A DNA stretch of 64,000 bases from Alistipes sp. (GTDB lineage Bacteria; Bacteroidota; Bacteroidia; Bacteroidales; Rikenellaceae). The stretch lies in the NCBI GenBank assembly GCA_017398045.1, contig JAFQHI010000026.1, forward strand, positions 99,513 through 163,512, given 5' to 3'. Within the stretch, counting starts at the first letter, position 1; each line of letters opens with the position of its first letter. The position numbers were made by a program, and so were the translations under genes. Of the stretch, positions 1 through 64,000 are shown piece after piece. The notes under the pieces were generated by a model. That model was not told the DNA's origin. It did not search any database and saw only the letters and a list, made by a program, of their open reading frames with translations.

Positions 1-1235
1 AGGGTCGGGAATTTGACATCGACCGCCTCGTTGTTGTCGTTCACCACAATCGTGTAGGGCGTCGTCGAGTGCAGGTCGATGCGATGCCCCTCGCGCGTAG
101 GCTCGTTGTATTTGGTGATGAGCATACGGCGCATCTCGTCGGGGGTCATCTGCATCTCGGCCACACGCGACGAGAAGGGTTCGAGGTCATATACGGCTGC
201 CGTGCCGACTCCGCCCATGGCCAACGTGTCGAGTCTTACGCCGCCAATGTGGTAGAAGCCCACTTCGGCACCTGTCGGGCGTTTCATCAACTCCACGAAC
301 CAGTTGGCCAACCCCTCTTTCGTTGCCAACGCCGTTAGGTGGCCAATCGGACGATTCAGCTCCTCGTCGGCATAGTAGCGATTCACCGCCTCGAGACAGG
401 CCGAGTCGGGTGCATAAGCCGTCGTCAGGATATTTTCATAGGCCACCGAGACCACTTTGCGCCCTTTTAGGCGAATGGTCGTGGCACCCACGTTGCGCAG
501 GTCTTTGTAGGTCTGGCCGAGTTGCGTGCCACACACCACCGTGTCGAGGTATTCGTGCGTGTGGGCGCTGACAACCAAATCGTAGCGGTTTTCGCGTGCG
601 AGCAGTTCGTAGTCGCGGTCGTGGCCCATGTGCGAAAGCAGAATCAGCACATCCACCTGATGGCGCAGGGCATCGGCTGCTCGAACGGCCGCCTCCTGTG
701 GGTCGCTGAAACGCAACCCGACGTAGCTCGATTTGTTTCCGGCCGGTGTTCCCTGCCCCTCGTAGTTGGTCACCACGCCCACCAGACCGATTTTCACGCC
801 GTCGCGCTCGACGATGTGCCACGGGGCCACCGGCTGAAAGGTCGCGGTGTCGCTTTCGATATTGGCGCAAACCACCTCAAAACGGCACAGCGAATCCAGT
901 ATGCCTCCCAGATGGGCCTGTCCGAAGTCGAACTCATGGTTGCCGAGCGTCACCACATCGTAGCCTATCTCGTTCATCAGCTCTATCATGGGGCGTCCCG
1001 GCAGTTGCACGCGGTCCACATAGGCGTTGCCCGTCCAGCGGTCACCGGCATCGACCAGCAGCACCTGCTCCACCGTGTCGCGGCAGGCCTTGACGGCGGC
1101 CGTCAGATGGGGGAAGCGTTGAATCTTGCCGTGCATATCGTTGGTCGAAAGAATGACGAGCGTGCGCTCGCGAGGCGTGCAGGCCGAAATCATCAGCACT
1201 ACGGCCGCGAAAAGGGTATAAATGCAATTTTTCAT
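1..1235 (-). CDS. 5'-nucleotidase/bifunctional metallophosphatase lipoprotein; 3' end runs off the window
   Basis: Translated by hand from ATG at 1235: MKNCIYTLFAAVVLMISACTPRERTLVILSTNDMHG...LLVDAGDRWTGNAYVD. Calcineurin-like DxH and GD motifs plus lipobox ISAC. Not in the ORF track because it is truncated. Confidence 0.85.
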   Translation of the reverse strand, partial: MKNCIYTLFAAVVLMISACTPRERTLVILSTNDMHGKIQRFPHLTAAVKACRDTVEQVLLVDAGDRWTGNAYVDRVQLPGRPMIELMNEIGYDVVTLGNHEFDFGQAHLGGILDSLCRFEVVCANIESDTATFQPVAPWHIVERDGVKIGLVGVVTNYEGQGTPAGNKSSYVGLRFSDPQEAAVRAADALRHQVDVLILLSHMGHDRDYELLARENRYDLVVSAHTHEYLDTVVCGTQLGQTYKDLRNVGATTIRLKGRKVVSVAYENILTTAYAPDSACLEAVNRYYADEELNRPIGHLTALATKEGLANWFVELMKRPTGAEVGFYHIGGVRLDTLAMGGVGTAAVYDLEPFSSRVAEMQMTPDEMRRMLITKYNEPTREGHRIDLHSTTPYTIVVNDNNEAVDVKFPT

Positions 1236-1321
1236 GGTCAAAAAGAATCGTTTGTGGTGCTTTTCTTGGCAAAATTAAAAACATTTTCTAACTTTAGCTC
1301 ACTTTATAACAAGATTTCACC

Positions 1322-2992
1322 ATGAATGATTCGATTCGCGTGTTGTGCGAGAACAATGGCTGCACATGGCAGGTCGAGATGGGAACCCCGCTCTCGGAAT
1401 TGATGTCGCGCCTCGAAACACCACCGCACCCCTTCTTGGCAGCGATGGTCAATAACCGCATCAAAGAGCTGTCATACCGCATCTATACCCCCGTTACGGT
1501 TCGTTTTATCGATGCCACGTCGTTTACGGGCATCCGCGTCCTGCAACGCACCGCCTGGTTTATTCTCCAGATGGCCGTGGGGCGTCTGTATCCCGGGCGC
1601 AAACTCTACATTCGCCACTCGATGGGGCAAAGCGGCTTCTACTGCGAGATTGAGGGGCTGGAGTCCCTCTCCACGGAGCAGACCTGCACGCTGGCCGAAG
1701 AGCTGGGGCGCATTGTGGAGGCAGACCTGCCGATTCGCCGCCAAAAACTCCCTACGACGGAGGTGCGCGAGCGTTATGCCGCACGGGGATTTGACGATAA
1801 GATTGAACTGCTCGAGAGCTGTCCGCGCCTCTATAGCGACCTCTATACGATGGGGGAGGAGATAGGCTACTTCTATGGTGCGCTGGCCCCCTCGTCGGGC
1901 TATCTGAACCACTTTTGTCTGCGCCCCTACTACAAGGGATTCTATATCGGTCTGCCGTTGCGAACCAACCCCGAGGAGGTGAGTTGCGAGTTGCATCAGG
2001 CGAAAATGGCCGATGTCTTCCGCGAGTATCAGTCGTGGGTCGATATGATGGGACTTCCCACCATCGGAGCCATCAACCGCCGCATCCGCGAGGGGCAGGC
2101 CGGAGCCATGATTAAGGTGGCCGAGGCGTTCCACGAGCGCAAGTTCGCATGGATTGCCGACCGCATCTACGAGGCCAATCGCCAGCACGGCACCCGTCTG
2201 GTGCTGATTTCCGGCCCCTCGTCGAGTGGCAAGACCACCTCGTCGAAACGCTTGAGCATCCAGCTCGGTGTGCTGGGGCTGAAGCCGGTGATGCTCTCGC
2301 TCGACGACTACTTTGTGGACCGCGACAAGACGCCGCTCGACGAGCATGGCGAGTATGATTTCGAGGCCCTGGAGGCCATCGATTTGGACCTCTTCAACGA
2401 CCACCTCAAACGCCTCATGCGGGGCGAGGCGGTCGAGATTCCGCGCTACGACTTCATCACCGGCCGTCGGCAGTGGCACGAAAAACCGCTGCAACTCGAC
2501 GACCGTTCGATACTCGTTATCGAGGGTATTCACGGCCTGAATCCGCGCCTGACGCCCTCGATTCCCACCCATCAGAAGTTCCGCATCTACATCTCGTGCC
2601 TGACGTCGGTGGCGATGGACAACCTCACGCGCATCTCGACGACCGATAACCGTATGTTGCGCCGCCTGATTCGTGATTACCGCACCCGTGGAGCCGATGC
2701 CCTCTCGACCTTAAAGCGATTCCCCTCGGTGCGTCGTGGCGAGGAGAAGCATATCTTCCCCTACCAGGAGGAGGCCGATGTGATGCTCAATTCGTCGCTC
2801 TTCTACGAACTTTCGGTGCTGAAACCCTTTGCCGAGAAGATTCTGCGCGAGGTCCCCGATACGGTCCCCGAATACAATGAGGCGAAGCGGATGCTGAAAT
2901 TCCTCGACAACTTCGTCCCCTGTCCCGACGAGGAGATTCCCCATACGTCGGTCTTGCGCGAATTTATCGGCGGAAGCACCTTCAAATATTAA
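1322..2992 (+). CDS. udk: Nucleoside/uridine kinase-family protein with N-terminal TGS and ThrRS-like domains
   Basis: P-loop ISGPSSSGKTT, LSLDDYF, VIEGIHGLN, and a ThrRS-N-like region (RHSMGQSGFYCE). Confidence 0.8.
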   Translation: MNDSIRVLCENNGCTWQVEMGTPLSELMSRLETPPHPFLAAMVNNRIKELSYRIYTPVTVRFIDATSFTGIRVLQRTAWFILQMAVGRLYPGRKLYIRHSMGQSGFYCEIEGLESLSTEQTCTLAEELGRIVEADLPIRRQKLPTTEVRERYAARGFDDKIELLESCPRLYSDLYTMGEEIGYFYGALAPSSGYLNHFCLRPYYKGFYIGLPLRTNPEEVSCELHQAKMADVFREYQSWVDMMGLPTIGAINRRIREGQAGAMIKVAEAFHERKFAWIADRIYEANRQHGTRLVLISGPSSSGKTTSSKRLSIQLGVLGLKPVMLSLDDYFVDRDKTPLDEHGEYDFEALEAIDLDLFNDHLKRLMRGEAVEIPRYDFITGRRQWHEKPLQLDDRSILVIEGIHGLNPRLTPSIPTHQKFRIYISCLTSVAMDNLTRISTTDNRMLRRLIRDYRTRGADALSTLKRFPSVRRGEEKHIFPYQEEADVMLNSSLFYELSVLKPFAEKILREVPDTVPEYNEAKRMLKFLDNFVPCPDEEIPHTSVLREFIGGSTFKY

Positions 2993-3024
2993 TTCAAAAT
3001 TTAGAATTTAGAATTCAAAATTAA
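2991..3024. repeat. Heptamer tandem array (AATT[CT]A[AG]) x~5
   Basis: aattcaa aatttag aatttag aattcaa aattaa, directly after the kinase stop codon. Confidence 0.75.
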
Positions 3025-3027
3025 GCG

Positions 3028-3035
3028 TATATTTG
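3028..3035 (+). promoter_or_regulatory. Bacteroidetes -7 promoter element for gcvP
   Basis: TATATTTG matches TAnnTTTG, ~45 nt upstream of the ATG. Confidence 0.55.
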
Positions 3036-3079
3036 TAAGACGGGAAAAAACAAATAACAACATAAAACACACAACCACC

Positions 3080-5902
3080 ATGTTTGATCAATTCGCTTCG
3101 CGCCACATTGGCGTAACGAATCCCGAGGAGCTGCAAGAGATGCTCTCGGTTATCGGTGTCAAGAGCGTGGATGAACTCGTTGCACAGGTCATCCCGCAAT
3201 CGATTCGCCTGAAGAAACCGCTCGCCCTCGATAAGGGGATGAGCGAGTATGAATTTGCGGCCCACATCCGCGCCCTGGCCGAGCGTAACCGTCAGTTGCG
3301 TTCGTTTATCGGCATGGGTTACTATCCTACGGCCGTGCCGGCAGCCGTCGTGCGCAATGTCTTCGAGAACCCCGCATGGTACACCTCCTACACCCCCTAT
3401 CAGGCCGAGATTTCGCAGGGCCGTCTGGAGGCACTGCTCAACTACCAAACGGCCATTATCTCGCTCACGGGCATGGAGATTGGCAACTGCTCGCTGCTGG
3501 ACGAGGGTACGGCCACGGCCGAGGCGATGCTGATGATGTTTGCCCTCCGCTCGCGCGAGGCGGTCAAGGAGGGGCGTAATCAACTCTTCGTCGATAGAAA
3601 CCTCTTCCCCCAGACGCTCGATGTGCTGCTGACGCGCAGCGAGCCGTTCGGTATCGAACTCATTATCGACGAGTGGGACGAGTACACCTTTACGGGCAAG
3701 GAGTTTGGTGCCATCGTGCAGTATCCGGCTGCCGATGGTAAGGTGTGCGACTATGCCGACTTTACGGCCAAGGCCCATGAAAAGGGCGTGTTGGTCACGG
3801 CCGTTGCCGACCTCCTTTCGTTGGCACTTTTGAAGGCCCCGGGCGAGTGGGGTGCCGATATCGTTACCGGTTCGACCCAGCGTCTGGGTACGCCGATGGG
3901 CTTCGGTGGTCCGCACGCCGGTTATATGACTACGCGCGAGCAGTATAAGCGTAATATGCCGGGACGCATCATCGGTGTGTCGGTGGACCGTCGTGGCAAG
4001 CGCGCCCTGCGCATGGCACTCCAGATGCGTGAGCAGCACATCAAGCGCGAGCGTGCCACCTCGAACATCTGTACCGCCTCGGCCCTGATGGCCTCGATGG
4101 TCGGTTTCTACTGCATCTACAACGGCCCCGAGGGGCTGCGACGTGCCGCCATGACGGCGCATCGTGCCGCCTGCAATACGGCGCGTGCGCTGGAGGCGAT
4201 GGGCTATAAATTGACCAACAATACGTTCTTCGACACGCTCGATGTGGAGGCCGAAGCCTCGGTGATTCAGTCGATTGCGCTTGAGGAGGGTATCAACTTC
4301 TACTATCCGAGCGATGAGCGTGTGCGCCTCTCGTTTGACGAGGTGACGACCGACGAGGAGGTGGAGGCCGTGATTCGCATCTTCTCGACCGCCAAGGGCA
4401 AGAAGGCGAAGGCCGTGAAGGGGAATGCCGAGTCGGTGATTCCCGCTTCGCTTGTGCGCACGAGTGGCTACCTCGAAGAGCCTGTCTTCAACCGCTACCG
4501 CTCCGAGAGTGCGCTGATGCGCTACATCAAAAAGCTGGAGCATCGCGACATCTCGCTGGCCGATTCGATGATTTCGCTCGGTTCGTGTACGATGAAGCTC
4601 AACGCTGCCGCCCTGATGCAGCCCCTTTCGCTCAGTGGTTTCCAGAACATCCACCCCTTTGCTCCGGCCGACCAGACGGAGGGTTACACGGAGCTGATTG
4701 CAGAGCTGGAGCGTGACCTCTCGACCATCACGGGCTTTGCCGCCTGCTCGTTGCAACCCAACTCGGGTGCCGCAGGCGAGTACACGGGCTTGATGGTGAT
4801 TCGCGCCTACCACCAGAGCCGCGGTCAGGGCTACCGCAACATCGTCCTGATTCCCGCCTCGGCACACGGTACGAATCCCGCCTCGGCAGCGATGGCCGGT
4901 ATGAAGATTGTCACCGTGGCCTGCGACGCGCATGGTAATATCGATGTGGAGGATTTGAAAAAGAAGGCCGAGGAGTACAGCTCGGAGCTGTGTGGCCTGA
5001 TGGTGACCTATCCCTCGACCCACGGTGTATTCGAGGGAGGAATCCGCGAGATTGTCGATGCCGTACACGATGCCGGTGGTATGGTCTATATGGATGGTGC
5101 CAACATGAATGCCCAGGTGGGTCTTACCAATCCGGGCTACATCGGTGCCGACGTCTGCCACCTGAACCTGCATAAGACCTTTGCCATGCCCCACGGTGGT
5201 GGCGGTCCGGGTGTAGGTCCGATTTGTGTGACGGAGGCCCTGAAACCCTTCCTCCCCTCGCACCCGATTGTGGCGACGGGCGGTGAAGAGGGTATTACGG
5301 CTGTCAGCTCCTCGCCTTGGGGGTCGGCACTGCTGCTCCCGATTACCTATGGTTATATTAAGATGCTCGGTGAGGAGGGGCTGAAGAGGGCGACCGAGAT
5401 GGCCATTGTCAATGCCAACTACATGGCTTCGGCCCTCGCATCGGAGTATCGCACCTTCTACACGGGCCAGACGGGTCGTGTGGCGCACGAGATGATTCTC
5501 GATTTGACCCACTTCAAGAAGGAGTACAACATCGACTGCGGCGACATTGCCCACCGCCTGATGGACTACGGATTCCACGCCCCGACCCTCTCGTTCCCCG
5601 TGCATGAGACCTTGATGGTCGAGCCTACGGAGTCGGAGCCGAAGGAGGAGATGGACCGTTTCATCCAGACCATGATCCGCATCAAGCGCGAGTGTGAGGC
5701 CGCTGTGGGTCAGGAGGATAACGTGGTGAAGATGGCTCCTCATACGGCCGAAGAGCTGTGTGGCGAGTGGTCGCACCCCTACACGCGCGAAGAGGCCGCC
5801 TTCCCGCTCGATTGGGTACGTGAGGCGAAGTTCTTCCCCTACGTGTCGAAAATCGACAACGGCTACGGTGATAGAAATCTCTGCTGTGTGAACCAGGGGT
5901 AG
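3080..5902 (+). CDS. gcvP: Glycine dehydrogenase (decarboxylating), glycine cleavage P protein
   Basis: WYTSYTPYQAEISQGRLE, SLGSCTMKLNA, HLNLHKTF (PLP lysine), PHGGGGPGVGP. Confidence 0.97.
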   Translation: MFDQFASRHIGVTNPEELQEMLSVIGVKSVDELVAQVIPQSIRLKKPLALDKGMSEYEFAAHIRALAERNRQLRSFIGMGYYPTAVPAAVVRNVFENPAWYTSYTPYQAEISQGRLEALLNYQTAIISLTGMEIGNCSLLDEGTATAEAMLMMFALRSREAVKEGRNQLFVDRNLFPQTLDVLLTRSEPFGIELIIDEWDEYTFTGKEFGAIVQYPAADGKVCDYADFTAKAHEKGVLVTAVADLLSLALLKAPGEWGADIVTGSTQRLGTPMGFGGPHAGYMTTREQYKRNMPGRIIGVSVDRRGKRALRMALQMREQHIKRERATSNICTASALMASMVGFYCIYNGPEGLRRAAMTAHRAACNTARALEAMGYKLTNNTFFDTLDVEAEASVIQSIALEEGINFYYPSDERVRLSFDEVTTDEEVEAVIRIFSTAKGKKAKAVKGNAESVIPASLVRTSGYLEEPVFNRYRSESALMRYIKKLEHRDISLADSMISLGSCTMKLNAAALMQPLSLSGFQNIHPFAPADQTEGYTELIAELERDLSTITGFAACSLQPNSGAAGEYTGLMVIRAYHQSRGQGYRNIVLIPASAHGTNPASAAMAGMKIVTVACDAHGNIDVEDLKKKAEEYSSELCGLMVTYPSTHGVFEGGIREIVDAVHDAGGMVYMDGANMNAQVGLTNPGYIGADVCHLNLHKTFAMPHGGGGPGVGPICVTEALKPFLPSHPIVATGGEEGITAVSSSPWGSALLLPITYGYIKMLGEEGLKRATEMAIVNANYMASALASEYRTFYTGQTGRVAHEMILDLTHFKKEYNIDCGDIAHRLMDYGFHAPTLSFPVHETLMVEPTESEPKEEMDRFIQTMIRIKRECEAAVGQEDNVVKMAPHTAEELCGEWSHPYTREEAAFPLDWVREAKFFPYVSKIDNGYGDRNLCCVNQG

Positions 5903-5970
5903 GTCGTAACGACTTTCGGGCAACCGAAACAGAATAAAGGAGGGGACCCTCGGAGAGTCCCCTTAAAGAA

Positions 5971-6003
5971 AAGCAGGAGGAATAATTGGTATTCCTCCTG
6001 CTT
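5971..6003. terminator. Intrinsic terminator hairpin after gcvP, possibly bidirectional
   Basis: Perfect 14-bp stem aagcaggaggaata / tattcctcctgctt. Confidence 0.7.
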
Positions 6004-6014
6004 GTTGTTTATGC

Positions 6015-6124
6015 GTCAGGCTGTCCCTTTTGGGGCGGTGATAGCTTGTCACGACGGTGCTATTCGTCGGCTCTTTCGGTAGCTGCCTTATGCGAGGGAA
6101 AGCCCTTGCTACATCACCGCTGAC
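6015..6124. ncRNA. Candidate multi-branched structured RNA/ssDNA element
   Basis: Closing stem gcggtgat/atcaccgc encloses three hairpins (cgacg/cgtcg, ggc..gcc, gcgaggg/cccttgc). No known family recognised. Confidence 0.3.
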
Positions 6125-6161
6125 AAAAAAAGAGGGCGTCCGATTTGGACACCCTCTTTTT
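6125..6161 (-). terminator. Intrinsic terminator of the OmpA-like gene
   Basis: agaggg[c/t]gtcc stem with A/T runs on both sides, 20 nt past the stop codon. Confidence 0.75.
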
Positions 6162-6181
6162 GTATATCGCCTATTGGTCGA

Positions 6182-7372
6182 TTACTTAATCACAACCACG
6201 CGGTTGGCCTTGGCACCGTTGTAGGGGTTAGCCGTGTCACCGTAGCTGTCGTAGGTCAGCTGGTCGGGATTTACGCCCTTCGATACGAGGAAGTCGTAAG
6301 CCTTCTTGGCACGGGCAGCAGCGATGCGCTTGTTAACCTCGGCCGTACCGGTCTGCTTGTCAGCGTGACCCTCCAGTTTGTAAACGCGATCCGACGGACC
6401 GTTCTTAATCATGTCGGCCATCAGCTCGAGGCGCGTGCGCTCCTTCGACGAGAGGTCCGAAACGCCCAAATCGTAGAGGATTACCGACTGGAACGGGTTG
6501 TCCGACTTGTTCTTCAGAGCCTCCTTGGCCTTGGCAGCCTCGGCAGCGGCAGCAGCAGCGTCATCCTGGGCAGCCTTCAGTGCGTCCTGCGTATCCTTGA
6601 GCTGCTTGGCAAGCTTGGCCTTGTCGGCGTTAGCAGCGGCAGCAGCAGCGGCACCGGCAGCAACAGCGTCCTGGAAAGCCTTGATGTCGTCAGCCGTGTA
6701 GCCCGGAACACCACGCTCCCAATCGCGCTTGCCAAAGCGGTAAGCCAGACCGAGCGTTGCGCTGTAAATCTGCGAATACTCGCCACCAATCTCCTGGATG
6801 GGCATCGGCATATCCTTCGTGGCCGAGAGGACGGCACGCAGCTCGAGGTTCAGGTCGAAACGGGGCGACAGACGCACCGTGTTCAACAGACCGGCATCGA
6901 AAGCAAAGCCCGTGAAGTCCTGCTCATTCACATCCGTGATGTTTACACCGAAACCGGCGAAGAGCTTGGCATAGTAAACGCGGTCCTCGCGGTAGCCGCC
7001 AATCCAGTTCGAGAGGTTAACAACACCGTCGAAGTGGGGCATCAGGTAGTCCTGACCGAAGGCGTCACCCTTGCCGTTCGACATGTTGAGGCGACCGCCC
7101 CACATACCCAGACGGGCACCGACTACGGGGTTGAACCACTTCGTTACGCTACCCTCGAGTACCCAACCTACGTTGTCACCCGTGTTGGTCTGGTTGCGGA
7201 AACCGAGGTCGTTCCAGCCGACGTAGTTCATACCACCGCCGAGCGAAACCTCCCAGTTGTCCCAGAAGCCGTTGTTCACGAAGCCCTTGAACGAAGGCTT
7301 CTTGGCAACCTCCTGTGCGCCGGCCGTCAAAGCCATCAGGCCCAAGGCGCAGATAAGAAGAATCTTCTTCAT
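6182..7372 (-). CDS. OmpA-family outer membrane protein (Bacteroidetes barrel + Ala-rich coiled coil + OmpA C-terminal domain)
   Basis: Signal peptide; FWDNWEVSLGGG; C-terminal LEGHADKQTG...RIAAARA...NRVV. Confidence 0.88.
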   Translation of the reverse strand: MKKILLICALGLMALTAGAQEVAKKPSFKGFVNNGFWDNWEVSLGGGMNYVGWNDLGFRNQTNTGDNVGWVLEGSVTKWFNPVVGARLGMWGGRLNMSNGKGDAFGQDYLMPHFDGVVNLSNWIGGYREDRVYYAKLFAGFGVNITDVNEQDFTGFAFDAGLLNTVRLSPRFDLNLELRAVLSATKDMPMPIQEIGGEYSQIYSATLGLAYRFGKRDWERGVPGYTADDIKAFQDAVAAGAAAAAAANADKAKLAKQLKDTQDALKAAQDDAAAAAAEAAKAKEALKNKSDNPFQSVILYDLGVSDLSSKERTRLELMADMIKNGPSDRVYKLEGHADKQTGTAEVNKRIAAARAKKAYDFLVSKGVNPDQLTYDSYGDTANPYNGAKANRVVVIK

Positions 7373-7546
7373 AATAAATACTTGTTTAATTGTTTGCTTT
7401 TCGTCTCTGTTCTGTTCCGTCGCCCGCTTTTACAAAGCGTATAGCGACTCTCATTCGGCAAAAATAAGAAAAAAATACGATTCCGATGATGGTTTTTCGG
7501 AAAAAGTGACTTTTTATCGGTTATTTTCCCCTTTTTTGACCGCTTT

Positions 7547-8710
7547 TTAGCGAATTCGTACCGAACGATTGGTCTCTTGACGCGGGAAGGGATTCTCTTC
7601 ACCCATTCCCGCGTAGCTCAACACGTCGGGATTGACTCCCTGTTTTACGAGGAAATCATAGACCTCGCGGGCGCGCTCGGCAGCCAGACGCTCGTTCAAC
7701 GCCTTGGTACCGGTCTGCTTGTCGGCATAGCCCTCGAGCTTGTAGCGATTCTCCTGCGGGCCGCGCTTAATCATCTCGGCCACCTGCTCCAGGCGCAGTT
7801 GCTCCTGCTTGGTGAGGGTCGTGGAGCCAATCGAGAAGAGAATCAGCGTGCTTGCCTCCTTCTCCGCTACGCGGGGCTGTGCGGCCGCATCGGCGGCGGC
7901 AGCCTCGGCACGGGCGGCACGGTCACGCTCCTCTTGCAAGGCTCTCTTCAGGCGGGCATTCTCCTCCTCGGCGGCCTTCAGGGCCTCGGCACTCTTGTCG
8001 GCAGCCTGGCGGTAAACAGCCAAATCCTCGGCCGTGTAGGCGATATCCTCCACGCGGTCCCACCCACGGCGACCAAATCGATAGGCGAAGCCTGCCGTGG
8101 CACTTAAGCCCCACGTGCTGCGCTCCTTCAGTTCGATGGGGAGGATGGAGGTGTTGGTAAGCCAGCTCTTCATCTCGATGTGGAAATCGACCGCGGGCGA
8201 GAGGCGGAACTTATGCAAAAGACCTGCCGTGAGGGCGAAATCCTGCAACGTGCCGCGACCGGTCTTGGCCTGCGACTTGTCGGTAAAGTTGGCCCAAATC
8301 GAACCTGCGCCTGCAAAGGGAATGAGGTAGTAGGCGCGGTCCTCGCGGTAACCGCCTACAAGGTTCGAGAAGTTAATCAGCACATCACCGTGGGCAAAGA
8401 GGTAGGGCCAACGCTCGCGCCCCAACTCGAGGTCGTAGTTCGAGAGACGGCCACCCTGCAATTGGGCGCGAAGACCCACTACGGGGCTGACCCACTTGAC
8501 AATCGAGAAGTTGCCCTCGAAGCCGAGCTTCTGCCCGAAGGCGCCATTGCCCGTGCCGCGTTCGGTGTGCATACCGGCACCCATGCCTGCCGATAGCTCC
8601 CAATTATCCCAGAAGCTGCCCTCCACGACACGCTTGCCGTGGTCTTGCTCCTGCGCCGATGCCGTAACCGCGATGAGCGTTGCGGCCAAAAGAAGGAAAA
8701 ATTGCTTCAT
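7547..8710 (-). CDS. OmpA-family outer membrane protein, paralogue of the adjacent gene
   Basis: FWDNWELSAGMG, GGYREDRAYY, LEGYADKQTG...ERA...NRSV. Confidence 0.88.
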   Translation of the reverse strand: MKQFFLLLAATLIAVTASAQEQDHGKRVVEGSFWDNWELSAGMGAGMHTERGTGNGAFGQKLGFEGNFSIVKWVSPVVGLRAQLQGGRLSNYDLELGRERWPYLFAHGDVLINFSNLVGGYREDRAYYLIPFAGAGSIWANFTDKSQAKTGRGTLQDFALTAGLLHKFRLSPAVDFHIEMKSWLTNTSILPIELKERSTWGLSATAGFAYRFGRRGWDRVEDIAYTAEDLAVYRQAADKSAEALKAAEEENARLKRALQEERDRAARAEAAAADAAAQPRVAEKEASTLILFSIGSTTLTKQEQLRLEQVAEMIKRGPQENRYKLEGYADKQTGTKALNERLAAERAREVYDFLVKQGVNPDVLSYAGMGEENPFPRQETNRSVRIR

Positions 8711-8792
8711 ATCTTGTGTGTAGATTTTTATTCTAATCTACAAATGTAAGAAAAGAATTTCAAAATGAAAAATATGGGCCTGAAAATCGCAC

Positions 8793-8832
8793 AAAAAAAG
8801 GGGGTCGTGGCGAACCACAACCCCCTCTTTTT
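8793..8832 (-). terminator. Intrinsic terminator after nrdJ
   Basis: aggggg..ccccct stem with A/T tails. Confidence 0.6.
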
Positions 8833-8846
8833 CATTCCGAAAGGCA

Positions 8847-11402
8847 TCAACCGCACTTCGAGTAGCCGCACGACATACAGGTCAGGCAACCGTTCTGGTA
8901 GGCCATATTCTCCTGGCCGCAGCTCGGACACTTGCCCTTCGACTTCGTACCATCGGCAATGTACTGCTTCAGGGCGCGGCATACACCCGACTTCCAGGTG
9001 TTAATCGACTCGCTATCCAGGTGCAGCGAATCAATCAGGGCTACCGCCTTCTCAATCGGCATACCGTAGCGCAATACACCCGAGATGAGCTTGGCGTAGT
9101 TCCAGAACTCCTCGTTGAACAGACGCGATACGCCACCAATCGTGTTCGTGTAGCCGTAGCGGTCCTTATATTGGAAGTCGTAACGCTTCTCTCCGTTCTC
9201 CTCGCGGACCTTGATGATGAAGCCCTTCGTAATCTTGCGCGGGATGTACATGGCATCCTCCTCAATCTTACCCGTGAAAATCTCATACGGACGGCCATCC
9301 TGCAAGCCCACAAAGGCAATCCAATCGTCCGAGCCGTTCTTGAAGCGGATAATATCGGCCGGAATCGACTTCGGACGCTGCGGAACCTGACCCGGGTAGG
9401 TCTCGCACTTCGAGGCCTTCTTCTTCGAGTTCTTATCAAGCAGCACACCGTCGCGGCAACCGTCACGGTAGACCGTAACACCCTTACAGCCACACTCCCA
9501 AGCGGTGCGATATACATCGGCAACCAACGCCTCCGATACGTTGTTCGGCAGGTTCACGGTCACAGAAATCGAGTGGTCCACCCACTTCTGGATAGCACCC
9601 TGCATCTTGACTTTGGCCACCCAGTCAATGTCGTTGGCCGTGGCACCGTGGTAGGGCGAAGCGGCCACCCAGGTGTTCAGCTCCTCGTCCGAAATGGTCG
9701 AGAGCTTCTCCGTGTCGTAACCGTTGGCGGCCAACCACTTCACGAAGTTGTGGTGATAGACGTTGTACTCCTGGAACTTCTCGCCCGTCTCGTCCATATA
9801 ATCAACGTGCGTATCGACATCCGAGGGGTTAATCTTGCGGCGACGCTTATAGACGGTGCGGAATACCGGCTCGATACCCGACGTAGTCTGCGACATGAGC
9901 GACGTGGTACCCGTGGGGGCAATGGTCAGCATGGCGATGTTGCGACGACCCACCTTGACCATCTCCTCGTAGAGTGCCGGGTCGGCCTCCTTGATGCGGT
10001 TAATCATCGGGTTGTTCTTCTCCTTCTCGGCATCATAAACCTGGAAAGCACCACGCTCGCCGGCCATCTTCACCGAGGCACGGTAGGCCTCCACGGCCAG
10101 CGTCTTCTGTACCTTGACGGCAAAGTCAATCGCCTCCTCCGAGCCGTAGCGCAGGCCCAAAGCGGCCAACATATCGCCCTCGGCCGTGATACCGAGACCC
10201 GTGCGGCGACCCTTGAGGGCCATCGAGCGAATCTTGTTCCACAGCTCAATCTCTACGCGACGTACATCCTCGTCCTCGGGGTCGGCCGAAATCTTCTCGA
10301 TAATCAGCTCCACCTTCTCCAACTCCAGGTCGATGATGTCATCCATCATGCGCATCGCCTTCTCAACGTGGGCCTTGAACTTGTCGAAGTTGAAGTAGGC
10401 ATCCTCCTTGAAGGGGTTCTCTACGTAGCTCAACAGGTTGATGGCCAAGAGACGGCACGAGTCGTAGGGACACAGGGGAATCTCACCGCAGGGGTTGGTC
10501 GAAACGGTGCGGAAGCCTTCGTCGGCATAGCAGTCGGGGACACTCTCCTTGAGAATCGTATCCCAGAACAGCACACCCGGCTCGGCCGAACGCCAAGCGT
10601 TGTGGATAATCTTCTCCCAAAGCTTCTTGGCCTCGATTTTCTGCTCATATTTGGGCTGCTCGGCACCAATGGGGAACTGCTGCGTATATTTCTTGTTGGC
10701 AATGGCGGCACGCATGAAGTCGTCGTCAATCTTAATCGAGACGTTGGCACCGGTCACCTTGCCCGTATCCACCTTGGCATCAATGAAACGCTCGGCATCG
10801 GGGTGCTTAATCGAGAGCGAAAGCATCAGCGCACCGCGACGGCCATCCTGTGCCACCTCGCGCGTCGAGTTCGAGTAACGCTCCATGAAGGGGACGATAC
10901 CGGTCGAGGTGAGGGCCGAGTTCAAAACGGGGCTACCCGTGGGGCGGATGTGCGAGAGGTCGTGACCTACACCGCCGCGACGCTTCATGAGCTGCACCTG
11001 CTCCTCGTCCATGCGGAAGATACCGCCATACGAGTCGGCCGGATTGCGGTGGCCGATGACGAAGCAGTTCGAAAGCGAGGCAATCTGGAAATTGTTACCG
11101 ATACCGGTCATCGGGCCACCCTGCGGAATGATGTAGCGGAAGTGGTCCAGGAGCGAGAAGACCTCCTCCTTCGACATGGGGTTCGGATATTTGTTCTCGA
11201 TGCGCTCAATCTCGGCAGCAATGCGCTCGTGCATCTGCTTCGGAGAACGCTCGTAAATGTTGCCGTAGGAGTCCTTCAGAGCGTACTTGCTCACCCAGAC
11301 CGTGGCGGCCAGGTCGTCACCCTCGAAATAGACTTTCGATTCGGCAACCGCGTCGTTGTAATCAACTTTCTGCGGTACAGCAGTTTGGATGTTTTTGGTC
11401 AT
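8847..11402 (-). CDS. nrdJ: Class II (adenosylcobalamin-dependent) ribonucleoside-diphosphate reductase
   Basis: SLSNCFV, RRGGGVG, STNPCGEIPL (catalytic Cys/Glu), TIAPTGT, GCKGVTVYRDG, C-terminal CPSC..CLTCMSCGYSKC. No beta-subunit gene adjacent. Confidence 0.93.
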   Translation of the reverse strand: MTKNIQTAVPQKVDYNDAVAESKVYFEGDDLAATVWVSKYALKDSYGNIYERSPKQMHERIAAEIERIENKYPNPMSKEEVFSLLDHFRYIIPQGGPMTGIGNNFQIASLSNCFVIGHRNPADSYGGIFRMDEEQVQLMKRRGGVGHDLSHIRPTGSPVLNSALTSTGIVPFMERYSNSTREVAQDGRRGALMLSLSIKHPDAERFIDAKVDTGKVTGANVSIKIDDDFMRAAIANKKYTQQFPIGAEQPKYEQKIEAKKLWEKIIHNAWRSAEPGVLFWDTILKESVPDCYADEGFRTVSTNPCGEIPLCPYDSCRLLAINLLSYVENPFKEDAYFNFDKFKAHVEKAMRMMDDIIDLELEKVELIIEKISADPEDEDVRRVEIELWNKIRSMALKGRRTGLGITAEGDMLAALGLRYGSEEAIDFAVKVQKTLAVEAYRASVKMAGERGAFQVYDAEKEKNNPMINRIKEADPALYEEMVKVGRRNIAMLTIAPTGTTSLMSQTTSGIEPVFRTVYKRRRKINPSDVDTHVDYMDETGEKFQEYNVYHHNFVKWLAANGYDTEKLSTISDEELNTWVAASPYHGATANDIDWVAKVKMQGAIQKWVDHSISVTVNLPNNVSEALVADVYRTAWECGCKGVTVYRDGCRDGVLLDKNSKKKASKCETYPGQVPQRPKSIPADIIRFKNGSDDWIAFVGLQDGRPYEIFTGKIEEDAMYIPRKITKGFIIKVREENGEKRYDFQYKDRYGYTNTIGGVSRLFNEEFWNYAKLISGVLRYGMPIEKAVALIDSLHLDSESINTWKSGVCRALKQYIADGTKSKGKCPSCGQENMAYQNGCLTCMSCGYSKCG

Positions 11403-11598
11403 CGTAAAAGGTGGATTTTTATCGTTACTTTGCCATAAATTCGTAAGGACAAAATTACAGACTTTCTACCCGAAAAAAGTCACTTCGCAAGCCAAATTTA
11501 TTGACACGCTATTAACAAAACAAAGAAAACGCCCGTAGGCGTTTCCCAGACCCCGATTCCGAGATTCGGGGCATTCTTTTTTTTCTGCGAACGGTTTG

Positions 11599-11973
11599 CT
11601 ACTTGACGGCGATGCAGTCAATCTCGACCTTGGCACCCATCGGGAGCTTGGCCACCTCGTAGCAGACGCGTGCCGGCTTTTCGCCCGTGAAGTACTCGGC
11701 ATAGACGGCATTCATGGCGGCGAAGTCGGCAATGCTGTCCAAGAGGACGGTGGTCTTCACGACGTCCGAGTAGTCCATGCCGGCCTCCTTCAGGATGTGG
11801 CCGATGTCCTTGAGCGACTGATGGGTCTGCTCCTCGATTGTCTCGGGCATCTGTCCGGTGGCACCATCGATGGGCAGCTGGCCCGATGCGTAGAGCGTGT
11901 TGTCGCACAAAACGGCTTGCGAGTAGGGACCTACGGCCTTCGGCGCGTAGGGCGATGCGATGATTTTCTTCAT
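11599..11973 (-). CDS. ridA: RidA/YjgF/YER057c enamine-imine deaminase
   Basis: APKAVGPYSQAV, SGQLPID, NAVYAEYF, PARVCYEVAKLPMGAKVEI. Confidence 0.92.
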   Translation of the reverse strand: MKKIIASPYAPKAVGPYSQAVLCDNTLYASGQLPIDGATGQMPETIEEQTHQSLKDIGHILKEAGMDYSDVVKTTVLLDSIADFAAMNAVYAEYFTGEKPARVCYEVAKLPMGAKVEIDCIAVK

Positions 11974-11983
11974 ATGTGTTTGT

Positions 11984-12094
11984 ATAAAGGTTGCTAAAAG
12001 GGTGTGTTAAAGGATTGCTAAAGGTTACTAAAGGTGATTAAAGGTAGCTAAAGGCCCCCCTAATTTTTAATTCTAAATTCTAAATTCTACATTC
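11984..12094. repeat. 10-bp-period [CT]TAAAGG array followed by an AATTCTA heptamer array
   Basis: ctaaaggtta ctaaaggtga ttaaaggtag ctaaagg (to 12054); aattcta aattcta aattcta cattc (12069-12094). Confidence 0.8.
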
Positions 12095-12836
12095 CCTTTG
12101 CTCGTTTTGCCATGGCCGAGGCAAAGACGAAGTCGTTCAGCTCGCGGTTCTCGGCGTGGAGAATATCCTCCTTTGTTCCCTCCCACCATTTGTGGCCCTC
12201 GTGGATATAGACAATCTTTTCGCCAATCTCCATCACCGAGTTCATATCGTGGGTGTTGATGATGGTCGTGATGTTGTACTCCTTCGTGATTTCGTGAATC
12301 AGGTTGTCAATCACAATCGAGGTCTGCGGGTCGAGACCCGAGTTCGGCTCGTCGCAGAACAGGTAGCGCGGATTCATCACAATGGCGCGGGCAATGGCCA
12401 CACGCTTAATCATACCGCCCGAGAGTTCGGCAGGGTAGAGGTGGTTGGCATTTTCGAGCCTTACGCGCTTCAGACAGAAATTCACACGCTCCATCTTCTC
12501 CTCCTCGGACTGCTCGGTGAAGAGGTCGAGCGGCAGTTTGATGTTCTCCTCGACGGTCGAAGAGTCGAGCAACGCCCCACCCTGGAAAATCATGCCGATA
12601 TCCTTGCGGATGGCCTTGCGCTCCATGAAGCCCAACTGCGTGTAGTTCGTCTCGTCGTACCAGACCGACCCTTCGTCCGGCTCGTGCAGGCCGACCAACG
12701 TCTTGAGCAGCACCGTCTTACCCGAACCACTGCGGCCGATGATAAGGTTCGTGCATCCGGTCTTGAACTCGACCGAAATGTCGTTCAGCACGGTGCGTCC
12801 GTCGAAGGATTTGATGATATGTTCGGCGCGAATCAT
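12087..12836 (-). CDS. mlaF: ABC transporter ATP-binding protein, MlaF/Mkl-like
   Basis: GRSGSGKT, LSGGMIKRVAIARA, DEPNSGLDP; coupled to an MlaE permease. Confidence 0.85.
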   Translation of the reverse strand: MIRAEHIIKSFDGRTVLNDISVEFKTGCTNLIIGRSGSGKTVLLKTLVGLHEPDEGSVWYDETNYTQLGFMERKAIRKDIGMIFQGGALLDSSTVEENIKLPLDLFTEQSEEEKMERVNFCLKRVRLENANHLYPAELSGGMIKRVAIARAIVMNPRYLFCDEPNSGLDPQTSIVIDNLIHEITKEYNITTIINTHDMNSVMEIGEKIVYIHEGHKWWEGTKEDILHAENRELNDFVFASAMAKRAKGM

Positions 12837-13576
12837 ATGAGCAGGATTTGCGTAAGAATCAGGTTAAAAATCATGATAACGACCGACCCCGCGACCACGG
12901 CACGGGTCGAGGCCTTGCCCACCTCCAGCGAGTTGCCCTTGGCGTAGTAGCCGAAGAAGGCCGATATGGAGGTGATGATGAAGGCGAAGACGGCCGATTT
13001 GATGAGCGAATAGGTAATCGAGTAGGGGCGGAAGTCAATCAGGATGCCCTCGATGTAGTTCGAGGGAATCATGATGCCCGTGGCAATGGCAATCAGGTAG
13101 CCGCCCACGATGCCGATGCCAATCGAGAGAATGGTCAAAAGCGGGAAGAAAAAGACCGCTGCCACAATCTTCGGCAGAATGAGGTACGAGGCCGAATTGA
13201 TGCCCATAATCTCCAGTGCATCAATCTGCTCGGTGATGCGCATCGTGCCAATCTCGGAGGCGATGGCCGAACCGACCTTGCCCGAAAGAATCAGCGCGAC
13301 GACCGTCGATGAGAATTCCAGAATCATCGTCTCGCGCGTGGCGTAGCCGATGAGCGACTGCGGGATGAAGGGCGACTCGAGGTTGATACACATCTGGAGC
13401 GTGATGACCGCACCGATGAAGATGGAGATGATGGCCGTCAGGCCAATCGAGTCGATGCCGATGGCCTCCATCTCATAGACAATTCGCCGGCGGTAAATCG
13501 AAAACTTCTCGGGACGGGAAAAGACCTTTCCCATCAGCAGAAAGTAGCGACCGATAAGTTCAAAGAACTTCAGCAT
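12833..13576 (-). CDS. mlaE: MlaE-family ABC permease
   Basis: GKVGSAIASEIGTMRITEQIDALEIMG, EVGKASTRAVV. Confidence 0.88.
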   Translation of the reverse strand: MLKFFELIGRYFLLMGKVFSRPEKFSIYRRRIVYEMEAIGIDSIGLTAIISIFIGAVITLQMCINLESPFIPQSLIGYATRETMILEFSSTVVALILSGKVGSAIASEIGTMRITEQIDALEIMGINSASYLILPKIVAAVFFFPLLTILSIGIGIVGGYLIAIATGIMIPSNYIEGILIDFRPYSITYSLIKSAVFAFIITSISAFFGYYAKGNSLEVGKASTRAVVAGSVVIMIFNLILTQILLI

Positions 13577-13582
13577 AACTCG

Positions 13583-13984
13583 TTACTCTTTGGTCTCTTC
13601 GAATTCGACATAATCGCCCACATCCTCCGAGATGCGCTTCTCGGGGGTGGCGGTGGTCTTGTGGACGGTCACCTCGCCCTCCTCGGGTTGGTTGGTGGGG
13701 CGTTGTTGACGGGCAAAGGGGTTGAATCCCTGGCTGTGGTGCTGTTGCTGCTGCCCGAATTGGTCGCGCACCTGCTGCTGGACCTTGTAGATGCGCCAGC
13801 GCAGGGCGATGAGCAGGACGATAATGGCGATGGCAAAGCCAAGCATTATATATAATATAAGTGTTGCCAGACCGCGCAATACGGCCGGAGCGGCAATGGC
13901 CAGGATGACCACTACGGCTACAAAAACCGGATTTCGACGGACGAAACCGAGGAGCGCGTCTAACAGTGCATTCAAATAATTCAT
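13583..13984 (-). CDS. DUF4834-like membrane protein
   Basis: Start refined to MNYLNALL (ATG at 13984); two TM segments, Q-rich linker, C-terminal GDYVEFEE. Confidence 0.65.
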   Translation of the reverse strand: MNYLNALLDALLGFVRRNPVFVAVVVILAIAAPAVLRGLATLILYIMLGFAIAIIVLLIALRWRIYKVQQQVRDQFGQQQQHHSQGFNPFARQQRPTNQPEEGEVTVHKTTATPEKRISEDVGDYVEFEETKE

Positions 13985-14097
13985 CGTTTTCGGGGTGTTA
14001 AGACATCCTTTTCCACTTACAAAGGTAGCGAAAATTATGCTTTTTTCAATATTTGTCGTAAATTTGGTGCCGAAAATAAACAACAATCATCCGCATT

Positions 14098-15447
14098 ATG
14101 AGTACTCCCCTGACTGCAATCTCCCCGATTGATGGCCGCTACCGCCGCGTGACGGAGCCTTTGGCCGCCTATTTTTCCGAGCAGGCACTGATTCGTTACC
14201 GCATCCGTGTCGAGGTCGAATATTTTATCGCCCTGTGCGAATTGCCGCTGCCCCAGCTTGCAGGGGTCGATAAGTCGGCCTATGCCGCCCTGCGTTCGCT
14301 CTATCTCGACTTCTCGCCCGCCTCGGCAGAGCGCGTGAAGGAGATTGAGGCGGTGACGAACCACGATGTGAAGGCCATCGAGTATATCCTCAAGGAGAAG
14401 ATGGACGAGATTGGTCTGGAGGCTTATAAGGAGTTCGTTCACTTCGGCCTTACGTCGCAGGATATCAACAATACGGCCGTACCCCTCTCGATGAAGGAGG
14501 CCCTGGAGGAGGTGCTGTACCCCGCCTTCGAGGAGGTCGTTGCGAAGATTCGCTCGATGGCCGAGGAGTGGATGGGTGTGCCGATGTTGGCCCGCACGCA
14601 TGGTCAGCCCGCATCGCCCACGGTCTTGGGCAAGGAGTTCATGGTCTATGTTGAGCGTCTGGAGAAGCAGATTGCCCAGCTGAAGGCGGTTCCCGTGCCG
14701 GCCAAATTCGGTGGTGCTACGGGTAATATGAACGCTCACCATGCCGCCTATCCCGCACGTGATTGGGTCGCCTTCGCCAACACCTTTGTCGGTGAGACGC
14801 TCGGCCTGTGCCGCTCGCAATATACCACCCAGATTGAGCATTACGACAACCTGGCCGCGATGTTCGATGCCCTGAAGCGTATCTCGACCATCCTCATTGA
14901 CCTGGCTCGCGATATGTGGATGTACATCTCGTCGGAGTACTTCAAACAGCAGATTAAGGCCGGTGAGGTAGGCTCGAGTGCCATGCCGCACAAGGTCAAT
15001 CCGATTGACTTTGAGAATGCCGAGGGTAACCTCGGTATGGCGATTGCCGTCTATGAGTTCCTTTCGCGCAAGCTCCCCGTATCGCGTCTGCAACGCGACC
15101 TTACGGACTCGACCGTGTTGCGCAACGTGGGCGTGCCGATGGCCCATACGCTCATCGCCCTCAAATCGCTCATGAAGGGGTTGAACAAGGTGCTGCTCAA
15201 CGAGGCTGCGCTGAATCGTGACCTGGAGGAGAACTGGGCTGTGGTGGCCGAGGGTATCCAAACCATCCTTCGCCGCGAGGGCTACCCGAAGCCCTACGAG
15301 GCATTGAAGGCCCTCACCCGCACCAACACCCACATCACCGAGCAGTCTATCAAGGAGTTCATCGAGACCCTGAACGTCGGCGAAAGCGTGAAGGAGGAGT
15401 TACGTCAGTTGTCGCCCTCGAGCTATACGGGCGTCTTCCGCAAGTAA
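14098..15447 (+). CDS. purB: Adenylosuccinate lyase
   Basis: LTAISPIDGRY, MLARTHGQPASPT, GSSAMPHKVNPIDFENAEGN, SRLQRDLTDS. Confidence 0.97.
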   Translation: MSTPLTAISPIDGRYRRVTEPLAAYFSEQALIRYRIRVEVEYFIALCELPLPQLAGVDKSAYAALRSLYLDFSPASAERVKEIEAVTNHDVKAIEYILKEKMDEIGLEAYKEFVHFGLTSQDINNTAVPLSMKEALEEVLYPAFEEVVAKIRSMAEEWMGVPMLARTHGQPASPTVLGKEFMVYVERLEKQIAQLKAVPVPAKFGGATGNMNAHHAAYPARDWVAFANTFVGETLGLCRSQYTTQIEHYDNLAAMFDALKRISTILIDLARDMWMYISSEYFKQQIKAGEVGSSAMPHKVNPIDFENAEGNLGMAIAVYEFLSRKLPVSRLQRDLTDSTVLRNVGVPMAHTLIALKSLMKGLNKVLLNEAALNRDLEENWAVVAEGIQTILRREGYPKPYEALKALTRTNTHITEQSIKEFIETLNVGESVKEELRQLSPSSYTGVFRK

Positions 15448-15571
15448 TTTTTCGATTTTATAGGGCATCTTTGCACTTGCTCTCGCGAGGCGCGAATGGG
15501 AAATACGTTAGTATGACCCATCCGCGCCTCACTTCGTTTAAGTACAAATCTGCACCTCTAAAATCAAAAAA
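15448..15571. repeat. ~124-bp palindromic REP/MITE-like element, copy 1
   Basis: Ends ttttcgatttta...taaaatcaaaaa, centre gaatggg..tac..gta..cccatcc; homologous to 36282-36404. Confidence 0.7.
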
Positions 15572-15600
15572 TGGTGATGGTGGGTTATGGCCTATTTTCG

Positions 15601-15694
15601 ATTAAAGGTAGCTAAAGGTGACTAAAGGTGACTAAAGTGTGAAACTCCTATTGTGCCTTCCCTTAGTAACCTTTAGCAACCCTTAGTTCCCTTT
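15601..15694. repeat. 10-bp-period [CT]TAAAGG array with an inverted second arm
   Basis: attaaaggta gctaaaggtg actaaaggtg actaaag ... cttagtaacc tttagcaacc cttagttccc; 18-mer attaaaggtagctaaagg is identical to 12037-12054. Confidence 0.8.
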
Positions 15695-15720
15695 ATTTTG
15701 AATTTCATGGAGGGCGCAGC

Positions 15721-15825
15721 CCATCCCCTCCTCTTCGCAAAAGGGTTTGCAAGGGCCTTGGGGATTGGCTACTACGCGAGCTATAGGCTCGCTTCGTGAC
15801 GCCTTTCCCCTCCGCTCGCCGCGGG
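15721..15825 (+). repeat. 105-bp direct repeat, left copy
   Basis: Matches 28767-28872 with one substitution and a 1-nt indel. Confidence 0.9.
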
Positions 15826-15930
15826 CCTCAAGTCCTCCCTTAACAAAGGATAAAACATTGGCAAAAATATAAGGGATCAGTCCTAAAAAACCGGTGGGGG
15901 GAATAAAGCAAAATATACTATCTTTGTGGT

Positions 15931-16215
15931 ATGGGCAAGCGTAAAGAGAAGATAGAAGATCCATTGAAGTTGTTGTTGCCTGGGGCGATATACGACTATT
16001 TTGAGTTGGTACATACCGAGGTTTCCGAAGTAGTTGTACATCTGTTTTTAGATGAGCAGCCCCTGCCACCTAAGGCTGTTGGTTATGAGAGTAAGGGGTT
16101 TACCGAGCAGAGCATCATACAAGATTTTCCGCTCAGAGGCAAGCCGGTCTTTCTTCATATTCGCCGTCGTAAGTGGCTCGAAAAGAGCACAGGAAAGGTC
16201 CTGACAAATAGTTAG
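15931..16215 (+). pseudogene. ISL3-family (ISAon1-like) transposase N-terminal fragment
   Basis: LLLPGAIYDYFEL...HLFLDE...SKGF...IQDFPLRGKPVFLHIRRRKW, ending abruptly; no catalytic C-terminal part follows. Confidence 0.75.
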
Positions 16216-16436
16216 ACCCTCTGTAGAATGTAGATAGTGAAGCATTTCATAAAACTTATTGATTGACAAAGTGTTAAGTTGTTTAGATTGAGGGCTTGTT
16301 GTCCGTGCAAAAGTCGTCTAAACATTTATTTTACGAAGATTCTACTCTTCTCATGTAGTCTTCTATGTAGTCTAAATTAAGACCAATTAGTGCTACCAAG
16401 TAAAATAAAGTGACAACTTAACACTTTGTCTCTTTT

Positions 16437-16558
16437 ATGTACACTATTAACATCAAGGGAAAGCCAAATCCCAAGGATCCCGCTATGGTCAAGTTGGAGA
16501 TGATTTCTTCAAGTCCAACTATCCACGAGTAACTAAGGTCGTAAATGTAACAGGTCTT
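16437..16558 (+). pseudogene. Frameshifted N-terminal (arm-binding) fragment of a Bacteroidales tyrosine integrase
   Basis: MYTINIKGKPNPKDPAMVKLEMI, then with one T restored FFKSNYPRVTKVVNVTGLL. This resembles from memory the N-termini of Bacteroidales integrases. Confidence 0.55.
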
Positions 16559-16756
16559 TTGGCGATACCTGCGGACGCTACCACCGCTACTGTTCAGGGT
16601 ATAGAGATGCATGTTATCTCGGCAGAGCAAGCGGACAAGATGCTTGAGGCGGACACAAATGATGAGAAGACTCACGAGTCCATCTTGAAAAATGGACGAT
16701 TCCTATTTGAGTCGAAGAACGGAGAACTCAAAGCACTATACAAAGTACAAGATTAA
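16559..16756 (+). pseudogene. C-terminal part of a small Bacteroidales conjugative-element hypothetical protein
   Basis: AIPADATTATVQGIEMHVISAEQADKML...HESILKNGRFLFES; lacks its own N-terminus and is in frame with the integrase remnant. Confidence 0.45.
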
Positions 16757-16791
16757 GAGCCTGTCTGACATTTTGATTGTTAGACAGGCTC
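16757..16791. terminator. Bidirectional hairpin terminator
   Basis: gagcctgtctgaca / tgttagacaggctc between convergent ORFs. Confidence 0.7.
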
Positions 16792-16815
16792 TTATGGTTT
16801 GAAATAATCAGTCTA

Positions 16816-17853
16816 TTAGTTGACAAAACGAGGTTTTACAAACTTGTCTTTTGTCGTTGTAAATTTCAGACCTGGCATTGTTTTATTCGGAGTAGAATAT
16901 GTAAGCGAGTCAATCAGCGTGTAATCATCTGCATTGATAGCATAGTAACACTGTTCATTTGCGCGATTAACTCGGACAGTCCAATCGAACATATTACCGA
17001 TGATGAGCATCGACTCCGCTTCGGGGTTGAATTGGGGGATCTCGGTCCGTTTTATCGCATAAGAATCGCGCTCAACTACCCAAAAATTACCCTCAACATC
17101 AGTCATAAAGCACAACCATTTACGCGAAGGGAACTCCGTAATAAAGAGATGCTCAACAACCAAATCCTTTGGCAACTCGATAGCGCGTACATAGGCTCGA
17201 CCGACGGTTTGCTTAATATGGAAAAGTTTGCGATTGGCGTCAAGCATTACATATCCTTCGTCGTACTCTTTTCGATCCGTAGGGTTGCCCGACATTCGAT
17301 ACGCGGGGAATACAAAACCCTTGCTCAACATCATCTCCGTAAAACGGTCACTCTTCCTATCGTCAATCTCATTCGTTGCCATCTTCACGAACTCTATACC
17401 CGAGTCGGTGATTCGGAATACATCGTCCGGAAGCGTCAAATCGACTCGTCCCGACATTGACTCCAAGAGCTGCTGTACTCCAATCTTCGGCGCGTTCAAG
17501 TCCAGAGGCGAGATACGCATATTAAAATTGGAGATTTGAACATCGCGCGGAGTTACTGCTCGACCACAGATCGAATCAGGGAAGCGGCCGTCTGTAATTA
17601 ATTGGCGATAATAGAATGTGGGCAGAATCGAATCAAATTGATCCTCGGTATATTCCCCGCCCGTATGATCCTTGTAGGTCATTTTCTTATCTTCGCCGTG
17701 TTGCAGAACTGCGAACTTGCCAACCACAGAGCTATACAGCGTAAACGGCGTATCAGTAGGCTTTACGGCAAAGAAGTTATATATTGATGGTATTTGCCAC
17801 AGCAGAAGCAATACGATCAAACAGCCGAAAAATATTTTACAGGTTCTAATCAT
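16816..17853 (-). CDS. DUF4857-like membrane-anchored protein
   Basis: N-terminal TM; PFTLYSSV, DSILPTFYYRQL, LLESMSGRVDL, LFHIKQTVGR. Confidence 0.7.
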   Translation of the reverse strand: MIRTCKIFFGCLIVLLLLWQIPSIYNFFAVKPTDTPFTLYSSVVGKFAVLQHGEDKKMTYKDHTGGEYTEDQFDSILPTFYYRQLITDGRFPDSICGRAVTPRDVQISNFNMRISPLDLNAPKIGVQQLLESMSGRVDLTLPDDVFRITDSGIEFVKMATNEIDDRKSDRFTEMMLSKGFVFPAYRMSGNPTDRKEYDEGYVMLDANRKLFHIKQTVGRAYVRAIELPKDLVVEHLFITEFPSRKWLCFMTDVEGNFWVVERDSYAIKRTEIPQFNPEAESMLIIGNMFDWTVRVNRANEQCYYAINADDYTLIDSLTYSTPNKTMPGLKFTTTKDKFVKPRFVN

Positions 17854-17873
17854 AATTCATATAACATTTTATG

Positions 17874-18548
17874 TTAATCTTGTCTGCCATCGCGGAATCG
17901 GGTAAGCGATAACATCGACAGCAAACTATACGATAGTGTAACCACTGCTAACAATGGCAGAAAACTATTGTAGGATTCGGGAGCCGGGGACATAAAATAG
18001 ATTCGGAGCAACAGCAGAGCAATGACACCATTGATCACACGATGTTTCCACGTAGGTTCCAACGAAATCCACGCCGTGAGCAGGTAGGCTGCCAGCCCTG
18101 CCAAATACCACGGCAGCGTGCTCAGAATGATATGCTGCCACAGTTCAGGGGCCAACACCGATTGCAGATAGCCCCACATCAATGCTAATGACAGAGCAAA
18201 TGTTGCGATAAGCAGCACACTACCGAACGACAACATCGCTGTGACAGCTCGCGTGGCGCGAATTGGTAGATGCAACGTCAGCTTAAACGATTTATGGTGC
18301 ATCTCTGGAACGAACTGCACAAGAGCTAAGGCGAGGCCCACAAATAGCGGAACAAATTGCAGCAAATCCACGAAGATTGCATCTCGTTGGATCATTACAA
18401 TCCACAAATGCTCGGCACCTTTCATCGAATAAACACGAGCGACACGCAGCATAGCATAGCCTGCAAATCCGATTGAGAGCAGCAACGCCAACAGCCAATA
18501 CCAACGTGTTTTAATCCATTCTTTATAAAATATAGCTTTTATCATCAT
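17874..18548 (-). CDS. ABC-2-type permease-like membrane protein
   Basis: IFYKEWIKTR start, KLTLHLP motif, ~6 TM helices, next to an ABC ATPase. Confidence 0.7.
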   Translation of the reverse strand: MMIKAIFYKEWIKTRWYWLLALLLSIGFAGYAMLRVARVYSMKGAEHLWIVMIQRDAIFVDLLQFVPLFVGLALALVQFVPEMHHKSFKLTLHLPIRATRAVTAMLSFGSVLLIATFALSLALMWGYLQSVLAPELWQHIILSTLPWYLAGLAAYLLTAWISLEPTWKHRVINGVIALLLLRIYFMSPAPESYNSFLPLLAVVTLSYSLLSMLSLTRFRDGRQD

Positions 18549-18549
18549 T

Positions 18550-19428
18550 CTAATATTTACCCGTTAAACCAATAAAAGCATCTTCCAAGCCGACCCGCTC
18601 AACCGTAAGATCCGAAATCCCTTCGCAAGCCAATTGGGCTTTAACCTCCTCCTCCGGCTTCATTGAGAAGAGTTCAAGCGATGTGCGTATTACCGACGGG
18701 TTGTATATACCCTCGGTATTTTTCAACTCGAAGCCCTCTTTAACTTGTGCCGAGTAGCGACGGAATTTACCCAACAACTCCGAAATGGGCTGTTGCACCA
18801 AGATCTTGCCATAGTCCATAATGATACAATCGTCGATAAGACGCTCCATATCTTGTATGATGTGAGAGGTCAGGAAGACCGTTTTATTCTCGGCCTTTGC
18901 ATACTCGCGCATATAATCGACAAACAGACGACGGTAGCCGGGGTCAAGACCCAACGAGAAGTCGTCTAAAACGAGTACCTCGGCATTTTGTGCCAAAATC
19001 AAGCCCAACGCAACCTGCGACCGCTGACCACACGACATACGGTTGATGCGCTGATGAGGTGCAACTTGCAGTCGGCTCATCAGTTCGTAATATGCCGCCT
19101 TGTTCCATGATGGATAGAATGAGGCATAGAATCGCTCGATCTGCTCGATGGTCATAAATTGGTACTGCACATGCCCTTCAATGAGCAGGCTGATTTTGCG
19201 ACGAGTCAGCGGATTCATCTCACCAATCTTCTCGCCCAAGATAAGGCACTCGCCCGAACGAGGTTGCAGGAATCCGCTCAAAATATTGATGGTCGTCGTT
19301 TTGCCCGTACCGTTCTTGCCCAGTAGGCCTAATATGCGACCGCGTGGTACGTCAAACGATAAGTCTTCATATATCAGTCGCTTACCATAGTAATGGGTAA
19401 GATTACGACATTCGATTACATTTTCCAT
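18550..19428 (-). CDS. ABC transporter ATP-binding protein
   Basis: GKNGTGKTT, degenerate signature MSCGQRSQV, LVLDD, FLTSH. Confidence 0.9.
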   Translation of the reverse strand: MENVIECRNLTHYYGKRLIYEDLSFDVPRGRILGLLGKNGTGKTTTINILSGFLQPRSGECLILGEKIGEMNPLTRRKISLLIEGHVQYQFMTIEQIERFYASFYPSWNKAAYYELMSRLQVAPHQRINRMSCGQRSQVALGLILAQNAEVLVLDDFSLGLDPGYRRLFVDYMREYAKAENKTVFLTSHIIQDMERLIDDCIIMDYGKILVQQPISELLGKFRRYSAQVKEGFELKNTEGIYNPSVIRTSLELFSMKPEEEVKAQLACEGISDLTVERVGLEDAFIGLTGKY

Positions 19429-19449
19429 AGAGAGGGGTTAAGTTCTTAT

Positions 19450-20019
19450 TTATTTCACGAAAAAGAGCAGAATCAGCGGAATCGCAATGCCTATCAGCAG
19501 CTCGATACCACCGCGCCCCCAAAGACCGTGTTTGCCTTTCAGCATAACGAGTCCTGTCAGGGTGATAATGATGAGCGACACGGCAAAGATGTCGGCAAAC
19601 CAAGTCCACCATTTGCCCGGGTTGTAGTGCAGAGTGGTCATCGTACTCACTATCGGCTTGCGTTTAAGCGACTCGTAGCACACCTCTCCAGTAGTTAAGT
19701 CCGCAGTCAATGAAGAGCCCCCTTTCAGAAATACCTTTAAGTGGTTCGGTTGAGGAAAATAGTGCTTCGTATAGCTCTCATGGACCTCAACCTGCTCCAT
19801 CAGATTCAAAACGGTCTGTTTGTTAAATGCGGACTGCGAAGGGAGATTGTCGATATGGTGCAGAGTGCGGGTTACGGTGTAGTGAGGGTTGATGCTATCT
19901 CGGTGATTCATCACGAACCCCGAGATAGCATATATAAGAATCATTCCCGAGAAGAAAAACGACAGATCTCGATGAATGGTCCTGCACCACATTCGGAATT
20001 TACTACTCGACAATTTCAT
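19450..20019 (-). CDS. PepSY-associated TM helix protein
   Basis: RTIHRDLSFFFSGMILIYAISG ... TTLHYNPGKWWTWFADIFA. Confidence 0.8.
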   Translation of the reverse strand: MKLSSSKFRMWCRTIHRDLSFFFSGMILIYAISGFVMNHRDSINPHYTVTRTLHHIDNLPSQSAFNKQTVLNLMEQVEVHESYTKHYFPQPNHLKVFLKGGSSLTADLTTGEVCYESLKRKPIVSTMTTLHYNPGKWWTWFADIFAVSLIIITLTGLVMLKGKHGLWGRGGIELLIGIAIPLILLFFVK

Positions 20020-20584
20020 ACGATAATGCCTCTACATAGTAGAATGAGAGATACTCCTTGCCTACGGAAGCCTTACGAGCGGCAATCTTCGTGCGGAAAT
20101 CGGCGATGCGCTCTGCAACCGTGTTACCGGTTTCGCCACGTGCAGCCTTCTCCGAGTCACAACCGGCCTCAACCTCTCCGTGCTGCTCAGCAGTCTGTGC
20201 AGCAACGGCAGCCTCCCAACGTTGCAGATATGCCTCATCTACGCGCTCCTCACGCAAAATGCCATTCACCTTTACAATGCTGTTTACACATTTCTGATCG
20301 AACGACCCGAGCTTGCAAGCCTCAATGCGAATGGTCTTCGTGTCGTCGCTACCCATCATAAAAATTTTGGTGCCACCGTGCGAGCAGATGTGGGTGCAAA
20401 CACCCTCCAACGCAATCTGCTGGTCGGTCAAAGCCTCTGCCTCTGTCAAAACAGCGTCAATCTCCATCGAGGTCGTAGCCTCGGTTGCCTCGGCTGCGTT
20501 GTCAGCAGCCTTCTTCGAATTGTTACCACCGCAGGCAACAAACATGGTCGCTGCCACCAAAAGAATCATCAATTTTGTTTTCAT
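20003..20584 (-). CDS. Lipoprotein of unknown function with a CxHxCxH motif
   Basis: Lipobox FVAC; GVCTHICSHGG and GCDSE motifs. Confidence 0.7.
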   Translation of the reverse strand: MKTKLMILLVAATMFVACGGNNSKKAADNAAEATEATTSMEIDAVLTEAEALTDQQIALEGVCTHICSHGGTKIFMMGSDDTKTIRIEACKLGSFDQKCVNSIVKVNGILREERVDEAYLQRWEAAVAAQTAEQHGEVEAGCDSEKAARGETGNTVAERIADFRTKIAARKASVGKEYLSFYYVEALSYEIVE

Positions 20585-20610
20585 AAATTACCTATGTTTT
20601 AGTTATACAT

Positions 20611-22227
20611 TTAAAAATTACATCCAATTTGAAGTGACACTATATGTCGCATTGCATTGTCAAGATATATTGTATTGAGTGCTTTGCAAAAGGTATAGCT
20701 CAATTCGATATAACTACGCACGCCCTTTTCTCCTATGCGATGAGAGTAACGTGCATTTGCACCTGCTTGAAAGCGGGTGGCTGTATGATATTCATAATCA
20801 CGCATAAGAAGTTCGTCAAGGGTGCGAGTCAAGGTTTCTGCGTTGTTTGAGTTGTTGTATTTCCCATCCTCGCAACAGTCGCCAGTGCCTGCCTGATATC
20901 CCAAATTGATTCTAGCAGAGAACAGACCTTGACCTAGGCTGAAATTCCGTTCAAGCGACGAAGAGAGTTTCCACCACGCAATATCTTGCAGACGATAATC
21001 TGGATAGTTTACAGCATTTTGTTTACGGAGATCGAAATCCGACCTGATATCAATCTGCCAGCGCGGCAACTCTTGTTCAATATCAAGCCGAGCCGTATAT
21101 TGCAATGATATGTTCTGCTCGGTGCGCTCGCCAACCTCCGCATCTCCGAGATAGACATAATAGTTGATACCTACCTCGTCGTTGCGAAAATCATAGATAT
21201 TCTCACGATTCTCCACTTTTCGCTGCTCTGCAACGACTCGCAGCGTGTGGGTACTGCGCAATCCCGTATAGACAAGTTGGCTGTTATAAGCGAGTTGCTC
21301 TCCCGAGTGGGTCGAATAGACTACCGTCGAGGGTGAGTCGTCACCATAGAAGCCTGTTCTGGTGCGATATGACACTTCATTAAACCACTCCCAACGAGTT
21401 CCAATACGCCATGACAGTTGCAACGAACCGCCGTGGTACGAATCGAAGAGAGGCTTTGCCTCATTCTCTTTTGTATACCCTGTATCGCTAAAAAGTTCGC
21501 GTTTACCGAAAAATGCCCCATAATCAACCAGCGTATAGTAGAGTTTGTCGGTAGTGCCATACATACTAAGCAGCAGGCTCTCGTTGCGACGTCGGTAGGC
21601 GTAGTTCGCGCCTATGGTGAGACGCTCGGCAAGACGATAGCTCAATCCTGCGGTCAGAGACATATCCATCAGCGAATTTGTGTGGCGTAGGTCTTTACGC
21701 TTGGCATAATTTGCTGCAGTATAGTCGAACTTCAATCCTCCCGCTAACCTACGTGTAAGGTTGAGTCCTACGGCTCCTGCAAGATGATAGTTCTCTAGTT
21801 GCTTGTTTCCAGGGTTGTCTTCGCTAAATTCAACCAGATCAAAAGGTGTTTGAGTGGGGTCAATAAAGTATGAACCTGTCATCTCCCTACCTCTGAAATT
21901 ACTATAATCCACCTCACCCCATACGGTAACACGCTCCGAGATAGGATAAAACGATAACCCTTTCAACCCCCATTTGTAACCGTTCTTTGCCTCATTATAA
22001 TTACGAAGTCCGCCCGAAAATAGTTCTCCATAGAAACCTACCTCAGAGATGCGGGAGCTTACCGGCAATACGGTCAGTCCTGAGGCATTCTCGCTCGTAA
22101 GCCACGGAAATTGCTGTTGCAAATCAGCAGGACGCAACCACGACACATCTTGTGCCATTAAGGTGGAACCAAAGGCCCCACCTATAATGGCTATACAAAA
22201 TGATAATATTTGCCGTCTTAATCTCAT
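20611..22227 (-). CDS. DUF6850-like outer membrane beta-barrel protein
   Basis: Signal peptide, PWLTSENASGL, YAKRKDLRH, alternating beta pattern, terminal Phe. Confidence 0.7.
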   Translation of the reverse strand: MRLRRQILSFCIAIIGGAFGSTLMAQDVSWLRPADLQQQFPWLTSENASGLTVLPVSSRISEVGFYGELFSGGLRNYNEAKNGYKWGLKGLSFYPISERVTVWGEVDYSNFRGREMTGSYFIDPTQTPFDLVEFSEDNPGNKQLENYHLAGAVGLNLTRRLAGGLKFDYTAANYAKRKDLRHTNSLMDMSLTAGLSYRLAERLTIGANYAYRRRNESLLLSMYGTTDKLYYTLVDYGAFFGKRELFSDTGYTKENEAKPLFDSYHGGSLQLSWRIGTRWEWFNEVSYRTRTGFYGDDSPSTVVYSTHSGEQLAYNSQLVYTGLRSTHTLRVVAEQRKVENRENIYDFRNDEVGINYYVYLGDAEVGERTEQNISLQYTARLDIEQELPRWQIDIRSDFDLRKQNAVNYPDYRLQDIAWWKLSSSLERNFSLGQGLFSARINLGYQAGTGDCCEDGKYNNSNNAETLTRTLDELLMRDYEYHTATRFQAGANARYSHRIGEKGVRSYIELSYTFCKALNTIYLDNAMRHIVSLQIGCNF

Positions 22228-22236
22228 CAGCAGGGA

Positions 22237-23604
22237 TTACTTTTTCAGGCTTGCCTTTGCGCGTTGATGGAAATCTTTTCCTGAGTTATTGGTATCTTGG
22301 AAGACGATATGAGCGCCGTTTGCCATCGATGCTTCTGCGTCAATAGTACTCGGATCGGTAGATGTAGTCCCATTAGAATCGGTTCCCAAGGCGTAGTTAT
22401 ACACTAGTTTGCCTTCATTCTCGGGCAGAGCCTCGGTCGCAGCCTTATCCACATTACGATAGATTGAGTAGCCTTGAGCGTTGGTAAAGGTTACATAGCC
22501 CGTATTCACGGTCGAAGCAAATCGTTCCTTTGATTTGTCAAGCTTATCGGCCTGCCATACCTCAACAGCATCAAGAATCCACTCGTTTTTAACCTTCACA
22601 CCGGCATAAACCTTATTGCCCTCTTTGCCAGGACTGAAGAAGGTATTTTCGGCATTCATACCATATTCGTAAATAGCTGTATCGCCCGAAGAGAAGATGA
22701 AGAATGCAGGTGAATTGTTCGATATTGCCCATGAATTACCCTGCGCAACGAAGGCAATCTTGAAGTAGTTGTCCGTAGGAATCGTTTCAGACGGAGCGGG
22801 GTGATAACTTGTGTTAATCGCTCTATCGAAGCCATCAACGTGGTAGAATACGTAGTCGGCATTGCTCAGATCGACCGAATTTGAGTAGGTCGTTGTGTGG
22901 TTGATTGCACCATTCAACACAACGGTAGCCGATGTATAGGGTGCCAGAACAAACTCCTTAGGCAAGAAGATAACGCCCTGCCACGAGGGAGTATAACCCT
23001 CATTTGCATAGACCAATGCGCCTGCCGAATCGACATTATAGTTGGTGGCGTGAGCATTAGAGGGATTGCACATACCCATACCAAAATTGGCAAGACGTGC
23101 TTCTACCGGAGAGTTGTTGTAGATTACAACATATTTATCATACTGATAAAGACCCGAACCGTCGTCCTTCTGACAACCGCCGAAATAGAACTCCTTGATC
23201 ATCAGCTGCTGTGAGCCTTGACTAACTGCTGCCTCAGCTTTCAGTGCCAAAGCCTCCTGTGCAGTGAAGTTCTCCGCTGTAATAATTGCTTCGACCGAAT
23301 AATTAACAGCATAAGCAACACCGTCGTTAGCCATTGTCTTCGATGCCGTAAAGGTGTAGCGATCGAGCGTAAGATCGAAGGTTGCAACGCCATTGTCATC
23401 GGTTACCGCAGTAAAGGATGTTCCTGTTGAATTGAGTGCCGTAACCTCAATCTCTGACAAATCCGCATCGGGAATCTGTTCGGGTGCAAGAAGTTGCAAT
23501 GTTACGGCGTAGGTACGATACTTATCGATGTCATCATCATCGGTGCAGGCTACCATGCCAATCATCATTGCCGCTATGGCAAATAAAGAAAACAATTTTT
23601 TCAT
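22237..23604 (-). CDS. DUF4876-like surface lipoprotein
   Basis: Lipobox MVAC-TDDDD; LMIKEFYFGGC, YDKYVVIYNNS, WILDAVEV, QDTNNSGKDF. Confidence 0.75.
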   Translation of the reverse strand: MKKLFSLFAIAAMMIGMVACTDDDDIDKYRTYAVTLQLLAPEQIPDADLSEIEVTALNSTGTSFTAVTDDNGVATFDLTLDRYTFTASKTMANDGVAYAVNYSVEAIITAENFTAQEALALKAEAAVSQGSQQLMIKEFYFGGCQKDDGSGLYQYDKYVVIYNNSPVEARLANFGMGMCNPSNAHATNYNVDSAGALVYANEGYTPSWQGVIFLPKEFVLAPYTSATVVLNGAINHTTTYSNSVDLSNADYVFYHVDGFDRAINTSYHPAPSETIPTDNYFKIAFVAQGNSWAISNNSPAFFIFSSGDTAIYEYGMNAENTFFSPGKEGNKVYAGVKVKNEWILDAVEVWQADKLDKSKERFASTVNTGYVTFTNAQGYSIYRNVDKAATEALPENEGKLVYNYALGTDSNGTTSTDPSTIDAEASMANGAHIVFQDTNNSGKDFHQRAKASLKK

Positions 23605-23631
23605 TGTGCTAATTATTTAATGTTATACATA

Positions 23632-26586
23632 TTAAAATTTCAAACGTAACGATAGCCCATAATAGAACTTGGGGATGTAACCACTATCAAATAGAGATGA
23701 TTCAAGCCCTGTCTGAGACGAATGTACTTTGCCCATATTATAAAAAAAGTTTCGGGCATAGAAGGTTACGGAGGCTGTCTTGCCTATCTCTTTTGTCAAA
23801 TTAAAATTTGCAGCAAAATAGCTCGAGACGCGATTCTCGTTAAAATAATATCCCGTGTTGCTTTTTACGACCAGACGCGTTAATTCATTGTATAGTTCCT
23901 TGTCGTTCTCTTTTGCCCAAAGAAACTTTTCGAGGAAAGGGATCTTTGTATCTGGTTCCTCCCACGTGGTGTAATATTCAGGATATATGGCCACATAGCT
24001 GTTTTTGTTATATAGCGTCTCATCCGTACCTACAAAATCATCTGCATCGGCCAGCAATCGGCCCCGCATCTGACCATTGGAATACTCACTTATATGCTGG
24101 TTATAGTTGAGGAACGACGCCTCTATCCTAACCGAAAAGATCATACGAATCTTTGGTATATGAGTAATAATCGTCAGGTTAGTGTTGGCCTGTTTCGAGA
24201 GCGAGCCATTTGACGCGCTAGCACCACCCGCATAATAACCTATGTAACGATAGTGTTGTCCGTTGCTCATCATTGCTGATGGTACCGAGGCCATAATTTG
24301 GTCATTCAAACCCTTGTACCAATAAAAGTTTCCATCAATGCGAATCTGTGTGCGAATCGGCTTAATCTGCGCAAAGTCAATGACGTAGTCAATACCTCGA
24401 CGCTCCACGGCCGTTCCGTTGGTGTACTCGCTCTGCGATACAAATGTATTGAGTTGCTTATAGCCCAATTTTTGATCGGCAACTGCTCCCGTGCGATCCT
24501 TGACAACGACAACGCCTGTCTGCTTATCCACGACATAGATTCTATTCGCAGAAGGTATCGTACAATCATTCTCGATGTTCGTCTGCGTCGTCAGTTTGTA
24601 TGAGAACGGGGTGTAGATATTTCGGCTTGTATATGGATTGTGCGTTTTGTTGCGGAACGCCGAGATTGATATGTGCGTACCTGCAATAGTCGCTTCTACA
24701 CCTATTTCGTTCTGAATGGTATATTGCCACTTCAAATCGGGATTGTAGCGAGGTGTTGTGGGTTGGGTGTAGTAAGCATAGAAAGTCTTTCCCTCGGCCG
24801 TTGTGCCCGGTGCAAAAGAGAGTCGGTCACTGTATGTCGGAGCTGGGTAAAGAATGGCAAACGATGGTTGTTTCACCGACTTACCCCAGCCACCATATAT
24901 TGAGAGGTCGCTAATAACGGACTCTCTATGCTCCCAGAAGACATACCTTGCATTGACACGAGGAGAGAAATTCGCCACCGTGCCATATTCGGAGTCCTTG
25001 ATGAATGTGATGTCAGAACGAAGCCCCGCCGTCAGGCTCAACGAGGAGCGCGCCCCAATGGGGGTCGAGAATTTATCCTCGGCAAAGAGGGCGAGGTTAT
25101 TCATAAACGGCAGCTCATCGTAGCGATATTCTCGCCAAGTTGGAGCTGTTCGCATATCTTCATAGTAGAGACCTCGTCCGAGGTTGCCACTACCATTAAA
25201 CTCTACACCAATAAGCAACTTATTATATAGTTCCGACCAACGCTTTACCCAATCGGCTTTGGCCTTGAACGAATAAGTAATCGGTTTAGAATCGGTATAT
25301 GCCCTCAAATACCAATAACCCGTTGGGCCAAGAATAATATCCGCATTGGGATTCTCATCATATACCTCACCGACATAGTATCCCGTTTCGGTGCTATGAA
25401 TGTATGGTTGAGTCGATGCAGAACTCTTGTTACTATTTGTCTCGTTCAGTCGATCGCTATATGAAGCGGTCGCTTGCAGAGATAGATTCGATATCCACGA
25501 GCGGTCAAGCAGCCAATCAAATTTCAGATTGCCTCGCAACAGATAATCACGTTGCTTGGTGTAAGTATCTTTGAACTCATCAGGGTCGGCTTCAGAGTTA
25601 TACCCTCCGAAGTTACCTCCCAACGATGCAGAAAATCGTATCGGGTGTTCTCTGCTGTCGTGCAGCGTATTTGAGTAAGTCAAACTCAGATTGTTTCGGC
25701 TGTATGCAGTATAGGGCGACGCCAGATTGCTAATCGAACGCGTATGCTCCAAATTCGTATTGAGAACCCCGACCTTATTGCCTAATTGGAAACCTTTACT
25801 TAAAGCAACCGACTTTGTTTTGGGCTCCATCGTAAACTCGACAATATAGGGAGTGTGGCCCTTGCGAGTGTTAATCTTTACCATACCATTCGACAGATCG
25901 CCATACTCAACCGACGGGATACCCGTAACAATCTCGATAGATTCGATGTTAGAAGAACCGATGTTGCGCAAATCAATGCCTTTGGTTTCGCTCAAAACCG
26001 CATTGTTTTCCAAACGCTGACCATCTATGTTGATTGCCGTGCCAAAAGAAGCGTGTCCAAGTTCGCTGGTTGCCCCAGCATGTAACGCTATGCGATTAGA
26101 CGACGATGCAAGGTTCTGATCTCCAACCGTTTTACCACCCGGTAATAATGTTGTCAAATGATTCAGATTAACTAGCTGAGAGTGTTCCAGCGTGTTACGA
26201 TCGATAATATACGAACTGGATTGGTTCTCTGTACGATGTTGAGCTGTGACTACCACCTCTTCAAGCGTTAGATTATTCTCGCTCAGAGCTACATTATGAA
26301 CATTCTCGCCCGCTACCAATTTCAGTTCAATGGTCTGAGACTGATAGCCAAGAAAAGAGATTTGCACAGTGATGACTGACTTGCCGATATTTCGAATCTT
26401 ATAATATCCATCATTATCACTAATAGCCCAAAGACCTTTTGTATCTATCGTAATAGCAGCACCGGTAATTGGTTCTGAACTGTTTTTATCTGTTATGCGG
26501 CCCGAAAGCGAAAATGAATTTTGAGCATAACATTCAACCGAACCAATTACGATGAGGCCTATAATATATACCAAGAGATTTTTCAA
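23632..26586 (-). CDS. TonB-dependent receptor (TTG start)
   Basis: Carboxypeptidase-like N-domain, LEEVVVTA, plug IESIEIVTGIPSVEYGDLSNG, NFSPRVNARY, C-terminal YYGLSLRLKF. Confidence 0.9.
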   Translation of the reverse strand: MKNLLVYIIGLIVIGSVECYAQNSFSLSGRITDKNSSEPITGAAITIDTKGLWAISDNDGYYKIRNIGKSVITVQISFLGYQSQTIELKLVAGENVHNVALSENNLTLEEVVVTAQHRTENQSSSYIIDRNTLEHSQLVNLNHLTTLLPGGKTVGDQNLASSSNRIALHAGATSELGHASFGTAINIDGQRLENNAVLSETKGIDLRNIGSSNIESIEIVTGIPSVEYGDLSNGMVKINTRKGHTPYIVEFTMEPKTKSVALSKGFQLGNKVGVLNTNLEHTRSISNLASPYTAYSRNNLSLTYSNTLHDSREHPIRFSASLGGNFGGYNSEADPDEFKDTYTKQRDYLLRGNLKFDWLLDRSWISNLSLQATASYSDRLNETNSNKSSASTQPYIHSTETGYYVGEVYDENPNADIILGPTGYWYLRAYTDSKPITYSFKAKADWVKRWSELYNKLLIGVEFNGSGNLGRGLYYEDMRTAPTWREYRYDELPFMNNLALFAEDKFSTPIGARSSLSLTAGLRSDITFIKDSEYGTVANFSPRVNARYVFWEHRESVISDLSIYGGWGKSVKQPSFAILYPAPTYSDRLSFAPGTTAEGKTFYAYYTQPTTPRYNPDLKWQYTIQNEIGVEATIAGTHISISAFRNKTHNPYTSRNIYTPFSYKLTTQTNIENDCTIPSANRIYVVDKQTGVVVVKDRTGAVADQKLGYKQLNTFVSQSEYTNGTAVERRGIDYVIDFAQIKPIRTQIRIDGNFYWYKGLNDQIMASVPSAMMSNGQHYRYIGYYAGGASASNGSLSKQANTNLTIITHIPKIRMIFSVRIEASFLNYNQHISEYSNGQMRGRLLADADDFVGTDETLYNKNSYVAIYPEYYTTWEEPDTKIPFLEKFLWAKENDKELYNELTRLVVKSNTGYYFNENRVSSYFAANFNLTKEIGKTASVTFYARNFFYNMGKVHSSQTGLESSLFDSGYIPKFYYGLSLRLKF

Positions 26587-26640
26587 TTCAACAATATATA
26601 ATTACTGGGTGCAAAATTACCTGCGGAAAACAAGGTGGAC

Positions 26641-26702
26641 AATACTCCAATTTTAGTATTTTTGAGAGCTATCGAACATATTTTCACTAAATTTTGGTAT
26701 TG
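26641..26702. promoter_or_regulatory. Candidate LuxR-type operator pair between divergent promoters
   Basis: aatactccaattttagtatt and cactaaattttggtatt lie between TAATTTTG elements on opposite strands. Confidence 0.4.
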
Positions 26703-26749
26703 TCTATTTATAAATAGGTAAGTAATTTTGCATCAATAAATAAGGAAAA

Positions 26750-27703
26750 ATGGATGATTCTATGAGTTATAAACTAACTGATAAGATGCGTGATTTGGTC
26801 AAGGACAACAGCGCGTTGATCCTTGTTATGGGGCGTTTTGGCATATCGTTGGGATTTGGCGATAAATCAGTTAGTGAGGTGTGCCGAATGCACCATGTTA
26901 ACGAAAATACATTCTTGGAAGTTGTTAATTTTGTTTCAAACAAAGAATACAATTATGAATTGATTTCGCTGCCATCGCTCATCGGCTACCTAAAACAAGC
27001 TCACGAATATTATTTGGATTTTAATTTGCCAAATATCCGTCGAAAACTCATAGAAGCCATTGATTGTTCGGGGACCGATGAACTCGCAATGCTAATTTTG
27101 AAATTCTATGATGAGTATGTAACCGAAGTGAGAAAGCATATGGAGTATGAAAATGATGTGGTATTCTCCTATGTAGAACAATTGTCGCAAGGTTTCTTGA
27201 ATCGCAATTTCACTATCTCTAATTTTGCAGGAAAGCACACCCCTATTGGCTATAAACTTAAAGAGCTGAAAGATATTATCATTCGTTATTATCCCGGAAA
27301 GAACAACTACCAACTTAATCAGGTCCTATTGGAAATTATCTTAAGTGAGCAAGATTTGACCTCGCACTGTATGATTGAGGATAAGTTATTTGTTCCCGCA
27401 GTAAAACTCATAGAACAACAACTGAAAAAGAGTGGGCAGATTCAATACACAGATGAAACAGATAGCGAAAGTATCGATAAAGATAAGTTGGAGGTGCTGA
27501 GCGCGCGAGAAAAAGATATTATTATTTGCGTAGCCAAGGGTATGAATAATAAGGAGATTGCAGATTATCTGTATCTATCAGTTCATACTGTAACCACCCA
27601 TCGCCGCAATATATCCAACAAATTGCAGATTCACACCACCGCAGGCTTAATCATCTATGCCATTGCCAATAAACTGGTAAACATTGAGGAGATACAGAAG
27701 TAA
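26750..27703 (+). CDS. Transcriptional regulator: ScdA/RIC-hemerythrin-like domain plus LuxR HTH
   Basis: YLKQAHEYY, KHMEYENDVVF, SHCMIEDKLFVP (HxxxE pairs); LSAREKDIIICVAKGMNNKEIADYLYLSVHTVTTHRRNI. Confidence 0.85.
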   Translation: MDDSMSYKLTDKMRDLVKDNSALILVMGRFGISLGFGDKSVSEVCRMHHVNENTFLEVVNFVSNKEYNYELISLPSLIGYLKQAHEYYLDFNLPNIRRKLIEAIDCSGTDELAMLILKFYDEYVTEVRKHMEYENDVVFSYVEQLSQGFLNRNFTISNFAGKHTPIGYKLKELKDIIIRYYPGKNNYQLNQVLLEIILSEQDLTSHCMIEDKLFVPAVKLIEQQLKKSGQIQYTDETDSESIDKDKLEVLSAREKDIIICVAKGMNNKEIADYLYLSVHTVTTHRRNISNKLQIHTTAGLIIYAIANKLVNIEEIQK

Positions 27704-27752
27704 AACCTTAAATCAATATGTTTTTCCAACCTTATTACACTCCTTCCCAATG

Positions 27753-28643
27753 TTAAATTAACAGGGTTCGGTTTTTAATACGGGTCTCGTGACTCTTCGG
27801 GATTTTAGGCGGTGGATTCTCTGCCCGATTCGATTGGCTGATTAGCTGCCATGAACGACGCCAACAATCAACCCTGTACACGAGTACCTCGTTATTGATT
27901 TTGTTGTAGAGTTTGACCTCTGTCTCTTTTCTACTCGGCTTGCGGACGGTAACCATGAAGATCACCTTCTTTACGATCTCTATCTTTTCGTTTAGCGACA
28001 ACTTCTCATCATCAATCTCTTCCGATAGTAACACATCGTTTATCTGACACTGTTTCATCGCCGACTCATTGGCAAGTTCAACCAATCTCGTCTCGATCTC
28101 CATCTGTTCTACCGAGAGCTCTGCAATCAACTCTTCGGCGCGAGCTTTTCGCAATCTGCCGAAAATGAAACGCTCCTCGACTCGTTCCATCTTATCGTGA
28201 ATAGAGGATAGCTCTCGATTCAGATGCTCGATTTTTGCGGATAGGGTTCCAATCTCTTTGAGGAGCTGTTTGTGTAAGAGTTCTTTGTTTACCACAAACT
28301 TTTCATATAGCTCTTTGGCGACGCTCCAGACCAATGGATCGATGTTGTGCTCAATCAGAAAATCTCGAATGCTGAATAATACCAACTGCCTACGGCTTAA
28401 TCTCGATAGTTCGTAAATATACACCGCCGTAATGGTCGGATTGGTACGAATATGCTCTTTGAGTTTGTTCAGCCCACGCCGCTCCTCCTCGGAGAGTTTA
28501 ATGGCCGACTCCTTATCCTCAATTACGATTACCTCCTCCTTCTTGTATCCATCTTTGTATACCTCCCGCAAAATCTCCTCGGTCTGCTGCCTTAGATCCT
28601 GCTGCAAGGTGCTTACTCTACTTAAAACAATCGCTTTTCTCAT
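27753..28643 (-). pseudogene. Large serine recombinase with an apparent in-frame internal deletion
   Basis: LSRVSTLQQD and YELSRLSR catalytic N-domain joined after ~100 aa directly to a C-terminal coiled coil. Confidence 0.65.
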
Positions 28644-28766
28644 TCATAATATACTGATTTGTAATAATATAACAAACAATCAGCATATCTTTAGCGAGTT
28701 CTTATAGTTTTACCATGGTTTTATGGGAGGACTTAGGAGGGATTTTAAGCACGGGGAGGCCGTAGG

Positions 28767-28872
28767 CCATCCCCTCCTCTTCGCAAAAGGGTTTGCAAGG
28801 GCCTTGGGGGATTGGCTACTACGCGAGCTATAGGCTCGCTCCGTGACGCCTTTCCCCTCCGCTCGCCGCGGG
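28767..28872 (+). repeat. 105-bp direct repeat, right copy
   Basis: Matches 15721-15825. Confidence 0.9.
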
Positions 28873-28973
28873 GGCCCTTGCAAACTTTGGCATGAAGCCC
28901 GAACGACCCCTATGGGGTGCTTTTTATACATATAGGGTACCGTCCGAGTAAACTCGCGGTACCCTATATGCAT

Positions 28974-28997
28974 AAAAAACCTCTGCTAATGCAGAGG
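28974..28997 (-). terminator. Terminator of tRNA-Ser
   Basis: cctctgc-atta-gcagagg followed by TTTTTT on the minus strand. Confidence 0.7.
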
Positions 28998-29023
28998 TCG
29001 TTCGGGCTGTCATGCCCCTTTTG

Positions 29024-29111
29024 CGGAGAGGAGGGGATTCGAACCCCTGAAACACTTTTGGCGTTTACTCACTTTCCAGGCGAGCCAGTTCAACCACTCC
29101 TGCACCTCTCC
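29024..29111 (-). tRNA. tRNA-Ser(GGA)
   Basis: GGAGAGG/CCTCTCC acceptor stem, ctcgc-CTGGAAA-gtgag anticodon arm, long variable arm, GGTTCGAATCC. Confidence 0.95.
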
Positions 29112-29175
29112 GTTTTGCGGGACAAAGGTAGCATAAAAATTGGAATTTTTACGCTTTCGCCCCGACTTTTTATTG

Positions 29176-30237
29176 CTACTCAATCACCTTCAGCTGTTGG
29201 CGTATCGACTCCTCGTGGATGGCCTGCATCACCGAACGCATAAATTCGCGGTCCATGCCTGCCTCAACGGCCTGGCGGGCGCGACGGGCGAGGATGTCTT
29301 CGTAGCGTTGCGATTGCAACACCGAGAGGTTGTGCGCCTTCTTGTAGCGGCCTATCTCGGTGGCTACCTGCATACGGCGAGCCAGCAGGTCAATCAGTTC
29401 GTCGTCGAGCTTGTCGATTTGGCGACGCAACTCGTTCAGGTTGTCCGTGGTGGTGTTCATATCGCGTAAAATAAGGTTGCTGATAATAAAGGCGAGCGTG
29501 TCGGGAGCCACCTGCTGTGCCTTGTCGCTCCAGGCGGTGTCGGGGGCGCAATGGGCCTCGATCAGGAGGCCGTCGAAGCCGAGGTCCATGGCCTGCTGCG
29601 AGAGGGGGGCAATCAGCTCGCGCTTACCACCGATGTGGCTCGGGTCGCAGAGGATGGGCAGGTTGGGAATACGACGGTGTAACTCAATCGGAATGGTCCA
29701 GAAGGGGTGGTTGCGGTAGATGGACTTATCGACCCACGTGAAGCCGCGATGAATAGCCCCCAGGCGACGAATGCCGGCATTGTAGATGCGCTCCAGCGCA
29801 CCAATCCACAACTCGAGGTCGGGGCTTACGGGGTTTTTGACCAGCACGGGGATATCGACCCCCTTCAGCGTGTCGGCAATCTCCTGCATGGCAAAGGGGT
29901 TGGCGGCTGTTCTGGCTCCAATCCACAGCAGGTCGATACCACCCTCCAATGCGGCCTCTACGTGGGCGCGGGTGGCCACCTCGGTGGCGGTGAACATACC
30001 GGTCTCCTCCTTGACACGGCGCATCCAGGCCATGCCCTCCGTGCCGACGCCCTCGAAACCACCCGGTTTGGTGCGCGGTTTCCACAGTCCGGCGCGGAAT
30101 ATCTGCACGCCGTGGCGTGCCAACGAATGGGCGGTGGTGAGGAGTTGCTCTTCGGTCTCGGCACTGCAAGGGCCGGCAATCAGCAACGGGCGGATACTAT
30201 CAAGACCTGGCAGGGTAATGGGCTGTAAATCTTTCAT
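29176..30237 (-). CDS. Bifunctional DAHP synthase (type Ib)/chorismate mutase
   Basis: IAGPCSAE, WKPRTKPGGFEG, WIGART, CDPSHIGG; C-terminal CM domain LNELRRQIDKLD. Confidence 0.92.
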   Translation of the reverse strand: MKDLQPITLPGLDSIRPLLIAGPCSAETEEQLLTTAHSLARHGVQIFRAGLWKPRTKPGGFEGVGTEGMAWMRRVKEETGMFTATEVATRAHVEAALEGGIDLLWIGARTAANPFAMQEIADTLKGVDIPVLVKNPVSPDLELWIGALERIYNAGIRRLGAIHRGFTWVDKSIYRNHPFWTIPIELHRRIPNLPILCDPSHIGGKRELIAPLSQQAMDLGFDGLLIEAHCAPDTAWSDKAQQVAPDTLAFIISNLILRDMNTTTDNLNELRRQIDKLDDELIDLLARRMQVATEIGRYKKAHNLSVLQSQRYEDILARRARQAVEAGMDREFMRSVMQAIHEESIRQQLKVIE

Positions 30238-30260
30238 GGGTTATAGGATTGTGTAGGTTT

Positions 30261-31100
30261 CTAAATTTCGGGATTGGGACATTCGCGGTACTCGCCGAGG
30301 ATGCTGAAGTCGCTCGTCAGGGGGCGCACCGCCTCGATGGATTGGCGATAGCGGGTATAGTTGTCGAACGTGACGTCGATGTAGAACTGATACTCCCACT
30401 CGTGGCCGATGATGGGCAGCGACTGAATCTTTGTCAGGTTGATGTCGTAGAACGACAGAACGGTGAGAATCTTCGAAAGAGACCCCTGCGTGTGGGGGAG
30501 CGTAAAGCGAATCGAGGCCTTGTTGACCGTCGCGGGGTCCACCACGACCTGCTCCTTGTCGGCCAGAATCAGGAAGCGGGTGAAGTTGTGGCGGTTGGTC
30601 TCGATGGCGCGGGCGAGAATCTCCAGTCCGTACATATGGGCGGCATCCTCGCCACAGATGGCGGCCGTATGGCGCAATCCTCCCTCCAGAATCTCGCGGG
30701 CCGAGCCGGCCGTGTCGTCACGCTCCACGATGCGGGCGTGGGGCATCGTCTTCAGAAAGTCGCCACACTGCATCAGGGCGATGGGGTGGGAGCGTACCTC
30801 CTCGATATCCTCCAGCCGCTGGCCGGGCAGGGCGCAGAGCATATGCGAGATGCGAATCTTCTCCTCGCCGATAATCTGCATACGGCTGCGACGCAAAAGC
30901 TCGTGGTTCGGGAGCAGGGAGCCGGCAATCGTATTCTCGATGGCGGCAATGCCGAGGCGATTGCTATCCTCGGCCAGTCGCTCGAAGAGGACTTCGAAGC
31001 TCTCGCACGGAATCACCTCGATAGGCTCATTGCCGAAGAAACGGTGTGCGGCTGTCTCGTGGAAGCAACCGGCAATGCCCTGTATGGTTACCTGTTTCAT
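30261..31100 (-). CDS. pheA: Prephenate dehydratase with ACT domain
   Basis: Start refined to MKQVTIQG (31100); AIENTIAGS, SHPIALMQC, NFTRF, INLTKIQSLP. Confidence 0.92.
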   Translation of the reverse strand: MKQVTIQGIAGCFHETAAHRFFGNEPIEVIPCESFEVLFERLAEDSNRLGIAAIENTIAGSLLPNHELLRRSRMQIIGEEKIRISHMLCALPGQRLEDIEEVRSHPIALMQCGDFLKTMPHARIVERDDTAGSAREILEGGLRHTAAICGEDAAHMYGLEILARAIETNRHNFTRFLILADKEQVVVDPATVNKASIRFTLPHTQGSLSKILTVLSFYDINLTKIQSLPIIGHEWEYQFYIDVTFDNYTRYRQSIEAVRPLTSDFSILGEYRECPNPEI

Positions 31101-31124
31101 AAATTCAAAGTGGCTTTTCAGTAA

Positions 31125-31158
31125 AAATCCCACTCTTGCACGGGCAGGAGCGGGATTT
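31125..31158 (-). terminator. Attenuator terminator upstream of pheA
   Basis: aaatcccgctc...gagtgggattt followed by a U-run, between the leader peptide and pheA. Confidence 0.75.
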
Positions 31159-31177
31159 CAAATTCGTTGTTATCGTT

Positions 31178-31258
31178 TTAATACATACGCGCCATCTCGC
31201 CCCTTTTCTTGTCGCCAAAAAAGAAGTAATAAAAGCCGTATGCAAAAAAGTTCGTCAT
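31178..31258 (-). CDS. Phe/Tyr-rich attenuation leader peptide (26 aa)
   Basis: MTNFFAYGFYYFFFGDKKRGEMARMY*; 9 of residues 4-14 are F or Y. Confidence 0.8.
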   Translation of the reverse strand: MTNFFAYGFYYFFFGDKKRGEMARMY

Positions 31259-31409
31259 ATCTGTTTGCAAATTTAGGCAAAAAGTGGAAAAATCCAACCC
31301 TTTGTACCAAATTTTTCGTCCTTTCGGGGCAAAATTTTATGATCGCGGTATCTTGCTATCCTTTTTTTGCTACCTTTGTTTTAGGTTTTAATTTAATTGC
31401 GCTGTTGTC

Positions 31410-32597
31410 ATGAAACGCATTTTGGGAATTGTGGCGGTACTTTTCGTGGTAAGTATCGCTTCGGTGTCTGCTCAGAATAAGAGTTCTTATAAAGTTGGCG
31501 ATTACTATGCCGACGATACCAAACGAGGCTTTGTGTTCCAGGTGGATGAGGATGGTCGTAGCGGTAAGATTATCAGCCTGGGAGAGACCAAATTGCCGTG
31601 GTATCAAGGATCGAAAAGAGAGAAACCCCAAAAAATGGGGCTTGAAAACGAGCAGTTCGGCCTATTTAATTTGGTCAAGCTGCGCCATACCGAAGGGTGG
31701 CATGAGTTGTTCCCGGCCTTTGCGTGGTGTGCCGATTTGGGCAATGGCTGGTATTTGCCCTCTACGGGTGAGTTGGAGGAGATTGCCAAGCAACACAAGG
31801 TGTTAAATGATGCGATGCTTCGATTTCCGGGGGCGCATCAAATTCAAGGCATCTATTGGGCCTCTAACGAGGATGCCCAACATGCGGATCGATCGTGGAC
31901 TGCACTCCATTATGGTGGCAGTGCAAGCATGTTGAAGCGGGATGTGAATGCGGTACGCGCCGTTGCATGTTTCAAATTAGAGTCCGATGCAGCAAGCCAA
32001 ACGCCTGCGCGAAGCATCACACACACGCCTGCACGAAATACGGCACGGACGACCCAAACACCCCCTTCGGCAACCGCCACAACGGTCAAAACCTATAAGG
32101 TGGGGGATTACTACAACGACGGCACCAAAGAGGGTATCGTGTTTTGGGTCGATGCCTCCGGTAAACATGGTAAGATCGTAAGCCTTGATGAAGGGAAACT
32201 TCAATGGGGTACAGATGAGCAATATGAAAAGCATATAGTGACCGGTGCTTGCGACGAATTCGATGGCAAAACCAATACCGATAAGATTATGGCGCGCGCC
32301 GACCGAGCAGCCTATCCGGCGTTTGTTTGGTGTCGCAAAAAGGGAAGGGATTGGTATCTTCCTGCATTAGAAGAACTAAAGAGTCTGTTGCGTGATACTT
32401 CGGTGTGTGATGCAGTAGAAAAGAGTCTGAAAAGTAAAGGCGCTGATGGATTTACAAGAAAGCCTTATTGGTCTTCAACAGAAGATCAGGATCTGGATAC
32501 AGGGACCTGCGCGTGGTATGTCTATATGTACTATGGCTACACCAGCACGTTCCCTAAGAACTACTACGACTGTGTGCGCGCCGTCGCTACCTTTTAG
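31410..32597 (+). CDS. Secreted protein with two DUF1566/Lcl-like (C-type-lectin-fold) repeats
   Basis: Signal peptide; duplicated module YKVGDYY..G.VF.VD..G..GKI.SL...WYLP...EL...YW.S.E...VRAVA.F. Confidence 0.7.
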   Translation: MKRILGIVAVLFVVSIASVSAQNKSSYKVGDYYADDTKRGFVFQVDEDGRSGKIISLGETKLPWYQGSKREKPQKMGLENEQFGLFNLVKLRHTEGWHELFPAFAWCADLGNGWYLPSTGELEEIAKQHKVLNDAMLRFPGAHQIQGIYWASNEDAQHADRSWTALHYGGSASMLKRDVNAVRAVACFKLESDAASQTPARSITHTPARNTARTTQTPPSATATTVKTYKVGDYYNDGTKEGIVFWVDASGKHGKIVSLDEGKLQWGTDEQYEKHIVTGACDEFDGKTNTDKIMARADRAAYPAFVWCRKKGRDWYLPALEELKSLLRDTSVCDAVEKSLKSKGADGFTRKPYWSSTEDQDLDTGTCAWYVYMYYGYTSTFPKNYYDCVRAVATF

Positions 32598-32605
32598 GCC
32601 TTAGG

Positions 32606-34213
32606 TTACTCCCTCCCCTCGAAATAGTAGGGCGCGTAGCTCCAGCCGTACAGCTCGTAGAGGCGACGCATCTGCTCCATGCGGGCGCGGATGGTTGTCG
32701 GATTGCGCCTGTCGGTGGCCCATTGCACCTCCGAAAGGGCCGCCAGGCGCGGCAACAACATCCGTTGCAGGTGGTCGAACGAGGTGATGTACTCGCTCCA
32801 GAGGTTGCACTGCAGGCCGTAGATGTAGGGCCGTTCGTCGGCCGTCAGCCCCTCGTAGGGGTTCCAGCCATAGACCTTCTCGAACGATACCCAGCCACCG
32901 ATGGCCAACCCCTCACCCTCCTGGCTCTTCGTCTGGTAGAAGTCGAAGTAGCAGTAATCCATCGGGGTCATGATGGCGAGGTTGCCATGCTGGGCGGCAT
33001 AGATGCCACCCTTCGAGCCTTGCCACGACATCACCGTGGCCTCGGGACTTACACCGCCTGCCAGGATATCGTCCCAGCCGATGATGCGACGGCCGTGCTT
33101 GGCCAGGAAACGCTCGATGCGCCCCGTGAGGTAACTTTGGAGCTGATTCTCGGCCGTGCGTGTCTCGCTCTCGTCCTTCAACCCCAGCTCGCGGATGCGG
33201 GCCTGACAATGTGCGCACTCCTCCCAACGCTCCTTCGGACACTCGTCGCCACCGATGTGGATATACTCCGAGGGGAAGAGTTCGATGACCTCGCCGAGTA
33301 CATTCTCCAAAAATTCGTAGGTCGTCTCCTTGCCGCCACACATTACCTCGGGCGATACGCCCCAATGGGTCCAGACCTCGACCTGCTGCTCCTCGCAACC
33401 CAACCACGGCAGGGCGTGCAGGGCCGCCTGGGCGTGGCTCGGCATCTCGATTTCGGGAATGATGGTGATGTATCGCTCGGCCGCGTAGCGCACGATGTCG
33501 CGAATCTCCTCCTGCGTGAAGAAGTAGGGGCCGTAGGGGATGCCGTCGTAGGTCGTCGAGCGGAGGCAGTGGCCGATGAGCGTTTCGTTACGCTTCGAGG
33601 CGCGCTCCGTCAGCTCGGGGTAGCGTTTAATCTCGATGCGCCACCCCTGGTCGTCCGTCAGGTGCCAATGGAGGCGATTGAGCTTGTGGGCAGCGAGGAT
33701 ATCGAGGTAGTGCTTCACCTCCTCGACGGTGAAGAAGTGGCGCACGACATCCATGTGCGCACCGCGATAGGCAAAGTTGGGCTGGTCCTCCACCTCGCAG
33801 CAGGGGATGGCCGTGCGATGTTGCACGATAAGCTGGCGCAACGATTGCAAGGCGTAATAAACGCCCGCCTCCGAACCACCTGCGATGTGAATCGCGTGGG
33901 GCGTAATCTGCATACGATACCCCTCGGCGTGCAGCGAGGCATCTGTTGTAAGGTGGATGCCGTCGATACGCTTCGTATGGGCGCGGGGAGCCTTCAGCGA
34001 TACGATGGGGGCTACATCCTCGATGAATCGCTCTGCCGGATTCTCAAGCCCCTTTTCGATGTGTATCGGTGTCTTGTGCGAGAGGCGGAATATCCCCTCC
34101 GAGGGGCGAATCGCGGTGGGTTGAGGCAGAATCGAGTAGGTCGTGGCCGATGCGCCGAATGTGAGCAGCAGGGCTGTAACAAGTGCCACCCAACTGCGCA
34201 GGGTGTGTATCAT
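32606..34213 (-). CDS. Beta-N-acetylhexosaminidase (GH20)
   Basis: YRGAHMDVVRHF, LHWHLTDDQGWRIEI, IPEIEMPSH, HIGGDEC, IYGLQCNLWSE. Confidence 0.93.
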   Translation of the reverse strand: MIHTLRSWVALVTALLLTFGASATTYSILPQPTAIRPSEGIFRLSHKTPIHIEKGLENPAERFIEDVAPIVSLKAPRAHTKRIDGIHLTTDASLHAEGYRMQITPHAIHIAGGSEAGVYYALQSLRQLIVQHRTAIPCCEVEDQPNFAYRGAHMDVVRHFFTVEEVKHYLDILAAHKLNRLHWHLTDDQGWRIEIKRYPELTERASKRNETLIGHCLRSTTYDGIPYGPYFFTQEEIRDIVRYAAERYITIIPEIEMPSHAQAALHALPWLGCEEQQVEVWTHWGVSPEVMCGGKETTYEFLENVLGEVIELFPSEYIHIGGDECPKERWEECAHCQARIRELGLKDESETRTAENQLQSYLTGRIERFLAKHGRRIIGWDDILAGGVSPEATVMSWQGSKGGIYAAQHGNLAIMTPMDYCYFDFYQTKSQEGEGLAIGGWVSFEKVYGWNPYEGLTADERPYIYGLQCNLWSEYITSFDHLQRMLLPRLAALSEVQWATDRRNPTTIRARMEQMRRLYELYGWSYAPYYFEGRE

Positions 34214-34229
34214 GAGGATGGTGTTTAGG

Positions 34230-34988
34230 TTACTTTTTCTTGCCTCGGATGAGCTTCTTCAGGCGGTCGCGGTGGTCGCGGGCCACAACGAAGTTGCTGT
34301 ATTGACGCGCTCCGTCCATCTGGCTGTAGTAGTTGTCCCAGCCGCGAAGCTCTCCGTAACGTCCCAGAATATAGCTGTGGGCAGTCATCGGGCAGTTGAA
34401 ACGTCGCAGGTTGTAAAGGCTCTCCTTGCGCGTAAGCTCGCGACCGCGGAAATTCATGCGGTTGATATCAATCACCTCGAAGTGGCAGCGACCCGCTTCG
34501 TCGATTTTCCACTGCGTGTTGCCGTTGTTGAAGTCCCCATGCTCCACCCCCTTGCGATGCAGGTCGGCAATGAAGGCGGCCATGCCCTCCAGTACGGGCA
34601 GTGTGTGCGGTGCGGGGAAGGCGTTGGTCATCTCCGAGATGGGCTTGAAGTCCGAATAGCGGGTGATGAGGTAGGTATCCCGAATGATGCCCCGTCGGTA
34701 ATCCTCGCGCCAGCCGATGGGTTCGGGGGTCGGAATCTTCAGACGGCACAACTCGGTGGCGTGTTCGAAGGCGCGTCGAGCCTTGCTCTTGCGCAGGTGA
34801 CCGTAGGTGAGGGCGTTGATTCCCGACGGTTTGCGAAAGCGTTTAACGGTGATTCGCTCGCCTGCCACCTCGAACGAACGGATGGTGTTGCGACCCTGAA
34901 AAATCAGTTTGCCCTGCTCGAAGCGGTCGGGCAACTGCTCGATAAACGAGCGAAATCGCTCCATGGAGGGGTTGATGTAGCACTTCAT
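34230..34988 (-). CDS. LPS kinase (Kdo/WaaP/InaA family)
   Basis: Start refined to MKCYINP; VKRF, HGDFNNGN, VIDINRM. Confidence 0.75.
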   Translation of the reverse strand: MKCYINPSMERFRSFIEQLPDRFEQGKLIFQGRNTIRSFEVAGERITVKRFRKPSGINALTYGHLRKSKARRAFEHATELCRLKIPTPEPIGWREDYRRGIIRDTYLITRYSDFKPISEMTNAFPAPHTLPVLEGMAAFIADLHRKGVEHGDFNNGNTQWKIDEAGRCHFEVIDINRMNFRGRELTRKESLYNLRRFNCPMTAHSYILGRYGELRGWDNYYSQMDGARQYSNFVVARDHRDRLKKLIRGKKK

Positions 34989-35088
34989 AGGTGCAAAGAT
35001 AAGGAAAAAGACCGTCTTTTCGGACAGTCTTCTTCCTTTTTTAGTGGTCGATAGGACCTTTTTCCTCGCACGTGAGGGGCGAAAGGTG

Positions 35089-36261
35089 CTATTTGTAGAG
35101 CGAGCAGGCGATTCCCATCTCCAGTCCGCGCAACTCGGCAAGTCCGCGCATACGGCCGTAGCACGAGTAACCCGGGTTCGATTTGCGGTTCAAATCGTCG
35201 CACATCTGGTGACCGTGGTCGGGGCGCATCGGAATCGAACGCTGGTACTTCTGCTGAATCTCGAGGAAGGCCTTCATCACCTCATACATCGGTACGTCGC
35301 CCTCCAGGTGGTTGTCCTCCTGGAAGTTGCCCTCGGCATCGCGGCGCGTCGAACGCAGGTGAACGAACCCTACGCGCTCACCAAACTCGCGCATGATGGC
35401 CGGCAGGTCGTTATCCCCGCGCACACCAAACGAACCGGTGCAGAGGCACAGCCCGTTCGATTTGTTGGGTACGGCCGCAATCAGCTTGCGGAAATCCTCG
35501 GCCGTGGACATGATGCGCGGCAGGCCCAGAATCGGATACGGGGGGTCGTCGGGGTGAATCACCATCTCGGCACCCACCTCGTCGGCAACGGGGCAAATCT
35601 CGCTCAAGAAGTAAATCAGGTTCGAGCGCAAGGTCTCGGCATCGACCTCCTTGTAGCGGTCGAGGGCCTCGCGGAACTGCTCAATCGTGAAGCTCTCTTC
35701 GGCACCCGGCAGACCGGCAATCATGTTGCGCGTAATCAGCTCCTTCTCGGCCTCGTCCATCGCCTCGAAACGTGCTTTGGCACGTGCCTGCTCCTCGGCC
35801 GTGTACTCCTCCTTGGCAGCCTCACGCTTCAGGATGAAGAGGTCGAAGGCCATGAAGGCGGCACGCTCGAAACGCAACGCCTTCGAACCATCCTCGACCG
35901 TGTAGGCCAGGTTCGTGCGCGTCCAGTCCAGCACGGGCATGAAGTTGTAGGTGATGCAGGTGATGCCACACGCAGCCAGGTTGCGAATCGACTGCTTGTA
36001 GTTCTCGATATACTTCTGATACTCGCCCTCGCGGGTCTTGATATGCTCATGTACGGGAACCGACTCCACGACCGACCAGGTCATGCCATACTCGGCAATC
36101 ATGGCCTGACGCTTCTTAATCTCCTCCACGGGCCATACCTCACCGTTGGGAATGTGGTGCAGGGCGTGAACAATATCCGTTGCGCCTGCCTGACGGATGT
36201 TGGCGAGTGATACCGGATCATTCGGACCGTACCAACGCCACGATTGTTTGCAAAGATACAT
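35089..36261 (-). CDS. uxuA: Mannonate dehydratase
   Basis: Start [15 protein letters not shown]; [30 protein letters not shown]. Confidence 0.95.
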
Positions 36262-36281
36262 GGTAGTAATGCTATTTAGGG

Positions 36282-36404
36282 TTTTCGATTTTATGCGGCA
36301 TCTTTTCGCCTTCCCTCGCACGCCCCGAATGGGCAGTACCTCTTGTACAGCCCATCCGTGCCGTACTTCACGAAAACAAAAAGCTGCTCGCCTAAAATCA
36401 AAAA
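36282..36404. repeat. ~123-bp palindromic REP/MITE-like element, copy 2
   Basis: Same termini and central gaatggg..tac..gta..cccatcc as 15448-15571. Confidence 0.7.
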
Positions 36405-36418
36405 CGGTGTTTTTTAAT

Positions 36419-36550
36419 GATATTAAAGAAATTAACGATATTAAAGAAATTAAGGAGCGTTGTTTTTAAGTGCTTTTTCTAAAATCTTACTCGCTTTTGC
36501 GCTCTAAATCTCTCTAAATCTTTCCTCTTTCCTCTTCGCTCTTTCCTCTT
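36419..36550. repeat. 9-bp-period TTAA array plus pyrimidine heptamer array
   Basis: gatattaaa gaaattaac gatattaaa gaaattaag; then ctctttc-type units at 36520-36550. Confidence 0.65.
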
Positions 36551-37369
36551 TTAGATGCTGAAAGCATCAAAACCGCCATCGACGACAATCACCGTGCCGC
36601 TCACGGCCTTCGAGGCATCCGAAGCGAGCCACTGCAACGTGCCGACCAGCTCGTCCGGCTCCAGGAAGCGGCCATAGGGCGTGTGCGAGAGAATCGTGTG
36701 CGAGCGGGGCGTGAGCGACCCGTCGGGGTTGGTCAGCAGGGCGCGATTCTGGTTCGTGAGCAAGAAACCCGGAGCGATGGCATTGACGCGCAGGCCGTCA
36801 CCGAATTTGATGGCCAGCTCACCGCACAGATACTTCGTCCAGTTCGATACGGCAGCCTTGGCAACACCATAACCGGCCACGCGCGTCAGCGGACGCAGAG
36901 CCGACTCGGACGAGAAGTTGATAATCGAGCCGCACTTCTTCTCCACCATGGCCTTGGCAAAGACCATCGTCGGGAGAATCGTACCGAAGAGGTTCAGCTC
37001 CGTGCAGAGCTTCACGGCCTCCACGTCCAAATCGAAAATCGTCTGGTCGGGCTGCACCGTAGCGCGGGCCATGTTGCCACCGGCGGCATTGAGCAGGATA
37101 TCAATCGTGCTGTATTTGGCCATGATGTCGTTGTAGTTCTGCTCCAGAATCTCCTTGTCCAGCACATTGGTCGGGAAGAAGCAGGCCTCACCACCCTCGG
37201 CTTTGATTTCCGCAATCAGCCCCTCGGCAATCTCGCGCGTGCGCTCCAAATCGAGCAGTACGACCTTTGCGCCCTGCTCGGCAAAATGTTTTACGATGGT
37301 CGAACCCAGGATGCCGCAGGCACCCGTCATGACAACCACCTTACCCTCTACGCTAAATAAATTTTTCAT
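36551..37369 (-). CDS. uxuB: D-mannonate oxidoreductase (SDR family)
   Basis: TGACGILG, LNAAGGN, YGVAK, RVNAIAPGF; upstream of uxuA. Confidence 0.8.
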   Translation of the reverse strand: MKNLFSVEGKVVVMTGACGILGSTIVKHFAEQGAKVVLLDLERTREIAEGLIAEIKAEGGEACFFPTNVLDKEILEQNYNDIMAKYSTIDILLNAAGGNMARATVQPDQTIFDLDVEAVKLCTELNLFGTILPTMVFAKAMVEKKCGSIINFSSESALRPLTRVAGYGVAKAAVSNWTKYLCGELAIKFGDGLRVNAIAPGFLLTNQNRALLTNPDGSLTPRSHTILSHTPYGRFLEPDELVGTLQWLASDASKAVSGTVIVVDGGFDAFSI

Positions 37370-37539
37370 CTTTTATTGGTTGTTTTATGTTGTTTTTACG
37401 CTTTTTAGTCGCGAAACGGATTTCTGTAGCGGCTTCGTATGTGCGGCCTGCAAAATCCATTCTACAAATATAGCAAAATCTTTTGAAAAAGCCGCTTAAA
37501 ATTTCAATTTTAATCTTTCGTTTTTACGTTGAAAAATCG

Positions 37540-37547
37540 TATCTTTG
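37540..37547 (+). promoter_or_regulatory. -7 promoter element for eno
   Basis: TATCTTTG matches TAnnTTTG. Confidence 0.6.
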
Positions 37548-37588
37548 TCCCGAATTTTGAAAAAACGCATTAAAACCATAAATTTTAA

Positions 37589-38884
<1,296 letters not shown>

Positions 38885-38887
<3 letters not shown>

Positions 38888-39008
38888 AATCGCATATAAC
38901 GGGTGATTTCTGCGTTACGCTCGAACCGAAAATGCTCACATACGCAGAGTATGCTCCGCTGTTCGGTTCATCGCAAGCCTTGAAATCCCCACGTTATCTG
39001 CAATTTTA
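38885..39008. repeat. 124-bp long palindromic element
   Basis: taaaatcgca...tgcaatttta with nested stems around catacgcagagtatg. Confidence 0.7.
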
Positions 39009-39017
39009 TGAGTAAAT

Positions 39018-39053
39018 AAGAGGTCGCTCGGTTGTGGGCGACCTCTCTTTTTT
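39018..39053 (+). terminator. eno terminator
   Basis: agaggtcgc / gcgacctct plus T-run. Confidence 0.75.
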
Positions 39054-39064
39054 GTTGGGTGTGG

Positions 39065-39220
39065 TAAGGGTGCTTAAAGGTGCTTAAGGGTGCTTAAGGG
39101 TGCTTAAGGTCTCTTAAGGTCTCTTAAGGTTTCTTAAGGTATGGCCGTCTTTAGCTTCCTTTAATCTCCTTTAATCTCCTTTAATCTCCTTTAGTTCCCT
39201 TTAGTTCCCTTTAGCTCCCC
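39065..39220. repeat. Two-armed 10-bp-period array (CTTAAGG units, then CTTTA[AG] units)
   Basis: tgcttaaggg/ctcttaaggt x~7, then ttaatctcct/ttagttccct x~7. Confidence 0.85.
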
Positions 39221-39344
39221 TTTCCTCCTCACTCTTCTTTCTCTTCTCTTCTCTTCGCTCTTCGCTCTCACCTCTTTCCTCTTTGCTCTTTCCTCTTTAA
39301 CCCACCTTCGGTGGCTTGACTTTACGCTTTACGTTTCCTCCTCG

Positions 39345-39448
39345 CGGCTTGGCAAAACCCAAACGAGTTTGGGTTTGCTCTCGCTCCGCAGCGTCGGTTG
39401 CTCCGGCTCGGCATCACGCAAGCGTGTGCGCTCGCCTTAATCGCAAAG
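39345..39448. repeat. Two REP-like hairpins embedded in pyrimidine heptamer tracts
   Basis: cggcttggca-aaacccaaacgagtttgggttt-gctctcgc and cggctcggca-tcacgcaagcgtgt-gcgctcgc. Confidence 0.55.
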
Positions 39449-39699
39449 TTGCCTCTTTGCTCTTCTCTCTTTGCTCTCTCTCTCTCTCCTCTCTTCTCTC
39501 TTTGCTCTTTCCTCTCTGCTCTTTGCTCTTCTCTAATTGCTTGTGTTTGAGCGGTTACCCTCTGTGTATTGTATTTTTCTAAAAATTTCGAGGTTGAAAA
39601 ATTTGCTATTATAAATAGTAATAATAAAATGTTACCAAAAATTTAGAACGCTTGCAAAGTGTTAGAACAGAGCAATATACAAAGCTACAAATCGAAATA

Positions 39700-39711
39700 C
39701 CCCCCCCCCCC
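39700..39711. repeat. Poly-C12 tract in an AT-rich upstream region
   Basis: aaatac followed by 11 further C's. Confidence 0.8.
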
Positions 39712-39964
39712 AATCGCCAAAAATATTGTTCTAAAACACCGAAAAGTTATATCAAAAAGCCCTAAAACGAAACATTGTATTTGCAAATCGTAAGCAAAGT
39801 TATTTACTTTGTCGCCGTGTATAGTGCTGAATAGGCAAAGAGCAACTAAAATATTAGAACGATAAATTTAGTAAAGCGCATAAAAACAGCACAATATATT
39901 TTATATATAGGTAAGAAAAATATACTAAAATATTAGTTACGAATTATTACAAAGTTAGTAAATC

Positions 39965-40144
39965 ATGAAGAGAGGAGCAAAAATCTATCTTGTACCTCAA
40001 ACCGAGTTGGTTCGGGTACAGGTCGAAGGAACATTCGCGGCCTCGGATTATGAGCCGGGTGATGAGGTGGTGAACAATGGAACCGATATCAATACCGAAA
40101 ATCAGGTCGGTGGTGAGGATTTCGAAATTGGCAGCTGGGATTAA
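39965..40144 (+). CDS. Small 59-aa acidic peptide of unknown function
   Basis: MKRGAKIYLVPQTELVRVQVEGTFAASDYEPGDEVVNNGTDINTENQVGGEDFEIGSWD*; below the ORF-track cutoff; 31 nt before the pilin gene. Confidence 0.65.
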   Translation: MKRGAKIYLVPQTELVRVQVEGTFAASDYEPGDEVVNNGTDINTENQVGGEDFEIGSWD

Positions 40145-40175
40145 CCCGCGGTGTTTGACGAAAAAAGTTACAGCG

Positions 40176-42296
40176 ATGAAACGATATATTCTTTTTTGGA
40201 TGGCTACGGTTGCTTTGGTGTTGAGCAGCTGTACGAAAGACGAGACCGGTGAGGAGAACCCCATCGGTGGCAATGAAATTAACTTCGGCATGGTCGATAC
40301 GCGCACCATCTATGGTGAGCAGCAGAGCGACAAGAGCTGGCCGGTCTATTGGAGTGCGGGTGACCAAATCAAGATTTATTGCGCCCAGACCCCGCAGGGC
40401 AGTGCTGTCTATGCCACGGATGGTGACGGAAGCAGCCCGGCAGCCAATATTACGAAGACGACCAATCCGCTGACCTGGAACGAGCAGGGTGGTGTGGACC
40501 ATACCTTCTATGCCATCTATCCCGCTTCGGATAAGATTACGGTGGATGAAAACGGTATTGCCAATTTCCCCATCATCCGCAACCAGAAGGCTACGGTTGA
40601 GAATACAGATGGCTATAGTGCTAATGTGGTAGCCCAGGCTGATATGACCAACCAGTATATGGTAGCTACGAGTGCGGTGAATCCTGCCGATTTGACCGAC
40701 GGTACGGTGTGGCTGGGCTTTAAGCCCATTATGACCACGCTCGATGTGGTGATTACGGCCGCGGACGGGGACCAGAATAGTGCGAGCGCAGCACGTGTGA
40801 CGGGTATCTCGATTGCTTCGACCATTTCGACCAATTCGACGGCATCGAAAGAGAATTTCTACTATAATATCGCCGGTGGGGCAATTACTTCAAACGGTGC
40901 AACCTCTACGGGTTCGGCTACCGAGCAGACCGAAACGACCTTTGTTGGTTTGTATGATAAATCGGGTAATGCAACTTATGTCGATATGGCCAACGGCAAG
41001 ACTTTGACCATTACGGTTTTCCTCCCGCCGATGAGCAAGGAGGTGGCCGCACAGCTGGGTCGCAAAGTGAAGGTGCGTGTCCATGCTACGGGTAATACGG
41101 AGTTGGTGGCTTCGCTCAAAACGAATGATAAGGAATCGACCAATTGGACCACGCAGCTTGCCCCCGGCTCGAAGAGCCGAGTAAAGCTGCCCGCTATTCC
41201 GAATGTAGCCACAGCGATAGGTAACAACTGGATTACCCCGCTTGATGACAATATCTATGTATCGCAACTTTCGATTCCTGGTACGCACGATGCTGCAACA
41301 GGAGATGGTACATCGTTCTCGCTTGGTAAGACGCAAGACGTTGACATCGAAGGCCAATGGGAGATGGGTATTCGTTGCTTTGATATCCGTCCTCGTGAAG
41401 GTAGTGAGGATGATACTCAATTAGATTACGGAAATTCATTGTGGGTTAATCACGGAGCAGTGTCAACTTCGTGGTCAATGGATGCTATAGTTAAAACATT
41501 CAAAGCCTATCTGGAGGCAAATCCGGGCGAGTTTGTAATTGTGATTATGCGCCATGAGACAGAAGGTGATGACGATAGTGCGACTTGGGCTGATACGATG
41601 GCCGATGCTTTGGCCGATTATGCTTCTTTAACGAATGTTACCACGGGCGAGGGATTAACGGTGGATTTCAAACCTGATTTAACAATTGGTGAGTGTCGTG
41701 GTAAGATACTATTTATGATGCGTAGTTGGACCCCTTATACAGGTGGCCCAACGGTTGGTGGATACCATAGTTGGAGCCATGATGCTGCGGCTGTTCAATG
41801 CTCCATTTGGGGGCCTGGTAGTCCGACGGGAGTTTTGTATGTTCAAGACTACTATAATATCGATTTGGGTTTCACTATTTTCCCCAATTATGATAAAACC
41901 GACCACGAAAATATCTATAAAAAGCAGAACGCTATATGTGATATGTTGGATTTGTCGGCTAAAAGCCATACGGATGAGGCGTATAAAAATGCTTGGTTCT
42001 TTAACCATCTTTCTGGCTACTTATATTATACAATAGGCGATGTCGGTGCTTCAACGACGGCTGGATATCGCTATAATGCTCGAAACAATCATCCCGTAGC
42101 GTATAATTATATTTATAACAATAAAGTGACAATCAATGGTGTTACCCGTACAAAAGTTACAGGCTCGACTGGAATCGTGTTGATGGACTTTGTTGGTGCT
42201 GCATCATCAGATGGTGTGGCTGTGCAAGGAGACCTTTGCCCCCAGGCCATCATCGACAATAACTACAAGTATCGCATGAAGCGTAAGGGTGAGTAG
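40176..42296 (+). CDS. Lipoprotein: fimbrillin (type V pilin)-like N-terminus fused to a PI-PLC X-domain
   Basis: Start refined to MKRYILFWMATVALVLSSC (lipobox); TRT..W.AGDQIKIY and FYAIYPA pilin motifs; NWITPLDDNIYVSQLSIPGTHDA, KTQ, GIRCFDIRP, VNHG. Confidence 0.78.
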   Translation: MKRYILFWMATVALVLSSCTKDETGEENPIGGNEINFGMVDTRTIYGEQQSDKSWPVYWSAGDQIKIYCAQTPQGSAVYATDGDGSSPAANITKTTNPLTWNEQGGVDHTFYAIYPASDKITVDENGIANFPIIRNQKATVENTDGYSANVVAQADMTNQYMVATSAVNPADLTDGTVWLGFKPIMTTLDVVITAADGDQNSASAARVTGISIASTISTNSTASKENFYYNIAGGAITSNGATSTGSATEQTETTFVGLYDKSGNATYVDMANGKTLTITVFLPPMSKEVAAQLGRKVKVRVHATGNTELVASLKTNDKESTNWTTQLAPGSKSRVKLPAIPNVATAIGNNWITPLDDNIYVSQLSIPGTHDAATGDGTSFSLGKTQDVDIEGQWEMGIRCFDIRPREGSEDDTQLDYGNSLWVNHGAVSTSWSMDAIVKTFKAYLEANPGEFVIVIMRHETEGDDDSATWADTMADALADYASLTNVTTGEGLTVDFKPDLTIGECRGKILFMMRSWTPYTGGPTVGGYHSWSHDAAAVQCSIWGPGSPTGVLYVQDYYNIDLGFTIFPNYDKTDHENIYKKQNAICDMLDLSAKSHTDEAYKNAWFFNHLSGYLYYTIGDVGASTTAGYRYNARNNHPVAYNYIYNNKVTINGVTRTKVTGSTGIVLMDFVGAASSDGVAVQGDLCPQAIIDNNYKYRMKRKGE

Positions 42297-42794
42297 TTGG
42301 GGTGTAAGGCTTGCCGGCTAAAGTATCTTAAGGGAGCTTAAGGGGGCTTAAGGAATTTTTCCAGTCGTCTTTAAGCAACTTTCAGTAACCTTAAGCAACC
42401 TTGACCGACCTATGCAAGCGAGCCGACGGTAAACAACCCTACAAGGCTTATTTGAAGCGTAAGGGCGAGTAGTTGGGGTGTAAGGCTTGGCGGTAAAGTA
42501 TCTTAAGGGAGTTTAAGGGGACTTAAGGATTTTTTCCTGTCGTCTTTAAGCAACTTTCAGTAACCTTAAGCAACCTTAACCGACCTATGCAAGCGAACGG
42601 ACGGTAAACAACCCTACAAGGCTTATTTGAAGCGTAAGGGCGAGTAGTTGGGGTGTAAGGCTTGCCGGTAAAGTATCTTAAGGGAGTTTAAGGGGGCTTA
42701 AGGAATTTTTCTTGTCGTTTTTAAGCAACTTTCAGTCACCTTAAGCAACCTTAACCGACCTATGCAAGCGAGCTGACGGTAAACAACCCTACAA
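42263..42794 (+). repeat. Three tandem 175-176-bp units starting inside the 3' end of the pilin-PLC gene
   Basis: ctacaa at 42263, 42439, 42614, 42789; tgaagcgtaaggg[tc]gagtag at 42277, 42453, 42628. Confidence 0.92.
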
Positions 42795-42941
42795 CCTGCC
42801 CGCAACCCCAAAAAGATGACCGAGGGTTACCCATCGGCCCTGCGGTCGCTTTTTGAACCTATTTTATTTCGGTTGATCGGCGAAGTGCAGTCGGAGGCCT
42901 ACGGCTGTATCGGAGCAATCAACATATCCTCTCTTTTTTCG

Positions 42942-42985
42942 GAACGAACCGCCTCTCTCTCTCTTCGCGGTTCGTTCTTTTTTTT
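42942..42985 (+). terminator. Intrinsic terminator
   Basis: gaacgaaccgc / gcggttcgttc plus T8. Confidence 0.7.
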
Positions 42986-43000
42986 GTGGGGCGCGGTTGT

Positions 43001-43098
43001 AAAGTCCCTTAAGGGAGCTTAAGGTTACTTAAGGTTGCTTAAGGGGAGGTCTTTAAGGTACTTTAAGCACCCTTCAGTATCTTTAAGGCACCTTAAAA
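43001..43098 (+). repeat. Left flanking 10-mer array/direct repeat of the four-helix-bundle gene
   Basis: 43019-43098 matches 43799-43878 at 78/80 positions. Confidence 0.9.
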
Positions 43099-43108
43099 AA
43101 AGAAAAAT

Positions 43109-43139
43109 TTTGCAAAAAGCGTGAAAAGGAGTACCTTTG
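43109..43139 (+). promoter_or_regulatory. Bacteroidetes promoter (-33 TTTG, -7 TACCTTTG) of the four-helix-bundle gene
   Basis: TTTG at 43109 and TACCTTTG at 43132-43139. Confidence 0.65.
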
Positions 43140-43160
43140 AGTCTATTAAAGTGGTTTTTT

Positions 43161-43709
43161 ATGGCAGGTTTGGTCCCTAACCGAGGTAATTATCGGCAAC
43201 TGTTATGTTATCGCAAAGCAGAGGCAATCTATGATATTACCTATCATTTCGTGATGCATTTTGTGGAACATGGTGACCGAACTCGCGACCAAATGGTGCA
43301 GGCGGCACGTTCGGGGAAACAAAATATCGCAGAGGGGTACGCGGCCGGTGCGACCTCGAAAGAGACGGAACTCAAGTTGCTTAATGTGGCTAAGAGTAGT
43401 TTGAATGAGTTGTTGGAGGATTATTTGGACTATTTGCGCACACGTCGGTTGCGTCGCTGGGAGGAGTCGAGTGTCGAAATGAAACGCGCGCAGGAGTTGG
43501 GCAAGGAGCATAACGATACCGAGTTTTGGATGTCGATTGTGGAAAATCGTGGCGATGAAACCGTTGCCAATATAGCTATCGTGTTGCTCTACCAGGCCGA
43601 CTATTTGATATATAAGTATATTCAGTCGGTCGAGGCTCGTTTCCTGGAGCAGGGCGGTTTCCGTGAAAAACTCTCCATGGAGCGTCGTCGCGCGCGAGGA
43701 CAGAAGTAA
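43161..43709 (+). CDS. Four-helix-bundle protein (TIGR02436-like, with suffix domain)
   Basis: Start refined to ATG 43161; GNYRQLLCYRKAEAIYD, DRTRDQMVQAARSGKQNIAEG, VAKSSLNELLEDYLDYL, FLEQGGFREKL. Confidence 0.85.
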   Translation: MAGLVPNRGNYRQLLCYRKAEAIYDITYHFVMHFVEHGDRTRDQMVQAARSGKQNIAEGYAAGATSKETELKLLNVAKSSLNELLEDYLDYLRTRRLRRWEESSVEMKRAQELGKEHNDTEFWMSIVENRGDETVANIAIVLLYQADYLIYKYIQSVEARFLEQGGFREKLSMERRRARGQK

Positions 43710-43717
43710 GAAAGAGC

Positions 43718-43896
43718 CTTAAAGTTTCTTAAGGGAGCTTAAGGTTGCTTAAAGTTTCTTAAAGTTTCTTAAAGTTGCTTAAAGTTACTTAAGGTTACTT
43801 AAGGTTACTTAAGGTTGCTTAAGGGGTGGTCTTTAAGGTACTTTAAGCCCCCTTCAGTATCTTTAAGGCACCTTAAAACTCACCTTAAAACTCACC
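43718..43896 (+). repeat. Right flanking 10-mer array/direct repeat
   Basis: About 10 units of CTTAA[AG]GTT[ATG]-type, then the 80-bp block shared with the left flank. Confidence 0.9.
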
Positions 43897-43921
43897 CTTT
43901 TCCGCTTTTTTCTTTGGAAAA

Positions 43922-43953
43922 TTTGTTTTTCGCAAAAACATTATCTACCTTTG
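43922..43953 (+). promoter_or_regulatory. Promoter of rpmE
   Basis: TTTG (43922) and TACCTTTG (43946-43953). Confidence 0.65.
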
Positions 43954-43993
43954 TCCCGCTTAAGCAAATAACACATTAAAAACAAAAACGCAA

Positions 43994-44263
43994 ATGAAAA
44001 AGGGTATTCATCCGGAGAATTATCGTTTGGTGGCATTCAAGGATATGTCGAATGACCACGTGTTTTTGTGTCGGTCCGCCGTTTCGACGAAAGAGACTAT
44101 TGAGGTGAACGGCGAAACCTATCCCGTGTATAAGATGGAAATCTCGAACACGTCGCACCCGTTCTACACGGGTAAGATGAAGCTCGTAGATACCGCCGGT
44201 CGCGTCGATAAGTTTATGAGCCGCTACGCAAAGCGTTACGATAAGAAGAACGCTGCGAAGTAA
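43994..44263 (+). CDS. rpmE: 50S ribosomal protein L31 (type B)
   Basis: MKKGIHPENYRLVAFKDMS...EISNTSHPFYTGK...AGRVDKF. Confidence 0.96.
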   Translation: MKKGIHPENYRLVAFKDMSNDHVFLCRSAVSTKETIEVNGETYPVYKMEISNTSHPFYTGKMKLVDTAGRVDKFMSRYAKRYDKKNAAK

Positions 44264-44280
44264 TTTTCGTCAGCCGAGTG

Positions 44281-44311
44281 AGTGGGTCGCCAAAGGGTGA
44301 CCCACTTTTTT
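44281..44311 (+). terminator. rpmE terminator
   Basis: agtgggtc / gacccact plus T-run. Confidence 0.75.
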
Positions 44312-44380
44312 GTGCGGTGAAATGCTGAATGTTGAATTTTATTTCGTACCTTCGTCCTTGATTTTAACCATCAAACCATT

Positions 44381-45247
44381 ATGAAGCAACTTTTTTACCT
44401 CTTGTTGGCGGCGGTGATGACCCTGCCGTCGTGTGTGTCGAAGCAGGTGGCCCTCGAAACCGAGTCGCAGCGCGATTCGTTGGCACAGGTGGTGCGCACG
44501 AAGGACTCGCTTATCGAGACCGTCTTTGCCGACATCAACGCCATCAGCGATAACCTGGCCCGCATCAAGGCGCGTGAGAATATCATCACGGCCGTGGACC
44601 CCGAGGGTATTCGTCGTCCCCTCGACCAAATCAACAGCGACATTGCCGCCATCGACGAACTGATGCAGGAGAACCGTGAGCGTTTGGCCGGCATGGAGCG
44701 CACGGCCAAGCAGTTGCGCCAGGCAAACGTGCGTATCAAGAGCCTGGAGCATCTGATTTCCGACCTCAATGGTCAGCTCGACGAGAAGAACAGCGAGATT
44801 TCGCAACTCCGCACCCGCGTGGCCGAGATGAGCGTCGAGGTCGAGGAGCTGGAGACGAAGCTCGAGGAGGAGATTGCCGTGCATCGCCAGGAGGTCGATT
44901 CGCTGGTACAGGACAACACCTCGCTCGATGAGCAGCTGCACGCCGTCTATTATATTGTCGGTCAGGAGAAAAAACTGCGCGAGGCGCAAATCATCGACAA
45001 GCGCGGCTTTATCGGTCGCACCCTTACGACGGCCGAGAACAACAGCCTGGAGTTCTTCCTCAAGGTCGATTCGCGCGAACTGCTCGAGGTGCCGATTCGC
45101 CAAAAACGTGTCACCATTGTTACCTCCCACCCCGAAGGCTCATATCAGCTTATCGAGGCCGAGAATAAGGTGGTGCTGAAGTTGGTCATCACCGACCCCG
45201 TTCGCTTCTGGGAGGCGTCGAAGGTGCTGATTGTAAGCTATAAGTAG
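44381..45247 (+). CDS. Coiled-coil lipoprotein of unknown function
   Basis: Lipobox LPSC, long heptad region, C-terminal ITDPVRFWEASKVLIV. Confidence 0.75.
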   Translation: MKQLFYLLLAAVMTLPSCVSKQVALETESQRDSLAQVVRTKDSLIETVFADINAISDNLARIKARENIITAVDPEGIRRPLDQINSDIAAIDELMQENRERLAGMERTAKQLRQANVRIKSLEHLISDLNGQLDEKNSEISQLRTRVAEMSVEVEELETKLEEEIAVHRQEVDSLVQDNTSLDEQLHAVYYIVGQEKKLREAQIIDKRGFIGRTLTTAENNSLEFFLKVDSRELLEVPIRQKRVTIVTSHPEGSYQLIEAENKVVLKLVITDPVRFWEASKVLIVSYK

Positions 45248-45287
45248 CCAAGACGAATCGTTTTTTTATCGACGAATTAAAGCCAAA

Positions 45288-45332
45288 TGACGCGGGTGTC
45301 CGACAAGTTTCGGACGCCCGCGTCACTTTTTC
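45288..45332 (+). terminator. Intrinsic terminator
   Basis: tgacgcggg[t/c]gtccga stem plus T-run. Confidence 0.7.
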
Positions 45333-45738
45333 ATTGTAAAAGCCATGTGTGGGCGAGGTGCGCACCGGACGGGCAAAAGGGGTCGCCGCGCGGTCTCCAA
45401 AAGGGGGGGGATTATATTATAAGGTATGGCGCAAAGGGTGCGTCGATGTTTTGAAAAAGTGCAAGCCAACGCTTGGGGCATTTTGCAATGAATTGACTAA
45501 TGCGGCGGGCGATGTTAAAAAATTATAAGAATGTCGGACTCCCGACCGGTTCGGCTATCAATTTTATATCCGCTTTCAGCAACTCTGTAGAGCCGTTTTT
45601 GGTCAATATGGGTAAAAAACAGCCCGATTTATTTGCAAATAGGAAAAAATTAGAATAATTTTGTTTAATAAATGTGGCTATATGCGCACATGTTTACCAA
45701 AACAGCAAACAACCACTTATTAACTAAAAACTTTTACA

Positions 45739-48700
45739 ATGAAAAACTTTACGCTCAAGTTTGTCCTGACCGTAGTGTTGGGATGGTGCTTCGCCTTCGC
45801 GGCTGAGGCACAGACTGTGCGAGGAGTCGTGAAAGACGCAGCAGGCGAGCCGGTAATCGGTGCAGCCGTGATTGTGGAAGGCACAACTCTGGGTGCAAGT
45901 ACGGGTGTGGACGGTTCGTTCACGCTGAATGTACCTGACGCAAAGAACAACGTGCTGGTTGTATCGTACATCGGTATGACCGAGAAGCGCGTAGCCGTTG
46001 CCGGCAAGACCTCGGTTGAGGTGGTCCTCGAGGAGGATGCCACGGGTATCGAGGATGTCGTGGTGATTGGTTACGGTACGGTGAAGCGTCGTGATTTGAC
46101 CGGTTCGGTGGCCTCGGTAACGGGTGAGAAGCTCGCTGCCAACCCCGTATCGAACATTGCCGAGGCACTTCAGGGTCAGCTCCCCGGTGTGCAGGTAACC
46201 TCGCAGGACGGTCGTCCGGGCGGTTCGGTGTCGATTCGCGTGCGTGGTGGCGGTTCGATTACGCAGTCGAACGAGCCGCTCTTCATCGTGGATGGTATCC
46301 AGGTGAGCGATATCTCGGATATCCCGGCCGACAACATCGAGTCGATGGACGTGCTGAAGGATGCTGCTTCGACGGCTATCTATGGTGCGCGCGGTGCTAA
46401 CGGTGTTATCCTTATCACGACCAAGGGTGGTCAGAAGGACCAGCGTCTGAAGGTGAACTACAACATGTACTATCAGCTGCGCACGCTGGCCGATGTACAG
46501 GATGGTATGAACGCCTACGACATGGTTTATTCGACCTGGAGCTATGCTACGGCTTACGGTGAGACCTACGCCGACAACGTGGCTACCTACTATGGTCTGG
46601 GTTCGAAGTATGGCAACCACCTCAATGAGTACAAGAACATGGCCGTTCACAACTATGCCGACGATATCATGCAGACGGCTACGGCTTGGAACCATGACCT
46701 GTCGCTCAGCGGTGGTAACGACAAGACGCAGTACTATGCAGCTGTGAACTACACCGATGGTGAGGGTGTTCGTGTCAAGTCGGGCTATCGCCGTTGGGGT
46801 GCCAACGTGAAGTTGGTGCAGAAGCTGGCCAAGACCTTGACCTTCAATGCCGACCTCCGTTACTCGGATGTACGCACCGACGGTGCGCAGTACGGTACGG
46901 CTTCGACCGCTTTCCGTTTCCGTCCGATTGACAACCCGCTGGGTTCGGGCATCGCTGCCGACCTGGGTATGGGTTCGTCGAACGTGGAGGATGTGAACAA
47001 TCCGGTGAATATCATCGATAACTACACGACCTATCGCTTCCACCAGCGCATCCGCGCCGCTTCGGGTCTGACGTGGCAGCCCTTCAAGGGTATGACGGCC
47101 AAGACCGAGCTGTCGCTGAGCCGCAACTGGTCGGAGACGCAGGATTGGGATGCCGGTTTGCAGAATGGTTACAGCACGGCCAAGCTCAGCAAGAGCGACG
47201 GCTATGGTGTTCGTTGGGCTACGACGTTGAACTATGAGGTTCAGGGTCTGGGTGACGACCACTCGCTGACGATTCTTGCCGGTAACGAGGTGCTCTCGTC
47301 GAAGTCGAACTCGTCGTCGATTACCGGTGCCGGTTATCCTTCGGAGTTTACGATGGAGGACGCTTTCGGTATGATTAACATGACCGATTCGTCGCTGGGT
47401 AAGGATGGCTTCTCGGCTAATATTGGTACGCCGAACCACACCTTGTCGTGGTTTGGTCGTGTAAACTACTCGTACAAGGGTAAGTATCTGTTGACCGCTA
47501 CGTTCCGTGCCGACGGTTCGTCGAAGTTCGCCCCCAACAACCAGTGGGGTTACTTCCCCGCAGCTGCTGCCGCATGGCGCATCTCGGATGAGCCGTTCAT
47601 GGAGAACACGCGCGATTGGCTCGACAACCTCAAGCTTCGCGTATCGTACGGTACGTCGGGTTCGGATAACATCAGCGCATCGCTGTGGCAGTCGACCTGG
47701 AATTCGGGTACGGTAACCATCGACGGTGTGGTAACGCCGGTTTACAACCCGGGTTCGATGAAGGCTAACCCCGACCTGATGTGGGAGACCACCACGTCGC
47801 GTAACGTCGGTGTTGACTTCAGCTTCTGGAATGGTCGCCTGCGTGGTGCTATCGACGCTTACTGGAATTCGACGGACGATATCCTGATGAAGATGCCTAT
47901 CGATGCATCGTCGGGTTATTCGTATCAGTTCCAGAATGCCGCCAAGACCTCGAACAAGGGTATTGAGGTTGGTTTGAACGCAGACCTCGTTCGTAAGAAG
48001 GATTTCAACCTCTCGCTGAACCTGTCGTACAGCTACAACAAGAGCAACATCGACGAGTTGGACGAGAATGCACTGGCTGACGTACACACCGGTTGGGGTT
48101 CGTCGATGCGTATGCCGTACTACGACTACATCATCCGCGAGGGTCAGCCGATTGGTTTGATTCAGGGTTATGTATCGGATGGCTACTATACGATTGACGA
48201 CTTCAACGTAGGTGCTGATGGCTCTTATACGCTGAAAGAGGGTGTGCCTGACAATACGGCCGCTTCGACCTATCCGCAGAGCCTGCGCGACAACTTCAAG
48301 ACCCCGAAGGGTCAGAACGCCTTCCCGGGTATGGTGAAGTTTAAGGATGTTGATGGCGACGGTACGGTAACGAGTGATGACGTGGACGTAATCGGTGAGA
48401 CCCTTCCCAAGCACACGGGTGGTTTCACGCTCAGCGGCCGCTGGAAGAACCTCGACTTTGCTGCTGCCTTCACGTACCAGATTGATGGTAAGGTGTACAA
48501 CGCTACGGCTATGCACGCCATGATGGCCAACAAGGATACGAGCTTCGGTCAGAACCGTCTTGCCTTCATCGGTGATACCTTTAAGTATTATGCTCCCGAT
48601 GCAAGCGGCGACCTCCGTTTCGTAAGCGACCCCGCCGAGCTGGCCGAGCTGAACAAGACGACGAAGTATGCTTCGTTCATGAACGAGTATGGTCTGACGA

Positions 48701-48975
48701 CCTCGAACTTCGTGGAGGATGCTTCGTACCTGCGTCTGCAGAACCTGACGATTGGTTACTCGCTGCCCTCGAAGTGGCTCAAGAAGATTAAGATTGAGAA
48801 AGTTCGCGTTTACTTCACCGGTTCTAACCTCTTCTGCCTGTCGGGCTACTCGGGTCTGGATCCGGACGTGAATACCGATACCGATGGTGTGGATGGTTTC
48901 CCGACGCCGAACTACGATTTCAACGCTTATCCGAAGGCTCGTACCTACACTTTCGGTCTTAACGTAACCTTCTAA
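45739..48975 (+). CDS. susC: SusC/RagA-family TonB-dependent transporter
   Basis: EDVVVIGYGT, EPLFIVDG, DAASTAIYGARGANGVILITTK, YPKARTYTFGLNVTF. Confidence 0.95.
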   Translation: MKNFTLKFVLTVVLGWCFAFAAEAQTVRGVVKDAAGEPVIGAAVIVEGTTLGASTGVDGSFTLNVPDAKNNVLVVSYIGMTEKRVAVAGKTSVEVVLEEDATGIEDVVVIGYGTVKRRDLTGSVASVTGEKLAANPVSNIAEALQGQLPGVQVTSQDGRPGGSVSIRVRGGGSITQSNEPLFIVDGIQVSDISDIPADNIESMDVLKDAASTAIYGARGANGVILITTKGGQKDQRLKVNYNMYYQLRTLADVQDGMNAYDMVYSTWSYATAYGETYADNVATYYGLGSKYGNHLNEYKNMAVHNYADDIMQTATAWNHDLSLSGGNDKTQYYAAVNYTDGEGVRVKSGYRRWGANVKLVQKLAKTLTFNADLRYSDVRTDGAQYGTASTAFRFRPIDNPLGSGIAADLGMGSSNVEDVNNPVNIIDNYTTYRFHQRIRAASGLTWQPFKGMTAKTELSLSRNWSETQDWDAGLQNGYSTAKLSKSDGYGVRWATTLNYEVQGLGDDHSLTILAGNEVLSSKSNSSSITGAGYPSEFTMEDAFGMINMTDSSLGKDGFSANIGTPNHTLSWFGRVNYSYKGKYLLTATFRADGSSKFAPNNQWGYFPAAAAAWRISDEPFMENTRDWLDNLKLRVSYGTSGSDNISASLWQSTWNSGTVTIDGVVTPVYNPGSMKANPDLMWETTTSRNVGVDFSFWNGRLRGAIDAYWNSTDDILMKMPIDASSGYSYQFQNAAKTSNKGIEVGLNADLVRKKDFNLSLNLSYSYNKSNIDELDENALADVHTGWGSSMRMPYYDYIIREGQPIGLIQGYVSDGYYTIDDFNVGADGSYTLKEGVPDNTAASTYPQSLRDNFKTPKGQNAFPGMVKFKDVDGDGTVTSDDVDVIGETLPKHTGGFTLSGRWKNLDFAAAFTYQIDGKVYNATAMHAMMANKDTSFGQNRLAFIGDTFKYYAPDASGDLRFVSDPAELAELNKTTKYASFMNEYGLTTSNFVEDASYLRLQNLTIGYSLPSKWLKKIKIEKVRVYFTGSNLFCLSGYSGLDPDVNTDTDGVDGFPTPNYDFNAYPKARTYTFGLNVTF

Positions 48976-48996
48976 TAACGAAAGGAGATTAACATT

Positions 48997-51135
48997 ATGA
49001 AAAAATTAGTATATTCTTTGCTTTGTGTGGCGGGTCTTGGCTTTGCCACCTCGTGCAGCGACTATCTTGAGGTAAGTTCTCCTTCGGTAGTTGACTCCGA
49101 CTTCGTATTCTCGAATACGACGACTGCACGTGCTGCCCTCCACGGTGCTTATGAGAAGTGGCGTGGTCTGGCTAACAGTAACGTATTCGGTGCCGGTCTG
49201 TTCTATGCTTCGGATATCGCCGGTTCGGATATGGAGCGTCACCCCGAGGCCTTCACGAACCAGCCCGGTCGTCACTGGCCCGAGACGCTGTACCAGAATG
49301 GTAACTACACTTCGTCGTACGATATCGACTCCTACAACTCGGTAGAGCCGACCTATACGGGTCTGTTCGACCTCATTGGTAAGGCTAACGCCGTAATTAC
49401 CGCCATGGAGGCCATGCCGACCTTCGAGGAGATTATGTCGGCCGGTGAGCCTTCGGGTATCAGCCAGATTTATGGTGAGGCTATCGCACTGCGTGCTACG
49501 GCCTATCGTGAGCTGATTAAGTACTTCGGTGATGTTCCCTATCAGACCGTATTCGGTGAGTTGGCCGAGGGTTTGGCATCGCGTGACTTCATCTACGATG
49601 CTTGTATCGCCGACCTGATTCGTGTTGAGCCGTTGATGTATGTCCTTGGTAAAGCCCCCGATTTCGATGCTTCGGCCAAGAACTACTTCTCGCAGACCTA
49701 CGTGCAGGGCCTTATCGGCCGTATGTGCTTGGACGCTGCCGGTTATCAGACCCGTCGTACCGACCTCGGTGCCGATTTCTATGTAAACGGCAAGGGTGAG
49801 GTGATTACCTTCGAGAAGAAGGGTACGGACCACCACGGTGCAACCTATGGTCGTCGTTCGGATTGGAAGGAGCTTTATGCTACGGCCAAGACCTACCTGA
49901 AGAAGGTGATTGACAACCCGGGTACCGCTTCGTTCGTAACGGTTGACCCGCGTTCGGCCGAGGGCCAGCGTCAGTATGGCAACCCCTACCAGTGGTTCTT
50001 CCAGGAGATGCACAACTCGGATGTAGGCTATGCTACGGAGTCGATTTACGAGTATCCGCAGCAGGCCGGTGGTTCGACCGAGCGTCCCTACTCGAGCGGT
50101 CGTCCGTCGGGTGGTGGCGGTTCGAAGGCTACCCCCTGTAAGTCGTATGGTCAGGCTCGTATCCAGCCCGCTTTCTATTATGGTATGTTCGACCCGAACG
50201 ATATGCGTCGTGACGTGTCGGTTGCCGTAACGGGTTCGTCGGGTGCCGGCTATGAGGTGCTGCTCAACTTTGCCATGGGTTCGACCACCAAGGGTGGCGG
50301 TCTTGCCATGAACAAGTTCGATGAGAACCGTCAGGCTGCTCCGCAGGTTGCCAAGCAGCGTCAGTCGGGTATCAATGGCCCGTATATGCGTATGTCGGAG
50401 ATTTACCTGTCGTATGCCGAGGTATGCGCCGCTACGGGTGATGCAGCTACGGCCAAGGAGTACCTGAAGAAGATCCGTGAGCGTGCATTCCCCGCAGGTA
50501 TGGCTGATGTGGATGGTTTCATCGCTGATTGCGGTGGTGACATCCTGACGGCCGTTCTCGAGGAGCGTGCCTTTGAGTTTGCCGGTGAGGGTGACCGTCG
50601 TTGGACGCTGATTCGCAATGGTCTGCTCGGTGACCGCGTGAAGGCCATCAAGGAGCTGACCAAGAAGATGATTGACGGTCTGAAGACCAATGGTTACTAC
50701 GAGTTTGAGAATGGTAACATCATCTCGAGCCATGTTTATACGAAGCAGGTTGACGCCAAGACCGAGTATGGTTTCCGTCTGACGGCTCAGGCTCCCGATA
50801 CGACCGATCCGGTACTCTATCCGGGTTGGCGTGGTCAGGCTGACGACTGGGAGACGTTGGGCAAGTCGATTAAGTTCAGCTATGGCACCGCAACGCCCGC
50901 TACGAACCTTGCTATCAAGGGTCTCTTCGAGCAGGTTGATGGTGATGCCCTCGTGGCCGACGGTTGGAAGAAGAATGACTGGGGTTGCAAGATTGCCGAG
51001 TTGGAGACGGAGTATCTGACCAATGTATTCCTGGATTGGGACTACACGTCGGCTCCTATCTACCTCTATCCTTATCCTCCCACGGTCGTTGCTACGGCTA
51101 ACTTCGTGAACGGTTACGGTTTCCAGAACGAGTAA
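48997..51135 (+). CDS. susD: SusD/RagB-family surface lipoprotein
   Basis: Lipobox ATSC-SDYL, GEAIALRA, YFGDVP, MRMSEIYLSYAE, EERAFEFAGEGDRRWTLIR. Confidence 0.93.
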   Translation: MKKLVYSLLCVAGLGFATSCSDYLEVSSPSVVDSDFVFSNTTTARAALHGAYEKWRGLANSNVFGAGLFYASDIAGSDMERHPEAFTNQPGRHWPETLYQNGNYTSSYDIDSYNSVEPTYTGLFDLIGKANAVITAMEAMPTFEEIMSAGEPSGISQIYGEAIALRATAYRELIKYFGDVPYQTVFGELAEGLASRDFIYDACIADLIRVEPLMYVLGKAPDFDASAKNYFSQTYVQGLIGRMCLDAAGYQTRRTDLGADFYVNGKGEVITFEKKGTDHHGATYGRRSDWKELYATAKTYLKKVIDNPGTASFVTVDPRSAEGQRQYGNPYQWFFQEMHNSDVGYATESIYEYPQQAGGSTERPYSSGRPSGGGGSKATPCKSYGQARIQPAFYYGMFDPNDMRRDVSVAVTGSSGAGYEVLLNFAMGSTTKGGGLAMNKFDENRQAAPQVAKQRQSGINGPYMRMSEIYLSYAEVCAATGDAATAKEYLKKIRERAFPAGMADVDGFIADCGGDILTAVLEERAFEFAGEGDRRWTLIRNGLLGDRVKAIKELTKKMIDGLKTNGYYEFENGNIISSHVYTKQVDAKTEYGFRLTAQAPDTTDPVLYPGWRGQADDWETLGKSIKFSYGTATPATNLAIKGLFEQVDGDALVADGWKKNDWGCKIAELETEYLTNVFLDWDYTSAPIYLYPYPPTVVATANFVNGYGFQNE

Positions 51136-51155
51136 TCGAACTTCACAATAACATT

Positions 51156-51190
51156 TGCGAGGACTCCTGTGTGGGTCCTCGCATTTTTTT
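51156..51190 (+). terminator. susD terminator
   Basis: tgcgaggac / gtcctcgca plus T7. Confidence 0.75.
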
Positions 51191-51348
51191 ATCATTAACA
51201 CGCGAAAAAGAATCCGAAGGTTTTGCAATTTGTAAAAACTATCGTATATTTGCACCCGATTTCCCGCCTGAAGTTCGCTGTGGCGTAGGGGCGGAGAGTC
51301 AAGGCTCTTTGAAGCATGAAGAAAAATAAAAAAATTATCCTCAAAAAT

Positions 51349-51379
51349 TTTGTTGGTAAATTTTTTATGCATACTTTTG
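51349..51379 (+). promoter_or_regulatory. Promoter of the tRNA-tuf operon
   Basis: TTTG (51349) and TACTTTTG (51372-51379), 21 nt before tRNA-Thr. Confidence 0.65.
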
Positions 51380-51400
51380 CAATCCGAAACGGTTAAAATT

Positions 51401-51473
51401 GCCGATGTAGCTCAGTTGGCAGAGCACTTGATTTGTAATCAGGCGGCCGTGGGTTCGAGTCCCTCCATCGGCT
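51401..51473 (+). tRNA. tRNA-Thr(TGT)
   Basis: GCCGATG/CATCGGC, cttga-TTTGTAA-tcagg, GGTTCGAGTCC. Confidence 0.95.
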
Positions 51474-51540
51474 CAATCGAGGGGACTTGAGCAAGGGGGG
51501 GGGGAGGCTTGAGAAAGTGACACCTCGCGAGCAAACAAAA

Positions 51541-51623
51541 GGGAAGTTACCAGAGTGGCCAAATGGGGCAGACTGTAAATCTGCTGGTTTTTACCTTCGG
51601 TGGTTCGAATCCATCACTTCCCA
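51541..51623 (+). tRNA. tRNA-Tyr(GTA)
   Basis: GGGAAGT/ACTTCCC, gcaga-CTGTAAA-tctgc, long variable arm. Confidence 0.95.
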
Positions 51624-51705
51624 CTTTAAGAGTGCCGGTTGGAGTTGCAAGTTCCGATTTCGCTCGTCGAAACGGAGGTACTGCTCTCTGATGCGGTGCG
51701 TTTTT

Positions 51706-51781
51706 GCGGAAGTAGCTCAGTTGATAGAGCATTAGCCTTCCAAGCTAAGGGTCGCGAGTTTGAGCCTCGTCTTCCGCTCCA
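51706..51781 (+). tRNA. tRNA-Gly(TCC)
   Basis: GCGGAAG/CTTCCGC, ttagc-CTTCCAA-gctaa, encoded CCA. Confidence 0.93.
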
Positions 51782-51871
51782 AAGTCGGGGGGTCGGGTCA
51801 GCAAAATGGCTCGATGCCCGGCGTTAAATGAAACAAAGAGACATTTTATATACTTTAAAACTTATACAACT

Positions 51872-53059
51872 ATGGCAAAAGAAAAATTTGACCGTTCGAA
51901 ACCGCACGTGAACATCGGTACCATCGGTCACGTAGACCACGGTAAGACGACGCTGACGGCCGCTATCACGACCGTTTTGGCCAAGAATGGTCTGTCGGAG
52001 CTCCGTTCGTTCGACTCGATTGACAACGCCCCCGAGGAGAAGGAGCGTGGTATTACGATTAACACCGCACACGTTGAGTATCAGACCGCTGGTCGTCACT
52101 ATGCTCACGTTGACTGCCCGGGCCACGCCGACTACGTGAAGAACATGGTAACGGGTGCTGCCCAGATGGACGGTGCCATCCTCGTAGTAGCTGCTACGGA
52201 CGGTCCGATGCCCCAGACGAACGAGCACGTTCTGCTGGCTAAGCAGGTGAACGTACCGCGCATCGTTGTCTTCCTGAACAAGTGCGATATGGTTGACGAT
52301 CCCGAGATGCTTGACCTGGTTGAGATGGAGGTTCGCGACCTGCTCTCGAAGTATGACTTCGACGGTGACAACGCTCCTATCATCCGTGGTTCGGCCCTTG
52401 GTGGTCTGAACGGCGAGCCCCAGTGGGAGGAGAAGATCATGGAGCTCATGAACAGTGTTGATGAGTACATTCCCATCCCCGCTCGTGAGAATGAGAAGCC
52501 CTTCCTGATGCCGGTTGAGGACGTATTCTCGATCACCGGTCGTGGTACCGTAGTAACGGGCCGTATCGAGACGGGTATTATCCACGTAGGTGACCCCGTT
52601 GAGATTATCGGTCTTGGCGAGAAGTCGCTGACGTCGACCTGTACGGGTGTTGAGATGTTCCGCAAGCTCCTCGATGAGGGTGAGGCCGGTGATAACGTAG
52701 GTCTGCTGCTCCGCGGTATCGACAAGAAGGAGGTTAAGCGCGGTATGGTAGTTGCCAAGCCGGGTTCGATTAAGCCCCACACCCAGTTCAAGGCTGAGGT
52801 TTATATCCTGAAGAAGGAGGAGGGTGGCCGTCACACGCCGTTCCACAACAAGTATCGTCCCCAGTTCTATCTGCGTACGATGGACGTAACCGGTGAGGTT
52901 GCTCTGCCCGCAGGTGTTGACATGGTGATGCCGGGTGACCACATTACGATTACCGTTACGCTGATCTATCCCGTCGCTCTGAACGAGGGTCTCCGTTTCG
53001 CTATCCGCGAGGGTGGTCGCACGGTAGGTGCCGGTCAGATCATCGAGATTGTTGAGTAA
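51872..53059 (+). CDS. tuf: Elongation factor Tu
   Basis: [39 protein letters not shown]. Confidence 0.99.
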
Positions 53060-53111
53060 TACGACACTCACACATAGAGAAGCGGTGCAAACCGCACCGC
53101 TTCTCACTTTT

Positions 53112-53185
53112 AGGAGCATAGTTCAAGGGTAGAATAGCGGTCTCCAAAACCGTTGATGGGAGTTCGAATCTCTCTGCTCCTGCCA
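53112..53185 (+). tRNA. tRNA-Trp(CCA)
   Basis: AGGAGCA/TGCTCCT, CTCCAAA loop, GTTCGAATC, encoded CCA. Confidence 0.94.
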
Positions 53186-53207
53186 AGATAAAAAAAAGGA
53201 AATTAGT

Positions 53208-53399
53208 ATGCTGAAATACATCAAAGAATCGTACAACGAGCTGGTGAACAAGGTCACGTGGCCTTCGTTTGCGCAGTTGCAGAGTTCGACGATCGTCGTG
53301 ATGGTGGCTTCGGCCATTTTTGCTGTTGTCGTGTTGGCAATGGACCTGACGTTCGAGAACGTGATGGAGTTTATCTACAAGACCCTCGGTAATCTGTAA
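53208..53399 (+). CDS. secE: Preprotein translocase SecE
   Basis: ESYNELVNKVTWPS plus one TM; canonical position. Confidence 0.95.
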   Translation: MLKYIKESYNELVNKVTWPSFAQLQSSTIVVMVASAIFAVVVLAMDLTFENVMEFIYKTLGNL

Positions 53400-53413
53400 T
53401 CGTCCTAAAAGTG

Positions 53414-53974
53414 ATGAGTGAGGTTAAGAAGGAGTGGTATGTAGTTCGAGCCGTTGGCGGTAAAGAGGCCAAGGTGAAGGAGTATCTCGATAAAGAGATA
53501 CGCCTTGCTCATTTGGAGGACTACATCTCGCAGGTACTGATTCCCACGGAGAAGTATTATACAATCCGTAACGGCAAGAAGGTCTCCAAGGAGAAGGTTT
53601 CGTATCCGGGCTATGTGCTGGTCGAGGCTGCCTTGGTAGGCCAGATTCCTATGATTATTCGTAATATCCCCAACGTGCTTGGTTTCTTGGGCGAGACGAA
53701 AGAGGATGGTCGCAAGATGAACGCGGCGCCCCTCCGTCCACAAGAGGTTGCCCGTATTCTCGGTCGCGTCGATGAGATCAACGCCATGGAGGAGGAGAAC
53801 GAAATAACGTATATCGTCGGCGAGGCCGTTAAGGTCACCGATGGCCCTTTCTCAAGCTTCCAGGGTACCATCGAGGCTGTCGATAACGAGCGCAAGAAGC
53901 TCACGGTATCGGTGAAGATATTCGGGCGCAAAACTCCGATGGAGTTGAGCTTCACACAAGTAGAAAAAGAATAA
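53414..53974 (+). CDS. nusG: Transcription antitermination factor NusG
   Basis: WYVVRAVGGKE, YPGYVLVE, KOW motif VKVTDGPFSSFQG, IFGRKTPMEL. Confidence 0.97.
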   Translation: MSEVKKEWYVVRAVGGKEAKVKEYLDKEIRLAHLEDYISQVLIPTEKYYTIRNGKKVSKEKVSYPGYVLVEAALVGQIPMIIRNIPNVLGFLGETKEDGRKMNAAPLRPQEVARILGRVDEINAMEEENEITYIVGEAVKVTDGPFSSFQGTIEAVDNERKKLTVSVKIFGRKTPMELSFTQVEKE

Positions 53975-53990
53975 TTAACAAAGGAAAACT

Positions 53991-54431
53991 ATGGCAAAAG
54001 AGGTTGCTGCATTTATTAAATTGCAGATCAAAGGTGGTGCCGCCAATCCTTCGCCTCCGGTAGGTCCGGCATTGGGTTCTAAGGGAGTCAACATTATGGA
54101 CTTCTGCAAGCAGTTCAATGCACGTACGCAGGACAAGGCAGGTAAGGTTCTTCCGGTCATCATCACCGTTTACAGCGATAAGTCGTTCGACTTTGTTGTA
54201 AAACAGCCGCCTGTAGCTATTCAGCTCAAGCAAGCAGCCAACGTACAGTCGGGTTCGGCCCAGCCTAACCGCCAGAAGGTAGGTCAGGTAACGTGGGACC
54301 AGGTACGTGAGATTGCTCAGGACAAGATGCCTGACATGAACTGCTTCACGATTGAGTCTGCAATGCGCATGGTTGCCGGTACTGCTCGCAGTATGGGTAT
54401 CAGTGTCGTTGGTGAATTTCCTAAGAACTAA
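53991..54431 (+). CDS. rplK: 50S ribosomal protein L11
   Basis: [23 protein letters not shown]. Confidence 0.98.
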
Positions 54432-54439
54432 AGAAGAAG

Positions 54440-55138
54440 ATGAGTAAGTTGACGAAAAACCAAAAAAACGCCATCGCCAAGGTGGAGGCCGGTAAGGCCT
54501 ACAAGCTCTCGGAGGCTGCCGCTCTTCTGAAGGAAATCACGTTTACGAAATTTGATGCTTCGGTAGATGTCGATGTACGCCTGGGAGTTGACCCCCGCAA
54601 GGCAAACCAGATGGTACGTGGCGTGGTAACGCTGCCCCACGGTACCGGTAAGGTGGTACGTGTGCTTGTTCTCTGCACCCCCGAGAAGGAGGCTGAGGCA
54701 CAGGCTGCAGGTGCCGACTTCGTAGGTCTGGACGAGTATGTAGACAAAATCAAGGGCGGTTGGACGGACGTAGATGTTATCATCTGTACGCCGAACGTCA
54801 TGGGTAAGGTTGGTGCGCTGGGTCGTATTCTCGGTCCCCGCGGTCTGATGCCGAACCCCAAGACGGGTACGGTAACGATGGACGTCGCAAAGGCTGTTCA
54901 GGACGTTAAGGCCGGTAAGATCGACTTCAAGGTCGATAAGTTCGGTATCGTTCACACGTCGGTAGGTAAGATTTCGTTCAATGAGGACCAAATCGTGGAG
55001 AACGCGAAGGAGGTACTCAACACGATTATCAAGCTCAAGCCGGCTGCCGCTAAGGGTACTTATGTGAAGAGCATTTATCTCTCGACCACGATGAGTCCCG
55101 CTGTGCAGATCGATCCCAAATCAGTAGAAACCAAATAA
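54440..55138 (+). CDS. rplA: 50S ribosomal protein L1
   Basis: [28 protein letters not shown]. Confidence 0.98.
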
Positions 55139-55156
55139 TAAGGAGGAAAGTTAGAG

Positions 55157-55681
55157 ATGACAAAGGAAGAAAAACTGGTTGTAATTAACAACCTCGCCGA
55201 GCAGCTCGAAGCATATCCTCACTTCTACATCACCAACATTGAGGCACTGAATGCCGAGCAGACCGCTGCTCTGCGTCGCAAGTGCTTCGAGAGCGAAGTG
55301 AAGCTCGTAGTCGTTAAGAATACGCTCTTCACGAAGGCTTTGGAGAAGGTAGAGAAGGCTGATGCTGATTTGGTGAAGACCCTGGAGGGTCCGACCTCGA
55401 TCATGTTCACCAACGTAGCTAAAGCTCCCGCGGTCCTGATTAAGGAGTTCCGCAAGAAGGCCGATAAGCCCGTTTTGAAGGCTGCCTTCGCCGAGGGTTG
55501 CGTATATGTAGGTGACGACAAGATCGACGCACTTTGCAACATTAAGTCGAAGGAGGAGCTGGTTGCCGATATCGTTGCCCTGCTCCAGTCGCCGGCCAAG
55601 AATGTTATTTCTGCTCTGCAGGGTGCTGCAGGTCAGAAGATCGCGGGCCTCGTAAAGACGCTCGAGGAGAGAAACAATTAA
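55157..55681 (+). CDS. rplJ: 50S ribosomal protein L10
   Basis: VVKNTLF, SKEELVADIVALLQSP. Confidence 0.96.
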   Translation: MTKEEKLVVINNLAEQLEAYPHFYITNIEALNAEQTAALRRKCFESEVKLVVVKNTLFTKALEKVEKADADLVKTLEGPTSIMFTNVAKAPAVLIKEFRKKADKPVLKAAFAEGCVYVGDDKIDALCNIKSKEELVADIVALLQSPAKNVISALQGAAGQKIAGLVKTLEERNN

Positions 55682-55720
55682 TCACAAAAGAAACAAACAA
55701 AATTTTAATAATCTACTACT

Positions 55721-56095
55721 ATGGCAGATATCAAGAAACTTGCTGAAGAACTGGTTAACCTGAAGGTTACCGAGGTAAACGAACTGGCTCAGATCCTCAA
55801 GGAGGAGTATGGCATTGAGCCCGCTGCTGCTGCTGTCGCTGTTGCTGCTCCCGCAGCTGCCGGTGAGGCCGCTCCCGCCGAGAAGTCGACGTTCGACGTT
55901 ATTCTGAAGAGCGCCGGTCAGGCTAAGCTCCAGGTCATCAAGGCCGTTAAGGAGGCTGCCGGTCTGTCGCTGGGCGACGCTAAGGCTCTCGTAGATGCTG
56001 CTCCGAAGGCTGTCAAGGAGGGTGTCTCGAAGGAGGAGGCCGAGGCTCTGAAGAGCTCGCTCGAGGAGGCTGGTGCAGAGGTAGAGCTGAAGTAA
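55721..56095 (+). CDS. rplL: 50S ribosomal protein L7/L12
   Basis: [30 protein letters not shown]. Confidence 0.98.
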
Positions 56096-56132
56096 TTCTT
56101 CAGGCTGCTATAAGCACGCCAAACTCAGAAAC

Positions 56133-56169
56133 AGGTATAGTGGCTTACCAGGTAAGCCCTATACCTTTT
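56133..56169 (+). terminator. Terminator/attenuator after rplL
   Basis: aggtatag-t-ggcttacc-a-ggtaagcc-ctatacct plus T-run. Confidence 0.7.
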
Positions 56170-56192
56170 CTTGGTCTAAACACCCCGGGTGC

Positions 56193-56315
56193 CAAGCGAG
56201 GGGCCGATGTGTAATGCACGGGCTGTCAAGCGAGGGGGCCGATATGTAATGCAAGGGCTGTCAAGCGAGAGGGTCGATGTGTGATGCACGGTCTGTCAAG
56301 CTGGGGGTCGATGTG
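56193..56315 (+). repeat. 34-35-bp tandem repeat x3.5
   Basis: caagcgag.gg[ct]cgat[ga]tgt[ag]atgca.gg.ctgt units at 56193, 56227, 56262, 56297. Confidence 0.8.
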
Positions 56316-56527
56316 AAGAAAGCGGCTCCGTATTTGGAAATTTGGAAAGGTGTGAGGACTTTGAAATTGCTCCCGCAAAACGCTTATAATGAGTGTTTTT
56401 GCTCGGGAGCATTCCGCGGATAAAACGGGGGTGGCCGAACTCCGTTACGCCCAGAATGGGGAAAGGGTGTAGATGAAGGTCGGTGCGCGACGTTTTTATT
56501 CGCGTGGGGCGCGGCTCCTGAGCCGTA

Positions 56528-56742
56528 AGAGTGAATCCCGTCATCGGGCTCTTGCGTTTCAGGAGGTGGACTCCACAAAACGGACCGGACAACAATGTGT
56601 TGCAGAGTGAACCCCGGCATCGGGCTCTGGGAACACATCGAGTCAACGGGCGAGGGGCGGTGAAAGCTCCTTCCGAAAACGGTCAAAGAGGTCGCCATAG
56701 GGCATCTTATCGTTCGCAGAGTGAATCCCGGCATCGGGCTCT
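56528..56742 (+). repeat. Three 25-bp palindromic repeats
   Basis: agagtgaa[tc]cccg[tg]catcgggctct at 56528, 56604, 56718. Confidence 0.8.
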
Positions 56743-56854
56743 GGGGAGCGGCATCAAGGCGACAAACAACATTTCCCCAAGGTAAAAAGTGATGGGTCGC
56801 GCATCGTCGGATATGAGGATGCGTAACGCCCGAAAAAATTAGGTTAATTTACCG

Positions 56855-59800
56855 ATGTCCACAACAAACAAACAAACTAGAACGAGCTTCTCCACCGTGA
56901 AGAATCGGGTGCCTTATCCCGATTTGCTGGAGGTGCAGCTCAAATCGTTCCGTGACTTCTTCCAGATGGACACGACGGCCGAGAATCGTAAAAACGAGGG
57001 GCTGTACAAGGTCTTCCAGGAGAACTTCCCTATCACGGACACCCGGAACAACTTCGTTCTGGAGTTTATCGACTACTACATTGACCCGCCCCGCTACACG
57101 ATTGAGGAGTGTCTGGAGCGCGGTTTGACCTACAGCGTACCCCTCAAGGCGAAGCTGAAGCTCTACTGTACGGACGACGAGCATGAGGATTTCGGCGTAC
57201 AGGTACAGGATGTCTATTTCGGTCAGATTCCCTACATGACCGAGCGCGGTACGTTCGTTATCAATGGTGCCGAGCGCGTGATTGTTTCGCAGCTGCACCG
57301 CTCGCCGGGTGTATTCTTCGGCCAGAGCATGCACACGAACGGCACGAAGCTCTACTCGGCACGTATCATCCCCTTCAAGGGTTCGTGGATTGAATTCGCC
57401 ACGGATATCAACAACGTGATGTATGCCTACATCGACCGTAAGAAGAAGTTGCCCGTAACGACGCTGTTGCGTGCCATCGGCTTCGAGGCTGACCAGCAGA
57501 TTCTCGAAATCTTCGACCTGGCCGATGAGGTGAAGGTGACGAAGGCCAACCTTAAGAAGGCCGTAGGCCGCAAGCTCGCAGCCCGTGTGCTGACGACCTG
57601 GGTCGAGGACTTCGTTGATGAGGATACGGGTGAGGTCGTATCGATTGAGCGTAACAACGTGATTGTTGACCGCGAGACGGTACTCGAGGAGGAGCATATC
57701 GAGCAGATTCTGGAGAGCGGCACGAAGTCGATTCTGCTGCACAAGGAGAATGCTTCGGGTATCGACTTCTCGATTATCTACAACACGTTGCAGAAGGACC
57801 CCTGCAACTCTGAAAAGGAGGCTGTGGTCTATATCTACAGACAGCTGCGCGCTTCGGAGCCGCCTGATGAGGCAACGGCTCGTGACGTGATTGAGAAGCT
57901 CTTCTTCTCGGATAAGCGTTACGACCTGGGTGATGTGGGTCGCTACCGCATCAACAAGAAGCTCAACATGGAGATTGACCCCGCGATTCGTACCCTGACG
58001 CGCGAGGATATCATCGCCATCATCAAATACCTGATTCAGCTCATCAACTCGAAGGCCGAGGTGGATGATATCGACCACTTGTCGAATCGTCGTGTCCGCA
58101 CGGTAGGCGAGCAGCTTTCGAATCAGTTCTCGATTGGTTTCGTGCGTATGGCTCGCACGATTCGTGAGCGTATGAACGTGCGCGACAACGAGGTCTTCAC
58201 CCCCGTTGAGTTGATTAACGCCAAGACCTTGTCGTCGGTTATCAACTCGTTCTTCGGTACCTCGCAGCTCTCGCAGTTCATGGACCAGATTAACCCGCTG
58301 GCCGAGATTACGCACAAGCGTCGTCTGTCGGCCCTGGGTCCCGGTGGTCTGTCGCGTGACCGTGCCGGTTTCGAGGTGCGTGACGTACACTACACGCACT
58401 ACGGCCGTCTCTGCCCGATTGAGTCGCCCGAGGGTCCCAACATCGGTCTGATTTCGTCGCTCTGCGTCTATGCCAAGATTTCGCCCATGGGCTTCATCGA
58501 GACCCCCTACCGCACGGTAGAGAACGGCAAGATTGACATGGACAACTCGCACGTGCGCTACTACACGGCCGAGGAGGAGGAGGGTAAGATTGTCGCCCAG
58601 TCGAATATGCCGATTGACGACGAGGGTAACTTCCTGCAGCCGGAGCGTATCAAGGCGCGTGAGGGTGCCGACTTCCCCGTGGTAACAGCCCAGGATGTGG
58701 ATTTGATGGACGTGGCTCCCAACCAGATTGCTTCGGTGGCCGCTTCGCTGATTCCCTTCCTCGAGCATGACGACGCCAACCGCGCCCTGATGGGTTCGAA
58801 CATGATGCGTCAGGCTGTGCCTCTGGTAACGACCGAGGCTCCGATTGTCGGTACGGGTATGGAGAAGGAGATGGTATCCGACAGCCGCATTCAGATTGTA
58901 GCCGAGGGCAATGGTGTGGTAACCTTTGCCGATGCTACGAAGATTCAGATTAAGTACGACCGCACGGAGGACGAGATTTTGGCCTCGTTCGAGCCGGAGG
59001 TTACGACCTACGAGCTGCCGCGCTACCGTCGTACGAACCAGAATACCTCGATTACCCTGACGCCGACCGTCCTGACGGGCGATAAGGTGATGAAGGGCCA
59101 GATTCTTACCGAGGGTTATTCGACCGAGAAGGGCGAGTTGGCCCTGGGTCGCAACCTGAAGGTGGCCTTCATGCCCTGGAAGGGTTACAACTTCGAGGAT
59201 GCCATCGTGATTTCGGAGCGTATCCAGCGTGAGGACCTCTTCACGTCGGTACACGTCGATGAGTACATCATGGAGGTGCGCGACACGAAGCGTGGTGTCG
59301 AGGAGCTGACGTCGGATATTCCGAACGTGAGCGAGGACGCTACGAAGGATTTGGATGCCAACGGTATCATCCGCATCGGTGCTGTCGTGAATCCGGGTGA
59401 CATCATGATTGGTAAGATTACCCCGAAGGGTGAGAGTGACCCCTCGCCCGAGGAGAAGCTCTTGCGCGCCATCTTTGGTGACAAGGCCGGTGATGTGAAG
59501 GATGCTTCGCTCAAGGCGCAGCCCTCGTTGCACGGTGTGGTGATTGATACGAAGCTCTACAGCCGTGCCAACAAGGATTCGTCGAAGAAGGGCAAGACGG
59601 CCGAGAAGGCCCAGCTCGAGAAGATTGACGAGCGTTTTGCACAGCAGATTCACGAGCTGACGAAGCGTCTGGTGCAGAAGCTTTGGACCCTGTTGCAGGG
59701 CAAGACGACGAAGGGTATCTACGACTACTTCGGCGTGGAGCTGTATGGCGCAGGTACGAAGTTCACGCAGAAGATGCTCGAGGAGATTGGTAAGCGCGTG

Positions 59801-60718
59801 ACGGACGAGAAGACGGGTGTCGTATCGGGCTATTTGAGCCTCGGCCCCTGCAAGTGGACCGACGAGGAGCATACCGATGCCCTGATTGAGAAGACGATTA
59901 ACAACTACATCATCGAGTGGAAGAAGGCCGATGCCGCCATCAAGCGTGAGAAGTACAACCTCACGAATGGCGACGAGCTGCCGCAGACGGGTGTTATCCA
60001 GATGGCCAAGGTCTATATCGCCAAGAAGCGTAAGCTGAAGGTGGGTGATAAGATGGCCGGTCGTCACGGTAACAAGGGTATCGTTGCGAAGATTGTTCGC
60101 GACGAGGATATGCCCTTCCTCGAGGATGGTACGATTGTCGATATCTGTCTGAACCCGCTGGGTGTGCCTTCGCGTATGAACCTCGGTCAGATTTACGAGA
60201 CGGTGCTTGGTTGGGCCGGTCGTGAGCTGGGTATGAAGTTCGCAACGCCGATTTTCGATGGTGCATCGCTCGACCAAATCAACGAGTACACGGCCGAGGC
60301 CGGTATCCCGCACAGCGGCCGCACCTACCTCTACGATGGTGGTACGGGTGAGATGTTCGACCAGCCTGCTACGGTGGGTGTGATTTATATGCTCAAGCTG
60401 GGCCACATGATTGACGACAAGATGCACGCTCGTTCGATTGGTCCCTACTCGCTCATTACGCAGCAGCCGCTGGGTGGTAAGGCCCAGTTCGGTGGTCAGC
60501 GTTTTGGTGAGATGGAGGTTTGGGCCCTGGAGGGCTTCGGTGCCGCCAACATCCTGCAAGAGATTCTGACCATCAAGTCGGATGATGTGATGGGACGTGC
60601 CAAGGCTTACGAGGCTATCGTGAAGGGTGAGAACCTGCCCAAGCCGGGTATTCCGGAGGCTATGAACGTGCTGCTGCACGAGTTGCGCGGTCTGGCACTT
60701 TCGGTCAAACTCGAGTAA
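56855..60718 (+). CDS. rpoB: RNA polymerase beta subunit
   Basis: [54 protein letters not shown]. Confidence 0.99.
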
Positions 60719-60759
60719 AGTAAGGTATATACGTTGAACAGCAAAAACTGAAAAGAGAT

Positions 60760-63700
60760 ATGTCATTTACCAAAGACAATAAATCGAATCACGGCTACAA
60801 TACGATTTCGATTGGTTTGGCTTCGCCCGAAGAGATTCTGGCCCAGTCGAGCGGCGAGGTCTTGAAGCCGGAGACCATCAACTACCGTACCTACAAGCCC
60901 GAGCGCGACGGTCTGTTCTGCGAGCGTATTTTCGGCCCCGTGAAGGACTATGAGTGCCACTGCGGTAAGTACAAGCGTATCCGTTATAAGGGTATCGTCT
61001 GCGACCGATGCGGTGTGGAGGTGACCGAGAAGAAGGTGCGTCGTGAGCGCATGGGTCACATCTCGCTCGTTGTGCCGGTAGTACACATTTGGTATTTCAA
61101 ATCGCTCCCCTCGAAGATTGGTTACCTGCTGGGTATTCCGTCGAAGAAGCTGGAGTCGATTATCTACTACGAGCGTTACGTGGTGATTCAGGCCGGTGCC
61201 GCGCAGGAGCAGGGCATTGAGCGTCTGGCTACCCTCTCGGAGAAGGAGTACCTCGATGTTATCGATGCACTTCCGAAGGGCAACCAGCAGCTGCCGGATG
61301 AGGACCCCAACAAGTTCATCGCCCAGATGGGTGCCGAGGCTGTGCTGACGCTGCTGAAGCAGGTGGACCTCGATACGATGTCGTACCAGTTGCGTGACCG
61401 CGCTTCGCGCGAGTCGTCGCAGCAGCGTAAGGCCGAGGCCCTGAAGCAGTTGAACGTGGTGGAGATGTTCCGTGCATCGCGCGAGGTGAACCGTCCCGAG
61501 TGGATGGTGCTGAGCGTCATTCCGGTGATTCCGCCCGAATTGCGTCCGCTCGTGCCGCTGGATGGCGGTCGCTTCGCTACGTCGGATTTGAACGATTTGT
61601 ATCGTCGCGTGATTATCCGCAACAACCGTCTGAAGCGTCTGATTGAGATTAAGGCTCCGGATGTAATTCTCAGAAACGAGAAGCGTATGTTGCAGGAGGC
61701 TGTCGATTCGCTGTTGGATAACTCGCGTAAGAGCAACGCCGTGAAGAACGAGTCGAACCGTCCGTTGAAGTCGCTTTCGGACTCGCTCAAGGGTAAGCAG
61801 GGTCGCTTCCGTCAGAACCTTTTGGGTAAGCGTGTCGATTACTCGGCCCGTTCGGTTATCGTCGTAGGCCCCGAGCTGAAGATGCACGAGATGGGTATTC
61901 CGAAGGATATGGCAGCCGAGCTGTACAAGCCCTTCATTATCCGTAAGCTTATCGAGCGCGGTATTGTGAAGACGGTGAAGTCGGCCAAGAAGATTATCGA
62001 CAGAAAGGACCCCGTGATTTGGGGTATTCTGGAGAATGTCATCAAGGGTCACCCCGTGCTGATGAACCGCGCCCCGACGCTGCACCGTCTGGGTATTCAG
62101 GCCTTCCAGCCGAAGCTCATCGAGGGTAAGGCAATGCAGCTGCACCCGCTGGCTTGTACGGCCTTCAACGCCGACTTCGACGGTGACCAGATGGCAGTAC
62201 ACCTCCCGCTGGGTAATGCCGCTATTTTGGAGGCCCAGCTGCTGATGCTCGGTTCGCACAACGTACTCAACCCCGCGAACGGTGCGCCTATTACGGTGCC
62301 TTCGCAGGATATGGTCTTGGGTCTTTACTACATCACCAAGCCCCGCAAGGGTGTGAAGGGTGAGGGTCTGACGTTCTACGGCCCGGAGGAGGCGATTATC
62401 GCCTACAACGAGGGTCGTGCCGACCTCCACGCTGTGGTGAAGTGTATGGTCGAGGACCTCGACGAGGCGGGCAACCGCGTACAGGTGCTGAAGGAGACGA
62501 CCGTAGGTCGCATCCTCTTCAACCAGAAGGTTCCCAGCGAGGTGGGTTACATCAACGAGGTGCTGACGAAGCGTTCGTTGCGTGACATTATTTCGCTGGT
62601 GATGAAGAAGGCCGGTGCCGACAAGGTGGCCGCTTTCTTGGATGATATCAAGAACATGGGTTACCAGATGGCCTTCCAGGGCGGTCTGTCGTTCAACCTC
62701 GATGCCGTGATTATCCCGAAGGAGAAGGAGGCATTGGTACAGGAGGGCTACGAGCGTGCGGATGCCATCATGGATGACTATAACATGGGTCTTATTACGA
62801 ACAACGAGCGTTACAACCAGATTATCGACGTATGGACGAACATCAATACGAAGCTGACGAAGGTGGTAATCGACACCCTGATTAAGGATGAGGACGGTTT
62901 CAACCCCGTTTACATGATGCTTGACTCGGGTGCTCGTGGTTCGAAGGAGCAGATTCGACAGCTCAGCGGTATGCGTGGTCTGATGGCCAAGCCGCAGAAG
63001 TCGGGTGTTGAGGGTGGCCAGCAGGTTATCGAGAACCCGATTCTCTCGAACTTTAAGGAGGGTCTGTCGGTGCTTGAGTACTTTATCTCGACGCACGGTG
63101 CCCGTAAGGGCCTTGCCGATACCGCCTTGAAGACGGCCGACGCCGGTTACCTGACGCGTCGTCTGGTGGATGTGGCACAGGACGTGATTATCAACGAGGA
63201 GGACTGCGGCACGCTGCGTGGTTTGACGGCTACGGCCATCAAGCGCAACGACGATGTGGTACAGACGCTCTACGACCGCATCCTGGGTCGCACGGCTCTG
63301 AACGACGTGATTCACCCGCTCACGGGCGAGGTGCTTTGCGCTGCCGGTCAGGAGATTACGGAGGCTATTGCCGAGGCTATCGAGAAGTCGCCGCTCGAGT
63401 CGGTTGAGATTCGTTCGGTGCTGACCTGCGAGTCGCGCCACGGTGTCTGCGCCAAGTGCTACGGCCGCAACCTGGCTACGGCACGCATGGTCCAGAAGGG
63501 TGAGGTTGTCGGTGTAATCGCTGCCCAGTCGATTGGTGAGCCGGGTACGCAGCTGACGCTTCGTACGTTCCACGTCGGTGGTGTGGCCGGTGGTACGGCC
63601 GTGGAGACCAACGTGGTTTCGAAGTATGAGGGTCGCCTCGAGATTGAAGAGTTGCGCACGATTAAGAGCAAGAACAACATGGGTGAGCCGATTGACCTGG

Positions 63701-64000
63701 TTATTTCGCGCCAGTCGGAGTTCCGCATTGTTGACCCCAAGACCGAGATTGTTCTCTACACGCACGCACTGCCCTATGGTGCTACCCTCTACAAGCAGGA
63801 TGGTGCCGAGATTAAGAAGGGCGATATGATTTGCGAGTGGGACCCCTACAACGCCGTTATCATCTCGGAGCATGACGGTAAGGTTGTCTATGACAGCGTT
63901 ATCGAGGGTGTTACCTACCGCGAGGAGCGTGACGAGCAGACGGGTCTGTCGGAGAAGGTTGTTATCGAGTCGAAGGACAAGACCAAGAACCCCGTCATCA
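60760..64000 (+). CDS. rpoC: RNA polymerase beta' subunit; 3' end runs off the window
   Basis: MSFTKDNK...[36 protein letters not shown]. Confidence 0.99.

Follow-up and report, generated by a model that had tools for sequence, protein, structure and literature searches.

A probable serine-recombinase island between two tRNA-linked repeat units in Alistipes

Known elements of the large serine recombinase (LSR) type include those of the phiC31/Bxb1-type phage integrases, the clostridial Tn4451 (TnpX) and Tn5397 (TndX), and the 'multi-targeting' LSRs of genome-mining surveys. Tyrosine-integrase islands, such as the P4-like islands and NBU1/NBU2 in Bacteroides, occupy tRNA 3′ ends, and their integrase-less derivatives are called CIMEs. 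A third kind of structure near tRNA genes, the tRNA-linked repeats (TLRs) of E. coli K-12, comprises 22 units, spread over ten loci downstream of tRNA or rRNA genes; the last 18-19 bp of each unit repeat exactly the 3′ end of the gene before it, and their function is unknown apart from three units behind rRNA operons, which are read as small RNAs (PMC8144298).

We analysed 64,000 nucleotides of an Alistipes sp. genome (the window; positions are counted from its first letter), in which the initial annotation had described a 13-kb island bounded by 105-bp direct repeats next to a tRNA-Ser gene. The source genome is a MAG of 56 contigs, and every genome compared with it is also a MAG. We consider it likely (probability about 0.8) that positions 15850-28724 are a decayed LSR-type integrative element that was inserted into a hairpin between two pre-existing tRNA-linked units and whose recombinase was later deleted.

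Repeat units behind tRNA-Ser(GGA) and their family

The repeats and the tRNA gene are arranged as follows:

15709-15825, minus strand: distal (left) tRNA-linked-repeat-like unit, 98% identical to the right unit, its core belonging to a genus-wide family
28755-28885, minus strand: proximal (right) tRNA-linked-repeat-like unit, with a T-arm-mimic hairpin (28753-28774) and the core (28808-28872)
28886-29022, minus strand: P3 module, terminator-like hairpins placed back to back and enclosed by a stem GCCCGAACGACC / GGTCGTTCGGGC, then the tRNA trailer
29023-29111, minus strand: tRNA-Ser(GGA), which forms the outer stem P1 by pairing of its 3′ end with the unit's inverted copy

Read on the plus strand, the left unit consists of a hairpin (15709-15726), an inverted copy of the tRNA-Ser 3′ end and trailer (15723-15745), a P2 arm (15745-15757) and the core (15761-15825), with no second P2 arm; in the right unit the inverted copy (28769-28791) is accompanied by P2 arms at 28791-28803 and 28873-28885. 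Several details of the initial annotation were borne out here. The repeats can be extended leftward to 15709-15825 and 28755-28872; over 15723-15825 and 28769-28872 their only differences are a T/C substitution and an indel in a G run. The reversed tRNA copy, ATCCCCTCCTCTTCGCAAAAGGG in both units, is complementary at 22 of 23 positions to 29016-29038 (the 3′ end plus an 8-nt trailer), a match for which we estimate a chance expectation of ~1e-7 per 64 kb (23-mer with one mismatch). The hairpin upstream of each copy covaries (left GGA-GGGC-GCA-GCCC-A-TCC, right GGGGA-GGCC-GTA-GGCC-A-TCCCC), with one pair flipped from G-C to C-G. Folding of 28755-29040 gives a nested palindrome (z = -16.6 and -16.8 for the two strands), and P3-type architecture is also found behind other tRNA genes.

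The 65-nt core, a conserved covarying hairpin within a T-arm mimic, recurs at other tRNA genes of this genome, with seven strong and three weaker occurrences, and in 12 of the 24 other Alistipes species sampled, almost always about 130-150 nt behind a tRNA gene; no Rfam family matches the units. Across the family the distance behind the tRNA gene is 122-154 nt, and second units follow at ~315-407 nt. The right unit begins 142 nt behind tRNA-Ser(GGA), directly downstream and in the gene's orientation, and the left unit is 13 kb from the gene only because the island separates them. Most members end in an exact ~17-nt copy (T-loop AATCC to discriminator) of the 3′ end of their own tRNA; exact 17-nt copies were found for Val, His, Glu, Ser, Pro and Arg genes, an exact downstream copy of the gene's own 3′ end follows 11 of the 42 tRNA genes of this genome, and TLR-like units stand at about a quarter to a third of them. 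The two units at this locus have no direct copy of 17-19 nt; theirs is only AATCCCC (7 nt), followed by a P2 arm and the inverted 23-nt copy. Judged by sequence, the 105-nt repeats belong to a genus-wide family of structured tRNA-linked units. Their 98% identity exceeds that of the tandem pairs at tRNA-Ser(CGA) and tRNA-Val of this genome, but near-identical tandem units do occur in its tRNA-Cys array, and we can only attribute the identity to recent duplication or gene conversion.

Island ends and their recurrence in other genomes

Between the units, the features of the two junctions are, with no strand assigned:

15830-15849: left target-hairpin half (attB half-site), with stem AAGTCCTCCC (15830-15839), loop TTAACAAA (15840-15847) and the shared GG (15848-15849)
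15850-15873: left island end ATAAAACATTGGCAAAAATATAAG, an attP-type half-site whose inverted match to the right end is 20/24
28701-28724: right island end CTTATAGTTTTACCATGGTTTTAT, likewise an attP-type half-site, lying 57 nt ahead of the start codon of the recombinase gene
28725-28754: right target-hairpin half, with the shared GG (28725-28726) in stem GGGAGGACTT (28725-28734), then AGGAGGGATTTTAAG, part of the hairpin module

The segment 15850-28724 (12,875 bp) is a genuine foreign island: GC content is 36-48% over ~15.8-28.7 kb versus 53-60% in the flanks, the drop falls exactly between the two repeat units, and a recombinase gene lies at the island's inner edge. The island as such is thus real, but the 105-bp repeats are not its recombination sites. 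Each of its 24-nt imperfect inverted ends adjoins an identical GG dinucleotide (15848-15849 and 28725-28726), so that, as in LSR elements, inverted half-sites surround a 2-bp repeat at both junctions and no long direct repeat made by integration is present. The junctions contain no tRNA sequence and the copies of the tRNA end run opposite to the gene, in agreement with the earlier remark that the repeats do not fit a classic tRNA attL/attR; as no integrase family was seen among the island ORFs scanned either, we rejected a classic tyrosine-integrase tRNA island.

A 10-bp inverted motif had been described as marking the inner edges of the repeats. It is present at 15830-15839 (initially placed at 15829) and 28725-28734, within 1-2 nt of the original positions, but is in fact the split stem of a single hairpin, with AAGTCCTCCC to the left of the island and GGGAGGACTT to the right. 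It forms part of a module (AATCCnCC..CCTCC TTTGnnAA GGAGG) that is dispersed and in Alistipes often lies between tandem tRNA-linked-repeat-like units. The module is uninterrupted at four places in the same genome (C16:170639, C5:40439, C30:20495 and C39:35049), and the left half-site matches them. The insertion point is constant, at the 5′-stem/loop boundary of the AATCCnCC..CCTCC/TTTGnnAAGGAGG module.

The same element ends were found in at least eight Alistipes/Rikenellaceae assemblies, at no fewer than four loci and with differing cargo. In G042, G097, G091, G089, RGIG7716, SIG171 and RGIG3003 the element is bounded by the 24-nt inverted ends and CC/GG in the small hairpin module, and not by the repeats. 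The left end plus CC is present in G042, G091, G097 and G089, and in left-type junctions (five genomes) CC is followed each time by TTTG(A/T)(A/T)AAGG.AGG, the loop differing in G042 (TTCGTTAA) and G089 (TCCTGTGA). The right end is identical or 1 nt off in L059/L162, L060/L159, G042, L160, L165 and L167, and right-type junctions (six records) are all preceded by ..AATCCnCC..CC(T/C)CC. Those of L160, L165 and L167 represent three loci other than tRNA-Ser(GGA), the fetched stretches containing no tRNA-Ser gene, and the outer flank of L167, aaaaaacatatagacaatccccctaaatccccc, exactly matches the intact site C30:20495 of the window's own genome. Contig C29 of G042 carries both junctions, 11.8 kb apart, around different cargo of native GC, and its outer flanks rejoin to aatcctccccaaCCCCTCC-ttcgttaa-GGAGGGGctt. 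No repeat unit lies outside the left junction in G042, G091 and G089, or outside the right junction in SIG171, RGIG3003 and L167 and likewise L160 and L165.

Exact-pattern scans of genome and metagenome collections gave no match to an empty site at this exact locus, around which synteny is broken in the closest relatives, and pattern scans of metagenome, viral and genome collections gave none to a joined attP or circular form.

The recombinase gene and the cargo

Inside the ends we distinguished four features:

15931-16215, plus strand: transposase-like ORF, a 94-aa N-terminal fragment with a weak ISL3 zinc-ribbon match (E = 0.009, below the Pfam cut-off)
16816-26586, minus strand: eight-gene TonB-dependent uptake operon (cargo)
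26750-27703, plus strand: cargo regulator with domain matches to a hemerythrin domain and a LuxR/GerE HTH domain
27753-28643, minus strand: internally deleted large serine recombinase, 296 aa, corresponding to residues 1-101 and 308-504 of an intact protein of 504 aa

The recombinase begins with MRKAIVLSRVSTLQQD, which includes an RVS motif with the serine nucleophile, and matches the N-terminal catalytic Resolvase domain (PF00239, E = 6.8e-11). Compared with an intact 504-aa protein from another Alistipes, it is 99% identical over residues 1-101 and 97% over residues 308-504, and an in-frame deletion of 206 residues (102-307) has removed the remainder of the catalytic domain together with the Recombinase domain, so that PF07508 finds no match in the window protein, which is also shorter than the ~450-700 aa expected of an LSR. 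Since intact homologues of 504 and 499 aa have both Resolvase and Recombinase domains, the window gene is a deletion derivative of a true LSR. In each of the seven records in which the right end was found, the gene next to it is that of the serine recombinase, and the 57-nt spacing to its start is preserved. DNA identity to L059 is 95.5-96.9% across the recombinase and end region versus 83.5% across the neighbouring chromosome. No further recombinase of this clade was found elsewhere in the genome. A second clade (~52% identical) occurs in G014, G178 and G189; it adjoins the tRNA-proximal edge of the terminator module of such a repeat unit in the former two and a plain terminator hairpin in G189.

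The operon encodes a DUF4857 protein, an unassigned protein, an ABC ATPase, a PepSY_TM-like protein, a second unassigned protein, DUF6850, DUF4876 and a TonB-dependent receptor. The DUF4857 protein has its closest relatives (72-75% amino-acid identity) in ruminant-gut Bacteroidaceae MAGs; within Alistipes it is 71% identical to a protein of one rabbit-gut MAG and 53-63% to others. At the DNA level this conserved operon is 65-77% identical to the Bacteroidaceae records found. The cargo (operon and regulator) is of lower GC and, by these comparisons, most similar to Bacteroidaceae genes.

Origin of the island and comparison with known systems

The element would have carried an attP of ~50 bp, on the plus strand CTTATAGTTTTACCATGGTTTTAT-GG-ATAAAACATTGGCAAAAATATAAG, with two inverted half-sites around a 2-bp crossover. 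We infer that the enzyme was this LSR, that strands crossed over at GG/CC and that, prior to insertion, the two units were neighbours. The recombinase would have joined attP to the chromosomal hairpin AAGTCCTCCC-TTAACAAA-GGGAGGACTT, originally located between two near-identical units behind tRNA-Ser(GGA), cutting at GG (CC on the opposite strand) at the loop-stem boundary; hence the hairpin is now split, with GG at both junctions. Insertion would have pushed the units 13 kb apart, giving them the appearance of island-bounding direct repeats, and, the island having entered a hairpin between pre-existing copies, the 105-bp repeats would be bystanders. The subsequent in-frame loss of 206 residues would mean that the island can no longer excise itself. 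RecA-type recombination between the 98%-identical units, which is physically plausible, could hypothetically still delete the island together with one unit.

The units might instead be attL and attR, formed by recombination of a chromosomal unit with the one unit on a circular element, so that recombination between them would be the designed route of excision. Their 98% identity over 105-117 nt on either side of a low-GC segment fits this, as does the high identity to L059, which continues ~105 nt past the inverted end into the unit and could mean that flanking repeat sequence was co-transferred. However, other copies of the element have no unit outside the left (G042, G091, G089) or the right junction (L160, L165, L167), the core is dispersed at many island-free tRNA genes, what lies between the units and the low-GC DNA is the two halves of a hairpin that is intact elsewhere, and no tyrosine integrase was seen among the ORFs scanned. 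Dispersed copies and borders at other places are also the two kinds of observation that the initial annotation had named as counting against its reading, and both were made here. We regard this explanation as largely refuted and very improbable.

Inverted ends, a 2-bp flanking repeat and a transposase-like fragment next to the left end would also suit a DDE-type transposon, with the 24-bp ends as terminal inverted repeats, GG as target duplication and the remnant at 15931-16215 as the mover. ISL3 elements make ~8-bp target duplications, whereas the repeat here is 2 bp; the ISL3 match is marginal and covers a 94-aa fragment instead of a full transposase; the DNA inside the left end differs in G042, G091 and G097, which have no transposase there; and it is the serine recombinase that keeps its place and spacing behind the right end in 7/7 records. 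This makes a transposon very improbable. An assembly or binning artefact, in which a low-GC piece of another organism was joined to an Alistipes contig at the repeats, might be suspected from the 56 contigs, the joins within repeats and the Bacteroidaceae-like cargo, but it is extremely improbable, given that the right junction (tRNA-Ser unit, hairpin half, element end and recombinase) was assembled independently in four genomes and the left-type junction in five, that G042 has both on one contig around native-GC cargo, and that the cargo DNA is only 65-77% identical to any Bacteroidaceae record found.

Insertion by a serine recombinase into the hairpin, which we prefer, accounts for the entry of a Bacteroidaceae-like uptake operon into this genome, and indicates that an island flanked by long direct repeats need not have them as its att sites; here the true sites would be a 24-nt inverted pair and a 2-bp crossover between the repeats. 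It also provides a candidate attP/attB pair (the reconstructed 50-bp attP and a ~28-bp hairpin attB) for an LSR targeting a multi-copy palindromic repeat of gut Alistipes, a possible integration tool for these poorly tractable bacteria. More tentatively, and with the odds rather against it, the hairpin module and the repeat arrays may be genus-wide landing pads for serine-recombinase islands, used by two LSR clades, with units that are themselves perhaps mobile or RNA-producing; if so, the units would shape the entry points of foreign operons into Alistipes genomes.

Like tyrosine-integrase islands, this one lies beside a tRNA gene with copies of the tRNA 3′ end nearby, but the copies are inverted and part of the repeat units, not of the island, and the recombinase is of the serine type. 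The Alistipes family resembles E. coli TLRs in standing directly behind tRNA genes, singly or in tandem, and in that most units end in a copy of their own tRNA 3′ end. As a second Alistipes genome with TLR-like units at about a quarter to a third of its tRNA genes, the present one supports the view that repeats of this kind are widespread beyond enterobacteria. The family differs from the E. coli TLRs in phylum, in having no sequence similarity, in a core formed by a covarying hairpin set in a T-arm mimic, in the inverted tRNA end and trailer that the tRNA-Ser variants add to give a 270-nt nested palindrome, and, in this locus's two units, in a direct copy of just 7 nt. With LSR elements the island shares a Resolvase plus Recombinase protein of ~500 aa (in intact relatives) encoded beside one end, a ~50-bp attP of two inverted half-sites, sequence-specific targets, and a 2-bp crossover at both junctions with no long target duplication. 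The window copy departs from them in being dead through an in-frame deletion and in that neither a directionality factor nor genes for phage functions or conjugation were seen in it. It is otherwise an ordinary decayed serine-recombinase island, and its unusual feature is a repeat-borne target: unlike those of known LSR elements, this is a dispersed palindromic hairpin module with many copies per genome, often within tRNA-linked repeat arrays, which gives the element several possible landing sites, at least four of them used across genomes.

The low-GC island and its two flanking units

The 13-kb island proposed in the initial annotation is real, with a GC content of 36-48% at about 15.8-28.7 kb against 53-60% on each side. 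We read this segment as a decayed large serine recombinase (LSR) island, with a probability of about 0.8. Its features (window positions) are:

Left flank: purB
15850-15873: left island end, ATAAAACATTGGCAAAAATATAAG, adjoining GG at 15848-49
15931-16215: transposase-like N-terminal fragment
16816-26586, minus strand: TonB-dependent uptake operon of eight genes
26750-27703: hemerythrin/LuxR regulator
27753-28643, minus strand: 296-aa protein with a Resolvase domain
28701-28724: right island end, CTTATAGTTTTACCATGGTTTTAT, adjoining GG at 28725-26
Right flank, past the tRNA: DAHP-synthase/chorismate-mutase gene

For the DUF4857 protein of the operon, the closest relatives come from ruminant-gut Bacteroidaceae MAGs (72-75% amino acid identity); within Alistipes, identity reaches 71% in one rabbit-gut MAG and 53-63% in the rest. 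Our search for a cargo donor returned neither a near-identical or recent source nor an LSR-linked copy of the operon; the operon shares only 65-77% DNA identity with the best Bacteroidaceae or Alistipes loci.

The near-identical repeats described initially do exist, at 15709-15825 and 28755-28872, and their alignment spans 117/118 nt. The two units are 98% identical: a single substitution and an indel in a G run are the only differences from 15723/28769 on, and the leading hairpins have three mismatched positions, two of them accounting for one base pair that changes from G-C to C-G. The reversed tRNA copy also held up, since the 23 nt starting each repeat are complementary (22/23) to 29016-29038, the tRNA-Ser(GGA) 3′ end with its 8-nt trailer (gene 29023-29111, minus strand). 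Such an inverted tRNA end plus trailer, along with an additional stem (P2) around the core, characterizes the tRNA-Ser variants of the unit, which identifies what that copy is. The region 28755-29040 forms a nested palindrome fold on both strands (z about -16.7), and in an Rfam search over 15000-30000 the tRNA alone matched above chance. Directly left of the left unit, at 15560-15700, lie 10-base repeats in hairpin-like arrays (taaaggtnac... facing ...gtnacctttag).

The repeats had been proposed to bound the island and to excise it by recombining with each other. As borders they fail: a 65-nt core of the unit is dispersed over seven strong and three weaker sites in the window's genome and, among 24 further Alistipes species sampled, is present in 12 (and in 0 of 16 further genera from the order), and related islands are bounded elsewhere. 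Homologous recombination between the units could nevertheless delete the island.

Island ends and the probable target hairpin

Just inside the 10-nt inverted motifs lie 24-nt imperfect inverted repeats (20/24 matching), and the recombinase gene starts 57 nt inward of the right end. The right end recurs, identical or 1 nt off, at the tRNA-Ser(GGA) locus of Alistipes MAG RGIG8565, of RGIG7716 and of genome G042, and also at three unrelated loci, in Rikenellaceae SIG171, in Alistipes RGIG3003 and in a second copy of the element in RGIG8565. The left end followed by CC is present in G042, G091, G097 (the RGIG8565 genome) and G089. G042 carries the two junctions on a single contig, 11.8 kb apart, enclosing quite different cargo of native GC; its outer flanks, ending in aatcctccccaaCCCCTCC and resuming with CCttcgttaaGGAGGGGctt, reconstruct when joined (CC taken once) a hairpin module (AATCCnCC..CCTCC TTTGnnAA GGAGG). 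The same module stands uninterrupted at C16:170639, C5:40439, C30:20495 and C39:35049 (contig:position) in the window's own genome, and the second RGIG8565 copy has an outer flank, aaaaaacatatagacaatccccctaaatccccc, that exactly matches the intact C30:20495 site. Joined likewise, the window flanks give AAGTCCTCCC-TTAACAAA-GGGAGGACTT. The 10-nt inverted motif is present (15830-15839 and 28725-28734), but, since the window flanks rebuild the hairpin, it is the split stem of the target rather than a marker of the island's inner edges.

Serine recombinases leave inverted half-sites at the element ends and a 2-bp sequence common to both junctions, with the recombinase gene beside one end. From the sequence we infer that the island junctions are the product of such an enzyme. 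DNA identity to RGIG8565 is 95.5-96.9% across the recombinase and end region, compared with 83.5% in the adjacent chromosome, and the high identity reaches roughly 105 nt past the element end. This contrast, together with the two RGIG8565 copies, points to a recently mobile element family.

Before insertion, the order was most likely tRNA-Ser(GGA), terminator module P3, unit, hairpin module, second (partial) unit, 10-mer array and purB; an LSR element would then have inserted in the hairpin, leaving the two units separated by 13 kb. The less usual feature of the island is its target, a multi-copy hairpin repeat inside tRNA-linked repeat arrays.

The recombinase, related islands and searches for the empty site

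Alistipes homologues of the window recombinase are 499-504 aa long and carry Resolvase and Recombinase domains, and are therefore large serine recombinases. The window protein matches the 504-aa protein of RGIG8565, encoded at L059 9080-10594, over residues 1-101 (99% identical) and 308-504 (97%); an in-frame deletion of 615 nt has removed the DNA-binding domain together with the rest of the catalytic domain. The residues 'NI' flank the deletion on both sides (short identical stretches encoding Asn-Ile, window 28341-28350), which suggests that it arose by slippage or microhomology-mediated deletion. The window's genome contains no further copy of this LSR clade. In elements with an intact LSR, a second, small serine recombinase of 213-230 aa, with a Resolvase domain and no other, is encoded immediately after it (RGIG8565 locus L059, 10658-11350; L046, 13028-13669); the window copy has lost this gene.

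Another LSR clade, with about 52% identity, is found at L046 (G014:C48, 6585-15440), L064 (G178:C17) and L063 (G189:C43), with different ends (TTTATAAAACTATATCATAAG...). Its G014 island, 8.8 kb and of low GC, separates the tRNA-Ser(GGA) trailer from the P3 terminator module; no common crossover dinucleotide could be placed from the two G014 junctions.

The comparison genomes are all MAGs, and in no relative examined are purB and the DAHP-synthase gene neighbours. An orthologous empty site was not found among them, synteny being broken; in G016, the closest relative sampled, the region is arranged otherwise, across two contigs. There, a homologue of window 35089-36321 comes within about 1.1 kb after purB (L049, C27), and the tRNA-Ser/DAHP-synthase block lies on a separate contig (L050, C68). 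The difference covers about 19.6 kb of the window (15441-35089), extending beyond the island, and stems either from a rearrangement or from a problem in the MAG assembly. The predicted empty hairpin, searched as an exact pattern, had 0 matches in genome and metagenome contig collections, and the joined attP (CTTATAGTTTTACCATGGTTTTAT-GG-ATAAAACATTGGCAAAAATATAAG) had 0 in metagenome, viral and genome collections. Literature searches on LSRs and tRNA in Bacteroidales and on CIME/accretion yielded nothing specific.

Repeat units behind tRNA genes

Core copies lie 122-154 nt downstream of a tRNA gene, in the same orientation, with tandem second units at about 315-407 nt; they accompany genes for Ser (four anticodons), Val, His, Glu, Arg and Pro tRNAs. 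Most copies continue past the core with AATCC and then the exact 3′ end of the unit's own tRNA up to the discriminator; behind the tRNA-Pro(TGG) core the copy has 2 mismatches. Of the genome's 42 tRNA genes, 11 are followed, 174-282 nt downstream, by a perfect repeat of at least 16 nt of their own 3′ end. Tandem units are common, typically with the hairpin module between them, and near-identical ones occur elsewhere, for example in the tRNA-Cys array. The 10-base repeat arrays form the distal end of several tRNA-linked arrays, being found also downstream of C15:72790, C15:332440, C29:77309 and C3:24778.

The core hairpin, set within a T-stem-like helix, shows 8-10 compensatory double changes at three pairs. 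Beside it (e.g. 28808-28872, minus strand), nearly all copies have an internal loop with CGAAGC or GCGGAGC opposite GUAGUAGCC, which we take to resemble the AGUA/GAA loop-E (bulged-G) RNA motif; this likeness, if true, would favour an RNA function in the tRNA sense.

At least two unrelated unit families lie behind tRNA genes. The second, of about 200-280 nt, occurs at C3:24778 (Asp), C26:23656 (Cys), C30:61152 (Leu-CAA), C39:147009 (Glu-CTC) and C4:31337 (Pro-GGG), and has the motif GGGTTGCGCGG..TTGCTCG..CTGCGC..CGCGAG..TTCG; after it come 21 nt copied exactly from the tRNA, T-loop to 3′ end. At tRNA-Cys a complete unit is present in almost perfect tandem duplication, and at tRNA-Pro(GGG) an inverted tRNA-end copy follows the terminator module.

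For the repeat units, candidate ideas considered were IS200/605-type guide RNAs, IS110 bridge RNAs, casposon-like long target duplications and retro-type priming. The function of the E. coli tRNA-linked repeats is still unknown (PMC8144298); the Alistipes units share their design.

Follow-up and report, generated by a model that had tools for sequence, protein, structure and literature searches.

A probable dormant orphan target of a diversity-generating retroelement at the C-terminus of a secreted DUF1566 lectin-fold protein of Alistipes sp.

The diversity-generating retroelement (DGR) of Bordetella phage BPP-1 consists of mtd, avd, a template repeat (TR) and brt, and acts in cis on the phage receptor-binding protein. 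It requires an IMH plus a downstream hairpin.

Other DGR targets that have been described include Legionella pneumophila LdtA, and variable regions (VRs) of the class named category d or CLec2 overlap DUF1566, DUF823 or Fib_succ_major; the same survey expected no remote targets for phage-associated DGRs (Wu et al. 2018, PMC5758913). Remote targets have been found among the TvpA paralogues of Treponema denticola and in Thiohalocapsa PB-PSB1, in which incomplete DGR loci are diversified in trans, and DGR 1 of PB-PSB1 includes a non-diversifying target that has a matching TR (PMC4891356, PMC10907252).

The window analysed here is a stretch of 64,000 nt from the genome of a gut Alistipes sp. (assembled in 56 contigs, 91.5% complete). 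An earlier note, made from the letters of the window, had proposed a DGR variable region on the CLec-type end of a DUF1566-like protein, with no reverse transcriptase (RT) or TR in the window, and had suggested either diversification in trans by a remote DGR or a fossil target. Homology to real TRs, adenine-specific mismatches and the Lcl_C fold of the protein, all described below, bear out the proposal of a DGR variable region. With a probability of about 0.8, positions 32437–32597 are a genuine DGR-type VR that is now a dormant orphan target, the rewriting of which was formerly supplied in trans by a mobile DGR. DGR targets as a kind are already known, and this gene would be a genuine addition to them, orphan and dormant. 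Coordinates are given in Table 1.

Table 1. Features of the target gene, its variable region and the flanking genes (positions in the window).
Feature	Position	Strand	Basis or remark
Prephenate dehydratase gene	30261..31133	-	ORF; upstream syntenic neighbour; labelled PDT at syntenic loci L025, L111 and L112
Target gene	31410..32597	+	ORF; product is a 395-aa secreted protein
Sec-type signal peptide (putative)	31410..31472	+	MKRILGIVAVLFVVSIASVSA followed by QN; read from the sequence and the low pLDDT of residues 1-21
Lectin-fold domain 1	31482..31979	+	C-terminal loop YWASNEDAQHADRSWTALHYGGSASMLKRDVNAVRAVACF is the equivalent of the VR loop, not variable
Lectin-fold domain 2	32082..32594	+	VR at the C-terminus; Pfam, homologue alignment, AF2, Foldseek
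Hypervariable block between strain alleles	32437..32575	+	Sliding identity at the syntenic locus; indels in the 5' part
VR core homologous to real TRs	32508..32585	+	TGC GCG TGG ... GTG CGC GCC GTC; 78 nt
GC-rich invariant 3' end of the VR	32574..32585	+	GTGCGCGCCGTC, 12 nt; common to TRs
TTAGG flank element 3' of the VR	32601..32605	+	begins 4 nt past the stop codon, at base 7 if the stop codon's first base is base 1
GH20 beta-hexosaminidase gene	32606..34213	-	ORF; Pfam labels of syntenic loci; convergent to the target gene

The translation of the target gene ends in YWSSTEDQDLDTGTCAWYVYMYYGYTSTFPKNYYDCVRAVATF before the stop codon. The putative signal peptide does not include a lipobox cysteine, and the protein is likely to be Sec-exported. 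It is followed by two DUF1566/Lcl_C lectin-fold domains that are separated by a T/P-rich linker. Pfam Lcl_C/DUF1566 (PF07603) matched the protein in two stretches with 58.2 bits, the gathering cut-off being 34.9. The AF2 model (mean pLDDT 82.4) includes two folded domains, with residues 1–21 and 194–224 disordered. The best Foldseek matches were the C-terminal domain of Legionella Lcl (8q4e, E 1e-6), the namesake of the Pfam family Lcl_C, and BACOVA_04982 (4eps), followed by many C-type lectin-like domains. Pfam, AF2 and Foldseek together place the VR at the C-terminus of a C-type-lectin-fold domain. The corresponding loop of domain 1 is kept in the protein alignment among homologues of 60–100% identity, and its DNA is 93–100% identical between strains. 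Domain 1 was also considered as an internal template and rejected, as the DNA of the two domains can be aligned over their N-terminal parts only (65%) and the domain-1 loop is conserved.

The last ~45 codons of the gene consist of fixed codons interspersed with NNY codons. The codons listed in the earlier note match the sequence exactly, and the pattern lies where it had been placed, but the start was set one base early (Y353 begins at 32466). NNY codons account for 16 of 21 codons in the core and 177 of 351 in the remaining gene, an excess that is modest when taken alone (Fisher p = 0.018) and is partly forced by the content of Tyr, Asn, Asp, Cys and Phe. It is the comparison with real template repeats, and not the NNY excess, that takes the DGR pattern beyond chance.

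The template pattern predicted in the earlier note matches two viral, five genome and four metagenome contigs. Sequences of the predicted class exist in related genomes and viral contigs, and in phage-like contigs from related Alistipes/Rikenellaceae the real TRs have bAvd and a DGR reverse transcriptase as neighbours. The proposed search for a template beside an RT was therefore successful in related genomes but not in the own genome, in which only the VR was matched. The real TRs read tgt gcg tgg aat gtc aat atg aac aat ggc aac acc ... gtg cgt gcc gtc, and the class as a whole is described by TGY GCG TGG AAY GTN AAY ATG AAY AAY GGN AAY ACN AAY AAY AAY AAT AAG AAY AAY AAY AAY TAY GTG CGY GCN GTN. 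In JAFTOX010000021.1 (locus L150), a baseplate hub gene is followed by a gene for a 384-aa target ending YVRAVSAF, bAvd (PF22296), the TR and the RT (RVT_1, phrog_1423), and all mismatches between the cis VR and the TR are at A. Further phage-borne cassettes are L147 and L148 in IMG/VR, as well as L149, L151, L152 and L153.

The codons listed as fixed in the earlier note coincide exactly with those codons of the real TRs that are not AAY. Alignment of the window core with the best TR (L150/L152) shows mismatches at 15 of the 31 adenines of the TR and at 3 of the remaining 47 bases (p = 2.5e-5). The third base, C or T, is the same as in the TR at 13 of the 14 A-containing codons, i.e. 13 AAY codons and one TAT (p = 9e-4), and the residues at the 13 AAY codons, YYYYYSTFPNYYD, are all NNY-encodable. 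Of the 45 positions at which no TR has an A, 44 equal a known TR variant, the lone exception being the G at 32549, which no known TR variant explains. When a real TR was used as a blastn query against the own genome, the VR was the sole match (77% over 78 nt, E 1.6e-12). The concentration of nearly all differences at adenines was thus observed with TRs of related genomes, the own genome having none to compare. The best of these TRs belongs to the phage of another species; the 5' third of the block (32437–32507), in which alleles differ by indels, is outside its coverage, and the 3' ends disagree (GCT ACC TTT in the window, TCC GAA TTT in the TR). This nucleotide-level comparison firmly indicates that the 78-nt core descends from the TR class adjoining bAvd and the DGR RT in phage-like contigs.

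A cognate TR with the species-specific 3' end (GTCGCT) gave no matches in viral and metagenome contigs, and one with the species-specific 5' spacer gave none in viral and genome contigs. A TR with both conserved VR flanks (TGGTCNTCNACNGAA...GTGCGYGCCGT) had no viral matches and 32 genome matches, none of which is a TR. Of the latter, 31 are VR-like DUF1566 C-termini; the match in a member of the Pyrinomonadaceae is unrelated and due to chance.

Comparison of strain alleles at the syntenic locus of the prephenate dehydratase, target and GH20 genes revealed 93–97% identity in the gene body and downstream flank, and 73–85% identity or unalignable sequence in the VR block. Sliding identity falls from 27–30 of 30 to about 11–23 of 30 in the hypervariable block and nowhere else. 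The rest of this syntenic locus is conserved, and the VR block alone is hypervariable. In the closest homologue, from a sister species, 2–8 differences in 1035 nt of the gene body (0.2–0.8%) compare with 12–25 in 135 nt of the VR block (9–19%), and 24 of 31 TR-A columns vary, as against 8 of 47 non-A columns (p = 1e-7). Variation is concentrated at TR-adenine positions both between strains and in the sister-species homologue. Thus, the A-position hypervariability across strains to which the earlier note had looked was observed, as were a TR and RT in close relatives, the L150-type RT clade being present in 25 of 201 sampled genomes of the genus. Closely related alleles (L111/L112; P0007/P0142) have many already-mutated states in common, and part of the variation may therefore have arisen by recombination, by partial homing or by point changes during descent. 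The shared states count against full re-randomising homing, because such homing would not leave this pattern.

The GC-rich end GTGCGCGCCGTC is identical across all alleles and TRs, C/T wobble aside. The analogy of phage BPP-1 makes it a candidate for an IMH-like boundary. Downstream of the window VR, no convincing hairpin or cruciform was found; the GH20 gene starts 8 nt past the stop codon, and there is thus no room for a terminator or hairpin 3' of the target gene. The TTAGG element was found 4–7 bases from the first base of the stop in 21 of 30 chromosomal VR genes of other Rikenellaceae, where the background expectation is 0.45%. The post-stop consensus of these genes is TAGnnTTTAGGCTT, and the offset in the window is the modal one. 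TTAGG is six-fold under-represented in the window's genome. Phage cis-targets carry TATTAGGCTTTTG, whereas the TRs include neither TATTAGGCTTTTG nor TTAGG.

The absence of an RT and TR from the window, correctly stated in the earlier note, extends to the whole assembly. Searches of the 91.5% complete genome found no RVT_1 (PF00078) at E <= 0.01, and tblastn with the L150 RT gave nothing better than E about 1. There was no PF22296 and no tblastn match to the L150 Avd, and in blastn (word size 7) the VR was the sole match whether the query was the VR itself, the whole gene or a real TR. A four-helix-bundle gene at 43137–43709 was considered as an Avd and rejected, as it belongs to PF05635 and not to bAvd (E = 1.1 against the L150 Avd). 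Similarly, no RT, Avd or TR was found in G041 and G042, the genomes with the closest homologues. At least 24 contigs (37 index blocks) encode exactly this target protein, which is the single member of its 90% cluster. The lack of RT, TR and Avd in the assembly and the identical allele on at least 24 contigs favour a dormant or fossil state now.

The genus offers many similar cases. The canonical VR end together with TTAGG was detected in 31 of 201 genomes, and a reversed control pattern gave no matches. Among these 31 genomes, an RT of the L150-type clade is present in only four, and 22 have no RVT_1 at all; the RT-less genomes include ones that are 98–100% complete. One genome in 10 contigs (G120, 98% complete) has at least nine such VR ends and no TR. 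The RTs of G120 and of a further VR-rich genome, G129, were examined as cognate DGRs and rejected: that of G120 has no TR beside it, and the TR of G129 belongs to the FGE-sulfatase class. Within the genus, orphan VRs predominate.

The neighbourhood of the target gene carries genes for a TonB receptor, an ABC transporter, LuxR, aromatic amino-acid metabolism, GH20 and UxuA, and was rejected as a mobile element. Its only strain-variable part is a resolvase beside tRNA-Ser at 27.7–29.1 kb.

An alternative, which we consider unlikely, is that the VR is an active remote target, its cognate DGR residing on a prophage, plasmid or ICE that was left unassembled or unbinned, with low-level diversification below the consensus. 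A resident DGR on an unbinned contig is conceivable, because the assembly is incomplete (91.5%) and DGR loci are prone to breaking at their TR/VR repeats; in the related MAGs G223 (C42/C63) and G079 (C7/C26), the DGR TRs do sit at contig ends. The GC-rich boundary and TTAGG are intact, and divergence of the sister-species VR in a gene body that is 99.2–99.8% identical indicates that rewriting is evolutionarily recent in the gene family. However, the exact allele is identical on at least 24 contigs, and in the locus copy L114 the target gene is identical even though the adjacent GH20 gene differs by 1.6%. No DGR component was detected in the own genome or in those with the closest homologues, and the near-complete genomes with a like VR also have no RT.

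Less probable again is the import of VR alleles by homologous recombination or gene conversion from diversified phage tail-fibre genes or paralogous DUF1566 VRs of other strains. Alleles differ by indels and at their 3' ends (VRAVATF as against VRAVSAF in L025), which is impossible by retrohoming from a single TR, though homing of different TR variants into one site would also explain the indels. Phage and chromosomal targets share CAW.V.M..G.T....K....YVRAVSAF and the TTAGGCTT flank as possible recombination anchors. However, the flanks of the phage cis-VRs are otherwise unlike the chromosomal ones on both sides, with no such YWSSTE spacer and TTTCA... in place of TTTTTAG, and the own genome has no second copy that could act as donor. 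Sister-species alleles also have the same length, and they vary at individual TR-A columns and not in contiguous imported tracts. That no DGR was ever involved, and that a fast-evolving Tyr-rich ligand-binding DUF1566 loop under diversifying selection owes its NNY codons to amino-acid composition, would fit the weak NNY enrichment and the genome without RT or TR but is scarcely credible given the nucleotide homology to real TRs with its third-base concordance, the A-specific mismatches, the coincidence of variable columns with TR adenines and the conserved paralogous loop in domain 1 of the same protein.

We therefore prefer the reading of the VR as a dormant orphan target, and infer that it was rewritten in trans by a mobile DGR. 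An RT/Avd complex would have copied TR RNA, misincorporating bases opposite adenines, and the resulting cDNA would have replaced the VR by mutagenic retrohoming, rewriting the 13 AAY codons and the one TAT that are predicted to line the ligand-binding face of the lectin fold. The rewriting machinery would not have been a stable part of the chromosome but would have acted in trans from a mobile, probably phage-borne DGR, since lost or never resident, which would make the VR a dormant orphan target now. With the GC-rich 3' boundary and the post-stop TTAGG retained, it could be rewritten again.

A more tentative extension, which we hold to be possible rather than likely, is that conserved chromosomal lectin genes in the genus keep standing docking VRs that are rewritten only during the passage of mobile, phage-borne DGRs, in a hit-and-run manner. 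An orphan VR without an RT would then be the state of most genomes. Such VRs may include those of secreted DUF1566 and cytoplasmic TIR-DUF1566 proteins, and may be characterised by a TR-matched frame, a GC-rich boundary and TTAGGCTT just past the stop codon. If this is true, phages, whether temperate or transient, would remodel surface and sensor proteins of their hosts, surveys requiring an RT beside the VR would miss most targets in gut Rikenellaceae, and the post-stop TTAGGCTT would be a candidate target-recognition signal. Phage DGRs would then routinely service host genes in trans, contrary to the argument of the standard survey.

The gene can be annotated as a DGR target, with the coordinates and frame of its VR defined, though its own genome gives no sign of this. 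One TR family is found on phage-like elements and matching VRs in housekeeping regions of many RT-less genomes, and the VRs of these genomes show recent between-strain change at TR-adenine columns.

The locus combines features of several described systems. Like BPP-1, it exhibits adenine-specific flow from TR to VR, a tip of the CLec fold and a VR whose 3' end carries a GC-rich element; unlike BPP-1, it has no evident hairpin and carries a different conserved flank, TTAGGCTT, instead. It shares with LdtA a VR at the C-terminus of an exported DUF1566-type lectin fold and an AAY-rich template design. However, LdtA is a lipoprotein beside its own DGR on a genomic island, whereas the window protein has no lipobox and its genome no DGR. 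As in the remote targets of TvpA and PB-PSB1, the VR lies at a distance from any RT and agrees with a TR outside the adenines. In those systems, which are cellular, the RT and TR are located elsewhere in the same genome, whereas the genome studied here has neither, and the TR family that matches is associated with phages.

The phage-borne Rikenellaceae cassettes are complete (target, bAvd, TR and RT) and located amid baseplate and tail genes, whereas the window has only the VR, in a housekeeping neighbourhood. The window protein, with its signal peptide and two lectin domains, differs from the phage target, and its 5' spacer and last two codons are outside the phage TR. Nevertheless, the TR of these cassettes has the same frame and nearly all bases in common with the window VR (EFCAWNVNMNNGNTNNNNKNNNNYVRAVSEF), and the cassettes likewise include a DUF1566-like lectin tip, which in their case ends YVRAVSAF, and a GC-rich 3' boundary, with TTAGGCTT 3' of the VR.

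The target gene ends in a variable region (VR) of the DUF1566/CLec2 class that was written by a diversity-generating retroelement (DGR) and is an orphan in its own assembly. Judging from its sequence, the encoded protein starts with a Sec-type signal (MKRILGIVAVLFVVSIASVSA|QN), followed by two homologous domains separated by a T/P-rich linker, each matched by Pfam Lcl_C/DUF1566 (58.2 bits, cut-off 34.9). An AlphaFold2 model built with 40 homologues as input (mean pLDDT 82.4) includes two folded domains, residues 1-21 and 194-224 being disordered. In a Foldseek search of PDB, the C-terminal domain of Legionella Lcl (8q4e, E 1e-6) was the top match, followed by the Bacteroides ovatus fimbrial protein 4eps and then many C-type lectin-like domains. 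Neighbouring genes are listed in the table, and the wider surroundings consist of housekeeping genes. A serine recombinase (Resolvase) gene adjoining tRNA-Ser(GGA) at window 27753-29111 is also present in L112, a locus from another contig, and is replaced by an MFS transporter gene in strain L025, which makes this segment, ~3 kb upstream of the target locus, a small insertion that varies between strains.

Coordinates of the target gene, its neighbours in the window and the VR-end sites of G120, a genome of the same genus
Feature	Position	Strand	Remarks
Prephenate dehydratase (PDT) gene	30261-31133	-	neighbour of target
Target ORF	31410-32597	+	395 codons; ORF reading
GH20 gene	32606-34213	-	convergent with target; begins 8 nt past its stop codon
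G120 site	C1:163455
G120 site	C1:227091
G120 site	C4:36785
G120 site	C4:209902
G120 site	C7:33429
G120 site	C9:159602
G120 site	C10:280532
G120 site	C11:15441
G120 site	C11:24097
G120 site	C13:38290
G120 site	C13:132735
G120 site	C13:184479

The earlier note had flagged the end of this gene from its codons, and both its translation and its codon list were exact. Codons ending in C or T account for 16 of 21 in the VR core and 177 of 351 in the rest of the gene (p = 0.018). Alone, this excess is modest and partly dictated by amino-acid content; hence, an independent test was required. Public collections were searched for template repeats (TRs) with the query TGGAAYGTNAAYATGAAYAAYGGNAAYAC, built from the fixed columns inferred by comparison of strain alleles. 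Matches were found in two IMG/VR viral contigs, five genome contigs (Alistipes/Rikenellaceae/Bacteroidales) and four metagenome contigs; the matching stretches read EFCAWNVNMNNGNTNNNNKNNNNYVRAVSEF and are directly followed by a reverse transcriptase (RT) ORF. The template written out in advance in the earlier note, gcgtggaa[ct]gtcaa[ct]atgaacaa[ct]ggcaacacc...gtgcgcgccgtc, agrees almost letter for letter with the real TR.

L150, one of the loci from other contigs, is a canonical phage-associated DGR with the order baseplate hub (phrog_4930), 384-aa target, accessory protein bAvd (PF22296, phrog_3206), TR and RT (RVT_1, phrog_1423). Its target ends in ...YYWSSTQEDEFCAWGVNMGTGDASYGSKSNFNYVRAVSAFQYKY, and mismatches between this VR and the TR fall exclusively at TR adenines. 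Another canonical DGR with DUF1566-type targets is present at L022, from a genome belonging to the same genus. The window core 32508-32585 (TGC GCG TGG ... GTG CGC GCC GTC) aligned without gaps to the TR of L150 and L152, differing at 15 of 31 adenine and 3 of 47 other positions (Fisher p = 2.5e-5). Two of the three non-A differences (tgc/tgt, cgc/cgt) are synonymous and also present among TRs, and among the 45 positions at which no TR variant has A, 44 match a known variant, the sole exception being G at 32549. The third base (C or T) is that of the TR in 13 of 14 A-containing codons (13 AAY and one TAT; p = 9e-4). Residues at the 13 AAY codons are YYYYYSTFPNYYD, all NNY-encodable. The last two codons before TTT are GCT ACC in the window and TCC GAA in the TR.

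Six other alleles were compared, each lying between PDT and GH20 genes as in the window. DNA identity between strain alleles is 93-97% over the body of the gene and its downstream flank, whereas the segment 32437-32575 is 73-85% identical or unalignable, with indels in its 5' part; the corresponding loop in domain 1 is conserved. The closest homologue in a sister species (62-65% identical protein, other neighbours) is represented by four alleles, which differ from one another at 2-8 of 1035 positions in the gene body and 12-25 of 135 in the VR block. Here, 24 of 31 TR-A columns are variable as opposed to 8 of 47 non-A columns (p = 1e-7); thus, the A-position hypervariability across strains, whose absence the earlier note had named as counter-evidence, was observed. 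Differences between members of 90% clusters are likewise almost confined to the VR block.

None of the TRs found is cognate to the window VR. Variation with indels reaches ~70 nt 5' of where the known TRs start (EFCAW). A codon shortly 5' of the conserved YWSSTE is variable (window 32457-32465: RKP/RES/GAS/GNT) and lies beyond the span of every TR found; in the sister species (L192-L194), the third codon before YWSSTE encodes C/F/I. Since this variation is outside all TRs found, the true template is probably longer. Full re-randomisation would not be expected to leave already-mutated states in common between closely related alleles, as some of them have; partial homing, point changes during descent or recombination may play a part.

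The own assembly (2.36 Mb, 56 contigs, 91.5% complete) was searched for the RVT_1 domain and for bAvd, and neither was found; tblastn with the L150 RT and Avd gave no match, and the real TR as query recovered only the VR itself and no cognate TR. RVT_1 is also absent from the two genomes holding the closest homologues. At least 24 contigs (37 index blocks) encode exactly the window protein, whose 90% cluster has no other member. The target gene is identical even in a copy whose adjacent GH20 gene differs by 1.6%, and the VR is static in the clone of the window.

The main alternative is that incompleteness of the MAG, instead of true absence of a DGR, accounts for these negative searches. G223, a DGR carrier, illustrates how DGR loci break assemblies: both of its distinct DUF1566-type TRs, EFCAWNVNMNNGNT... 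(L153/L183, C42 end) and SWNLNWNNGNLNNNNKNNNNYVRAVSEF (L179, C63 start), are at contig ends. Orphan VRs predominate in the genus. When 201 genomes were searched for the VR end plus TTAGG (a reversed control pattern gave 0 hits), 31 carried it; an L150-clade RT is present in only four of these, and RVT_1 is wholly absent from 22, some of them 98-100% complete. Among all 201 sampled genomes, 25 have L150-clade RTs, and many DUF1566-style TRs adjoin them. In G120 (98% complete, 10 contigs), canonical VR ends were found on at least nine DUF1566 genes scattered over the chromosome, with A-biased mismatches to the TR; no DUF1566-type TR was found in this genome, and no TR beside its single RT.

G223 has additional VRs on other contigs, one on a TIR/L12-C/Lcl_C protein amid housekeeping genes. 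The same VR frame recurs in many relatives (P0035, P0044, P0063 and others) that are cytoplasmic-looking TIR (PF13676)/L7-L12-C/Lcl_C proteins in housekeeping contexts, for example L115 3208-4431 (G223, JAFVOR010000009.1). DGR-type variable tips on TIR effectors are reminiscent of the 'antigen sensor' proposal for Thiohalocapsa.

Nearly all chromosomal VR genes of the class end ...GTGCGYGCNGTNTCCGCTTTTTAR nnn TTAGGCTT, and DGR-type DUF1566 genes have a conserved non-coding element 3' of the stop with the consensus TAGnnTTTAGGCTTnnnGnTTT (window 32598-32612; L116-L146, L150, L153, L176, L178). Of 30 such chromosomal genes taken from different genomes, 21 have TTAGG starting 4-7 bases from the first stop-codon base (background 0.45%); in the window it is at 32601-32605, the modal offset. 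Phage cis-targets have TATTAGGCTTTTG, and TRs are without the element, which is a candidate target-recognition signal. In the whole own genome, TTAGG/CCTAA is ~six-fold under-represented (745 observed, ~4600 expected) and CTTAAGG slightly over-represented (402 observed, ~288 expected). At window 43001-43896, a PF05635 four-helix-bundle gene (Avd clan, not bAvd) lies between arrays of 10-nt CTTAAGG-type units, and similar 10-nt phased TTAGG/TTAAGG arrays occur slightly downstream of several VR genes elsewhere (L119, L129, L131, L140, L141).

The window VR would have been written by mutagenic retrohoming from a TR of the L150/L152-type family, with the machinery acting in trans on chromosomal targets. 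This machinery appears to be mobile and phage-associated wherever its context is visible (L150, two IMG/VR contigs), and the locus would now be dormant, yet formally still competent. This reading fits the predominance of RT-less genomes whose VRs diversified recently. It conflicts with Wu et al. 2018, who expected remote cellular targets to be lacking for phage-associated DGRs (PMC5758913). For DGRs of other kinds, action in trans has been established (PMC5758913; PMC10907252).

A VR on a DUF1566 lectin tip is an already known class of target. Closest among known systems come the DUF1566 targets of category 'd'/CLec2, with Legionella LdtA as their example, the remote targets in Treponema denticola, and the incomplete loci of Thiohalocapsa PB-PSB1 that are served in trans. 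What goes beyond these is a pattern across the genus, in which phage-type TRs occur together with RT-less genomes, whose chromosomal VRs match them and were recently diversified, and with a conserved element after the stop; as a novel reading, this pattern is proposed only tentatively and as less likely than not.

Follow-up and report, generated by a model that had tools for sequence, protein, structure and literature searches.

Introduction

Intervening sequences (IVSs) of 23S rRNA interrupt a helix of the rRNA gene and are removed from the rRNA, RNase III cleaving their stem. IVSs that bear an open reading frame (ORF) are known from Coxiella burnetii, Leptospira and Brucella, and have long been suspected to be of mobile origin (PMC4990558). 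In Coxiella, the S23p ORF sits in the loop of a 28-bp stem and is accompanied by tandem heptamers, the copy number of which varies between strains (PMC4990558). Dispersed heptamers have also been described in Xanthomonas and Nostoc (GGGNATC), where the 7-nt G-rich units are read as G-quadruplexes (PMC4692102). Like the arrays treated below, these are non-coding tandem arrays of short units, typically about four, with lengths that vary between species; they are enriched near stop codons, depleted between divergent genes, and often arranged as inverted pairs, 70-75 of them in Xanthomonas (PMC4692102). The text of that paper contains neither 'intervening' nor 'S23' nor 'helix bundle', and thus draws no link to the four-helix-bundle (4HB) gene family. 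Unlike those heptamers, the units considered here have 10 nt and an AT-rich core (CTTAAG), and cannot form a G-quadruplex.

In the REPIN-RAYT systems, said to go back to Nunvar in 2010 and to Bertels and Rainey in 2011, a single-copy gene is reportedly flanked by cognate hairpin repeats. Many gene-less copies are reportedly dispersed between genes, and the repeats and the gene are said to co-occur across genomes. The locus reported here likewise combines a gene with flanking hairpin repeats, dispersed gene-less copies and co-occurrence across genomes. It differs in the lack of a Y1 transposase (the assembly has no PF01797 match, and RAYT-type mobilisation was therefore rejected), in an all-helical bundle protein without a known nuclease fold, and in tandem arrays that vary greatly in sequence, unlike fixed palindromes of about 20 nt.

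The locus lies in a 64,000-nt stretch of an Alistipes sp. genome, hereafter the window. A sequence-only reading had presented it as an undescribed mobile or regulatory system, a claim that has to yield to a published relative, the ORF-bearing 23S rRNA IVSs with tandem heptamers. We favour, with slightly better than even confidence, the reading that the locus represents a single copy of an IVS-like module of gene plus repeats that is widespread and co-inherited. Such a module would consist of a 4HB gene of the 23S rRNA IVS family within hairpin-forming arms of short tandem repeats, and would be a chromosomal, non-rRNA counterpart of the ORF-bearing rRNA IVSs. As in those IVSs, an S23p-type ORF (PF05635 family) is bounded by complementary, stem-forming arms with tandem short repeats beside the ORF, and no transposase is present. 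Unlike them, the cassette lies outside rRNA, 5' of rpmE and with its own promoter motif; no insertion in a 23S rRNA helix was found, as the window has no rRNA match. Its arms are whole arrays of 10-nt units instead of a 28-bp stem with heptamers, and each flank is itself a hairpin. The protein, unlike the decaying Coxiella ORF, carries a TIGR04258 suffix and is kept under purifying selection.

Organization of the locus

The cassette is located between a lipoprotein/PI-PLC gene and rpmE, upstream of the latter (Table 1). Its arrays are built from 10-nt units of the CTTAA[AG]G type. The 10-mer arrays that had been reported at both sides are real, with 4 forward (F) units on the left and 11 on the right (3.8 and 10.7 copies by Tandem Repeats Finder, TRF). 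For the downstream array, TRF gave 43718-43824, period 10 and 87% matches; its 11 units are unusually many against a family median of 3.8. In both flanks the F units are followed by a GGT spacer and then by reverse-type (R) units, 5 on the left and 6 on the right, so each flank is an F/R quasi-palindrome, and both quasi-palindromes are seen as inverted pairs. The upstream F and R arms together make up a periodically interrupted hairpin, with an RNA fold of -38.8 kcal/mol (z = -3.9), and a T-rich tract follows the downstream R arm.

Table 1 Features of the cassette and of related arrays in the window.
Feature	Position	Strand	Description
Gene-less array	11985..12094		CTAAAGGnnn x 6, then period-7 AATTCTA array
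Gene-less F/R array	15603..15686		CTAAAGGTGA x 4, then CCTTAGnnnn x 3
Gene-less F/R array 3' of eno	39065..39219		7 CTTAAGG, then 7 CCTTTAA/CTTTAG units
175-bp x 3 tandem repeat	42277..42794		3.0 copies, 94%; one small F/R CTTAAG array per unit
Terminator-like hairpin	42941..42985	+	just 5' of the cassette; direct reading of the sequence
Upstream F arm	43008..43047		4 CTTAAGGnnn units, period 10 (TRF 43008-43045, 3.8 copies)
Left copy of 80-bp direct repeat	43019..43098	+	78/80 identical to 43799-43878
Upstream R arm	43051..43098		5 reverse-type units (CTTTAAGnnn / CCTTnAGnnn)
Promoter motif, Bacteroidetes-type	43109..43139	+	TTTG (43109-43112), 19 nt, TAccTTTG (43132-43139)
4HB gene, 182 aa, C-terminal suffix domain	43161..43709	+	
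Downstream F arm	43718..43827		11 CTTAA[AG]Gnnn units, period 10
Right copy of 80-bp direct repeat	43799..43878	+	partner of 43019-43098
Downstream R arm	43831..43894		includes 2 x 12-nt CACCTTAAAACT duplication as last two units

The terminator-like hairpin has a GC-rich 11-bp stem (42942-52 with 42967-77), a 14-nt loop and an 8-T run, and separates the upstream array from transcription further upstream; a simple hairpin scan misses it because its loop exceeds 8 nt. Since the upstream hairpin stands between this structure and the promoter motif, it may be outside the gene's own transcript. That the gene has its own promoter, as had been proposed, is supported by a motif match, which is kept in L118, the orthologous locus of a sister lineage. 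Within 43001-43896 there is no other credible ORF, and the cassette was rightly described as encoding neither a transposase nor an integrase.

The encoded four-helix-bundle protein

The ORF is genuine and starts at the ATG at 43161, and the N-terminus thus defined aligns with those of 31 homologues. The product matches PF05635 with 35.4 bits (cut-off 33.8) and TIGR02436 with 36.8 bits (cut-off 24), and its residues 132-179 match the TIGR04258 suffix domain with 57.1 bits (cut-off 40), in which FLxxGGxRE is conserved among homologues. An AlphaFold2 model of the 182-aa protein (pLDDT 92.3, pTM 0.86) has a predicted 4HB fold like that of Xcc0516 (PDB 2GSC) and BT_0352 (PDB 2RLD), the best Foldseek matches with probabilities of 1.0 and 0.94; the target-normalised TM-score to 2GSC is 0.76-0.81. 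Sequence identity to both is only 15-18%, and the window's protein has about 60 additional aa, with a helical hairpin insert (residues 105-127) and a basic C-terminal helix. A direct sequence search of the PDB gave no match for the protein, and a profile search returned 2GSC alone, at E = 0.76.

The helix-2 motif of the PF05635 family, GxxRxxxSxxxNxxE (PMC3936711), is present, as AARSGKQNIAEG aligns with RAAVSIPSNIAEG of 2GSC, and the R..S..NIxEG motif aligns in the structural matches. Across 32 homologues, residues R50, S51 and E58 never vary, at least 90% keep N55, and DQMxQAARSGKQNIxEG is largely invariant. This most conserved segment is the same in clades with different repeat units, and therefore cannot encode unit specificity. 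An amino-acid-to-base code was considered as well, but the variable loop between helices 2 and 3 differs in step with both protein clade and repeat unit, so that a code is not separable from common descent in these data. With a dN/dS of 0.038 at a dS of 0.56 against L118, the protein is under strong purifying selection. The PF05635/TIGR02436 family is a large one: its suffix subfamily by itself comprises about 1,576 clusters at 50% identity (E <= 1e-10), and 4HB genes reach 14 per genome in Bacteroidia.

The protein had also been related to Avd of diversity-generating retroelements (DGRs). Avd and PF05635 proteins do fall in the same broad four-helix-bundle superfamily (PF05635 / cd16375; PMC10053308), but the kinship is remote: Avd is not among the best 50 Foldseek matches of the window's protein. 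Unlike Avd, this protein has no reverse transcriptase beside it, with no RVT_1 match in the whole assembly (91.5% complete), and no template or variable repeat pair is found here. A DGR role was accordingly rejected.

Origin of the 80-bp direct repeat

The two 80-bp blocks were re-measured and are as first described, 780 bp apart, and their common register reaches 99 nt at 93% identity (43000-43098 versus 43780-43878). The 2.36-Mb genome holds no further copy of the block, so the duplication is local, and in its other CTTAAG arrays no match to the block is longer than 45 nt, at about 90%. In the sister lineage, L118 (about 88-90% nt identity, likewise between eno and rpmE) carries the gene in the same position but no long direct repeat; it has 2 downstream units against 11 in the window, and a different upstream array. 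The absence of the repeat from L118 shows that it arose after insertion, by a lineage-specific conversion. The comparison identifies the window's upstream block as a copy of the downstream R arm: in this lineage, one of the flanking hairpins was overwritten by a copy of its partner. The 80-bp repeat is therefore not the conserved cassette boundary for which it had been taken, as L118 has other arrays at both sides. Whole-hairpin direct repeats of at least 68 nt at 90% identity or more recur independently at 7 of 80 homologous loci, whereas most loci have the order F-gene-R without direct repeats, the order here being F/R-gene-F/R.

The blocks had been proposed as sites of excision. If they were recombination sites, a 780-bp circle could excise and re-integrate in Campbell fashion, and the locus would be a discrete mobile cassette; a circle with one hairpin entering a chromosomal hairpin would indeed yield the F/R-gene-F/R order. 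The 97.5% identity of the direct repeats, their restriction to this locus and the comparable repeats at the seven loci just mentioned fit this proposal. However, the cassette is 100% identical in six independent assemblies of the same strain, none of which contains a deletion, an excision product, or an empty or variant allele. Neither the integrase-free cassette nor the assembly, which lacks a Y1 transposase, offers a recombinase, and the gene stands in L118, as at most loci, without such repeats. Taken with these findings, excision and re-integration are highly unlikely. A transposon or MITE was also rejected: the borders of two cassette copies in another genome (G027) show no target-site duplication, and this genome has no near-identical cassette copies, its paralogues being only 54-61% identical.

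Arrays around homologous genes

In the survey of homologues that the sequence-only reading had suggested, the part on arrays bore out while that on long direct repeats held at only the few loci given above. At 62 of 63 homologous loci in Bacteroidales (Alistipes, Prevotella, Muribaculaceae, Tannerellaceae and others), and at nearly all of 24 4HB loci in relatives, short-period arrays lie next to the gene. The view that the gene belongs with its flanking arrays is thus confirmed, the same layout recurring at nearly all homologues. Arrays at both sides were found at 50 of 82 4HB loci (61%) versus 93 of 1670 other genes of this genome (5.6%), and a repeated 6-mer common to both sides at 24/82 versus 8/1670. 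Measured against this array-rich genome, both-side arrays are enriched 11-fold and cognate arrays about 60-fold; gene and arrays co-occur far above chance. Copies of the repeat inside coding sequence were considered too and dropped, the flanking 6-mer being only mildly enriched there (0.37 vs 0.21 per gene).

The period of the repeats varies with the type of protein. Genes for the short form (about 120 aa) stand among 7-8 nt units and those for the suffix form (about 180 aa) among 9-10 nt units, and this holds inside single genomes (G005, G020, G001 and G008), with period 7 for the short form and 9-10 for the suffix form. Inverted arms of period 7/8 occur at 28 of 30 short-form loci across class Bacteroidia and at 12 of 13 in this genus, and period 9 occurs at 65 of 87 suffix-type loci. 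The unit core tracks the protein clade. The arms change fast in sequence and in unit number, while the period is kept per protein subfamily. The three 4HB paralogues of this genome also differ in their units and arms. Gene and arrays duplicate as one unit: the two copies in G027 are 87.8% identical over 755 nt, which comprise left array, gene and right array, and the homology stops at the outer edges of the arrays. A segmental duplication of lipoprotein gene, array and 4HB gene was rejected, since similarity between the two ~740-aa neighbours is confined to about 120 N-terminal residues, with 28% identity.

The helical phasing for which the arrays had been named is not general, given the periods above. 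This bears on the possibility that the protein regulates genes by binding DNA, or is of the nucleoid type, and that the arrays are its operators. The protein would then act through phased sites on its own gene and on neighbours such as rpmE, and nothing about the locus would be selfish or mobile. The exact 10-bp phase here would place the sites on one helix face, the upstream array is directly 5' of the cassette's promoter motif, the downstream array lies about 60 nt 5' of the rpmE promoter motif, and the protein is strongly conserved by purifying selection. Yet a period of 9 or 7, as in most relatives, mismatches the helical repeat, and the arrays favour gene 3' ends rather than promoters. 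Moreover, the neighbours of 4HB genes differ at almost every locus, rpmE has neither 4HB gene nor array in more than ten relatives, and 4HB genes are patchy in the genus (9 of 24 genomes). RNA folds without strand bias (see below) fit a DNA-level role, but on balance we consider regulation through operators unlikely.

Gene-less arrays in this genome and the genus

The gene-less arrays noted earlier in the window near 11985, 15603 and 39065 exist, the first two with CTAAAGG instead of CTTAAGG units, and arrays of this kind are abundant in the genome. Arrays of period 9-11 occupy 144 intergenic regions, against three 4HB genes. There are also 206 period-7 array rows without any short-form 4HB gene, and another genome (G013) has several unit types and one 4HB gene. 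Arrays are biased to gene 3' ends: they occur in 19% of intergenic regions between convergent genes, in about 10% of those between tandem genes and in 7% of those between divergent genes.

At one orthologous intergenic site, four Alistipes species (L127, L130, L149 and L180) have F-gene-R, and the present genome (G000, C15:251165-251384) has a gene-less F/R array. The expected contrast of filled and gene-less sites is thus borne out at this site, but no empty allele of the cassette itself was found. No further filled/empty pair was found at the GNAT site, where synteny is lost in the 29 other genus genomes sampled.

Across the genus, the density of arrays follows the 4HB genes. The 13 genomes that have 4HB genes contain 5.55 intergenic arrays per 100 kb and the 17 that lack them contain 0.89, about a six-fold difference (binomial p = 5e-10), and 4HB gene count correlates with array density (Spearman rho 0.79); these genomes are metagenome-assembled and incomplete, the statistics ignore phylogeny, and repeats break assemblies. 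A high density of gene-less arrays is confined to genomes with 4HB genes.

Arrays might nevertheless be generic intergenic hairpin repeats, of a terminator, insulator or REP-like kind or simply tolerated, among which 4HB genes land or survive without any interaction between protein and repeat. The bias to gene 3' ends, shared by the Xanthomonas and Nostoc heptamer arrays (PMC4692102), is in keeping with this, as are the period-7 arrays without a short-form gene. Ordinary genes (xylulokinase, uvrB) are sometimes flanked by cognate arrays, and a separate multi-copy 81/155-nt element also sits within arrays, which suggests that arrays can be landing pads. Such a bystander role does not sit well with a period and unit type that follow the gene lineage and not the host, with the inclusion of the arrays in the G027 duplicates, with an enrichment that persists even in an array-rich genome, or with the near absence of such arrays from genomes without 4HB genes. 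We therefore hold it to be rather improbable.

Searches for a known RNA gave little: Rfam 15 (including the Gut-1 motif) had no array match at E <= 1 in 41500-45000, and at E <= 0.1 the whole window gave only tRNAs, plus a single sub-threshold match that overlaps a tRNA. When 82 arrays in tandem intergenic regions were folded on both strands, sense and antisense divided 44 versus 38 (p = 0.5); as the folds are equally stable, they lend no support to a role at the RNA level, and a terminator or stabiliser role of the RNA was not adopted.

A possible mechanism

Under the preferred reading, a co-inherited module of gene and repeats, the 4HB protein probably acts on the repeats. By analogy with Xcc0516, it may form an oligomeric ring, perhaps the homopentamer ascribed to this family, that binds repeat units, as DNA or RNA, at about one unit per subunit. 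Binding would regulate or maintain the module, and possibly the dispersed gene-less arrays too. Spread and loss might result from host recombination at the hairpins, or from template switching there, rather than from a recombinase encoded by the element, and recombination between the flanking hairpins could remove the gene so that only a solo array remains. Counted against the module are the lack of a recombinase and of recent identical copies, the excess of array regions over genes, and the period-7 arrays and G013 unit types that have no cognate gene.

A bolder proposal, which we put forward tentatively and consider rather improbable, is that the proteins of this family are oligomeric repeat readers in which subunit size sets the period. 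They would form a partnership like that of RAYT and REPIN, though without any nuclease or transposase fold that is known. The gene would move about within the sites that its product binds, hundreds of gene-less arrays would be maintained or propagated by that product, and the rRNA IVSs and the heptamer families would be special cases. The embedding of 4HB genes in arrays of subtype-dependent period, with gene-less arrays common only where a genome has such genes, leads to a testable hypothesis of protein-repeat recognition for an orphan family. Both observations also provide a possible explanation for the wealth of intergenic short tandem repeats in gut Bacteroidales.

The arrays also matter for assembly, as they break metagenome assemblies, and several of the rpmE and 4HB loci studied here lie at contig ends. 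Finally, the 175-bp tandem repeat upstream of the cassette starts within the last codons of the upstream gene. It belongs to the same repeat class as the cassette arrays and shows local duplication activity.

Structure and history of the rpmE-proximal cassette

Direct reading of the sequence bore out what the sequence-only reading had described here, namely the open reading frame of a four-helix-bundle (4HB) protein, its flanking arrays and an 80-bp block on each side. On both sides forward units (F) are followed by reverse-type units (R), so that each flank is an F/R quasi-palindrome. The two blocks (43019-43098 and 43799-43878) are identical at 78 of 80 positions, and the register common to both flanks reaches 99 nt at 93%. 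No further copy of the block was found in the 2.36-Mb assembly, whose remaining CTTAAG arrays align with it over 45 nt or less, at ~90%. Since a terminator-like hairpin lies 5' of the upstream array, that array may be excluded from the 4HB gene's own transcript.

Features of the 4HB locus upstream of rpmE in the window
Feature	Position	Strand	Remark	Basis
Terminator-like hairpin, T8 tail	42941-85		directly upstream of upstream array
Upstream F arm	43008-47		4 x 10-nt CTTAAGGnnn	sequence reading
Upstream R arm	43051-98		5 reverse-type units, after GGT spacer	sequence reading
Bacteroidetes-type promoter motif	43109-39		TTTG-19 nt-TAccTTTG, between upstream hairpin and ATG	motif match
4HB ORF	43161-43709	+	182 aa	sequence reading
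Downstream F arm	43718-827		11 units CTTAA[AG]Gnnn	sequence reading
Downstream R arm	43831-94		reverse-type units, after GGT spacer	sequence reading
rpmE start	43994

The blocks had been taken as the boundary of a mobile or regulatory cassette, but they are not an insertion scar. We compared the orthologous locus of a sister lineage (L118, a 2-kb contig at ~87-90% nucleotide identity), which has the order eno, small ORF, F/R array, 4HB, F/R array, rpmE. Its downstream F arm has 2 units versus 11 in the window, its upstream array is unlike its own downstream array, and its downstream R arm matches the window's upstream block at 95.7%. Therefore, the direct repeat was born in the window's lineage, when one flank was copied over the other. 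Direct repeats of comparable length are present at 7 of 80 loci, indicating that flank homogenisation recurs. L118 is binned as 'Eubacteriales', and its flanks match the window's Bacteroidales genome.

Upstream of rpmE, other relatives carry neither a 4HB gene nor arrays. Six independent assemblies encode the identical protein; where they overlap within the cassette they show 100% identity, and none of them showed an empty allele. Between strains, then, the arrays are stable; between species they are hypervariable.

The encoded protein

In profile searches, the 182-aa protein scored above the curated cut-offs of PF05635 and TIGR02436, the 23S rRNA intervening-sequence (IVS) protein family, and of the TIGR04258 suffix domain. 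Its AlphaFold2 model, built on an alignment of 32 homologues, is confident (pLDDT 92.3, pTM 0.86), with Xcc0516 (2GSC, probability 1.0) and BT_0352 (2RLD) as top structural matches. Homologues differ little in the helix-2 segment DQMxQAARSGKQNIxEG, and dN/dS between the window gene and L118 is 0.038 at dS 0.56. The window gene is functional, unlike the decaying IVS ORF of Coxiella (PMC4990558). A search of the whole assembly found neither a reverse transcriptase nor a Y1 transposase, which rules out a DGR/Avd role and a RAYT-type system, respectively.

Arrays accompany the gene family

The proposed check for periodic arrays beside homologues found nearly every one flanked in the same genus and one other family, arranged as F-gene-R or [F/R]-gene-[F/R]. 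Among GTDB species representatives (Alistipes, Tidjanibacter, Prevotella, Muribaculaceae, Tannerellaceae, Bacteroides and others), arrays lie within 400 nt at 62 of 63 loci and on both sides at 38. With a single procedure for all genes, both-side arrays were found at 50/82 4HB loci versus 93/1670 other genes of the window's array-rich genome, and a repeated 6-mer common to both sides at 24/82 versus 8/1670.

The short, canonical form of the protein (~120 aa) shares this layout, with inverted period-7/8 arms at 28 of 30 loci in the class and 12 of 13 in the genus, and loci of the suffix type (with TIGR04258, ~180 aa) have periods of 9 (65 loci), 10 (17) or 11 (1). Where both types share one genome (G005, G020, G001, G008), each keeps its own period; therefore, the period is not set by the host. 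The unit core tracks the protein clade, and the median arm length is 3.8 units.

Tandem Repeats Finder returned 174 period-10 and 206 period-7 rows for the window's whole genome, nearly all intergenic. Period 9-11 arrays occupy 144 of 1308 intergenic regions (convergent 19%, tandem ~10%, divergent 7%), and ~69 loci genome-wide contain three or more CTTAAG cores phased at 10 bp. When 82 arrays were folded on both strands, the transcribed strand was not favoured (44 vs 38, p = 0.5). The genome's three 4HB genes, each of suffix type, all adjoin arrays, with unlike units (CTTAAGG; CTAAGGG; TTAACGAAA and TTTAATC). The main rival explanation, that the arrays are generic hairpin repeats in which 4HB genes merely land, accounts for the 3'-end bias of arrays and for orphan period-7 arrays, but leaves the gene-specific period unexplained. 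The best-supported reading of the window locus is an IVS-like, co-inherited gene-plus-repeat module. A period that is conserved while the sequence varies and differs with protein subtype, together with co-occurring gene-less arrays, points to a 4HB protein that would act on the repeats.

We found no mention of TIGR04258 in the published literature. The nearest published relatives are ORF-bearing rRNA IVSs with heptamers variable between strains (PMC4990558), the heptamer arrays scattered through Xanthomonas and Nostoc, which were not linked to the protein there (PMC4692102), and PF05635 genes lodged within cas operons (PMC3936711). New here are the pairing of the suffix subfamily with 9-10-nt units, the period contrast within single genomes, the genus-level co-occurrence of arrays and 4HB genes, and the dated conversion behind the direct repeat.

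Duplication, gain and loss

In one relative (G027), two copies of left array, gene and right array lie 3.8 kb apart (87.8% identity over 755 nt); homology ends at the arrays' outer edges, and no target duplication was found at their boundaries. Four Alistipes species share the order GNAT gene - F(CCTATAAG) - 4HB - R - membrane-protein gene, and the corresponding intergenic site of the window's genome (contig C15:251165-251384) holds a gene-less F/R array. Suffix-type genes occur in 9 of 24 sampled genomes of the genus, and any 4HB gene in 13 of 30. This patchy distribution, the duplicated unit and the filled/gene-less site suggest mobility of the module; no mechanism for it was seen. Across the genus (2.1 Mb sampled in total, metagenome-assembled genomes), genomes with 4HB genes have 5.55 intergenic arrays per 100 kb versus 0.89 in those without (p = 5e-10), and gene count correlates with array density (Spearman rho 0.79), kinship being ignored in both.

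In related metagenome-assembled genomes, many of the rpmE and 4HB genes sit at the end of a contig or on one of 1-2 kb, which suggests that assembly fails at arrays and that counts of 4HB genes from binned genomes are too low. L044 in G017 exemplifies an orphan array: ~330-390 nt upstream of rpmE, just past the end of an upstream gene and beside a tRNA gene, AGTTGGT x 3 followed by its complement makes a heptamer hairpin, and G017 yielded no 4HB gene.

Other repeat structures in the genome

Genes for ~740-aa lipoproteins lie directly 5' of two of the three 4HB genes (window 40077-42296; contig C16:39552-41771), with tandemly repeated array blocks in between; similarity of the two proteins is confined to ~120 N-terminal residues (28% identity). 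In the window, the block is a 175-bp x 3 tandem repeat (42277-42794, 94% matches) that begins in the final codons of the 739-aa lipoprotein/PI-PLC gene, each unit comprising the 3' end of that gene plus a single small F/R CTTAAG array. An analogous tandem of F/R arrays (4 x ~100-bp, C16:39100-39500) is present at the second 4HB locus. The third (C16:41890-42000) has 7 TTAACGAAA-type and 5 TCTTTAATC-type units 3' of its gene, and TTAACGA units form only 3 arrays genome-wide.

A 155-nt GC-rich core recurs at least 15 times with 94-100% identity (window 39296-39455; C41:6452-6606, C4:25719-25873, C31:75196-75350 and others), with an 81-nt short form that lacks nt 29-102. The inspected copies have CTCTTYG period-7 arrays on both sides, and trains of period-10 arrays usually precede these copies. 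The element matched nothing in Rfam, its fold z-scores are weak (-0.3 and -1.6), and it resembles a MITE-like or small-RNA-like element, recently active, inside the arrays. Of 40 other genomes of the genus, 22 carry its sub-modules in multiple copies, with as many as 21 matches.
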